Positions 1 to 32,000 of a DNA stretch of 32,000 nucleotides are shown one piece after another; position 1 is the first letter of the stretch, and each line of letters starts with the position of its first letter. A model generated the notes under the pieces. The model was not told the DNA's origin. It saw nothing but the letters and a program-made list of their open reading frames with translations, and did no database searches. The translations under genes were made by a program, and so were the position numbers. Source of the stretch: Acaryochloris marina S15 (GTDB lineage Bacteria; Cyanobacteriota; Cyanobacteriia; Thermosynechococcales; Thermosynechococcaceae). The stretch spans positions 570,001 through 602,000 of the forward strand of contig NZ_CP064923.1 of NCBI RefSeq assembly GCF_018336915.1, written 5' to 3'.

Positions 1-105
1 CAGGAGTTAGGTCTGCCTATTCGATTTATTGGAGCCGGTGAAGGGATTACTGACTTGCGCCCCTTCTCTAGCTATGAATTTGTAGAAGCACTCCTGAGCA
101 CCTAG
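1..105 (+). CDS. ftsY: Signal recognition particle receptor FtsY, C-terminal end (5' part lies outside the window)
   Basis: Frame 1 reads QELGLPIRFIGAGEGITDLRPFSSYEFVEALLST*. The GxGExxxDLxxF..F.EAL tail is the conserved end of the SRP-GTPase G domain. Termination right after it fits FtsY rather than Ffh, which continues into an M domain. Confidence 0.75.
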   Translation, partial: QELGLPIRFIGAGEGITDLRPFSSYEFVEALLST

Positions 106-218
106 TATTTTTCTGACCTAGAACTAACATGATCAATCGATTCTTTGCCTTATCAGACTGCAGAGATCAGGAAATAAATTGTGGCAATCTTATCAGAAGT
201 GCGCTATACCAGATTGAA

Positions 219-254
219 GGAAACAATTGATATTTGTCATATTGTTTCCCTTTT
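219..254 (+). terminator. Possible rho-independent terminator downstream of ftsY
   Basis: A 9-bp inverted repeat, GGAAACAAT (219-227) and ATTGTTTCC (241-249), has a 13-nt loop and is followed by CTTTT. The stem is AT-rich and the U-tract is short. Confidence 0.3.
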
Positions 255-533
255 AGGAGTGGTTTCACAATTTTTTAAGTCGTTCTTGGTCAGTCTCTGA
301 TATTTGCTGCAGTTAACAGCAATTTCGTGATGATTTGGCACTCTATCTAGAGTATTCTTCCTAAGAAAAAATGTATCAGAGGATACTGTTGCATTCCTTC
401 TGCTTCTTTATTTTTCTTTAGTTAGAGTTCAGCTGCCCAAAGAGTTGACAAGAGTGCTAAGCTTACTGGGCATAACTGTCAACTAGTAACACAACACTCG
501 TTTTCTCTACAATACTGGCTTGTATTTGCCTTT

Positions 534-1958
534 ATGTCTCGAGTTCCACTTCCAAACCAACCGTCCCAATCTTTGGATTTTGACTATCCAGGGGTGGCGA
601 CAAACGTGGCAACTTTGACAGCACTCCAAGAGCTTGTTTCCCATCTCCGACGAGAACAAGCAAAAGCGCAAGACTTATTGAGTTCCTTAAGCTTTTCGTT
701 AAGGAGCTTTAACAATCTCAATCAGTTCCTCGCCTTAATTCCTCTGATTGTTAGTCGTGTTACCGATGCGGATGCCGCTGCTTTAATTTTGTTTCGCCCC
801 AACGGGCAAGTGTCTTTAGAGCAGTTGTATTGTCATGAAGGACAGCAATGCCGAAATATTCGCTTAGCCCTAGAGAGTGTCACCCGTCAGTTTCCGATTA
901 ATGGTTCTCCTGCTAAACAACCGAACCTAGTTCTAGAACAACAGTTAGGTCAGCTGTTGGGAGAAAATTATCAGTGGTTCAGTACCGCTATTTTAGTGCG
1001 GAATTTTGAACTCCATGAACGGGGCCGCCTATACCTGTTTAGCAGTAATCCTGAATATGAATGGACAGAAACCCGGCAAAAGCTAGCCCAGTTAGTGGCT
1101 GACCAAACCGCTGTGGCCATTGAAAACGACACGTTAACGACCCAACTCCGTAAGCAAGAGCGAATCACCCGTGAGTTAGAGATTGGGGCAGAAATTCAAG
1201 CTCGTTTATTGCCCAACTATTCCCCCACGATTGACGGGGTGGCCCTAGCAGCTACCTGTCAAACGGCCAATCAAGTGGGTGGAGATTATTACGACTTTAT
1301 TCCGATTTATCGACAGCTTCCAACCTCCCGTCAATATCGCCTAAATCAGGCCGATCGCTGGGGACTCGTGATTGGAGACGTCATGGGTAAAGGGGTTCCT
1401 GCTGGGCTGATCATGACCATGACTCGCGGGATTCTGCGAGCCGATGCGTTACACCATCATTCTCCAGCAGAGATCTTAAAAAATCTCAATCAGGTCATGT
1501 ATGCCGATTTAGAAAACTCTAATCGGTTTGTGACTCTGTTTTATTCAGAGTATGACCCCAAAACTCGTCAGCTTAGCTTCAGCAATGCGGCTCATAATCC
1601 GCCATTGCTCTGGCGTGCCCGTGAAGATGCGATTGAGCGCCTAGATACGGACGGTATGTTGATTGGTCTGGATGCCAATACTGAGTATCAGGAAGATAAG
1701 GTCACCCTAGCGCCTGGCGATACGATTATTTACTATACTGATGGCTTTACCGATGCGGCTGGTCCTAATGGTGATCGCTTCGATGAAGAAAACTTACTGA
1801 CTGTCTTTCAAGAAGCCTGCCATACTTGCCACGGCCCGCAAGAGATTCTAGATTACCTGTTTGAGCGTTTGCAAGCCTTTATGGGAGAACGGAATCAAAG
1901 CGGTGATGATGTGACTCTGATCGTCATGCAAATCACGCCCATGTTGCTGACCTTCTAA
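534..1958 (+). CDS. GAF domain-containing PP2C/SpoIIE-type serine phosphatase (RsbU-like)
   Basis: 474-aa ORF. The N-terminal half is GAF-like. The C-terminal half carries PPM/SpoIIE motifs: GGDYYDF, GDVMGKGVPAGLIM, YYTDGFTDA and DDVTLIVM. Confidence 0.85.
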   Translation: MSRVPLPNQPSQSLDFDYPGVATNVATLTALQELVSHLRREQAKAQDLLSSLSFSLRSFNNLNQFLALIPLIVSRVTDADAAALILFRPNGQVSLEQLYCHEGQQCRNIRLALESVTRQFPINGSPAKQPNLVLEQQLGQLLGENYQWFSTAILVRNFELHERGRLYLFSSNPEYEWTETRQKLAQLVADQTAVAIENDTLTTQLRKQERITRELEIGAEIQARLLPNYSPTIDGVALAATCQTANQVGGDYYDFIPIYRQLPTSRQYRLNQADRWGLVIGDVMGKGVPAGLIMTMTRGILRADALHHHSPAEILKNLNQVMYADLENSNRFVTLFYSEYDPKTRQLSFSNAAHNPPLLWRAREDAIERLDTDGMLIGLDANTEYQEDKVTLAPGDTIIYYTDGFTDAAGPNGDRFDEENLLTVFQEACHTCHGPQEILDYLFERLQAFMGERNQSGDDVTLIVMQITPMLLTF

Positions 1959-2080
1959 ACTGGCGTTCAAGTTTTAACATCCCTTCTAGGAATGTCAGGC
2001 TTGGTTGCATAAATGGTAACTGGCTTAATAATAGTGCTTAAAACCACCATAATCAGGGCAATGTAGCATTTGTCAGGGTT

Positions 2081-2989
2081 ATGACGCCAGAACATAAACG
2101 CCTTACTGCACCCGTTTGGGGCACAGTTGTCGGAGCCGTTCTCTTAGCGAGTTGTTCATCCCCTCTCACTGAATCGATGTCAGATTCAGGTGAGGCACCC
2201 CAAGCCGCTCAGTCGGAGCTAGCCGCCCTCCAAAATGATGTGTCGTCACCGACTGATGCCGCTCCCCCCAAGGCCAAGCCCCAGCTGATCAAGCGTGCCA
2301 ATATGACCCTTCGGGTCGAAAAAATAGCGCCCACGTTACAAGCTGTCGCTAAGCTTGTCAAAACTCAGCAAGGTGACGTGGTTGGCCTTCAGGATCAAGT
2401 GCCTCCTGACGGGGCAGTGCGTCATCAGGCTTCCATGGAGCTACGTATCCCCCAAGCCAAATTGGAGGCCACGCTGGAGCAATTAGCCCAGTTAGGCACC
2501 GTTCAAAACCGCTCGATCGAAGCGGAAGATGTGTCCACTCAGCTGGTAGATTTTCAAGCCCGCCTTAAAAATCTCCGCAAGTCGGAAGAAGTGGTGTTGA
2601 AGATTATGGATCGATCGGGATCTGTGGCTGATGTCCTCAAAGTTTCTCAAGAGCTAAAGACGATTCGTCAACAGATTGAACAAATTGATGCTCAGGTGAA
2701 ACGGTTACAAGCCCAGGTGGCTTTTTCAACGGTTAACCTCAGTTTGGAATCTGCGATCGCAACCACGCCACCCCAATCTTCCCTTGGTGATCGCCTACAA
2801 GAAGCTTGGTCCCAGTCAACCCATGCGGTTGTCAATCTCACATTTGGCTTACTGGGCATTCTGGTTTGGTTTGTGGTCTTTTTGCCTTACATCATTGGTC
2901 TGGTCTTGGTGCAATTTGTCGTCAGACGGTTGATGCAGCGTCGGAGCAACACCGCGACGGCCTCCGATCACAAGTCCATCAGTGGGTAA
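2081..2989 (+). CDS. DUF4349-like lipoprotein (coiled-coil middle, C-terminal membrane segment)
   Basis: 302-aa ORF. It has a lipobox-like LLASC signal, a coiled-coil region (QARLKNLRKSEE...IEQIDAQVKRLQAQV) and a C-terminal hydrophobic stretch (GLLGILVWFVVFLPYIIGLVLVQFVV). This architecture matches my memory of DUF4349. Its 3' end overlaps the convergent pepP gene by 11 nt. Confidence 0.6.
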   Translation: MTPEHKRLTAPVWGTVVGAVLLASCSSPLTESMSDSGEAPQAAQSELAALQNDVSSPTDAAPPKAKPQLIKRANMTLRVEKIAPTLQAVAKLVKTQQGDVVGLQDQVPPDGAVRHQASMELRIPQAKLEATLEQLAQLGTVQNRSIEAEDVSTQLVDFQARLKNLRKSEEVVLKIMDRSGSVADVLKVSQELKTIRQQIEQIDAQVKRLQAQVAFSTVNLSLESAIATTPPQSSLGDRLQEAWSQSTHAVVNLTFGLLGILVWFVVFLPYIIGLVLVQFVVRRLMQRRSNTATASDHKSISG

Positions 2990-4304
2990 TGGAGGCGATG
3001 GATTTAGGAACAGCTGCCGTGAGCACTTCATGGCCTGTTCCCGTGAGCAGCACATCATCTTCAATGCGAATCCCAATTCCTCGCCACCGCTCCGGTACTT
3101 CTGGCTGATCTTCGACTAGTTGAATGTCAGGACCAATATAAATTCCGGGTTCAACGGTAACCACATGCCCGGCTTCAAGGGGTTGCCAGGTGTCTTTATC
3201 CTTTTTGTAGACGCCCACATCATGGACATCCAGCCCTAGCCAATGACCCGTACGGTGCATATAAAAGGGCTTATATGTTTCTTCTTCGATGAGTTTATCG
3301 ACATCCCCTTGCAGTAAGCCCAGATCGACTAAACCTTGGGTCAGCACTTGGACTGCTGCTTCATGGAAGGCGTTGTAGGGGTTGCCCGGTTGCACCTGTG
3401 CGATCGCAGCTTCTTGTGCCGCTAAAACCAGCTCATACAGAGCTTTTTGCTCTGCTGTAAACGTTCCGCTCACGGGAAAAGTACGGGTAATATCGGCGTT
3501 GTAATATTGATAACTACAACCCGCGTCAATCAACAGCAAATCCTGCTCCTGAAGCTGGCAGGTATTTTCGGTATAGTGCAAAATGCAGCCATTCACCCCC
3601 GCTGCCACAATAGAGGGATAGGCGGGGCCTAAGCCCCCTCGTAAGCGAAATAGCCGTTCCATCTCTGCCTGAATTTCATATTCATAGCGACCAGGCTGGG
3701 CTATCTCTCGGGCCAAGTTGTGAGCCTCGGCAGAAATATCGATGGCTTTACGCATCAAATCCAGTTCAGCCTCACTTTTGGTCAGCCGCTGGGGATGAAG
3801 CACCGTCATGGGATCTTCCAAAGCAACCGGACCAATGCCATTCTTTCGGACCATGATCAGTGATCGTTGCCAATGCTTCAGAATGGTTTGATTAAAGGGT
3901 TGATCCAGCCCGAGGTGGTAGTAAATCCGATCAGCACCCGCTAAATATTGGGGCAGATGTTCATCCAGCTCCGCAATCGGATAGACTTCATCGGCCCCAT
4001 ATTCTTCTTTTGCCAGCTCGACACCGACTCGATACCCTGTCCAAGTCTCCATCAACGGATCTTTGGGTTGCACAAACAGCACAAACTGATGCTCTTCATG
4101 ATGGGGAGCCAGCACAGCCACCGCATTGGGTTCGTTAAACCCCGTCAAGTAGAAAAAGTCACTCTCTTGCCGAAAGTTATATTCCACATCACTATGCATC
4201 ACGGCCATTGGGGCACTCCGAAAAATTCCCGTCCCCGAACCCATGGCTTTCATCAGTTTTTGACGACGCTGGCGATATTCTGCTTGCATAGGATCTTTAA
4301 TCAA
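2979..4304 (-). CDS. pepP: Xaa-Pro aminopeptidase (aminopeptidase P, M24B)
   Basis: 441-aa ORF. It has the AMP_N motif FRQESDFFYLTGFNEP and M24 metal-ligand contexts (LIDAGCSYQYYNADITRTFP, HRTGHWLGLDVHD, VTVEPGIY, GIRIEDD). Confidence 0.9.
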   Translation of the reverse strand: MIKDPMQAEYRQRRQKLMKAMGSGTGIFRSAPMAVMHSDVEYNFRQESDFFYLTGFNEPNAVAVLAPHHEEHQFVLFVQPKDPLMETWTGYRVGVELAKEEYGADEVYPIAELDEHLPQYLAGADRIYYHLGLDQPFNQTILKHWQRSLIMVRKNGIGPVALEDPMTVLHPQRLTKSEAELDLMRKAIDISAEAHNLAREIAQPGRYEYEIQAEMERLFRLRGGLGPAYPSIVAAGVNGCILHYTENTCQLQEQDLLLIDAGCSYQYYNADITRTFPVSGTFTAEQKALYELVLAAQEAAIAQVQPGNPYNAFHEAAVQVLTQGLVDLGLLQGDVDKLIEEETYKPFYMHRTGHWLGLDVHDVGVYKKDKDTWQPLEAGHVVTVEPGIYIGPDIQLVEDQPEVPERWRGIGIRIEDDVLLTGTGHEVLTAAVPKSIASITH

Positions 4305-4823
4305 GATGACAATTTTCTCTACCCATTGTGCAGTATATCGTCCAGAGATTGCTTGATAGATAACGGTAGAGGGCAGCTAAGAGCACCAGCGTCTCAAAAT
4401 TTTTGAGTACAGGATGACCAATATGGAGGTATTGAAGTGCATGGTCACCTGTGAAGGCCAATCTATAGAAATAGAGGAGCCGCCTAAAAATTTTAAGACT
4501 TTAAGGATGTCAGTCGAGTAAAGTACTGATCTCTGATTCCATCAGCTCGGGGATAAGTACTTATATTCAGTAGTATCACTGAATTCAATGTTCTAGACTC
4601 AAAATGTTTTTTGTTCTTTTAAATAAAAATAAGTGAAACTACCTAGGACACTAGTCAAAAAGAATAAATAAAGGAAAAGACAATATGAGATTAAAAATTA
4701 GAAGAAATAGGTAATTGTCGCGAGTGGGACCTTTTTCTCTAAGGGCATGCTGTAGATATACACATCATATACATCCACACAATCACCTACATTCTCAGAG
4801 ATGTGCTCCACGAGGTTATACCC

Positions 4824-6365
4824 ATGAAACGCCTGATTCCACTGACTAAGCTGACACTGAGTTGTACATTACTCTTTGCTGCATTAGGTTCACCTGCTTT
4901 AGCTCAAATAGAAGTTGAAGAAGGGGCCGTTTATACCGGCGATATTGATATTTCAGGTGATGAAAATGGGGTTAATTTAGAAACCCTAGATAATGATTGT
5001 GGAACAGTCATTCGTCAACGGGATGATAACGATGATGGTACCCCTGGTCCAGATAATAACCTCGTTGTAAATGCGGGTGAGGATGCCTTTGAAGGCAACG
5101 GCACAGGTTGTGCAAATTCCTCATCCTCTTCCGTAGGTAATTCCTCCAACAACCAAAATAGCCAAACCATCAATGCCAATCCTACGAATATTTCTGAGTC
5201 GGGAGCGATTACATCTGGAGATGCAACCTCCTCAGTAGATGGGGGATATTCCCAGTCCTCTTCTGACGTCAACGGTGGCAACTCTACGTCTCAAGCAGAA
5301 GGAGCAACGGGGGGTAGCTCAACCTCCGGAGCGAATTTAGGTGATGTCAGTAGAGGTGAGACTTCTTTAGGAGATGCGATTCGCGGTGAGACTTCTCTGG
5401 GAGATGCGACTCGCGGTGAGACTTCTCTGGGAGATGCAACCCGTGGCGATACTTCCTTAGGTAATGTCAATCGAGGAAACACAGCGCTTGGCGATAATCA
5501 ATTTAACACCAGCACTTCCGGTGGTACTGCGAACCAAAGCCAGTCGGCCAATACCACAGGTGGAAACGTTACCGCAGGATCCGCCACTCAGAATCAATCC
5601 GCCAATACCACGGGGGGAGATGTGACAGGAGGGGCAGCCAATACCAACGGTGGATCATCCGACACAACCGGTGGCACGGTCACCACCAATGGTGGCTCAG
5701 CCAACCAAAGCGCTAGCACCACAGGAGGGACCGCCAACCAATCCCAAATCGCCAATACGGGCAGTGGTCCGGCAAGTACCAACAGTGGTGACCTTAGCCT
5801 TGCCCCCATCACTGTCCAGACTGGTGATAATAGTGTCAATAATCGCCAAATTACCAACAATACGGCCAATTTCTCCAATACGAGCGCCTTCGCCAATAAT
5901 TCAGTCTTCGGCAAAAATGCCTTCAATGGCAGCGTATCCGGTGGAATGTATGCTCGCCTGAATGCCTCTTCCAAATCTTCGAGCGCTTATAACAATAGCT
6001 TTAGCCATAATCAAGCGGAAGTCGAAGTTGGGATTTTCAAAGCGTTTCAAACAGTGGCATCCAAAAATTCTGCTCGTCGAAAGCGGGTCAAATTTGGCCA
6101 AGACATGATTGTCTACTGTGTCGATTTCCTCAAGCACTATCCCAATCTGATGGCGATTGACGTAGCCACCATTCACAACAGCCATCTCAAAAAGACGGTA
6201 CAGGCTTGTCAAGAGCTAGGTCCCCTTGTTGCGCAACAGCAGCCTCGACAAGTGATCATTAACGTCCCGCCTCAAGCCCAGCCATCACCGGAAGTCTTGA
6301 ACCTCCCAGGTTCAAGAGATCTTCCTTCAGAGCCTCGTCGGATTACCCGTAGCAGTGGCGGTTAA
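4824..6365 (+). CDS. Secreted low-complexity repeat protein, paralogue 1 (long form with C-terminal domain)
   Basis: The ORF track gives 4803-6365, but I prefer the ATG at 4824. Its upstream context ACGAGGTTAT...ATGAAAC is duplicated in front of paralogue 2. Signal peptide: MKRLIPLTKLTLSCTLLFAALGSPALA/QIE. It has an acidic N-domain with a Cys pair, about 300 aa of G/S/T/N/D/Q repeats and a roughly 130-aa C-terminal domain. It aligns end to end with the 8013-9554 product. Confidence 0.85.
   Translation: MKRLIPLTKLTLSCTLLFAALGSPALAQIEVEEGAVYTGDIDISGDENGVNLETLDNDCGTVIRQRDDNDDGTPGPDNNLVVNAGEDAFEGNGTGCANSSSSSVGNSSNNQNSQTINANPTNISESGAITSGDATSSVDGGYSQSSSDVNGGNSTSQAEGATGGSSTSGANLGDVSRGETSLGDAIRGETSLGDATRGETSLGDATRGDTSLGNVNRGNTALGDNQFNTSTSGGTANQSQSANTTGGNVTAGSATQNQSANTTGGDVTGGAANTNGGSSDTTGGTVTTNGGSANQSASTTGGTANQSQIANTGSGPASTNSGDLSLAPITVQTGDNSVNNRQITNNTANFSNTSAFANNSVFGKNAFNGSVSGGMYARLNASSKSSSAYNNSFSHNQAEVEVGIFKAFQTVASKNSARRKRVKFGQDMIVYCVDFLKHYPNLMAIDVATIHNSHLKKTVQACQELGPLVAQQQPRQVIINVPPQAQPSPEVLNLPGSRDLPSEPRRITRSSGG
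5340..5489 (+). repeat. Five in-frame 30-bp tandem units encoding decapeptides G[DN]xxRG[EDN]T[SA]L
   Basis: It translates as GDVSRGETSL GDAIRGETSL GDATRGETSL GDATRGDTSL GNVNRGNTAL. Units 2 and 3 differ at only a few bases. Confidence 0.9.
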
Positions 6366-6433
6366 GCACCTGCCTTTACTAAGCAACTGCCTTTACGCTC
6401 TACATCGCCACTAAATATACGAGGTTATTCAAG

Positions 6434-7519
6434 ATGAAACTCTATTCCAGATTAAATGTTCTCACTGCCAATACCCTAGGCCTAGCCTTTTTGATGACTG
6501 TGTCAGGAGCACCTGCCATAGCCCAAGTTGAAGTCGAAGAAGGTGCAATTTTTACGGGAAATATTACCGGTGGTCCCACAGAAATTCAAACCTTGGATAA
6601 CGATTGTGGCACAACCATTAGCCAACGGTCAGATGACGGCACACCCAATGATGTTGACAACAACATCGAAGTCACAGCCCAAGAAGATGCATTTTCTGGG
6701 ATTGGCACAGGTTGTGCAGAATCCACTTCTAGCGTGACTGGAGAATCTGTAACCAATACTAATACGGAGAATATCACTGCCAGCCCTGACAATACTTCCA
6801 CCACGGAAGCCATCACTTCTGGTGATGCGACTTCTGCTGTAGATGGAGGTTTTTCAGAGTCTGATTCTGATGTCAGTGGTGGGAATTCTTTTAGCGAAGC
6901 CGAAGCTGCAACGGGTGGTAGCTCAACGTCCAATGCAACTCAAGGAGATGTGACCGAGGGCAATACAACTTTTGGTGATGTCTCCCGTGGCAACACCGTT
7001 TTTGGCGATGTTTCTCGTGGCAACACTATTTTTGGCGAAGTGACCCAAGGGAATACAACCTTCGGTGATGTCACTACAGGTGATACCGATCTAGGAGGCA
7101 ACACCTTTGACGCAGAAGTCATCAGTGGCTCGGCTGACCAAGAACAGATGCTTGATACTACCGGTGGAGATGTCGTTGCTGGCAACACAGATCAGACCCA
7201 AGCTTTGGATACAATAGGCGGAGATATCACCGGTGGGACTGCCGATATGATGGGTGGGACCGCCAATCTGGTGGGTGGTGATGTGACCACAACAGGTGGT
7301 TCTTCCAATCAAACTGGCTCTGTTACAGGTGGAACAGCTGACCAAAGTCAGTTTGCTGAAACCATCAGTGGACCAGCTACTACCAACAGTGGTGACCTGA
7401 CCATTGCCCCTATTACAGTGAACACGACTGATTCTTCAGTCGATAACAGTAGTGTTACGAACAGCTACGTCAACAGTGCTGTCGTCAATAGCTCCAACGT
7501 GAACACTGTTAATCCTTGA
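6434..7519 (+). CDS. Secreted low-complexity repeat protein, paralogue 2 (short, more acidic form lacking the C-terminal domain)
   Basis: 361-aa ORF starting 68 nt after paralogue 1, with GAGG 10 nt upstream of the ATG. It shares the signal peptide, the N-domain (EVEEGAIFTG, LDNDCGT, GTGCAES), the decapeptide repeats and the GG-x repeats. It stops about 25 aa after the conserved SGDLTIAPITV motif, and a strong terminator follows. Confidence 0.85.
   Translation: MKLYSRLNVLTANTLGLAFLMTVSGAPAIAQVEVEEGAIFTGNITGGPTEIQTLDNDCGTTISQRSDDGTPNDVDNNIEVTAQEDAFSGIGTGCAESTSSVTGESVTNTNTENITASPDNTSTTEAITSGDATSAVDGGFSESDSDVSGGNSFSEAEAATGGSSTSNATQGDVTEGNTTFGDVSRGNTVFGDVSRGNTIFGEVTQGNTTFGDVTTGDTDLGGNTFDAEVISGSADQEQMLDTTGGDVVAGNTDQTQALDTIGGDITGGTADMMGGTANLVGGDVTTTGGSSNQTGSVTGGTADQSQFAETISGPATTNSGDLTIAPITVNTTDSSVDNSSVTNSYVNSAVVNSSNVNTVNP
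6944..7093 (+). repeat. Five in-frame 30-bp tandem units (decapeptide repeats, paralogue 2 version)
   Basis: It translates as GDVTEGNTTF GDVSRGNTVF GDVSRGNTIF GEVTQGNTTF GDVTTGDTDL. Confidence 0.9.
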
Positions 7520-7576
7520 GTCTAAGTGTGTAACTTGTGTGGATAGAGATGGAATCTCGCTAATAGACTCATGATA

Positions 7577-7607
7577 CTGCGCTAGTTTTTTCTAGCGCAG
7601 TTTTTTT
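7577..7607 (+). terminator. Rho-independent terminator ending the paralogue 1-2 transcription unit
   Basis: A perfect 9-bp stem, CTGCGCTAG (7577-7585) and CTAGCGCAG (7592-7600), has a TTTTTT loop and is followed by T7 (7601-7607). Confidence 0.85.
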
Positions 7608-8012
7608 GGGGATTTCTTATCTAAATTGAGATTATCAAATATTGCTCTACTTATAACGCACCCCTAAACATTTACTTATTTAATACATACTATTTTTGCC
7701 TGATTAGATTGAGAAGATTGAATGGTCTGGGCTTTGGATTGAGATGGCAACCTGCCAGTATTTGATCAGTATAAATACTGAGAGATTAAATCATGATTTG
7801 GCATGACTCTATATTTCACACAAAAACTGAGAGAAATACGGATAAATCTTGCAGCTTTAAGAATAAATAAACATTTTTAATTTATTTAAGAAAAAAGATT
7901 TTTTAGGTATTCCTATTGAGGATTTCTATCTCAGATCAAGGAAAGATAAAAATATACAAGTTATGCATATGTTCCTCAGCAACCCAGTGTTGCTCATTAG
8001 CGAGAAAAAACC

Positions 8013-9554
8013 ATGAAGACGCATTTTGGATTAAAAACGATTGCCGGTAGCACTCTTGGCTTAATGCTGGTTTTCTCGGCTTTTGGGCAGTCAGGATTGG
8101 CGCAAACGACTGAAGTAGAAGAAGGCGCGATTTACACTGGAGATATCACCTTAGATGGCAACGAAAATGCCGTCGATATCGAAACGTTGGATAACGATTG
8201 CGGCACCAACTTTGACCAGCGCGATGATGACGGTACGGATGGGACTTCTAATAATATTGATATTCAAGCCGGTGAAGATGCTTTAGAAGGCATTGGAACT
8301 GGCTGTGCTAACGCCAGTTCATCATCAGTCGGTAACTCTTCAGATAACACCAACACCACCACCATCAATGCCAGCCCAGACAATACGTCCACCTCTGAAG
8401 CGATAACCTCTGGAGCGGCTACATCGAGTGTTGAAGGAGGCTACTCACAATCCCAATCTAACGTCAGTGGCGGCGACTCCAACTCTTTTGCTGAAGGTGC
8501 AACGGGTGGCAGCTCCACCTCCCAGGCTGATTTAGGAAATGTATCTCGCGGAGATACAACGCTAGGCAATACGACTCGTGGCGATACAACGCTAGGCAAT
8601 ACGACTCGTGGCGATACAACGCTAGGCAATACGACTCGTGGCAATACTGCTTTGGGTGATGTCAGCAGAGGGGATACTACGTTAGGGAATAACGATTTTA
8701 ATGCTGCGACGACAGGTGGTTCAGCTAATCAAGACCAATCTGCTAACACCAATGGCGGGAATGTTACCGGTGGCTCTGCCAATCAAGACCAATCTGCTAA
8801 TACCAATGGTGGAAATGTCACCGGTGGCTCTGCCAACTCTACGGGTGGATCGGCTAATACGCTAGGCGGCAATGTCAATACGACGGGTGGATCCGCCGAT
8901 CAGAATGCGGTCACCAATGGTGGATCAGCGACTCAAGACCAAAATGCTGCCACGAATAGCGGTGAGGCCTTGACCAATAGCGGTAATGTCAGTGTGGCCC
9001 CCATCACCATTGATACGAGAGACAGTTCCGTGGATAACTCCGCAGTCACTAACAACCACGTCAACATAAGCAATCAAAGTTCTTTTAACCGCAATTCAGT
9101 GTTCAACGACAATTCATTTAGTGGCAGAGTTTCCGGTGGATTCTATGCCCGAGCCAATGCATCTACTCAGAACAGTTCAGCTTATGGAAATGACTTTAGT
9201 AGCACAGCTGCAGAAGTCGAAGTTGGAGTATTTAAGGTCTTCCAAACAGCTGCCCGTCGCGATGCCGCAGATCGTGCTGAGATGAAGTTTGCCCAGAATA
9301 TGATTGTCTACTGCACTGATTTTCTGAAGCACTACCCCAACTTGATGACCATTGATGTGGCCACGATTACAGACGCTAGTGTCCGGGAGACTGTCCAATC
9401 TTGTCAGGATTTAGGCCCCATGGTGACCCGACCGCAGCAGGTCATTATCAATGTTCCACCCCAGGCACAGCCTTTACCCCAGTCCCAAGTTTTACCGGGA
9501 TCTCGTCAAGTCCCTGATTTACCTCGCAGCATTACCCGCAGTAGTGGCGGTTAA
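8013..9554 (+). CDS. Secreted low-complexity repeat protein, paralogue 3 (long form with C-terminal domain)
   Basis: 513-aa ORF. Signal peptide ends ...GQSGLA/QTTEVEEGAIYTG. Its architecture matches paralogue 1, including the C-terminal domain (AEVEVGVFKVFQ...MIVYCTDFLKHYPNLMTIDVATI...VQSCQDLGP...QVIINVPPQAQP...ITRSSGG*). A roughly 400-bp AT-rich region precedes it. Confidence 0.85.
   Translation: MKTHFGLKTIAGSTLGLMLVFSAFGQSGLAQTTEVEEGAIYTGDITLDGNENAVDIETLDNDCGTNFDQRDDDGTDGTSNNIDIQAGEDALEGIGTGCANASSSSVGNSSDNTNTTTINASPDNTSTSEAITSGAATSSVEGGYSQSQSNVSGGDSNSFAEGATGGSSTSQADLGNVSRGDTTLGNTTRGDTTLGNTTRGDTTLGNTTRGNTALGDVSRGDTTLGNNDFNAATTGGSANQDQSANTNGGNVTGGSANQDQSANTNGGNVTGGSANSTGGSANTLGGNVNTTGGSADQNAVTNGGSATQDQNAATNSGEALTNSGNVSVAPITIDTRDSSVDNSAVTNNHVNISNQSSFNRNSVFNDNSFSGRVSGGFYARANASTQNSSAYGNDFSSTAAEVEVGVFKVFQTAARRDAADRAEMKFAQNMIVYCTDFLKHYPNLMTIDVATITDASVRETVQSCQDLGPMVTRPQQVIINVPPQAQPLPQSQVLPGSRQVPDLPRSITRSSGG
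8553..8642 (+). repeat. Perfect 3 x 30-bp tandem repeat inside paralogue 3
   Basis: GATACAACGCTAGGCAATACGACTCGTGGC occurs three times without a mismatch (8553-8582, 8583-8612, 8613-8642). It is in frame and encodes DTTLGNTTRG three times. It lies within the wider decapeptide array at 8535-8684. Confidence 0.95.
8715..8822 (+). repeat. 2 x 54-bp near-identical tandem repeat encoding GGSANQDQSANTNGGNVT
   Basis: Units 8715-8768 and 8769-8822 encode the same 18 aa and differ only at synonymous positions. Degenerate GG-x copies continue to about 8960. The equivalent region in paralogue 1 is 5520-5768. Confidence 0.9.
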
Positions 9555-9602
9555 ATCCGATCTGGTATCGTTCCCGTCGATCATTACTTTGGATATAGAC
9601 CC

Positions 9603-10406
9603 ATGAAAAACTTCCACCTGACCACCCTAATTAGCTTCGTCGTACTCTCCACCATTCCAGCATCTGCGGTGGCCCTACCAATTGATTTTGATGATTCCAC
9701 CAAAATTAAACTCATTGAGATGGGGATTGATGCTCTAACCTCAGACAAATCAACGTCGGAGACATCAGAAACCGAAGAAACCCATTCAGCTGCGACGACT
9801 GAACCGTCAACAACGAATACTGCTGCCCCGAAACTAGACTCAAAAGCACCAGTAACTGGAACATCTAATAGCGAGCAGAATGAACTGCTCACTCCGAAAG
9901 CAACGAAAACAACATCGGCTGTTCCAAGTCCGAATACTCAGCAGGTTCACTGTGCCCAAGTTCAACAACATTGCTTAGAAGTTTCACATGCTACGCGTAG
10001 TGTTGGTGTATATGAAGGGGGGATGTTGCAGCAAACCCTGCCCTTGAATAATGGACAAGCTGTTTACAACGTTCCTACAGGAGGCACCAGCGTCACAACC
10101 TACCCTCAACCTGTGCCTTATCAACCTGTTCAACCTCTTACCTATCCTCAAACTCAACCGACGGTTTATCCAGTGGGCAGTTACCCAGTAGCCCCCAACG
10201 CGAATCCTTGGGGCTATGGTTACCCGACGGCTTATCCTCAGTCTGTTTATGCACCTACTGTGCCAGTTTATGGAACCCCAGCTCCTGTATTCCAGGCAGT
10301 GCCTAGAGTAAGCTCCCAACAGGATGTGATGGTGATTAATGTTGAGCCGAAAGCTGAAGCTCAAACCATCATCTTGGACAATAACTATCCTTTTCAGGGC
10401 CGTTAG
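9603..10406 (+). CDS. Secreted Ser/Thr-rich then Tyr/Pro/Gln-rich protein with a YkuD-N-terminal-like Cys-pair module
   Basis: 267-aa ORF starting 48 nt after paralogue 3. Signal peptide: MKNFHLTTLISFVVLSTIPASAVA. It has an acidic S/T/E region, then VHCAQVQQHCLEVSHATRSVGVYEGG, which resembles the N-terminus of the next gene. A YPQPVPYQPVQPLTYPQTQPTVYP-type tract follows, and the C-terminus is DVMVINVEPKAEAQ.... Confidence 0.75.
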   Translation: MKNFHLTTLISFVVLSTIPASAVALPIDFDDSTKIKLIEMGIDALTSDKSTSETSETEETHSAATTEPSTTNTAAPKLDSKAPVTGTSNSEQNELLTPKATKTTSAVPSPNTQQVHCAQVQQHCLEVSHATRSVGVYEGGMLQQTLPLNNGQAVYNVPTGGTSVTTYPQPVPYQPVQPLTYPQTQPTVYPVGSYPVAPNANPWGYGYPTAYPQSVYAPTVPVYGTPAPVFQAVPRVSSQQDVMVINVEPKAEAQTIILDNNYPFQGR

Positions 10407-10436
10407 TCCTAGCAATATTTGTGGAGAATGTGGACG

Positions 10437-10922
10437 ATGAAAGGACTAGCATTAGGCGTTTTGACGGGTTTAGTGGGACTCCTATGGTCTCCAATGGCTC
10501 AAGCAGATGACTTATCGCTGCATTGTCGCCAAGTGCAGGGAGGTTGCTTGCAAATTTCTAAAGCCAAGCGGACCGTCACATACTATCAGCAAGGAAAAAA
10601 CCAAAAATCTTGGCCGATTTCCATTGGCCGGCCAGGACTGGACACACCTGCCGGGAATTTCTGGATTTATGAAAAAGGGACGATGGTGGACTGGCAGTCT
10701 CCTTCAGGGGAGGTGATTCCTTATAACAGTCCTCGTAATCCGATGGCAGGAATTTGGATGGGCTATGTGATTGCGGATGGTGTTCCCCTAGGGTTGCATG
10801 GAACCAATACACCCAATTTGATTGGTCAAGCGGTGTCTGCCGGATGTAATCGAATGCATACCCACCATGCTAAAGAGCTATATAAATTTGTAGTAGTGGG
10901 TGATCCGGTGTATGTCCGATAA
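10437..10922 (+). CDS. L,D-transpeptidase (YkuD domain)
   Basis: The ORF track starts at TTG 10419. The ATG at 10437 has GGAG 11 nt upstream and yields the signal peptide MKGLALGVLTGLVGLLWSPMAQA. The YkuD catalytic signature is HGTNTPNLIGQAVSAGCNRM (His...Ser-x-Gly-Cys-x-Arg). The substrate-binding start of the domain is TPAGNFWIYEK. Confidence 0.85.
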   Translation: MKGLALGVLTGLVGLLWSPMAQADDLSLHCRQVQGGCLQISKAKRTVTYYQQGKNQKSWPISIGRPGLDTPAGNFWIYEKGTMVDWQSPSGEVIPYNSPRNPMAGIWMGYVIADGVPLGLHGTNTPNLIGQAVSAGCNRMHTHHAKELYKFVVVGDPVYVR

Positions 10923-10931
10923 GTTATCTGA

Positions 10932-11330
10932 TTACCGACTTGTGCAAACCCAACTCACAACCTTACAGTTGGGGCCGTATTTTTGGCAGGATTGCAGGGC
11001 ATAAGATTCGGCTGTTGCTCGATCGACTCCCCAACCAGATCCTGCTGAGTAATCAGAGGCGCGAGCTAGGGCACCACAGCCATTTTTAAACACAACTAAT
11101 GACTTACAATCCCCAGTCTTGGCATATTTTTCACAAAAACGAATGGCTACATTGGTTGCTTCCTGCGGAGTCGTGTAGTCATAGGAATAACCATGGCTAC
11201 CGGTGGAAACAGAATAGGCCATCGCACCATAGTTCGCGTTAGCTAGAGCGTTTTGAGCCCCAACTAATCCCACGGCTGGCACACTAAACATCGTTGCAAT
11301 CAGCACTTGAGATATTTTCGAATGGAACAT
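10932..11330 (-). CDS. DUF4189-like secreted Cys-rich protein
   Basis: 132-aa ORF with a signal peptide, followed by YGAMAYSVSTGSHGYSYDY...AIRFCEKY...GDCKSLVVFKNGCGALA...ALQSCQKYGPNCKVV. This matches the pattern I recall for DUF4189. Confidence 0.6.
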   Translation of the reverse strand: MFHSKISQVLIATMFSVPAVGLVGAQNALANANYGAMAYSVSTGSHGYSYDYTTPQEATNVAIRFCEKYAKTGDCKSLVVFKNGCGALARASDYSAGSGWGVDRATAESYALQSCQKYGPNCKVVSWVCTSR

Positions 11331-11588
11331 ATTTCCCCCATTTCTGTTGTAGATGGAATATTTGATAGTCGTTTGGCCAAACGAATGCGTCTAGACCATG
11401 AGGACTATAGCTGTAGAGTTCCCACACGATCGTCGCAGTCAGCATCTTCAGGCCAAATTCCTCTGGCTTGGGTCTGACTCACGAAAGATTTATAGTGAAC
11501 GGGTACACCTCAGGAATGGTTTAAGGGAGAACACCCTTACTCTAGTGTTTGCGGGTTTGTACCACCATTGTTCAGGTAAAGCATCACC

Positions 11589-12422
11589 ATGGATCCATTC
11601 AGTTTAGGGCTATTTGCAGTCTTGGGTATTGCGGCGGGAACCTTAGCTGGACTCTTAGGGATTGGCGGTGGCATGTTGATTGTGCCAGGGTTGTTTTACC
11701 TCTTTGATCTGATTCAACTCCCTCAAGACTCCCTGATGCATATGGCAGCGGGTAGCTCTATGTGCATTATGATTTGTACCGCCGCATCTTCGACCTGGGC
11801 CCATCATCGACAAGAGCATATTCAATGGTCTATTTTTCGCTCTATCATTGCTGGCATTGCCGTGGGTGTAGTGAGTGGCAATCTTTTAGCCAATCGGATG
11901 CCAACCCAAATTTTAGAATTGATTTTTGGCATCTTTTTATTGGTCGTTTCTACCAAGATATTCCTGGAGAAAAAATCTGAGGAAGAAGAACCAACGGTGG
12001 GGGCTCCCGGCATCGTCGCTACGAGTGCCGTGGGTATGGTGATTGGGTTTAAGTCGGGTGTGTTGGGGATTGGAGGTGGAGCCCTAAGTGTGCCGTTTCT
12101 CCTCTATTGTGGCCTCCCCATGAAAAAAGCCAGTGGGACCTCTGCCTCCTTCACATTACCTATCGCCATTGTTGGGACCCTCTCGTTTTTGCTTTTGAGC
12201 GGGACTCAAACTGATATTCCCTGGTCAACGGGTTATGTCTATTGGCCTGCAGTATTGCTAGTGGCCCCGTTTACGATACTGGGGGCACCTGTGGGAGCTA
12301 AATTTGCCGGTATCGTTGCTCCTGAAAAGCTGCGAACGATCTTTGCCGGATTATTACTGGTGATTAGTATGCGGATGTTGTCTGGGACTGGCTTAATTGC
12401 CTGGGACTTCCCGCTGATCTAG
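11589..12422 (+). CDS. TauE/SafE family sulfite/anion exporter (multi-pass membrane protein)
   Basis: 277-aa hydrophobic ORF. The internally duplicated motif GLLGIGGGMLIVP / GVLGIGGGALSVPFL is typical of TauE/SafE (DUF81). Confidence 0.8.
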   Translation: MDPFSLGLFAVLGIAAGTLAGLLGIGGGMLIVPGLFYLFDLIQLPQDSLMHMAAGSSMCIMICTAASSTWAHHRQEHIQWSIFRSIIAGIAVGVVSGNLLANRMPTQILELIFGIFLLVVSTKIFLEKKSEEEEPTVGAPGIVATSAVGMVIGFKSGVLGIGGGALSVPFLLYCGLPMKKASGTSASFTLPIAIVGTLSFLLLSGTQTDIPWSTGYVYWPAVLLVAPFTILGAPVGAKFAGIVAPEKLRTIFAGLLLVISMRMLSGTGLIAWDFPLI

Positions 12423-12604
12423 CTTCGACTTATTACACCTAAAAATTAAATCGCACCTAAGCGGAAATTTTAGGTAGAAAAAAAGAGTGAATCGCAGCGA
12501 TCGCATCATTCAGCATGTAACTTGCAATTGATACGCTTTAGGATCTTGGCGAGTCGCTGCGTGACACCCTTTAACAATTGGCTCAAAGATATTGATTGTC
12601 AGAT

Positions 12605-13054
12605 TTAAGATAAACCTAGGACAGCATCAAAGGTAGACACAACGGCGTCATATTCTTTGGCAGCAGAAGTGGGATTACGCTTAGCAGCAGCAGCATCTAG
12701 CTTGTTGAGGTGATCGGCTAACAACTTGATAGTGCGACGGCCACTTTTTTGAGTTGCAGCGGGTAAAGAATCACCCAAACGACGAGAGAGGGGGCCAAGT
12801 TCGCCTAAAGGACCACGGATAAAGGTGCGAACATTATTCCAGTCACCTTCAGCAATGTAGCCATCTAGCTCAGACAAACGTCCATACAAAGGTTGTAGCC
12901 CTTCTGTATATTTAGAAGCTTGAGCAATAACAATTCCAGTATCAGACCCAGCCAAAGCAGTAGGGGCAATTGTGCTAAAACTTGTCAAAACAAGGGCGGT
13001 TGCAAAGGCAACGGCCAATAGGGATTTACAAAATCGTTTAAAATTTAAGATCAT
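12605..13054 (-). CDS. psbQ: Photosystem II extrinsic protein PsbQ-like (CyanoQ)
   Basis: 149-aa ORF with a signal peptide. The mature region TFIRGPLGELG...LADHLNKLDAAAAKRNPTSAAKEYDAVVSTFDAVLGL follows the CyanoQ four-helix pattern (FIHGPLGQLR...LERLDAAAK.RN...A...Y......F). Confidence 0.65.
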   Translation of the reverse strand: MILNFKRFCKSLLAVAFATALVLTSFSTIAPTALAGSDTGIVIAQASKYTEGLQPLYGRLSELDGYIAEGDWNNVRTFIRGPLGELGPLSRRLGDSLPAATQKSGRRTIKLLADHLNKLDAAAAKRNPTSAAKEYDAVVSTFDAVLGLS

Positions 13055-13244
13055 TGATTCACAGTCCTCTGCGCATCAGAAATGGGTTTGCCAAGATTTA
13101 TTGTCGAATTTTCAGGGGCCTTTGTAAAGCTAATCACCTGTAAAGCCCTGCTTTCGGGCTATTGATTGTAAAGGTTTGTATTTTTTGACCTGTCTCTACC
13201 TCTCAAGATCAGTCTCCGTCCTTTGCATTGGTTTCAATTAACGC

Positions 13245-15854
13245 CTAGGTCCCTGAGGACTTGGATTTAGCCTCTAGATCGGCTAGCCGACTTTTCAGCT
13301 CCTGATTGGCTTGTTGGAGTTGCTGAACTTCCTCTTGTAATGTGCTTAGGGCTTGATTTGATTTCACTCGGGCCTGCACTCTTTTAACTGATTCTTCGGC
13401 CATTCGTCGCACCCGACCATCAGGGGTTTGGTTGGCTAAGGTTTTCAGGAGTGAGATCGCTTTGGGGGTTTCCATCTGTCCCAGGGATGCGGATACCGAC
13501 ACTTGGGTTAAAAAGAAACTCTCACCCACGAGCACCGATAGCCGATCCAAAATGCGCTGCAGCTGTTCAGGGGGTTGTCCGGTGGAAATACTTCCTAAGG
13601 CTCGAATGGCAGCGAGACGGAGCGGTTGTGGGGTTCCTGCTTCGGTATAGGTCAAAATTAAATCGAGGGCTGCAGTGGAGGTTTTCATTTGGCTAAGGGC
13701 ACCAATGGCTCCAGAGCGCACCACCTCATTCCAGCCTGCCCGGTCTTTGAGAACCGATTTAAAGAGCTTGATGACCTTGGTCTCTTTGGGTTTAGTGGTT
13801 AGGGTGGAGGATGCGATCGCACCCACGGCTCGTAATGCACTAGCTTCCACGTAATAACTGGGGTCACCCTTTTCAGCCAGAGGCTTGATGGCTTTGTAGC
13901 TCTCGTCCGTTTTAAAGGTCGCCATGGCTTCTACCACTGCCCGTCGGACTCTGGCATCCTTGTCCTTAAGACCTGGCTTGAGGGCGGTCAGTACCTGATC
14001 GAGCTTAATCTGAGCTAACTGCTTTGCCACTTCGACCCGCATGCCCCAGAACCCATCAGTAGTCAGGGCTTCCCCTAAACTTTTAATGACTTCTAATCCG
14101 CCTTTTTTCGCCAAGGCCTGGGCCGCATAAATTCGAGAGAGGGGATCGGGGTCCTGTTTAAGCTGAGCCTTCAGCTCAGGCACCGGGTATTCGAGGGTGA
14201 CCTGCTTGAGATAGTGATTGCCTTGATCGAAGCTGATCAGAAGTGGTTTTTCAGGGAGGCCAAAGTAAAAGCTCTGCTCCTGCTCATGGACACGAACCGT
14301 AAAGGCTTGAAACTCTATGGGTTGCTTGCCTCGGTCAAATCCAAAGGCAATGGGCAGATTCAAATCAAATAGTTCTTTTGCACTATTTTTGTCTTTTGGA
14401 TCCACCTGGGTTTGGGTCACTGTTACCTTGGCCATCTTATGATCGGCATCCCAGCTATAGCCCAATTTATATTCGGGATGGCCGCCCCGATAGACATATT
14501 GATCAAACAAGAAGAGCAGATTGCGACCGGTGGCTTTTTCAATTGCCCGCAGTAAGTCAATGGTCTCTACGGTTTTGTGGGCATTGTCCTGAACAAAGGT
14601 ATGGATGGCTCGCCAAAACAGCTCATCGCCTAACTCTGCCCGAATCATATGATAGATACAGGCCCCTTTCTCGTAGAGATGGCGGTCATATAGCTCAATG
14701 GCTTCTCGGTAGACATGGGTGACCACGGGGCGACGATAGCGATTGCTATCCTCGTTGAAATAGTTACGGGCTTCGTTCAGCCGATAATAGGCAGCATCCT
14801 CAGCCCCATATTCATGGTTGGTCCACATCACTTCGGAATAGGAGGCCATGCCTTCCTTGATCCAGGCATGGGACCAATGCTTGATCACCACTAAATCCCC
14901 AAACCACTGGTGGGCTAATTCATGGGCCACCAGACTTTCTGCAGAACGATTATCAAGGGCAGCCCGCTCATCCAATAAGCAGCGATCTGTCAGCAGGGTA
15001 GTGGAGGTATTTTCCATACCGCCGAAGATAAAGTCATCAACGCAGACCTGGGCGTATTTGGGATAAGCGTAGGGATAGCCGTAGTATTCGCTAAAAAACT
15101 CAATCATGCGGGGCGTTTTGCCCATGGTGAGCTGGGCCTGATCTTCCCGCCCTTTCTCCACATAATAGGTCACGGGTTTGCCTTGCCAATCATCAATGAT
15201 TTCTGCAAACTCGCCGACCGCTAAGGTCATTAAATAGGTGGGATGTACCTGCCGCTGGAGCCAATGGTAGATTTTCTGTTTGCCATCCACTTCGGTTTCA
15301 ATCAGCTCTCCATTGGAGATGGCCATAAAGGCTTTGGGCACCCGCACCCGAATTTCTGAAGTGGCAAGCTGACCGGGGTAGTCAAAGCAGGGAAACCAAA
15401 ACCGAGAGTCTTCATCTTCCCCTTGGGTCCAAACCTGGGTGGGTTTGTCAGGATAATGCTCATCGGGCTGGACAAAGTAAAGACCGCGTTGGGGCTGGTG
15501 TACGGTGTATGCGATCGCAACCGTAAATACTTTCCCCACTGTGGTTGGCTGTTTTAAATGAATCTGTAACTGTTCACCGTCATAGTCAAAGAGCTGTTTG
15601 GTGCGGCCAACCTTGACGCCTTCGATCTGCAAATCGACCGCATCCAACACCAAGGTCTCAACCCCACTGCGCACCGGGTTTAATCGAATCTGACAGGTGC
15701 CGCTAAAGGATTGGGCAGGAATGTCTAGGGCTAGATCCAGAAAAATATGCTCGACTTGGCCGGGGCGATCGGGATTGTAGTGAGGCCGTGCCCCTGCCGT
15801 TTCAAAGGACTTGTGCTTCTTAGTTTCAGAATCAAAGAAAAGATGGGACATCAC
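13245..15854 (-). CDS. pepN: M1 family aminopeptidase (aminopeptidase N-like) with C-terminal HEAT-like repeats and a coiled-coil tail
   Basis: 869-aa ORF. It has the GGMEN exopeptidase motif (FGGMENTS), the zinc site HELAHQWFGD and the downstream WIKEGMASY. The C-terminal third is helical-repeat-like and ends LQEEVQQLQQANQELKSRLADLEAK. Confidence 0.9.
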   Translation of the reverse strand: MMSHLFFDSETKKHKSFETAGARPHYNPDRPGQVEHIFLDLALDIPAQSFSGTCQIRLNPVRSGVETLVLDAVDLQIEGVKVGRTKQLFDYDGEQLQIHLKQPTTVGKVFTVAIAYTVHQPQRGLYFVQPDEHYPDKPTQVWTQGEDEDSRFWFPCFDYPGQLATSEIRVRVPKAFMAISNGELIETEVDGKQKIYHWLQRQVHPTYLMTLAVGEFAEIIDDWQGKPVTYYVEKGREDQAQLTMGKTPRMIEFFSEYYGYPYAYPKYAQVCVDDFIFGGMENTSTTLLTDRCLLDERAALDNRSAESLVAHELAHQWFGDLVVIKHWSHAWIKEGMASYSEVMWTNHEYGAEDAAYYRLNEARNYFNEDSNRYRRPVVTHVYREAIELYDRHLYEKGACIYHMIRAELGDELFWRAIHTFVQDNAHKTVETIDLLRAIEKATGRNLLFLFDQYVYRGGHPEYKLGYSWDADHKMAKVTVTQTQVDPKDKNSAKELFDLNLPIAFGFDRGKQPIEFQAFTVRVHEQEQSFYFGLPEKPLLISFDQGNHYLKQVTLEYPVPELKAQLKQDPDPLSRIYAAQALAKKGGLEVIKSLGEALTTDGFWGMRVEVAKQLAQIKLDQVLTALKPGLKDKDARVRRAVVEAMATFKTDESYKAIKPLAEKGDPSYYVEASALRAVGAIASSTLTTKPKETKVIKLFKSVLKDRAGWNEVVRSGAIGALSQMKTSTAALDLILTYTEAGTPQPLRLAAIRALGSISTGQPPEQLQRILDRLSVLVGESFFLTQVSVSASLGQMETPKAISLLKTLANQTPDGRVRRMAEESVKRVQARVKSNQALSTLQEEVQQLQQANQELKSRLADLEAKSKSSGT

Positions 15855-16086
15855 ATTACCTGCTGAGGACGGTGCTAGCTGAAGAGAATTGCCAGCAATG
15901 ATTGGCTCTCGATCCAGCGTAGCGCTTTATCAGGAACTTAAGGGTTGAAGGCTCCATAAAAGTCCCTGTAGCATCATTTACGGGGTGCATAGATGGTCTG
16001 AAGTTAGGGTTGGTCTCTACATCCATCTTGGAAGTATTATCCCCCAACCGCCTCTGGACCCCATATAACTGGGCATCCTAGGATTA

Positions 16087-17262
16087 GTGCGCGATCAAAA
16101 TGATTTGAACTCTCTAGATAACCGTTGTCATTCTCAGACCCTCAATCACTGTGTGGCTGTGGGGGTGGCGGCTTTACTGGTCAGCTGTCAATCTACACCC
16201 CAAACCTCACCGAATCTGCTCGAAAGCCCTGCTTTTTCTCAGCCTTCTTTGGCCGCGTCCATTGCCCAAGATTCTGTATTGGTTCCAGAGCAGTATTTGC
16301 AGCGGTATCAACATATTCCTGATGCAGAGGCATGGCGGCAAGATCTCTACGAACGAAAAGATTTTGCCAAGATTGAAACACGGGTCAACGAGTATTTACG
16401 GGCCGAAAGACAGGACGAGCATAAGTCTGGCTTTTTGATACGTCTGTATAGGACCCTTGGCAAATTTCCCAATCCCAAAAATGAATATACGTCCCAAGAC
16501 AAGCAAGATTATCTCCATCAAACAGCTGTTTTGCAGGAATGGATGGCCGCTTACCCGACCTCCCATATTCCTTATCTGATTCAGGGAGAATTGCATGTAA
16601 ACTACGCCTGGAAATTCCGAACGGGGCAAGTCGCTCGTAAGGTCACGGAAGAAGGATGGCAGTTATTTCACTACTACCTCCAAGAAGCAGCCGGTGATTT
16701 TAGCGTCGCTAGTCAACTCAATCCGAATGATCCGAATATTTGGAACGAACTCCTGCACCTGGCTGCTAGAACAAACCTAGATCCCTACACCCCAGAGTAT
16801 TTCTTTGAACAAGGCCTGAACGCGAATCCCTCCCATTTAGGACTGCATACGACTTATCTGCAGACCCTATATCCCCAATGGGGGGGGAGCCAGAAAAAAA
16901 TGTTGGCATTTGCCAGAGCAGCGTACAAGAAGGGACAAGCTACCCAAAAGCCGATGCTGGGCAATGTTCTGCTTTTGGCAGCCCGAGAAATAGATCGGGA
17001 TGATGCTGTTCATCCGATCACCTGGTCAGAAATACAAACGGTCTATCAAGATATTTTTGCCCAATATCCTGATTACCTCCGCATGAGGTATTACTATGCC
17101 CATGATGCATTAGAGAGAGAAAAATTCGATGTAGCGATCCAGCAATTTGAAATCATTGGCGATCGGTGGACGACAAATACCCTTTGGGACGATCTCAATG
17201 AATTCCACCGTTCTCGTGTCTATGTCTACTTCAAAGAGGCGGTTCAACTGTATAAGCTATAG
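16087..17262 (+). pseudogene. 5' portion (391 codons) of a helical-repeat lipoprotein gene truncated by IS insertion (possibly DUF4034-like)
   Basis: Lipobox AALLVSC is near the N-terminus. The ORF ends ...EAVQLYKL, and its TAG stop (17260-17262) is the first three bases of the IS630-like element. Removing the IS plus one TA continues the frame into 19937-20209. Confidence 0.8.
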
Positions 17263-17378
17263 ATCTTCAGAAAAGCATCCGTGGTTTTAGCGACACTACA
17301 TCTTCATTAAATATAGTAACTAGCTCCTGATACTCTTAGCTCTGGCAAGGATTTCAAGATTATCAGAGGTCATCCAGT

Positions 17379-17527
17379 ATGCTCGCACAATTCAAACTGC
17401 GCTTTACCCAATCAACACGCAAAAAGATTGAAGCTAAACTGCGCCAGGCATACGGGAGTCAGAATTTACGTCTGGTCAAACGTATTAGTGCTTTATTGCA
17501 GCTTGGTCAAGGTGGTTCAGTGGCACA
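17379..17527 (+). pseudogene. IS630-family transposase, N-terminal fragment (codons 1-49) cut by the nested IS
   Basis: It reads MLAQFKLRFTQSTRKKIEAKLRQAYGSQNLRLVKRISALLQLGQGGSVA, then runs into the inverted repeat of the inserted element. Confidence 0.8.
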
Positions 17528-18959
17528 CAGCAATTGTAAATTCAAAATTTTGGCAAGCTAGGTTGTAGTCGTTGAGGATGTATTCATACACTTGCAGAGC
17601 CCCAGACGATGAATGAAGGTGTTCTAAATTTCCCTCTCTTACTGCACTGGCTACATCAGCTCATTGAGCACCTCGATGATCCACGTCAACCCAGTAATGG
17701 CACCAAATTTAGTCTCAAAGATATTGTATTAGGCGCATTTGCTGTCTTCTTTATGCAATGTCCTTCGTTTCTGGAGTACCAACGCCATGTTCATAGTCGT
17801 CATGGTCGTGACAACGCCCAAGCCCTCTTTGAGTTAACAGAACTCCCCACGAGCAACCAAATCAAGAATGTTTTGGACTTGATCGCATTTCGTCTTCTGT
17901 TTCCCATTTTTTATCAAATTTATAGCGTTCTCCTACGACGAGGTTATCTAGAGCAATATAAGGTTCTAGGTGGACACCTGTTGGTAGGGCTAGACGGCAG
18001 CGAGTATTTTTCCTCAAACCGGATTTGTTGCGATCAGTGTTCTACCAAAACCCATCGGGATGGGAGTGTCACCTATACGCACACCGCCGTGTTGCCCGTC
18101 CTCGTTTGTCCGGAAATTGAACATGTCATTTCTCTGGCCCCAGAGTTCATTCGTCCTCAAGATGGTGCGGAGAAACAGGATAGTGAAACCGCTGCGGCCA
18201 AACGGTGGATCAAGGGGCATGCTCAAGGGTTTGACGGAGCCAAGATTACGGTTCTTGGCGATGACCTCTATAGCCGTCAACCGATGGTGGAGACTTGTTT
18301 AGAGGATGAGTTGAACTTCATTTTTGTCTGTTTGCCCTCCTCCCATCCAGAGCTATATGAATGGGTAGAGTATTTAGAAGGTATTGGAGATGTTGAGCAT
18401 CTAGAGACTCGGGGCTGGAACGGTCGCTATCATGAAATTTGTCAGTATCGCTATTACAATCGCATCCCCCTGCGTGAGGAGCTACCAGCAGTGATGGTCA
18501 ACTGGTGCGAAGTCTCTGTTACTCGTGCTGCTGATGGAAAGACTATGTATCACAACGCGTTCATTACTCACCATTTCATCAATGACCAAAGTGTGGCCGA
18601 GATTGTCAGTGCTGGACGTGCCCGATGGAAAGCGGAGAATGAAGGACACAATGTCCTCAAAACCAAGGGCTATCACTTAGAACATAATTTTGGTCATGGT
18701 CAGAAGAACCTTGCTGCTGTGCTATTGGTACTCAACCTGTTGGCATTCTTATTTCATACCGTCTTGCACTTGGTGGACTCCACTTATCAACGCATGCGAA
18801 AGCAACGGGGAACCCGACAAGGCTTTTTTCACGATATTCAGACTTTGACCAAATACTTGCTCTTTGAGAGTTGGGAGCATTTGCTCCAGTTTATGTTGGA
18901 TGATCCAGAGCCTCGAATAGCAGCCGATACCTCATGAAATATTGAATTTACAATTGCTG
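17528..18959 (+). mobile_element. 1432-bp DDE insertion sequence (IS4-superfamily-like) nested in the IS630 transposase gene
   Basis: Perfect 18-bp terminal inverted repeats, CAGCAATTGTAAATTCAA (17528-17545) and TTGAATTTACAATTGCTG (18942-18959), extend to 22/24. A 9-bp direct target duplication AGTGGCACA is at 17519-17527 and 18960-18968. Confidence 0.9.
17609..18937 (+). CDS. DDE transposase of the nested IS (apparently intact)
   Basis: 442-aa ORF filling the element. Candidate catalytic contexts are LLVGLDGSEYF, VLGDDLY and GRARWKAENEGHNVLK (an RW.xEN-type E motif). I cannot assign the exact IS family without a search. Confidence 0.8.
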   Translation: MNEGVLNFPLLLHWLHQLIEHLDDPRQPSNGTKFSLKDIVLGAFAVFFMQCPSFLEYQRHVHSRHGRDNAQALFELTELPTSNQIKNVLDLIAFRLLFPIFYQIYSVLLRRGYLEQYKVLGGHLLVGLDGSEYFSSNRICCDQCSTKTHRDGSVTYTHTAVLPVLVCPEIEHVISLAPEFIRPQDGAEKQDSETAAAKRWIKGHAQGFDGAKITVLGDDLYSRQPMVETCLEDELNFIFVCLPSSHPELYEWVEYLEGIGDVEHLETRGWNGRYHEICQYRYYNRIPLREELPAVMVNWCEVSVTRAADGKTMYHNAFITHHFINDQSVAEIVSAGRARWKAENEGHNVLKTKGYHLEHNFGHGQKNLAAVLLVLNLLAFLFHTVLHLVDSTYQRMRKQRGTRQGFFHDIQTLTKYLLFESWEHLLQFMLDDPEPRIAADTS

Positions 18960-18968
18960 AGTGGCACA

Positions 18969-19905
18969 GGTAGCTGAAACATTGGCACTAGGCGAACAAA
19001 CGATCAGGGATTATCTGCATGCATTTCTAAAACGAGGTATCGCTAGCTTTAGATACAAAGCGTCTCAAGGACGTCGCAGCAAACTCACTCCACGGCAACG
19101 ACAACAGCTCAAGTCATGGATTAAAGCAGGTCCGCTCAAAGCTGGATACGAGTGTGGTTGTTGGAGTGCATTAATGGTTCAAGACCTGATTGCGAAACGC
19201 TTCAATGTTTCCTATCATCCCCATTATGTGAGTACTCTACTGAGGAACTTAGGCTTTTCATTTCAAAGAGCACGGTTTGTTGCAGCTCATCTCAATGAAG
19301 CCAAGCGACAAGAATGGATGACACACAAATGGCCTGAGATTTTGCGTTTATCAGCAGCCAAAGATGCCCTAATTTTATTTGGGGATGAGGCCAGTTTTGC
19401 GCAGTGGGGGTCGTTAAGCTACACCTGGAGTCTTCGTGGAGACCAGCCAACATTGCCCACCAGTGGTAAACGGAAGGCTTACAAGGTGTTTGGATTAATT
19501 GATTATCATTCTGGTCAGTTCTTCTATCAAGGTCAGACGGGACGCTTCAATTCTGAAGGGTATACTGCTTTTCTAACTCAAGTACTCCAGCAGACTCACA
19601 AGCATATTATTCTCATTCAGGACGGGGCTAGATATCACACCAGTAAAGCAACTAAGCAGTTCTTTGACCAGCAATCCGCTCGCCTTACTCCTTTCCAATT
19701 ACCCACATATTCTCCTGACTTCAACCCAATTGAATTCTTGTGGAAGAAACTCAAAAAACGCAGCACACACCTACGGTTCTTCAAGCAATTTGATGACTTA
19801 GTTCAGCAGGTCGATGAGGGGCTACTGTACTTTAGTCAGACTCCCAATGAAATTACTGTCTTAATGGGCAAATATTGCAAAACCTTGGGTACACAAGCTG
19901 CCTAG
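18969..19905 (+). pseudogene. IS630-family transposase, C-terminal portion (resumes in frame after the nested IS and its duplication)
   Basis: Joining 17527 to 18969 restores ...GGSVAQVAETLALGEQTIRDYL..., a 361-codon ORF (149 + 937 = 1086 nt) with an HTH N-terminus and a DDE core. Confidence 0.8.
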
Positions 19906-19936
19906 CTAATCACGGATCTTTATCTGTAGATCTATA

Positions 19937-20209
19937 GCGACTCAGCAACATTATCAGGGGAATGAAAGCAAGGAGCAAGAGCTAGGCGCTGAATCTGAGA
20001 AAATGGTCTTGAAGGCGATTGAATTATGGCCTCAAGCCCCAGGATATCTATTCTTAGCTGGAATTTATGGGAATATCTACAAAGATATTCCTCAAGCCAT
20101 TGATTTTGCCCATCAAGCTTTGGCTCTAAACCCCTCCCCATCTGAACGGGAGTATGCAGAAGATTTTATTCAGAAAGCGCAAGGTCTTCTGGCAACCCAG
20201 CGTCGATAG
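19937..20209 (+). pseudogene. 3' portion (91 codons) of the IS-disrupted lipoprotein gene (TPR-like C-terminus)
   Basis: The region 19937-20002 is open and in frame with the tracked ORF 20003-20209 and with 16087-17259. It reads ATQQHYQGNESKEQELGAESEKMVLKAIELWPQAPGYLFLAGIYGNIYKDIPQAIDFAHQALALNPSP.... Confidence 0.75.
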
Positions 20210-20313
20210 GTCACGCTGACTTGCTGAGCTATCGGTTGGTCACGAGGGGAAGGGCCAGCTCTTGCAGGTGAAGACTGAATAGAAAACGATTAGCAGGAGT
20301 GCACGAGTAAATA

Positions 20314-22641
20314 TCACCGGGTTCTTTGGCCAAGGGAGACTAAGACATTCAGCTTCCATAAGGGAACCCCTGCTCTCTGGGCGGCGGCTTCACGACTATA
20401 CCCTCGACGGAGTAGTTTAATCGCGTCTTGAGTTTTATTCCAGGTTGACCCATTGAGCACAATCTTACGGTTTTGGCGGGCCACCACTAACCCACGGGTG
20501 ACCAACTGAGCTTCCTTCAGGGCAGCCTGGGAATATTTTGGCTTAGCACTACTCCTGACCGCTACGGGAGGACGAGGTTGAGAAGGACGACTGACCACAG
20601 GCTTGCTTACAGGTCGACGGGGACGAGTCGCCCTAGGTGGGGTTTGTCGGGCGGGTAGCGGAGGCAGAGGATTTTGCCGTAGCACTGCAGGTTCTGGAGA
20701 GAATGGGGGAGGGTATGCAGCGATAAAAGGCAAGGGTGGTGCCGGTTTGACTTTTGCGGCTTGTTTGGGCTTAACCTGGGCAACGGGCGGTTTGGGTCTG
20801 TTGGTCGGCGCTTTGGCAACCGTGCCCCCAATCGCCACGGTTTGTAGCACTTGTTTGCCATTCAGGTCGGTGGCTTGCAGGGTAATTGCCCCTGGCTGTT
20901 GGGGGTTGAGCTGGTACTTCATCGAGCCTGATGCGGGTATTTTGCCGGGGCTAGGCAAAATTGCAACGCTGGGATTATTGCCACCCTCTACTTTCCAAGT
21001 TAACTTCACATGATCTTGGCCTGGCTTTAAAACAAATTGTGCAGGTGCTTTTTGACCATTGATTAGAAAGCTGGCAATTCTTAGATTTTTAGCCTGTACG
21101 TTCATCGGCCCAATAGTTTTGGACAGGGTGAAAGGTTGCTGCTCTTGTTGGTAAGACGCGGTGATCTTGAAAAAATATTGTCCGGGTTTGCGAGCAGCCG
21201 TTGGTACCTTTTGACAGGTCAACGTAGGCGTAAAGCGACAATATTTGGTCAGGGTATCAGGAAGCTTGCCATTGACTAATTGATACCGTTGTAACAAAGC
21301 CGCCTCGGCATTGTTAGCGTCGACGGTCATAATCTGTAACTCTGTCAGTTGGCTAGGGTTGGCAATTTCCCAGTTCAGCTGAATCGGGCCAGATGGAGCG
21401 GAGGCCACGGGACCTGAAGTCGATGTGTTGGCCCTAGAGGCTGGTGCATAAAAGCGGGTAATAAGCGGTACAGCATTGGGTTTGAAGGCAATTAGACTAG
21501 TGATTTGGGTTGCCATCGGCTCGCTGGCATTGTCACTCGAAAAAGCCTGTACCTTGAACTGGTATTGGCCTGGATTGGTCGTCCCTGTTGTAATGCCAGT
21601 ACATTTTAAAGCGCCAGTTTCGGGCTGATCAGATTGACAGAAATTGGAGTTTTGACTGGGGGTGCTCCGCTGTAATTCTTTCGGAATCCCCTCATCAAAT
21701 CGGAAAGTCTTGGCCACTTCAGATTGGCCTTGGTATTCCCGAAGAATCACTAACTTTGCAAGCTTCTGGCTATTCTTGATGGTCCAGCTGAGCTGAATAT
21801 CTTTTTGTCCGGTTTGGGGGACAACCGTTTGACTGGAGCGGAGGGCTGCGATGGCAGGGTCAGTGGGTTGACGCCAGAGGAACTGCCACAACAGAGCAGA
21901 AGATGTGCCTAAAGCCAAGAGTAACAGCCCGAGAAGTTTGAGGCCGTGGGAGCGAGGATATGGCTGCCATACTACCCCTGCTTGGGCTAGTAATTGCGGT
22001 AGCGGGATGCCATTGGTATCTTGCAAATCCACTTGGAATTGGAATTTGCGGCCCTTCCCGAGCCATGGTCTGAGCCACCACCGTCGAGGCTGAACTATGA
22101 GGTCCACCTTGCCTGTCTGATCAGGACCCAGATCGAGTTGGAGAGGCTCGGCCTTGAAGGTCAGGCCATTCCGAGCAGGCAATCCTTTAGGCTGCACCGT
22201 CAAAACTCTTTCAAATCGAGACGTATTGGTAATCAATAGTTGGTATACACCAACGCCATCCTTAATAAAGGTCAGATCTGGCGTGAGCATGATGTCAATA
22301 TCATCTGCCACTAGAAATTGCAGATACACTTGGTCTTCCCAGAGAATCTCCCCCTCTGAAGAGACTAGTTGCAGCTTAAGCTGATGCTGGCCAATGGCGG
22401 CAACTTCAGTGGGGTGAATTAACACCTCGATTTGATTGTGATGGCCCTGTTCGGCACTCATGGCGGGTGCACCTAGGGTGTAGCAGTCTGAGGATAATTG
22501 ACTTCCCTTAAGCTGATAGTCTCGCCCCTGACTTGCAATATTTTCTACGGTGATGGTGATCAGTAGCTTGGTGCCTAACTTGAGTGCATAGGGCTGATCT
22601 ACTGCCGTAACCGGTGCAATCGTAACCTTAGGGGAAGTCAT
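20314..22641 (-). CDS. Large single-pass membrane protein with repeated beta-sandwich-like modules, a Pro/Lys/Arg-rich linker and a small helical C-terminal domain (unknown function)
   Basis: 775-aa ORF. It has one hydrophobic segment (LKLLGLLLLALGTSSALLWQFLW), three internally similar modules, a PKPPVAQVKPKQAAKVKPAPPLP...PRPPVA tract and the C-terminus LLRRGYSREAAAQRAGVPLWKLNVLVSLGQ. Confidence 0.75.
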   Translation of the reverse strand: MTSPKVTIAPVTAVDQPYALKLGTKLLITITVENIASQGRDYQLKGSQLSSDCYTLGAPAMSAEQGHHNQIEVLIHPTEVAAIGQHQLKLQLVSSEGEILWEDQVYLQFLVADDIDIMLTPDLTFIKDGVGVYQLLITNTSRFERVLTVQPKGLPARNGLTFKAEPLQLDLGPDQTGKVDLIVQPRRWWLRPWLGKGRKFQFQVDLQDTNGIPLPQLLAQAGVVWQPYPRSHGLKLLGLLLLALGTSSALLWQFLWRQPTDPAIAALRSSQTVVPQTGQKDIQLSWTIKNSQKLAKLVILREYQGQSEVAKTFRFDEGIPKELQRSTPSQNSNFCQSDQPETGALKCTGITTGTTNPGQYQFKVQAFSSDNASEPMATQITSLIAFKPNAVPLITRFYAPASRANTSTSGPVASAPSGPIQLNWEIANPSQLTELQIMTVDANNAEAALLQRYQLVNGKLPDTLTKYCRFTPTLTCQKVPTAARKPGQYFFKITASYQQEQQPFTLSKTIGPMNVQAKNLRIASFLINGQKAPAQFVLKPGQDHVKLTWKVEGGNNPSVAILPSPGKIPASGSMKYQLNPQQPGAITLQATDLNGKQVLQTVAIGGTVAKAPTNRPKPPVAQVKPKQAAKVKPAPPLPFIAAYPPPFSPEPAVLRQNPLPPLPARQTPPRATRPRRPVSKPVVSRPSQPRPPVAVRSSAKPKYSQAALKEAQLVTRGLVVARQNRKIVLNGSTWNKTQDAIKLLRRGYSREAAAQRAGVPLWKLNVLVSLGQRTR

Positions 22642-23037
22642 GGGTGAGTCTCTTCGCAGAATTAGAAAGGGGTGTTCGTCAACCTAATAAGTTGAGCAAA
22701 GTCTATAGAAACTTTAATGACACTTGTAGAAGAAAAGCAAACTGCATTCATTGAAATCACTGGTTGAATACAGGGTAGCGTTTCGGTAAAAAAATGGTGT
22801 TTGCAGACGGGCTTAAGTAATGCCAAATTTATTGAATGGTGGTCTGCTGTGGGTCTACTTCACTCGCCTTGATATTACCGTAAGGGAGATGGACCTGTCA
22901 GCCGTAGGATCTAGTGTAGAAGGCACTTAAACTATGAACTTTAATTATGTTAATCAAGGAATAAAGCCAGGATTGATGTTCAAGACATTCTAAATGCTTG
23001 TCCTGGATCTATAGAGTCAAACTTCAAGGGATATGGG

Positions 23038-23070
23038 CACAAAAAACAGTGGGTAAGAAAACTCACCCAC
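23038..23070 (-). terminator. Rho-independent terminator downstream of psbI (distal)
   Basis: On the minus strand, GTGGGTGAG-TTTT-CTTACCCAC (9-bp stem with one mismatch, 23049-23070) is followed by TGTTTTTTGTG. Confidence 0.65.
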
Positions 23071-23093
23071 CGACATCACACAAAAGATAATCT

Positions 23094-23116
23094 TAAAAGA
23101 AAAGCCAATATTGGCT
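23094..23116 (-). terminator. Possible weak proximal terminator after psbI
   Basis: On the minus strand, AGCCA-ATAT-TGGCT (23103-23116) is followed by TTTTCTTTT. It starts 14 nt after the psbI stop. The stem is short. Confidence 0.4.
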
Positions 23117-23129
23117 GGAATATAACGAT

Positions 23130-23237
23130 CTACTTGCTGGAAGGATTACGAGTGGTGTCACTCGAAATGAAACCAAAGAAGAACAGGGAAATAACGAAAA
23201 TAATCCAAGCGTAGGTAACGAATTTGAGGATTGCCAT
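23130..23237 (-). CDS. psbI: Photosystem II reaction centre protein I
   Basis: I translated the minus strand by hand: MAILKFVTYAWIIFVISLFFFGFISSDTTRNPSSK*. It matches the PsbI pattern (M.TLKI.VY.VV.FF..LF.FGFLS.DP.RNP.RK). It is below the 60-aa cut-off of the ORF track. Confidence 0.85.
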   Translation of the reverse strand: MAILKFVTYAWIIFVISLFFFGFISSDTTRNPSSK

Positions 23238-23290
23238 AGGAACCTATATTACCGGTAGAATAGACAGCAATTAAAACTTAATCTTTATTA

Positions 23291-24898
23291 TCATATCGAA
23301 TTCCTGCCATCTAATCGAGTCAAAACTTTTTGAAAATAAGACTGAATAGAAGGCTGCAGCCGCTTCCATGCCCACCCCAAGGCGCTTTCAAGCCAGGCAG
23401 TGATGCGATCTAACCCAGCTAGAATTCGTTCTAAAGGGTGTTTTTCATAGCCCACCATCACGGCATCTACTTCAATTTCGATGGAGCCATCTTGGGTATA
23501 GATTGTTGCTGGAGAGGCAGTCGTTTCTAACTGCTGGGATACTTCAGTAGCCAAGATCGGAGACCCAGGGATTGATGCTGTTGTATTTGCTGGCGAAGCT
23601 GTAGGTATTTTTTCGCTATACAGGTCAGCCCAGGATAGCGTTGAGAACGCTTCGTTGGGTGAGGGGGCAGACTGTTGTGGGGCTTGAGCTGCGGGCTGGC
23701 CTTGGGTGGGTTGAGGTCGTCCCAATAAGGCCGCCATTGCTGATCGTAAGGTACTGGGAATCCAGGTTGCAGCATACCGGACTGGATGTTCAGGGGGCTG
23801 TCCGCCTAAAGTCGGGTCTTGACTGAGAATGCTAAGGCTAGGCTGAAGTTGAGACTGCTGCTGTTTCCAATGTTGAACGACATAGTCCGACAGGTCCGTG
23901 GCGGTAGGTCCCATGACTTCCCAAGAGGTGGTCTCCCAAGATGAGATCGCACCGTCTAACATCTCAATGGCATCTTGGGTCAGTTTCGGGGTCAGCTGAT
24001 CCAAGGTCGCTGCCAATCCCTGGGGTAAGGATAACGGTAGCGGGTATGAGGCTTCATCTCCTGGCAAGGCCAAGGCTTCCTGAAATAAATTGGCTTTTGC
24101 CGCCATGGGCCCTGTTTGCATCCAGGCCATAGCTTTGCGGAAGGCTCTAACGGGAGGCAGCATTTGCGATCGCGTTTTTGGCATCGGCAACTGCCGGAAG
24201 TCTGTTTTCGCAAGGTGCTGGAAATCTTTGCTGAGTCGCTCTTGTCGTCGATAATTGGCTAACTCCCACGTCATCAGCTTGTGCAATTCTCGTTGCTGGG
24301 CAGGGGTAAGAACATCGATGGCCTCATTATCAGGCGTCACCAGGGATACATGGGTCGATTGCAAATCACAGGCAATCCCCTGAATTTTGACCGCTGGTTC
24401 TGAGGTAATGCCTAACCAACGAGTGGCTTTGTTGTGGAGAGGATTTCGCTCTGCCCAGCGTTGTATCCACTTCTGATACCGGACTCGAATCGTCGGACGT
24501 CGGTGAGAGAGGCCTTCAATCTGAACAGAAAATTGAGGTTCTTCAGCCCATGCGTCGTCTTCTGCGTCTTCGTCCAGTTCAGATTCGAGGGTATCAATTT
24601 GAATAGCCGCTAGTACATTGCGAATGGGGCCATCTGCATTGCTCGCAAGGCTATCTTGACTCGGATCGGTAACAGCCTTCAGCAGTCGCTGGCCCTGTAC
24701 ATCTCCCTGACGGAGGGCTTGTTGGGTAAAGCGGGAAACTTGAAATAATAAATAGATAGGGTACAACCCCATCTGCATCCCCCAGAGGCTGGTGACTTTA
24801 GCCTGGCGTAAATTCCGTTGCCATTGCTCCGTCAACTCGCGGGACTGTTGGAGGATGAGATTAAATAATCGACTCTGGTAACGGCTTTCCGCTGTCAT
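23291..24898 (-). CDS. Hypothetical protein (535 aa), unknown function
   Basis: A long ORF with ordinary composition. It has an acidic patch (ELDEDAEDDAWAEEPQF) and a Q/P/A-rich low-complexity segment near the C-terminal third. I recognise no family motif. Confidence 0.7.
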   Translation of the reverse strand: MTAESRYQSRLFNLILQQSRELTEQWQRNLRQAKVTSLWGMQMGLYPIYLLFQVSRFTQQALRQGDVQGQRLLKAVTDPSQDSLASNADGPIRNVLAAIQIDTLESELDEDAEDDAWAEEPQFSVQIEGLSHRRPTIRVRYQKWIQRWAERNPLHNKATRWLGITSEPAVKIQGIACDLQSTHVSLVTPDNEAIDVLTPAQQRELHKLMTWELANYRRQERLSKDFQHLAKTDFRQLPMPKTRSQMLPPVRAFRKAMAWMQTGPMAAKANLFQEALALPGDEASYPLPLSLPQGLAATLDQLTPKLTQDAIEMLDGAISSWETTSWEVMGPTATDLSDYVVQHWKQQQSQLQPSLSILSQDPTLGGQPPEHPVRYAATWIPSTLRSAMAALLGRPQPTQGQPAAQAPQQSAPSPNEAFSTLSWADLYSEKIPTASPANTTASIPGSPILATEVSQQLETTASPATIYTQDGSIEIEVDAVMVGYEKHPLERILAGLDRITAWLESALGWAWKRLQPSIQSYFQKVLTRLDGRNSI

Positions 24899-25068
24899 AA
24901 TTTCAGTGAAATCCTTACTCTCGCCAGGGAGGGTTGCCCACTTATTGTAAGCTCCAATGTTTCTCTCTCTGGTGTAGGCAATCTCTTAATGAATTAACGT
25001 CATATTCATAGAGATGAACCAGAGAAGACCATTGAGGTAGTATCTGTGTGGTCCCCCTAGGAATCGCT

Positions 25069-25485
25069 ATGGCCCATTCCCAACATCTACTCAAAATCCC
25101 TACCCAAGGGAAATCTTTCTATAACATCACTCAGCAAGTGCAGTCTGTGGTGGCTGAATCCGGGATGTCCATGGGACTTTGCACCTTGTTTCTTCGCCAC
25201 ACTTCAGCCAGCTTGGTGATTCAAGAGAATGCGGATCCAGATGTCCTACGGGATTTAGAAACGTTTTTAGCGCGAATTGTCCCAGAAGGTCCCCACTATC
25301 GCCACAGTACCGAAGGCCCGGATGACATGCCAGCTCACATCCGTACGGCTTTGACTCATACCTCGGAATATATTCCGATTCGTCAAGGTCGTTTAGCCAC
25401 AGGAATTTGGCAGGGCATCTATGTCTGGGAGCATCGTCAACATGGCTCAAACCGGGAAGTGATTGTGCATTTATCGGGGGAATAA
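25069..25485 (+). CDS. YjbQ/UPF0047 family protein (secondary thiamine-phosphate synthase-like)
   Basis: The ORF track starts at GTG 25048. The ATG at 25069 gives MAHSQHLLKIPTQGKSFYNITQQV..., the usual family N-terminus. Family motifs present: HTSASLVIQENADPDV, DDMPAHIR and GIWQGIYVWEHR. Confidence 0.8.
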   Translation: MAHSQHLLKIPTQGKSFYNITQQVQSVVAESGMSMGLCTLFLRHTSASLVIQENADPDVLRDLETFLARIVPEGPHYRHSTEGPDDMPAHIRTALTHTSEYIPIRQGRLATGIWQGIYVWEHRQHGSNREVIVHLSGE

Positions 25486-25612
25486 CCCTCCCTTTGTATC
25501 TTCTTGAAGGCTAGGTGGTTCAAGGCGTTGAGCCTATATCTGAGAAGGTGAACCTACATAAAACTAAATAATTCTTTACAATACAAGCGGTAACCCTATT
25601 GTTCTCGTCATC

Positions 25613-26017
25613 ATGCCCCTGCTTTCACTTTCTGGGCAACGGCCCACCTCTTTAGGTCTCAAGAAAAATCAACTCACGCCTTGTCCGAACACACCGAACT
25701 GTGTGTGTAGCCAAGATCCCGATCCGGGGCATCAGGTCGACCCCCTCACCTTTGAAGGTGCTCCCAAAGACGCATTTACCAAGCTCAAAACCATCTTGGC
25801 CGACACGGGGAATGCAGAAATTATTCAGGAAACCCGGAACTACATCTATGCCGAATTCACTAGCGGCTTGCTGGGATTTGTGGATGATGTGGAATTTTAC
25901 CTGGATAGCCGGGAAAAAGTGATTCAAGTCCGTTCTGCATCTCGTTTGGGTAAGTCAGATTTAGGGGCTAACAAATCTCGCATTAAATCCATCCAAAAAA
26001 AGCTGAAGAAAGCTTAG
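25613..26017 (+). CDS. DUF1499-like protein
   Basis: 134-aa ORF. The CPNTPNCVCSQ motif near the N-terminus and FVDDVEFYLD...IQVRSASRLGKSDLGANKSR fit my recollection of DUF1499. Confidence 0.6.
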   Translation: MPLLSLSGQRPTSLGLKKNQLTPCPNTPNCVCSQDPDPGHQVDPLTFEGAPKDAFTKLKTILADTGNAEIIQETRNYIYAEFTSGLLGFVDDVEFYLDSREKVIQVRSASRLGKSDLGANKSRIKSIQKKLKKA

Positions 26018-26040
26018 AGCTCTATTCCTAAGTTCTCTCG

Positions 26041-26451
26041 CTAGCCAGCAAACGCATCAGGAAAGGCTTGCCATACCTGCTGAATCATCTGACGCAGGGC
26101 TTGGTGGGCTTTGCGATCGCGTTCTGAAACGACCTTAGGATCTTCTTGATCCTGAGGTTTTTCCGTATGCATTTGGAGTAGAAACGGGAGGACTTCATCG
26201 TCCATTGCGGGCCGGAAGAACCGGGAAGGCCATACTAAATCTGCGCAGTTCTGGAGGCGAAAAGAAAACAGGCCCTGAGCTGGATGAGCGGGTTCTGAAC
26301 TCTGGGTGGTGAGTTGTAAAAATAAGGGCCGAACCCACGATCGTTGCCGAGCTTCAATGGTCTGGATGACCTCAGCGTACAAGTAGCTGCCTTGGTGCTC
26401 TAAGCAGACAATTTCGTAAGAGGTCGCATTGGAGCTAGATCGGTCAATCAT
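26041..26451 (-). CDS. Hypothetical protein (136 aa from the ATG; the ORF extends to TTG 26553)
   Basis: The tracked ORF is 26041-26553. The first ATG (26451, MIDRSSSNATSYEIV...) leaves a plausible 124-nt divergent promoter region before the 26576 gene. I recognise no family. Confidence 0.5.
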   Translation of the reverse strand: MIDRSSSNATSYEIVCLEHQGSYLYAEVIQTIEARQRSWVRPLFLQLTTQSSEPAHPAQGLFSFRLQNCADLVWPSRFFRPAMDDEVLPFLLQMHTEKPQDQEDPKVVSERDRKAHQALRQMIQQVWQAFPDAFAG

Positions 26452-26575
26452 GGTTGCAGGGTTGCGATCGCATACTGTTAGTCTATCCCTGAGATAGAAC
26501 TCCCGACTAGGGGGAATACCGATTAAGAACACACTATGGGACAGTAGTTGCAAGATCTCCTACCCAAGAACCGTC

Positions 26576-26884
26576 ATGACTTCTAGCATTCTTGCCGCAT
26601 TTATCTATGGTATTTTTACTCTGCTTGGCGGAATTATGGGATATGCCAAGAGTCGGAGTCAGATCTCGTTGATTTCGGGTTGTTTTTCGGGCATGTTGCT
26701 GTTATCGGGGGCCTTAGCTGCCTTAAAAGGAAATGCTTGGGGACTGATCCTGGCGATGGTGGTTACTGCTCTTTTAATTATTGTATTTATTGTTCGGTGG
26801 CTGAAAACTCGTAAAGTGATGCCTGCTGGATTGATGGTGGGGCTGGGTGGCATTGCCCTTGCCGTGATGATCCTTGGGCAATAA
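26576..26884 (+). CDS. TMEM14/UPF0136-like small membrane protein
   Basis: 102 aa with four hydrophobic helices. It has a GGIMGYAKSRSQISLISG motif (family pattern GG.xGYxKxxSxxSLxxG). Confidence 0.6.
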   Translation: MTSSILAAFIYGIFTLLGGIMGYAKSRSQISLISGCFSGMLLLSGALAALKGNAWGLILAMVVTALLIIVFIVRWLKTRKVMPAGLMVGLGGIALAVMILGQ

Positions 26885-27129
26885 CCCTAGGGACGACTGA
26901 ACGGTTATCTCTGATACCCTTTGGCCTTAAACGAAGGCTAATTTATATTCTCTTGTAGCTGAAAGTTCTCTCCCATGGAGAGGGTGGGCAACCTATGGGC
27001 GAAGGATTGATGATGGGCTCTCAGGGTTGAACTAGTCAGTAATGGCAAACCATGGATGGTTGTGTTGCTGGTCTTGGCGTGACTGAACACTCAGAGCTCA
27101 GGGAACATACAGTTTGAAAGGATTTGCCC

Positions 27130-28044
27130 ATGCTCTTAACTCAGCGCAAACGGAAAAAGAAAGTTTGGCTTGGTGAACTACTGGTTCAGAAAGGATTGAT
27201 CAGTCCAGCTGAATTAGCTCACGCCCTAACTGAACAGCGACAGACTCATCTAAAGCTTGGTGAAATCCTGATTCAGCAGGGATTAATTAGCCATCAGCAG
27301 CTGCAACAAGTGCTCAATGAACAGCGGTGGCGTAATGTCGTTACGGCTGTATTACTCTCCGTGAGTGCATTGGTCGCTGATTTGCCCCGTCTTGTCTATA
27401 GCCAACCGATTCCTTACCACCGATCCAATTCGACGGTGATCACTCCTGATTCTGTGAGTGCAGGAAATTCTCCCAAGGCAATGGGGGGAGCACGGTTACC
27501 CAAGCAGCCGAGTCATAATCCCTATCAGGCACCCTTGCAAGCCTATGCGACGGTAACATCTCCCCTACGGGGCTTTTGCCATCCATTGAAGGGACAAGGC
27601 CATCTAAGCCAGGGAATTAGAGGCCAAACCCATCGAGGACGAATGGAATATGCCTATGATTTAGCGGTGAATATTGGCACTCCTGTCTATGCAATGCGGT
27701 CCGGTAAAGTGATCGCGATTCGTGATTACTATCCCGATAATGGCGGTAGTCAGTCTAAATCTTCTCGTTTTAACTATGTTTGGCTCGAGCATGATAATGG
27801 CTACCGTTCTGCCTATATCCATTTGCAAAAGAAATTTAATCGGAACGTTAATCTCAAAATCGGACAGTGGGTAGACGCTCAACAATTGATTGGCTTCAGT
27901 GGTAATTCGGGCTGGAGTTCTGGTCCTCACTTACATGTCGAAGTTCAAAAACCTGAACGGGCTAAACCGTTTGCTAAGAAGTTTTCCAAGACCGTCCCTT
28001 TCGAGATTGCTGGGTATTGTCCTACTGCCCGATTTGCTCCCTAA
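27130..28044 (+). CDS. M23 family metallopeptidase with N-terminal MshEN/T2SSE_N-like domain and one TM segment
   Basis: The ORF track starts at TTG 27124; the ATG is at 27130. The N-terminus contains two 24-aa LGxx[LIV][LIV]xxG[LIV][LIV]xxxxLxxxLxxQ motifs. The TM segment is VVTAVLLSVSALVADL. The M23 core has GTPVYAMRSGKVIAI, GFSGNSGWSSGPHLHVEV (HxH) and THRGRMEYAYDLA. Confidence 0.8.
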   Translation: MLLTQRKRKKKVWLGELLVQKGLISPAELAHALTEQRQTHLKLGEILIQQGLISHQQLQQVLNEQRWRNVVTAVLLSVSALVADLPRLVYSQPIPYHRSNSTVITPDSVSAGNSPKAMGGARLPKQPSHNPYQAPLQAYATVTSPLRGFCHPLKGQGHLSQGIRGQTHRGRMEYAYDLAVNIGTPVYAMRSGKVIAIRDYYPDNGGSQSKSSRFNYVWLEHDNGYRSAYIHLQKKFNRNVNLKIGQWVDAQQLIGFSGNSGWSSGPHLHVEVQKPERAKPFAKKFSKTVPFEIAGYCPTARFAP

Positions 28045-28188
28045 TCTCAGTCGACGATAAAATAACTTTATCCAAAGGGAAGATTACGGTTTCCCCTAAT
28101 GCTCTCCCCTAGGTGCATCGAGGAGAAAGCGGTAACATTAGTACATATACCGCTACCCGTTACCTTTCGAAGGACATCACATTTAATC

Positions 28189-28518
28189 ATGGGATTTTTT
28201 GATTCTGATATTGTGCAGCAGGAGGCAAAGCAACTGTTTGAGGATTATCAATCCCTCATGCAGTTAGGGGGCAGCTACGGCAAGTTTGATCGGGATGGCA
28301 AAGTGCTCTATATCGAGCGCATGGAAGAAATGATGGATCGTTATCGCGTTTTTATGAAGCGCTTTGAGCTGTCCGATGACTTTATGGCCCGCATGACGGT
28401 CGAGCAACTCCAAACTCAGCTAGGGCAGTTTGGTATGACTCCCCAGCAAATGTTTGACAATATGAATCGGACCTTAGAACGGATGAGGCAAGATGTTGAA
28501 TCCAATCCCTATGGGTAA
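28189..28518 (+). CDS. DUF1825-like conserved cyanobacterial protein
   Basis: The ATG at 28189 gives MGFFDSDIVQQEAKQLFEDYQSLMQLGGSYGKFDRDGKVLYIERMEEMMDRYRVFMKRFELSDDF.... The tracked upstream extension from 28099 looks non-coding. Confidence 0.6.
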   Translation: MGFFDSDIVQQEAKQLFEDYQSLMQLGGSYGKFDRDGKVLYIERMEEMMDRYRVFMKRFELSDDFMARMTVEQLQTQLGQFGMTPQQMFDNMNRTLERMRQDVESNPYG

Positions 28519-28610
28519 ATAAATATGAATTGATCTCAGGATTCTTTGCCCATATAAGGGAGAGGGGCCTGTTCGGGTAGATTGTCTGTAGTACTTTGGA
28601 TGGACGGGCC

Positions 28611-29501
28611 ATGAGTCTACTGACAAATCTCAACGGTGTAATCGCTGCATCGGCGACGGTTTCCGTTTTAGATCGCGGTTTTTTGTATGGAGATAACATC
28701 TACGAAGTGGTGCGAACGTTTCAGGGTCGCCATTTCGGATTGCAAGAGCATCTGGATCGTCTACGACAGTCTGCGGCTTATCTATACATCGATGTGCCGT
28801 GGAGCGATCAGCATATTCAAGCAGAAGTGGAGCGCACTCTCCAACAAGCGACCTGGCAAGAGTCCTATATTCGCATTGTGGTCAGTCGGGGAACCGAGAC
28901 TAAAATCAGCCTCCAACCTAGTCCTGGGCTGCAGCCCAGTTTACTGATTGTCGCTTCAGAGATCTCACCAGAGCCCATCTTGTCAGAAAAAGGAATACAC
29001 CTGGTGATTGGCGAGCGGCGTCGTAATGATCGCCAAGCCCTGTCTCCAGCTGCTAAAACAGGCAATTATCTCAACAATATTTTGGCGTTACTGGAAGCTC
29101 AGCAGCAGGGGGCTGAAGATGCGCTCATGCTCAATCAGCAGGGGGAAATCACCGAAGCTACCACTAGTAACCTCTGGGTTGTTCGAGAGGGGGTGGTTCA
29201 AACTCCACCCCCGGAAGTGGGAATTTTGAAGGGCATTACCCGTCATTTTTTGTGGCAGATTCTGCAAACCCATGACATTCCCTGTGAGGAAGTCATTCTC
29301 AAGCCAGAGGACTTATGGTCAGTGGAAGAAGCATTTTTGAGCTCTTCTGTGCGTTTAATGATGCCCGTGAATCAAATTAATCAGTATCAACTCCCCCAAT
29401 GTCCTGGAAAAATAACGCGATTTTTATGGGGTGAGTTTTTGCACTTAATGGCTCAAGAGGGTCATGCCGTTGCTAAGAATACTGAAAGTGTAAGGGTTTA
29501 A
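28611..29501 (+). CDS. Class IV aminotransferase family protein (aminodeoxychorismate lyase / branched-chain aminotransferase-like)
   Basis: Family motifs present: DRGFLYGDNIYE, EATTSNLWVV and GILKGITR. I prefer the ATG at 28611 (MSLLTNLNGV) to the one at 28596. Confidence 0.8.
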   Translation: MSLLTNLNGVIAASATVSVLDRGFLYGDNIYEVVRTFQGRHFGLQEHLDRLRQSAAYLYIDVPWSDQHIQAEVERTLQQATWQESYIRIVVSRGTETKISLQPSPGLQPSLLIVASEISPEPILSEKGIHLVIGERRRNDRQALSPAAKTGNYLNNILALLEAQQQGAEDALMLNQQGEITEATTSNLWVVREGVVQTPPPEVGILKGITRHFLWQILQTHDIPCEEVILKPEDLWSVEEAFLSSSVRLMMPVNQINQYQLPQCPGKITRFLWGEFLHLMAQEGHAVAKNTESVRV

Positions 29502-29599
29502 TCGGAAGGATTTTTTGCTGTTTTAGGAGTCGCTGCTGCCCCCCAGCGCTGAAGAAATGTAGGATCTTTGTACATTCATTACATCATCGGATTAGTCCT

Positions 29600-31042
29600 A
29601 TGTCACTGCTTTTAACTGATTTTGACCAGTGGTATGACCAGTTTGTAACTGCTTCTCCTAAACAACAGCATGAATTGTTGGTAGATGCGCTTTCAGAACC
29701 TATTCCATCTGACTATGCCGAAGAGATTGATCTAATTGCTAGTGTTCTCGATGTGTTCGATATGCTGATCCGCCAAAACTTAACGGATCAAGCAATTCAG
29801 TTGACCACTCTTTTGCAAAAACATCATTCTGAGATTTACCAGCGTGAGTTTCAATATTTTGATGGTCAACTGCTTCAATATTCTCTATTCCACCAAGCTT
29901 GGCAACAAGTCCAAGAGTATCTCTCGCGTTTTCGAGATCATCCGGTCCAGAGTATTGATCAACTCATTTCAGTTCTCGATAATTTAAGGCTGCATGGTGC
30001 TACAGATTTAGCTGTAAATTTGTGCAGAGCCACTTACAAAATGGTTGCGACTTCCTCCCAATTAATAAGTGGGGCTGAATGGGACCTGGGCGTTGTTGTC
30101 ATTATGGATTTATTCGAACAGGCCCACCATCAACTGCAGCAAGGAGAAACTGTTGACTGGAGTAAGGTGGGGGCTGATGCAGCTAAATTTGGCTTTGAGA
30201 ATACCCCTAAAAAATGCCAAGAAGTTGAAAAACACTTGACCGAAGATTGGCAGGTTAGCCCAGACGTAAAAAAAGCGTTTAAACAAGATCGAGGTCTTAT
30301 TCTGCGCCATTTGCTATTAGAGTTTTGTCGATACATGTATTGCCAACAGCAAATGAGTTTTGTCTGCAGTGAGTTGATTTGGAGTACGGTCCTTGACTGC
30401 TGCAATCATCAAGATCGTCCCAAAAAACAACTCACCCAACCTGATAGTTATTTCTCCATTTCACAACAGGCGCTTGATAAATATGTAGGCCAATTGGTGG
30501 GTGGTCTATTATCAATGCGACAAGCTCAGGGATTTGCAGTTTTATGGGGCATACCTTATGTGTATAAGTTTTTGCTAGACAAACAAATCATCCGAGAGGA
30601 GACTTATCATCAGGCATTTAAGGCAACTACTGCATTGAAGGGATTCTTAATCAAAGGATTTCAGCAATCCTTGTGGCAATACAATTTTGTACATGTCTGG
30701 CAACGACCTGCTCAAGTTTCGGCAGAAGAATTTGCTTCAGAAACTGAACAGTTTGTAAAGAGTGCTGAGCAAGTTGAACCGTTAAGTGAAGAGCCTCAAG
30801 AGCGCTCTGATTTTAGTTTTCTCCATAAAACGCCTAAGCAGGAAGTCTTTGGGAAAGCTGAGTCATCCTCTTCTGGGGGCCAAAACATTTCTCAAGCAAC
30901 AAAATCTACTCAGCCGCCACAACCTATCTGGGAACCTCCTAAACCTCGCAAATCTCCTTTACAAGAAGCGGCTAAATTATCATCTAAAGGGAAGAAGGGG
31001 AAGTCTAAAAAGTCTAATAAGGGATTCAAGTCTTCCTCATAG
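29600..31042 (+). CDS. Hypothetical protein (480 aa) with a Lys/Ser-rich basic tail
   Basis: A long ORF, helical-looking and Gln-rich. The C-terminus is PKPRKSPLQEAAKLSSKGKKGKSKKSNKGFKSSS. I recognise no family. Confidence 0.65.
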   Translation: MSLLLTDFDQWYDQFVTASPKQQHELLVDALSEPIPSDYAEEIDLIASVLDVFDMLIRQNLTDQAIQLTTLLQKHHSEIYQREFQYFDGQLLQYSLFHQAWQQVQEYLSRFRDHPVQSIDQLISVLDNLRLHGATDLAVNLCRATYKMVATSSQLISGAEWDLGVVVIMDLFEQAHHQLQQGETVDWSKVGADAAKFGFENTPKKCQEVEKHLTEDWQVSPDVKKAFKQDRGLILRHLLLEFCRYMYCQQQMSFVCSELIWSTVLDCCNHQDRPKKQLTQPDSYFSISQQALDKYVGQLVGGLLSMRQAQGFAVLWGIPYVYKFLLDKQIIREETYHQAFKATTALKGFLIKGFQQSLWQYNFVHVWQRPAQVSAEEFASETEQFVKSAEQVEPLSEEPQERSDFSFLHKTPKQEVFGKAESSSSGGQNISQATKSTQPPQPIWEPPKPRKSPLQEAAKLSSKGKKGKSKKSNKGFKSSS

Positions 31043-31079
31043 ATACGGATTGAAACCGGTCATCACCATGAAAGGCACA

Positions 31080-31679
31080 TCAACCTAACAATGCTTGGAT
31101 GGTCTGCTCGGTTGCTTGATAGGCTCCTTCACCAATGTGGTGATAGGTAATCACGCCTTCGCGCGAGGTCAAAAACAGATGGGGCCAATAGCGATTACGG
31201 TAGGCTTTCCAGGTTTGATAGTTGTTGTCCAACGGTACGGGATAGGCAATTTTGTATTCTTCTAGAGCCTTCTGGACATTGCTGGAATCATGTTCATATT
31301 TAAATTCAGGGGTATGCACACCAATCACTTGTAGACCCTGATCAGCATATTGCTGGTGCCAGCGGGTGATGTAAGGCAGGGTGCGTTGGCTATTGATGCA
31401 GCCAAAGGTCCAAAACTGCACAAGAACGACTTTCCCTTGCAGGTCAGCAACTCTGAGGGGATCGGAATTGAGCCATTGGGAAATGCCTTGAAATGGATGC
31501 AGGGCTTGTCCCAAATTCACATCATCTCGCTTGGCCCAAAGGGATGCGTTAGGGGTGGCATCAAAGGCGGCTACAGAACGATTTTGCGATCGCGGCAACA
31601 ATGCAGCTCCAACAGCAGATGCTGCCCCTAACCCAAAGAGGGATAACAGTTTTCGCCGCTGAGGTTGAAAGAAGCTCAT
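31080..31679 (-). CDS. Exported thioredoxin-fold (redoxin/DipZ-C-like) protein with a CxxS active site
   Basis: 199-aa ORF. It has a twin-arginine-like signal (QPQRRKLLSLFGLGAASAVGAA). The thioredoxin-fold context VLVQFWTFGCINSQRTLPY...GVHTPEF resembles the DipZ C-terminal/redoxin family (usually WxxxCxxC). Confidence 0.75.
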   Translation of the reverse strand: MSFFQPQRRKLLSLFGLGAASAVGAALLPRSQNRSVAAFDATPNASLWAKRDDVNLGQALHPFQGISQWLNSDPLRVADLQGKVVLVQFWTFGCINSQRTLPYITRWHQQYADQGLQVIGVHTPEFKYEHDSSNVQKALEEYKIAYPVPLDNNYQTWKAYRNRYWPHLFLTSREGVITYHHIGEGAYQATEQTIQALLG

Positions 31680-31884
31680 AATAATCGCTCAAGTTTCAGA
31701 ATAGCTAGGGCTTATTCTACTAACCAATACTGAGAATAGACTGAGCAATGAGATAGAGACAATCATGGGTGGCAGTAGCAATCAAACCTAGCTCTGGTAA
31801 AGATTACAAGCAGATGTCAAATTCAGGAGCACTTTGGTCTAGACTAGCGGAGTCATAGGTTGTCACATGCGCTAGGAAAAACAG

Positions 31885-32000
31885 ATGGGTACTCCTGCTG
31901 ATGAATCTCTTTTAGTCTTATCCGTCGATATTGGCGGTAGTGGCATTAAAGCCATGGTGCTAGACGAAAGCGGTCAACCCGTCACAGAGCGGCAGCGTCT
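31885..32000 (+). CDS. ROK family sugar kinase (polyphosphate glucokinase-like), N-terminal end (runs off the window)
   Basis: It reads MGTPADESLLVLSVDIGGSGIKAMVLDESGQPVTERQR. DIGGSGIK is the ROK/ASKHA phosphate-1 motif. Confidence 0.6.
   Translation, partial: MGTPADESLLVLSVDIGGSGIKAMVLDESGQPVTERQR

Follow-up and report, generated by a model that had tools for sequence, protein, structure and literature searches.

The chaplins of Streptomyces comprise long forms with a sortase signal (ChpA-C) and short forms (ChpD-H), and RTX proteins use a C-terminal type I secretion signal. L,D-transpeptidases (LDTs) attach varied proteins to peptidoglycan, also through an internal Lys (LimB27 type), and the described cases are E. 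coli Lpp, Dickeya OutB, Coxiella BpbA and LimB27, Brucella Omp25 and Legionella Lpg1810 (PMC12729407). Attachment sites are a C-terminal Lys, following the rule -K-R, -K-K or -K-T (Lpp, OutB, Lpg1810 type), a Gly-Gly, Ala-Gly or Ala-Asp at the N-terminus, or a Lys close to it; in cases of the Coxiella BpbA and Brucella Omp25 type, the site is at the N-terminus of an outer-membrane beta-barrel (PMC12729407). All of these cases are in Proteobacteria, and cyanobacteria are absent from that review (PMC12729407).

We analyzed a window of 32,000 nt from Acaryochloris marina S15 (NZ_CP064923.1, positions 570,001 to 602,000). An earlier note had claimed five consecutive same-strand genes there, and all five open reading frames were found in place at 4824-10922, on the + strand. 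The features of the locus and its surroundings are as follows.

4708..4764, + strand: conserved non-coding block lying 60-115 nt upstream of the par1 start, candidate promoter or leader for par1-par2
4824..6365, + strand: par1, 513 aa (open reading frame, paralogue alignment)
6434..7519, + strand: par2, 361 aa (open reading frame, paralogue alignment)
7576..7608, + strand: intrinsic-terminator-like hairpin and U run, end of the par1-par2 unit (folding energy, conservation in L008)
8013..9554, + strand: par3, 513 aa (open reading frame, paralogue alignment)
9603..10406, + strand: gene 4, 267 aa, Tyr/Pro-rich (open reading frame; no Pfam family)
10437..10922, + strand: YkuD-family LDT, 161 aa from ATG (Pfam PF03734, E 3e-20)
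10932..11330, - strand: secreted Cys-rich DUF4189 protein, 132 aa, convergent neighbor (Pfam PF13827, 1.6e-24)

The three repeat proteins had been called clear paralogues, and their full-length identities of 55% and 64% are indeed far beyond chance; the N-domain alone gave a BLASTP E-value of 4e-23 among them. par1 begins with a predicted signal peptide and an acidic N-domain that bears a Cys pair; Lys-free G/S/T/N/D/Q repeats follow, then a C-domain, which contains the second Cys pair, and finally a Pro-rich tail whose last residues are RSSGG. The architecture of par3 matches that of par1, and par2 shares the signal peptide, N-domain and repeats and has no C-domain. All of the motifs claimed for the N-domain (EVEEGA[IV][YF]TG, LDNDCGT, GTGCA) and the C-domain (VYC.DFLKHYPNLM, CQ[ED]LGP) were present. 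The middle region, as described, was rich in G, S, T and N (16, 16, 17 and 14 per cent) with 0 Lys, and also 0 His, Trp and Met. The N-domain and repeat region (about 290 aa) are both Lys-free, Lys being confined to the C-domain of par1 and par3, and mature par2 has zero Lys. Tandem Repeats Finder confirmed the nested repeats, with units of 30 nt (10 aa), 54 nt (18 aa) and 21 nt. Arrays of the 10-residue unit, xLG[DN]xxRGxT, are encoded at 5355-5455 in par1, 6947-7071 in par2 and 8545-8647 in par3; par2 also has a 7-aa array (7232-7278) and par3 an 18-aa array (8715-8836). All five products have Cys pairs and predicted Sec-type signal peptides, judged by eye from a basic N-terminus, a hydrophobic core and A-x-A. 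Cleavage at A-x-A, placed by eye, would leave the paralogues with the mature N-terminus Q-[IVT]-E-V-E-E.

Since the repeat DNA also carries several long open reading frames in alternative frames, we considered whether the paralogue frames are artefacts of low-complexity DNA. That reading is already refuted by the annotated frame's dN/dS of 0.03-0.08, at dS values reaching saturation. Signal peptides, Cys pairs and lengths are also conserved across lineages, and the probability of an artefact is negligible. Values for the paralogues (0.033-0.075) were in the range of the neighbors PsbQ (0.059) and TauE (0.041): 0.053 for par1 versus L008, 0.075 for par2, and 0.033-0.039 for par3, with 0.036 for its repeat part alone. 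The LDT gave 0.04-0.09 and gene 4 gave 0.12-0.25. The paralogues are real genes, and their repeats are as constrained as housekeeping neighbors. All three orthologous groups were found in the divergent ERZ6864208 lineage, in which synonymous sites are saturated, and each paralogue retains its own repeat sequence across lineages; par2 keeps its length of 361 aa in L008, and its L010 copy is a partial fragment only. By these comparisons the paralogues are three old, separately conserved orthologous groups.

The earlier note had recognized no named family in the N- and C-domains, and family searches agreed, with no Pfam or NCBIfam match. For the three paralogues, a Pfam scan at E <= 1 returned solely GETHR, below its cut-off (21.2 versus 22.4 bits), an NCBIfam search matched no family, and a PDB sequence search found no solved chain at E <= 1 except one spurious match. 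A C-domain HMMER profile run against 1.84 billion representative proteins recovered the family's own cluster only, and scans of GTDB species-representative genomes, JGI metagenomes and plasmids gave no matches. DUF11 and DUF7507 Ig-like surface repeats, tried as C-domain relatives on the basis of two marginal library matches (E 6e-4), were dismissed because each match is the sum of 5-14 stretches worth 4-8 bits apiece. Membership among curli (Curlin_rpt), chaplin, RTX HemolysinCabind and pentapeptide repeats was likewise rejected, as no repeat profile matched. Pfam found no SLH, PEP-CTERM, LPXTG or T9SS C-terminal domain in the locus proteins, and NCBIfam no SLH domain or PEP-CTERM tail. On inspection, the signal peptides contained no L-x-x-C lipobox and the C-termini no hydrophobic helix. 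All family members trace to A. marina S15/'Moss Beach' or its close relatives, a range of one A. marina species cluster and one sister lineage that is too narrow for co-occurrence statistics; par3 is 100% identical to P0001 / QUY43206.1, annotated 'hypothetical protein'. As far as these searches reach, the paralogues are true orphans of no described family.

We lean toward the view that the paralogues are clade-specific repeat proteins that are exported and serve a structural role in the cell envelope or the extracellular matrix. The repeat region would then adopt a defined, elongated, beta-rich conformation and not a random coil, as suggested by Gly at every 5, 10 and 20 residues and about one hydrophobic residue per 10. 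The fibre fold raised in the earlier note was sought by AlphaFold and did not emerge: the models, at pLDDT 32 and 37.5, were unusable, with values of 23-41 across the repeat region and weak hints of strands with a 10-residue period and of two helices flanking the C-domain Cys pair. The beta-rich rod stays a proposal, since no structural model reached usable confidence and disorder also gives low pLDDT. Indeed, the paralogues might be intrinsically disordered, hydrophilic, possibly glycosylated mucin- or hydrogel-like exports, and the LDT pair might be unrelated to them and remodel peptidoglycan. The low pLDDT, the extreme G/S/T/N composition, the irregular GG spacing (5, 7, 11 and 13 residues) and the dearth of similar solved chains all fit such proteins. 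However, a shallow alignment of 4-5 close sequences alone suffices for low pLDDT, the dN/dS of the repeats equals that of the C-domain and housekeeping neighbors, which is unusual for disordered linkers, and paralogue-specific repeat sequences are kept across lineages. We regard disorder as improbable.

A role in cation binding or adhesion would also suit part of the evidence. The strains come from the surfaces of intertidal red algae and form biofilms or clumps as they grow (PMC9029297), and for such a life the N-domain (27% Asp+Glu) and GD/GN turns might bind Ca2+, while RGD and Thr faces might bind host or mineral. The repeats are RTX-like in their Gly-Asp turns and in the single hydrophobic residue of each unit, and the four RGD tripeptides of par3 are retained in its L008 and L009 orthologues. 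In contrast, par1 and par2 carry RGE or RGN where par3 has RGD, the period is 10 and not 9, and Pfam gave no RTX (HemolysinCabind) or other calcium-binding match. We hold this role to be very doubtful as the explanation; it overlaps with an envelope or matrix function and does not exclude one.

A strong terminator had been claimed after par2, and we found there a hairpin (7576-7601) with a 10-bp stem containing 6 G-C pairs, followed by a U7 run. Its folding energy was -21.4 kcal/mol (z = -6.0; 0/200 shuffles folded as well), and the stem is identical in L008. By the same shuffle comparison, none of the other three intergenic gaps of the locus folded above chance. The gaps from par3 to gene 4 and from gene 4 to the LDT were 48 and 30 nt, as claimed, and in a divergent lineage with saturated dS they measure 55 and 34 nt. 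Because these gaps are short and unstructured, and short in the divergent lineage too, par3, gene 4 and the LDT have the appearance of a single transcription unit. With a terminator solely after par2, we incline, as part of the explanation favored above, to two predicted units, par1-par2 and par3-gene 4-LDT. The block at 4708..4764 (TAGGTAATTGTCGCGA ... GGGCATGCTGTAGATATACACA) is kept in alignments with L008 and the divergent L010, while the flanking intergenic DNA is scrambled. The convergent DUF4189 gene is missing at the equivalent position in the L007 lineage, which retains par3-gene 4-LDT, and it probably lies outside the module.

The last gene had been identified as a YkuD LDT, and the PF03734 match, at 73.7 bits against a gathering cut-off of 23.4, leaves that identification standing. 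The protein consists of a signal peptide and catalytic domain only, with no LysM or other peptidoglycan-binding domain, and translation could alternatively start at a TTG (10419). Its orthologues are 85-96% identical, and His121 and Cys137 of the catalytic motif HGTNTP..SAGCNRM are invariant in 5 of them. The nearest solved structure is B. subtilis YkuD 1y7m (1.5e-10), and the segment HGTNTPNLIGQAVSAGCNRMH aligns with its catalytic motif (H-x15-C within HG..S-x-GC-x-R). By homology the gene is a YkuD-family LDT with its predicted catalytic residues intact.

Gene 4 encodes a signal peptide, a conserved LPIDFDDSTKIKLIE N-terminus, a variable S/T/E linker, an incomplete YkuD-like segment (aa 110-163) that contains a CX6C pair, a Tyr/Pro/Gln-rich stretch and a conserved VMVINVEPKAEAQTIIL tail. 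The YkuD-like segment aligns to LDT aa 23-76 (BLASTP E 3e-9; hhalign probability 94.5%, E 8e-8), and the N-terminal CX6C element of the LDT is common to gene 4 only. Gene 4 is not a complete YkuD, with no Pfam match at E <= 1, the alignment limited to that segment and the Tyr/Pro-rich stretch in place of the catalytic half. The alignments identify it as the bearer of a partial duplicate of the neighboring LDT, which is a new finding.

The earlier note had proposed that the locus builds a fibre and that the LDT anchors it; the substrates that the LDT would join covalently to peptidoglycan are the repeat proteins, gene 4 or both. The operon-like arrangement, the intact active site and the range of proteins known to be attached by LDTs are in favor. 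So is the placement of Lys: in the mature long forms all Lys lie in the C-domain, three of them invariant (K57, K74 and K88 of alignment A5). Against this, no known attachment motif was present. The C-termini are -RSSGG in par1 and par3, -NTVNP in par2 and -QGR in gene 4, with no C-terminal Lys acceptor, and the mature N-termini, from cleavage predicted by eye, are Gln-x-Glu in the paralogues and L-P-I-D in gene 4, not Gly-Gly, Ala-Gly or Ala-Asp. par2 lacks Lys altogether, and par1-par2 form a separate predicted unit. Gene 4 does have three invariant Lys (K34, K36 and K250). As to LDT adjacency across genomes, the order par3-gene 4-LDT was invariant in at least 9 contexts, but all are close relatives in which the unrelated neighbors TauE, PsbQ and PepN likewise keep their order, so synteny carries no functional weight. 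The presence of gene 4 beside the LDT is explained by ancestry, since it contains the duplicate. The peptidoglycan-anchoring link is one of gene position only, and we consider a wall-anchored fibre unlikely. Covalent tethering of par1 and par3 through C-domain Lys would be similarly unlikely, and a still less probable version is an LDT-dependent heteromeric fibre in which those Lys join meso-DAP, par2 extends the fibre and gene 4 serves as a spacer or specificity factor.

Under the favored explanation of exported envelope or matrix proteins, the acidic N-domain and the C-domain would each be stapled by one disulfide after export. par1 and par3 would attach or nucleate via the C-domain, a predicted helical hairpin with a Pro-rich tail, and par2, the short form, would co-assemble without an anchor. 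The LDT and its truncated paralogue gene 4 may act on peptidoglycan at the assembly site, which is the weakest step.

Should the repeats have a defined structure, bacterial surface or envelope proteins would gain a new fold family, made almost wholly of Gly, Ser, Thr, Asn and Asp yet constrained like an enzyme. If the LDT link is true, LDT protein substrates would extend past proteobacterial lipoproteins and outer-membrane proteins, and an anchored fibre would be the first substrate that is not a lipoprotein, beta-barrel or membrane protein. We know of no earlier LDT protein substrate in cyanobacteria, and this would be the first, if true. The very narrow distribution restricts the significance, and at present the locus is informative about envelope innovation within one lineage, that of an epiphytic and biofilm-forming cyanobacterium, more than about general biology.

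Among known systems, chaplins, like the paralogues, form a secreted set in which an additional C-terminal module is present in the long forms and absent from the short, and which lies near a wall-linking enzyme. Unlike chaplins, the paralogues have no chaplin domain or LAXTG signal (no Pfam match), belong to a Gram-negative-type host, and have an LDT nearby, not a sortase. Curli CsgA/CsgB and other beta-solenoid amyloids are also Sec-exported and Gly/Ser/Asn/Gln-rich, with major and minor subunits and imperfect tandem units of about 18-23 residues. The paralogues differ in matching neither Curlin_rpt nor any solved PDB chain, in having no csgEFG-like secretion genes near the locus, and in being much longer, with separate N- and C-domains that would be Cys-stapled. 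By analogy, the putative division of labor between long and short forms resembles that of long versus short chaplins or CsgB versus CsgA. RTX beta-roll repeats (GGxGxDxUx) share the short Gly/Asp-rich tandem units with a single hydrophobic residue each, and the acidic, marine and putatively extracellular setting, whereas the unit here has 10 residues, not 9, with no HemolysinCabind match, and export would rely on Sec signal peptides, not a C-terminal type I signal. The cases of Lpp, OutB, BpbA, LimB27, Omp25 and Lpg1810 resemble the locus in that an exported protein occurs with a YkuD enzyme for which a protein amine could serve as acceptor (PMC12729407), but the locus proteins lack the lipobox, the C-terminal Lys and the Gly-Gly, Ala-Gly or Ala-Asp N-terminus, and nothing in them points to a beta-barrel or membrane anchor. 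The LDT itself, apart from its extra N-terminal CX6C element and its lack of LysM or other peptidoglycan-binding domains, resembles B. subtilis YkuD (1y7m), with which it shares the domain and aligns at the catalytic His and Cys.

All five open reading frames proposed in the earlier note were found, each on the forward strand and with signal peptides called by eye:

4824-6365 (+), par1, secreted repeat protein, long form with a C-terminal domain (C-domain)
6434-7519 (+), par2, secreted repeat protein, short form without the C-domain
8013-9554 (+), par3, secreted repeat protein, long form with the C-domain
9603-10406 (+), gene 4, secreted Tyr/Pro-rich protein
10437-10922 (+), LDT, YkuD L,D-transpeptidase

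The paralogy of par1, par2 and par3 claimed in that note also held, with identities of 55% and 64% and an E value of 4e-23 for the N-domain alone, and the motifs, Cys pairs, composition and nested repeats described there were each found in the paralogues. GenBank entries QUY43204-QUY43208 correspond to par3, the LDT and near-identical copies of other genes of the locus, and Acaryochloris sp. 'Moss Beach' (CP071717) has the same locus, where its genes are HRE53_15725-15740. S15 and Moss Beach share 98% ANI, are both epiphytes of intertidal red algae, and grow as biofilms or clumps (PMC9029297).

The paralogue domains had not been recognized as any named family, and Pfam, NCBIfam, PDB and HMMER searches agreed that they belong to no described family. 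Pfam gave only a sub-threshold GETHR repeat match, NCBIfam gave no match, and no solved PDB chain sequence matched the full protein, the N-domain profile or the C-domain profile. Searched with HMMER against 1.84 billion cluster representatives, the C-domain profile recovered only its own cluster (P0001) and two marginal matches; kinship with DUF7507/DUF11 was rejected because these two were sums of 4-8-bit stretches. Scans for N-domain motifs and LDT peptides found no relative in 185,579 species-representative genomes, where the source genome is apparently absent or masked, and neither ETLDNDCG nor EKGTMVDW was carried by any other species representative in that set. There was likewise no relative in JGI metagenomes, scanned separately with the C-domain and the N-domain, or among PLSDB plasmids (tblastn). 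A full-length word-index search was saturated by low-complexity words at 8000 scored candidates and missed even par2, and the C-domain query returned zero matches, itself included. The word-index searches were unreliable on this low-complexity query, so they carry no evidence on family size and the exhaustive HMMER search was used instead. The distribution of the family is very narrow, with members recovered only from A. marina S15 and Moss Beach, Logan assemblies of a few sequencing runs and two ENA metagenome assemblies. NCBI names the proteins 'hypothetical protein' and UniRef names one 'beta strand repeat-containing protein'. Neither the proteins nor the locus were described in the literature searched, which also gave nothing useful on YkuD in cyanobacteria. 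Secreted bacterial-surface repeat proteins encoded beside a wall enzyme are of a familiar general kind.

We calculated dN/dS (Nei-Gojobori) between the window and two related loci. Against the first, L008, values were 0.053 for par1, 0.075 for par2 and 0.033 for par3. Against the second, L007, where synonymous sites are saturated (dS 1-3.7), they were 0.036 for the repeat part of par3, 0.039 for its C-domain and 0.044 for the LDT, with 0.059 and 0.041 for the neighboring PsbQ and TauE genes. The paralogues are real, constrained genes, and their dN/dS values refute a reading of the ORFs as artefacts. A divergent lineage, ERZ6864208, has its own par1-like, par2-like and par3-like genes, and the three are separate, old orthologous groups. 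Recent gene conversion among them was rejected, as what DNA similarity remains between them is confined to patches of 45-129 nt with 74-84% identity. The count of 10-residue units differs by one between orthologues.

Constraint this strong on a stretch of G/S/T/N/D residues speaks for a defined structure or for a surface dense in function, and against a spacer. It seems unlikely to us that the paralogues are disordered and resemble hydrogels or mucins. We are more doubtful still of a role in cation binding or host adhesion, which overlaps the structural reading that we prefer. AlphaFold models were too poor for use, with a pLDDT of 32 for par3 (an alignment of 5 close sequences) and 37.5 for the C-domain (4 close sequences). 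Weak hints came from these low-confidence models, in the form of short strands with a 10-residue period and a helix on each side of the C-domain Cys pair, and from Gly autocorrelation at lags 5, 10, 15 and 20.

Two features of the paralogue sequences may be recorded here. Four RGD tripeptides lie in the 10-residue repeats of par3 (8532-8712) and are kept in the orthologues of loci L008 and L009, with RGE or RGN at these positions in par1 and par2. All long paralogues, whatever the lineage, have the same C-terminal end, Arg-Ser-Ser-Gly-Gly (9537-9551 and 6348-6362); we know of no sorting or attachment signal with such an end.

A strong terminator had been proposed after par2, and a hairpin at 7576-7601 followed by a U7 run confirmed it (-21.4 kcal/mol, z = -6.0). 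The gaps between par1 and par2, par3 and gene 4, and gene 4 and the LDT folded no better than shuffled sequence. Together, the hairpin and the unstructured gaps support two predicted transcription units, par1-par2 and par3-gene 4-LDT. No Rfam family was found anywhere in the window, and the locus held no long inverted repeats. The 13-mer AAGAATAAATAAA occurs at 4660-4672 and 7859-7871, ~155-165 nt upstream of the start codons of par1 and par3; it could be a regulatory site common to both genes, or the match may have arisen by chance in AT-rich sequence (pairwise E 0.007). A 17-nt direct tandem repeat, TAAGCAACTGCCTTTAC, begins at the par1 stop codon and lies in two copies (6363-6396) in the par1-par2 spacer.

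The following features lie downstream:

10932-11330 (-), secreted Cys-rich DUF4189 gene, converging on the LDT with 9 nt between stop codons
11589-12422, intact TauE/SafE exporter gene, 277 aa
16087-19905, variable region flanked by the PepN gene and the 775-aa ORF, with a DUF4034-like ORF, a 442-aa ORF without a Pfam match and an IS630-type DDE_3 transposase (18961-19905)
20314-22641 (-), 775-aa ORF without a Pfam family, its product having a long Pro/Lys/Arg-rich C-terminal region
23291-24898 (-), 535-aa ORF without a Pfam family
29600-31042 (+), 480-aa ORF without a Pfam family

The DUF4189 gene is absent at the corresponding position in the L007 lineage (2272-2436 of that locus) and is thus not an obligate partner. 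In the Moss Beach record CP071717 (locus L001, 16769-17603) the TauE/SafE gene is called as two pieces of 130 and 160 aa, pointing to a frameshift or an assembly error in that record. All three genes of the variable region are missing at that position in two related loci, L006 and L015.

Gene 4 shows homology, over residues 110-163 (9930-10091), to residues 23-76 of the LDT (10503-10664), with a BLASTP E of 3e-9 and an hhalign probability of 94.5% (E 8e-8). The two segments have in common a CX6C element and the initial strands of the YkuD domain. Gene 4 lacks the catalytic half and carries its YkuD-like piece fused to a Tyr/Pro-rich stretch; it thus contains a partial duplicate of the neighboring YkuD gene, and its product is possibly a pseudo-enzyme, adaptor or regulator. 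It evolves several times faster than its neighbors (dN/dS 0.12-0.25), and three islands in it are invariant: the N-terminus of the mature protein, the YkuD-like piece and the C-terminal VMVINVEPKAEAQTIIL. Kinship of the Tyr/Pro stretch with Pierce1 was rejected, the weak matches (E 0.014-0.15) being compositional. Near the C-termini, VIINVPPQAQ (par3 9441-9470, par1 6255-6284) and MVINVEPKAE (gene 4, 10329-10358) are invariant within each family, and their likeness is too short for significance (BLASTP E 0.74, hhalign E 0.1). The LDT itself is 85-96% conserved, and its His121/Cys137 motif is intact and aligned with that of B. subtilis YkuD.

Evidence for LDT action on the repeat proteins is positional only. 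The order par3, gene 4, LDT, with short gaps, was kept in every one of the contexts recovered (at least 9), all from close relatives, in which PepP, TauE, PsbQ and PepN likewise stay in position; duplication accounts for gene 4 lying next to the LDT. LDT substrates are catalogued as attached through a C-terminal Lys (Lpp, OutB, Lpg1810), through Lys21 in LimB27, or through N-terminal Gly-Gly or Ala-Gly (Coxiella BpbA) or Ala-Asp (Brucella Omp25) (PMC12729407), and none of the terminal sites fits the paralogues or gene 4. The C-terminus is -RSSGG or -TVNP in the paralogues and -QGR in gene 4; at the other end, the mature proteins are predicted to begin with Gln-x-Glu-Val-Glu-Glu and Leu-Pro-Ile-Asp, respectively. 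Across the N-domain and repeat region (~290 residues), nearly every member has zero Lys and 3-7 Arg; the mature long forms carry Lys in the C-domain alone, and mature par2 is free of it. This distribution is suggestive, being compatible with site-specific anchoring. We consider it rather unlikely that the LDT and its truncated paralogue tether proteins covalently, and decidedly unlikely that the locus builds an LDT-anchored heteromeric fiber in a cyanobacterium.

With moderate confidence, we favor a reading of the paralogues as clade-specific, Sec-exported structural repeat proteins. They would form part of the envelope or extracellular matrix and be held by disulfide staples. The LDT and gene 4 would be co-expressed with par3, and this pair might tether proteins covalently or only remodel nearby peptidoglycan. 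The C-terminal module of par1 and par3 would serve attachment or nucleation, and the short par2 would co-assemble with the long forms, a division for which the long and short chaplins, and CsgB and CsgA, may serve as models.

Follow-up and report, generated by a model that had tools for sequence, protein, structure and literature searches.

The c-di-GMP-binding MshEN domains of MshE (5HTL, Vibrio cholerae) and of Thermus thermophilus PilF (GSPII-B, 8PDK) are located on cytoplasmic T2SS/T4P ATPases and contain an extra MshEN_C subdomain in addition to MshEN_N. The MshEN_N subdomain by itself (residues 1-62) has an affinity of 0.35 µM for c-di-GMP. Fusion of this subdomain to a peptidase has been recorded once in the literature we found: Supplementary Table 4 of Wang et al. 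2016 lists 'MshEN_N - Peptidase_M23' for Acaryochloris marina NlpD/AM1_1153, and the architecture is reported there for Acaryochloris and Crinalium (PMC5013675). MshEN joined to M23, peptidase, NlpD or LytM was not found in the main texts of the literature searched. A preliminary description of the locus analysed here had known of no characterised MshEN-M23 fusion; the fusion is indeed uncharacterised, but it has been on record since the 2016 supplement.

The window, a 32,000-nucleotide stretch of Acaryochloris marina S15 (contig NZ_CP064923.1, positions 570,001 to 602,000), encodes a protein of this architecture. The window protein shares with MshE and PilF GSPII-B the tandem motif of 53 residues and, by prediction, the fold, whereas in place of their full domain it contains MshEN_N alone, joined via a putative membrane anchor to a predicted periplasmic enzyme. 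AM1_1153 ('NlpD', ABW26190) shares the full-length architecture and the genus (52 % identity over 94 % of the query), but is a paralogue rather than the orthologue of the window protein, and has Arg at motif-I position 1, where the window clade has Trp. It corresponds to P0107/L022, whose sequence includes the N-terminal stretch given for AM1_1153 in the 2016 supplement. Five copies of the fusion gene are present in A. marina MBIC11017, and the orthologue of the window gene among them is L001, at 3.85 Mb, with ~90 % amino-acid identity. A survey of the architecture in cyanobacteria, as suggested earlier, returned a family of more than 300 near-full-length cyanobacterial members, and the MshEN_N-M23 fusion is confirmed as real and conserved.

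In the ORF list the gene spans 27124..28044 (+) and encodes 306 amino acids when read from a TTG start. ATG 27130 is the more likely start codon, because the database protein P0001 (99 % identical) has 304 amino acids; an AAGGA-like Shine-Dalgarno sequence lies upstream of this ATG, and a terminator-like hairpin (26918-26941) lies downstream of the preceding gene. The features of the gene are as follows.

27124..28044, + strand: whole gene, MshEN_N - putative hydrophobic anchor - linker - M23 peptidase (ORF list, P0001)
27145..27165, + strand: basic patch RKRKKKV, residues 8-14, before motif I (direct sequence reading)
27166..27237, + strand: MshEN motif I, WLGELLVQKGLISPAELAHALTEQ, residues 15-38 (profile, pattern, alignment, model)
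27238..27252, + strand: 5-residue spacer RQTHL, residues 39-43 (sequence, family alignment)
27253..27324, + strand: MshEN motif II, KLGEILIQQGLISHQQLQQVLNEQ, residues 44-67 (profile, alignment, model)
27331..27399, + strand: conserved R-N and hydrophobic segment, RNVVTAVLLSVSALVADLPRLVY, residues 70-92 (hydropathy, alignment, model)
27400..27558, + strand: variable low-complexity linker, predicted to be periplasmic, residues 93-145 (alignment, model)
27559..28023, + strand: M23/LytM domain with the subfamily-specific N-terminal extension GFCHPL, residues 146-300 (Pfam, PDB, Foldseek)
27577..27579, + strand: Cys152, proposed disulfide partner of Cys299 (nt 28018-28020) (invariant pair)
27631..27660, + strand: putative H170-x8-D179 metal-ligand motif HRGRMEYAYD, with E175 at the canonical His position (alignment)
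27820..27822, + strand: H233, third catalytic His, in YIHLQ (invariant; aligns to lysostaphin YMHL)
27928..27936, + strand: HxH motif, H269-L-H271 (invariant; aligns to lysostaphin HLH)

Motif, fold and conservation of the MshEN_N module

Residues 15-67 (nt 27166-27324) comprise two 24-residue MshEN motifs with a 5-residue spacer, exactly as the preliminary description had quoted them, and they depart from the consensus only at position 1, where the leading Arg is replaced by Trp in motif I and by Lys in motif II. A strict pattern without the Arg (xLGxx[LVI][LVI]xxG[LVI][LVI]xxxxLxxxLxxQ, two copies 5 residues apart) matched at residues 15-38 and 44-67, nowhere else when the window was translated in all six frames, and in 0/300 composition-preserving shuffles, so that a chance origin of the double motif is excluded. 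The NCBIfam profile NF053729 ('c-di-GMP_motif, MshE-related') recognised residues 16-67 as profile positions 2-53 of 53, with 69.6 bits against a cut-off of 38 (E 1.4e-19). The PF05157 scan proposed earlier returned no match even at E ≤ 10, since the protein has the MshEN_N subdomain (53 residues) but no MshEN_C; by its domain content, it falls into the class named 'MshEN_N only, no T2SSE_N1 domain' by Wang et al. The Pfam hits at the N-terminus were limited to DUF2949 and DUF4388, both weak and sub-threshold. Detection of the motif required the NCBIfam model, Pfam having failed there.

AlphaFold modelled residues 20-70 with pLDDT values of 92-97. The modelled module superimposed on MshE·c-di-GMP with 0.6 Å over 53 columns (43 % identity) and on PilF GSPII-B·c-di-GMP, also the top PDB sequence match, with 0.9 Å (48 % identity), the probability being 1.00 for both. 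Conservation was assessed by counting MAFFT alignment columns over 121 family members. Q38, G46, L49, L64 and Q67 are unchanged in 121/121 sequences, L35 is kept in 120/121, and G17 and L31 in 119/121; all positions expected to contact the ligand are near-invariant. Mean column entropy was 0.58 at the motif positions versus 1.78 at the x positions. Preceding motif I, K13 of the basic patch is kept in 105/121 members, and in MshE an equivalent Lys/Arg patch adjoins the ligand (PMC5013675).

The Trp of motif I occupies the position that stacks on guanine 1, and 106 of the 121 family members have Arg there. The published relaxed sets for position 1, [RKPN] (PMC5013675) and (R/K/L) (PMC11731258), include the Lys of motif II, and neither includes Trp. 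The preliminary description had expected weaker binding without the leading Arg, which the published data oppose. PilF GSPII-B, with Lys and Leu at position 1, binds c-di-GMP with a KD of 6 nM; its K167R variant shows a 25-fold lower affinity, while in K167L the affinity is improved to 2 nM (PMC11731258). Similarly, a CheA MshEN_N with R1M and R30K still binds c-di-GMP, at 2.6 µM. By analogy, Trp and Lys at the first motif positions are unlikely to weaken binding, and Trp15, being large and hydrophobic/aromatic, is a plausible candidate for a guanine stacker.

Hydrophobic segment and M23 domain

The module is followed by a marginally hydrophobic stretch (residues 70-92) that may act as a TM helix or as a signal anchor that stays uncleaved. 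The single TM helix claimed earlier was borne out insofar as a hydrophobic segment is present, although its hydrophobicity is merely marginal: the Kyte-Doolittle 19-mer maximum is 1.76 (at residues 72-91), the simple sum on the Hessa scale is ~ +4.3, and an apolar run of ~14 residues gives way to D-L-P-R, such that hydrophobicity alone would not give a TM call. R70 and N71 are almost invariant across the family alignment, and in the model a helix spans residues 57-85, with the last helix of motif II continuing directly into the hydrophobic segment. Basic residues flank the segment on its predicted cytoplasmic side, a strong TM segment is found in one clade of paralogues (L032), and M23-only homologues have classical N-terminal signal peptides (L047). 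We infer an N-in/C-out layout with a cytoplasmic MshEN_N and a periplasmic M23 domain, a layout also favoured by the co-variation of Cys152 and Cys299. A Tat (twin-arginine) signal, 'EQRWRN', was considered and rejected, as the first of its two positions is W, R, C or Q across the family. Linker residues 93-145 are poorly conserved, vary in length and have pLDDT values below 50.

The C-terminal part is an M23 peptidase domain, as had been claimed: PF01551 matched residues 174-278 with 71.1 bits against a gathering threshold of 28.7 (E 9e-20), and both histidines of the HxH motif, H269 and H271, are present. PDB sequence matches of the domain were lysostaphin, ShyA and Csd1. Foldseek matches were ShyA, DipM, Csd1 and StM23 (E ~1e-8 to 1e-9) and, widening the range to E ~1e-7 to 1e-9, lysostaphin, the fold being nearest to ShyA and Csd1. 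For the Foldseek comparison the M23 domain was modelled alone in AlphaFold (119 sequences, pLDDT 85); a full-length run with 21 sequences reached an overall pLDDT of 53, with the M23 part poorly modelled.

Alignment of lysostaphin MHYGVD with MEYAYD reveals that the canonical HxxxD is ExxxD in the family. The preliminary description had examined only the HxH motif and missed this replacement. It bears on a point that the same description had named as damaging to its reading, a degenerate LytM domain lacking metal ligands: the canonical His is lost to Glu175, whereas D179, H233, H269 and H271 are kept and an upstream H170 is available. H170, D179, H233, H269 and H271 are invariant in the family. 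H-x8-D is constant throughout the subfamily, whereas the residue 4 before the Asp is E, Q, A or R, and an invariant H-x8-D alongside a drifting canonical position suggests a relocated ligand rather than a lost one, with H170 probably taking over the metal-ligand role. In Csd1, which has an H164xxxxH169xxxD173 arrangement, the upstream His164 is able to ligate Zn, and H(x)7D and H(x)12D are found in active M23 enzymes. H-x8-D lies within this known variation, and the M23 domain is therefore probably catalytically active. A C152-C299 disulfide is likewise probable, judging from the scorable homologues: both cysteines are present in 36, both are absent in 7, and a single one occurs in 0.

Proposed function and its alternatives

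We consider it likely that the window protein is a bitopic inner-membrane protein and that, depending on c-di-GMP, its cytoplasmic module gates or positions a peptidoglycan endopeptidase, the M23 domain, in the periplasm; this is its most likely function. The first ~67 residues would form a stand-alone cytoplasmic MshEN_N of four short helices with one c-di-GMP bound. Ligand contacts would come from the two triads of Leu, from backbone amides at Gly-Glu and from both terminal Gln, with Trp15 and Lys44 each stacking on one guanine. The final helix would extend uninterrupted from the module into the short hydrophobic anchor, and in the periplasm a flexible linker would lead to an M23 zinc endopeptidase with a displaced ligand geometry (H170-x8-D179 plus H271), the catalytic H233 and H269, and the probable C152-C299 disulfide. 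c-di-GMP occupancy may then alter self-association or the binding of a cytoplasmic or membrane partner, and through the altered association peptidoglycan cleavage would be switched or localised to match the c-di-GMP state (sessile/aggregating versus motile), a form of 'inside-out' control.

Several features weigh against this gate or positioning model. No obvious allosteric path runs through a single helix, the hydrophobic segment is short, Trp at motif-I position 1 is outside the published sets, and Glu stands where the first Zn ligand is canonically found, a feature shared with Csd2, which is metal-free. The window locus itself has no c-di-GMP gene, with no GGDEF, EAL or HD-GYP gene within the window, and the neighbours of the gene (UPF0047, DUF1499, Tmemb_14, DUF1825, class IV aminotransferase) are uninformative. 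A synteny search of 38 loci found no neighbour common to the whole family. In the model's favour, paralogue loci L004 and L031-L036 adjoin REC-GGDEF or REC-GGDEF-EAL genes, which provides a link to c-di-GMP; a GGDEF-EAL gene is also found near paralogue locus L023. The second-largest synteny 'cluster' was an antisense ORF within the family gene itself.

The alternatives concern either end of the protein. The module of the Trp clade may no longer bind c-di-GMP, serving instead as a dimerisation or partner-binding bundle or binding another nucleotide. This reading could draw on the unlisted Trp, on altered motif glycines in some Trp-clade members (G24E in P0006 and P0007, G53D in P0005) and on the sister paralogue clade L031-L036, where the module is visibly gone and only a remnant 'WIGERLVQQGM' is left. 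We regard it as quite unlikely, since the window protein agrees at the other 21/22 motif positions and retains the backbone-amide contacts for guanine specificity (G17-E18 and G46-E47), and since within the Trp clade (9 sequences, identity at least 65 %), where Trp is invariant, the motif positions are more constrained than the x positions, with 5/22 variable versus 16/31. Moreover, position 1 works via guanine stacking, Leu there boosts affinity (PMC11731258), and an aromatic residue could plausibly stack as well (see the discussion in PMC5013675). Far less probable still is that the N-terminal 90 residues are a signal or pro-sequence removed on export, leaving a soluble periplasmic peptidase without transmembrane signalling. 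Pro-peptides are frequent in M23 enzymes, and the hydrophobic stretch, short, Ser/Thr/Ala-rich and followed by Pro, resembles the h/c region of a signal peptide; however, the family alignment contains no conserved small-x-small signal-peptidase site of the A-x-A type after the hydrophobic segment, conservation extends to the R70-N71 junction and to the unbroken helix, and retention of every c-di-GMP-contacting residue is not expected of a pro-sequence.

At the other end, the M23 domain might be a LytM factor that has degenerated and lost catalysis, activating amidases or serving as a scaffold in the manner of EnvC, NlpD, DipM or Csd2, in which case c-di-GMP would control a regulator and not a hydrolase. 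Glu175 replaces the HxxxD His just as Glu165 does in Csd2, which binds no metal; the inactive LytM domains of DipM and EnvC rank among the good Foldseek matches, and JGI annotations read 'MepM/ murein hydrolase activator NlpD'. We judge this alternative unlikely, albeit the most serious of the three. In Csd2 the first HxH histidine is missing too, whereas H269, H271, H233 and D179 are invariant here, and the subfamily-wide His of H-x8-D, next to a canonical position that drifts among E, Q, A and R, has counterparts both in the active H(x)7D and H(x)12D enzymes and in Csd1 His164, which has equal spacing and can ligate Zn.

Beyond the gate or positioning model, we tentatively entertain a joint reading, doubtful as a whole, that combines a one-protein switch from c-di-GMP to cleavage, separate wiring of each paralogue and a very-high-affinity Trp sensor. 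Ligand on the 53-residue module, which could be rigidly continuous with the single membrane helix, could change dimerisation or partner binding and turn the periplasmic endopeptidase on or off. Each of the five A. marina paralogues could be connected to its own local diguanylate cyclase, exosortase or EPS system, and the Trp-first variant of the window clade could be the very-high-affinity version.

If the protein is a c-di-GMP receptor, a sessile/motile or aggregation signal would be coupled to cell-wall remodelling, and the family is suited to asking whether a single-pass protein relays c-di-GMP occupancy across the membrane. With a near-perfect motif on an envelope enzyme, its 70-residue domain makes a clean, easily purified test case. 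The idea is not new, the architecture having stood in a supplementary table since 2016; the value of the present analysis lies in pointing out a conserved candidate rather than in discovery.

Comparison with known systems

E. coli NfrB (GT2 glycosyltransferase - MshEN) resembles the window protein in placing an MshEN-type c-di-GMP receptor on an envelope-acting membrane protein, and its model matches window-protein residues 10-90 with E 5e-9. Published work places NfrB under local c-di-GMP signalling control (PMC8669469). Unlike the window protein, NfrB has a polytopic output domain that faces the cytoplasm, and no signal therefore needs to cross the membrane through a single helix.

Inside-out signalling is also known from LapD-LapG, in which cytoplasmic c-di-GMP binding governs the activity of a periplasmic protease. 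LapD combines a degenerate EAL, a HAMP and a dimeric periplasmic domain, and sequesters a separate protease. The logic proposed for the window protein is alike, with no homology: Pfam and NCBIfam searches found no LapD-type domain (degenerate GGDEF-EAL, HAMP, LapD periplasmic) in the window protein.

The layout of cytoplasmic tail, TM helix and periplasmic M23 domain is shared by LmdC (Hyphomonas/Rhodospirillum) and RgsM (Sinorhizobium). The cytoplasmic tail of LmdC brings the enzyme to bactofilin, while RgsM homodimerises and has the c-di-GMP phosphodiesterase RgsP as its partner; both are precedents for the cytoplasmic steering of a bitopic M23 enzyme. As tails they have short peptides or a β-hairpin, in contrast to the predicted nucleotide-binding domain of the window protein. 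Their M23 domains have the canonical HxxxD where the window protein has ExxxD, and coiled coils form part of their periplasmic regions. In structure and in sequence, the catalytic domain is closest to the M23B DD-endopeptidases ShyA/MepM and to H. pylori Csd1. The Csd1 spacing H-x4-[H]-x3-D recurs in the window protein, with Glu in place of the canonical His, and to the domain of these enzymes the window family adds the GFCHPL N-terminal extension and the conserved Cys pair.

The motif pair and its earlier record

The MshEN-M23 protein is encoded by a single ORF, and an ATG two codons 3' of its TTG codon is the better start candidate, given that the database protein P0001, which is 99 % identical, has 304 aa. 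Residues are numbered from the TTG, as in the preliminary description of this locus.

Features of the MshEN-M23 gene (window coordinates)
27124..28044, + strand: complete ORF, 306 aa from TTG
27130: ATG, likelier start
27166-27324: residues 15-67, MshEN motif pair
27124-27345: MshEN_N region with sub-threshold Pfam matches (residues 19-74)
27631-27660: segment spanning H170...E175...D179

The translated motif pair reads WLGELLVQKGLISPAELAHALTEQ-RQTHL-KLGEILIQQGLISHQQLQQVLNEQ, that is, two MshEN 24-mers joined by the canonical 5-residue spacer, and, as originally described, both copies follow the consensus throughout, position 1 alone excepted. Translating the window in six frames gave no third site for the strict pattern without the Arg, and 0/300 shuffles contained it, while NCBIfam NF053729 ('c-di-GMP_motif, MshE-related') spanned residues 16-67 in full, scoring 69.6 bits (curated cut-off 38); the pair is thus confirmed, far beyond chance. 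The Pfam scan proposed in the preliminary description, PF05157, gave no match to the protein, because that model represents the whole MshEN domain (N and C subdomains), of which the protein has just the 53-residue N part. Two other Pfam families, DUF2949 (22.5 bits) and DUF4388 (21.1 bits), matched this region below threshold, and may themselves contain unrecognised MshEN_N-like c-di-GMP motifs.

The fusion is not new to the record. Supplementary Table 4 of Wang et al. 2016 (PMC5013675) already lists 'MshEN_N - Peptidase_M23' for Acaryochloris marina NlpD (AM1_1153, ABW26190), with Acaryochloris and Crinalium as genera, and the supplement also aligns the AM1_1153 N-terminus (PMC5013675). AM1_1153 (protein P0107, locus L022) is 52 % identical to the window protein. 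The preliminary description knew of no characterised MshEN-M23 fusion, and our literature search found no main-text discussion and no experiment. The family is catalogued but unstudied.

Predicted fold and probable ligand binding of the sensor module

AlphaFold2 predicted residues 20-70 with high confidence (pLDDT 92-97) and placed helices at 16-22, 28-41, 45-51 and 57-85. Foldseek superposed the modelled module on c-di-GMP-bound V. cholerae MshE (5HTL; 0.6 Å over 53 columns, 43 % identity) and on c-di-GMP-bound T. thermophilus PilF GSPII-B (8PDK; 0.9 Å, 48 % identity). Constraint on the motif is evident in 121 aligned family members: positions that contact the ligand are near-invariant (Q38, G46, L49, L64 and Q67 in 121/121, L35 in 120, G17 and L31 in 119), and column entropy averages 0.58 over the motif positions versus 1.78 over the non-consensus positions. 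Position 1 is Arg in motif I of 106/121 sequences and Lys in motif II of 105/121. Trp at motif-I position 1 is invariant in a clade of nine sequences, including the window protein, with identities down to 65 %; within it, 5/22 motif positions vary versus 16/31 non-consensus positions.

Trp and Lys in place of the leading Arg had raised the concern that binding might be weakened. Arg9 of MshE stacks on guanine 1, and earlier mutagenesis of charged residues (Arg9, Asp12, Gln32) shifted affinity at most about fivefold (PMC5013675). CheA MshEN_N carrying R1M, I11A, R30K and L40A retains c-di-GMP binding (2.6 µM). PilF GSPII-B, with natural Lys and Leu at the two first positions, binds at 6 nM; its K167R variant binds 25-fold more weakly and K167L more tightly (2 nM), and its authors widened consensus position 1 to (R/K/L), regarding a large hydrophobic first residue as beneficial (PMC11731258). 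MshEN_N alone (residues 1-62, without the C subdomain) binds at 0.35 µM. Lys, Leu or Met at position 1 is tolerated or beneficial in these data; the concern is not supported, and Trp is unlikely to weaken binding. Binding of c-di-GMP by the window protein is quite probable.

Putative membrane segment and M23 peptidase domain

The sole hydrophobic stretch lies at residues ~70-92, and the last helix of motif II enters it unbroken in the AlphaFold2 model. The single TM helix proposed earlier would be this stretch, whose hydrophobicity is weak (Kyte-Doolittle 19-mer maximum 1.76; simple Hessa-scale sum about +4.3). The stretch is strongly conserved (R70 in 114/121, N71 in 120/121, P88 in 99/121) and is followed by a linker of variable length and low model confidence. 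Neither a conserved signal-peptidase site nor a consistent twin-arginine motif was found among the 121 family sequences. Lys/Arg residues precede the segment (RKRKKK at residues 8-13, R68, R70), normal N-terminal signal peptides occur on M23-only members of this subfamily (e.g. Tolypothrix L047), and an Acaryochloris paralogue clade (L032) has a robust TM segment at the equivalent place. C152 and C299 are invariant; among scorable homologues both are present in 36, both absent in 7 and one alone in 0, behaviour that fits a disulfide pair and would suit the oxidising periplasm. The ligand, c-di-GMP, is cytoplasmic. On the basis of the basic cluster, the homologue signal peptides and TM segments, the Cys pair and the location of the ligand, an N-in/C-out layout is very probable.

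The C-terminal domain belongs to the M23 family, with a PF01551 match of 71 bits over residues 174-278. Its sequence matched lysostaphin (2.6e-13), ShyA and Csd1 in the PDB, and an AlphaFold model of this domain by itself (119 sequences, pLDDT 85, pTM 0.85) matched ShyA, DipM, Csd1, StM23 and lysostaphin (E about 1e-7 to 3e-9). This cyanobacterial M23 subfamily has the signature GFCHPL...GNSGWS[ST]GPHLHVE.

The preliminary description had examined the HxH motif alone, which is indeed kept; the canonical HxxxD is not. Lysostaphin MHYGVD aligns with M-E175-Y-A-Y-D179, and the motif therefore reads ExxxD. H. pylori Csd2 has the same His→Glu change and binds no metal, although it also lacks the first HxH His; a degenerate LytM domain is the less probable alternative for the window protein. 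D179, H233, H269 and H271 are invariant in the family, as is H170, five residues upstream of E175. The resulting H-x8-D spacing is constant across the wider subfamily (homologue loci L001-L047, M23-only and >1000-aa homologues included), while the residue at the canonical His site changes between homologues (E, Q, A or R) and is Ala in two fusion-family members. Csd1 has identical spacing (H164-x4-H169-x3-D173), and its His164 can stand in for His169 as Zn ligand; in a review of M23 enzymes the motif is given as H(x)nD, φ29 gp13 having H(x)7D and LasA H(x)12D. This pattern points to a putative Zn-ligand His that was relocated, not lost, and the domain is rather likely to be catalytically competent.

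Family, neighbourhoods and proposed mechanism

A protein database search returned 327 relatives (cut-off E ≤ 1e-3); among the 120 listed, almost every one spans ≥90 % of the query, and all listed matches with an organism name are cyanobacterial (Acaryochloris, Thermosynechococcaceae, Stenomitos, Altericista). GTDB genomes add Petrachloros, Kovacikia, Leptolyngbyaceae, 'Lyngbya confervoides' and Cyanosarcina to the groups with the complete architecture. Clustering at 50 % gave 49 clusters at E ≤ 1e-30, mostly M23-only, a handful of representatives covering both domains. Two relatives differ in layout: P0016 (397 aa, Acaryochloris thomasi, annotated 'Lysostaphin') has two tandem MshEN_N modules ahead of the membrane segment, and P0206 (127 aa) aligns just to residues 9-119 of the query, which comprise MshEN_N, anchor and linker but no M23; its gene call may be truncated, or it is a free-standing MshEN_N with a membrane anchor. 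P0025 equals P0016 in length. Synteny links the window to the chromosome of A. marina MBIC11017 at ~87 % nucleotide identity, which places it in a different Acaryochloris lineage. MBIC11017 has five family paralogues.

Family paralogues of A. marina MBIC11017
L001, chromosome: Trp-type orthologue of the window gene
L010: family paralogue
L022: AM1_1153
L007, plasmid pREB2: family paralogue
L032: motif I reduced to the remnant IWIGERLVQQGM

The pREB2 copy adjoins dacB, and another M23 gene lies ~3 kb away; together they form a small peptidoglycan-remodelling cluster. In a clade of Acaryochloris paralogues (L031-L036) MshEN_N is lost, leaving a 'WIGERLVQQGM' remnant and a strong TM segment. An unbootstrapped NJ tree separated the Trp clade from this degenerate clade and placed a Cyanosarcina protein below the clade uniting both with the other fusion proteins. 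Because this basal protein has two motifs, the tree suggests that the fusion is ancestral and the module secondarily lost.

Synteny comparison of the homologue loci found no family-wide shared neighbour, and no c-di-GMP enzyme gene was found in the window, where the neighbours are uninformative (UPF0047, DUF1499, Tmemb_14, DUF1825, class IV aminotransferase). Neighbourhoods of some clades are suggestive. Each of L031-L036 has a gene for a REC-GGDEF diguanylate cyclase 400-530 bp upstream; L004 has a REC-GGDEF-EAL gene at +267 bp and L023 a GGDEF-EAL gene 5.7 kb off. At three loci from several genera, an exosortase gene (EpsH-family, cyanoexosortase-like) follows the MshEN-M23 gene by 17-101 bp on the same strand, which suggests a link to PEP-CTERM/EPS sorting through a shared operon.

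Neighbouring genes at homologue loci
L032:6437-7549: REC-GGDEF gene (family gene begins near L032:8001)
L005:8955-10550, L006:8965-9858, L010:9022-10548: exosortase-linked loci

Elsewhere in the window, eight sizeable ORFs (267-775 aa) went unmatched in Pfam at the applied thresholds, the last with a Lys/Ser-rich tail at its end, and another encodes an M1 aminopeptidase fused to repeats.

Other ORFs of the window
4803-6365, 6434-7519, 8013-9554, 9603-10406, 17609-18937, 20314-22641, 23291-24898, 29600-31042: no Pfam match
13245-15854, - strand: M1 aminopeptidase with multiple HEAT / PBS-lyase HEAT-like repeats

The original observation was real and accurate, and its interpretation largely sound. 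To it we add the Trp-first clade, with literature that makes weakened binding unlikely, the ExxxD / H-x8-D oddity of the catalytic domain, and a paralogue expansion in which some members neighbour GGDEF or exosortase genes. We propose that the cytoplasmic MshEN_N module would bind c-di-GMP and that occupancy would alter how the protein associates with itself or with a partner at the inner leaflet, since the module's last helix extends unbroken into the membrane anchor; the altered association could then gate or position the periplasmic endopeptidase. The motif pair, its predicted fold, the constraint on it across the family and the M23 membership are established; ligand binding, topology and catalysis are probable, and the coupling of occupancy to the peptidase is speculative.

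Several known systems are functional analogues. LapD-LapG exerts inside-out c-di-GMP control of a periplasmic protease, without homology to the window protein. NfrB is a membrane glycosyltransferase regulated through MshEN. Among bitopic M23 proteins, the DD-endopeptidase LmdC is recruited by bactofilin via its cytoplasmic tail, and RgsM homodimerises and is a partner of the c-di-GMP phosphodiesterase RgsP.
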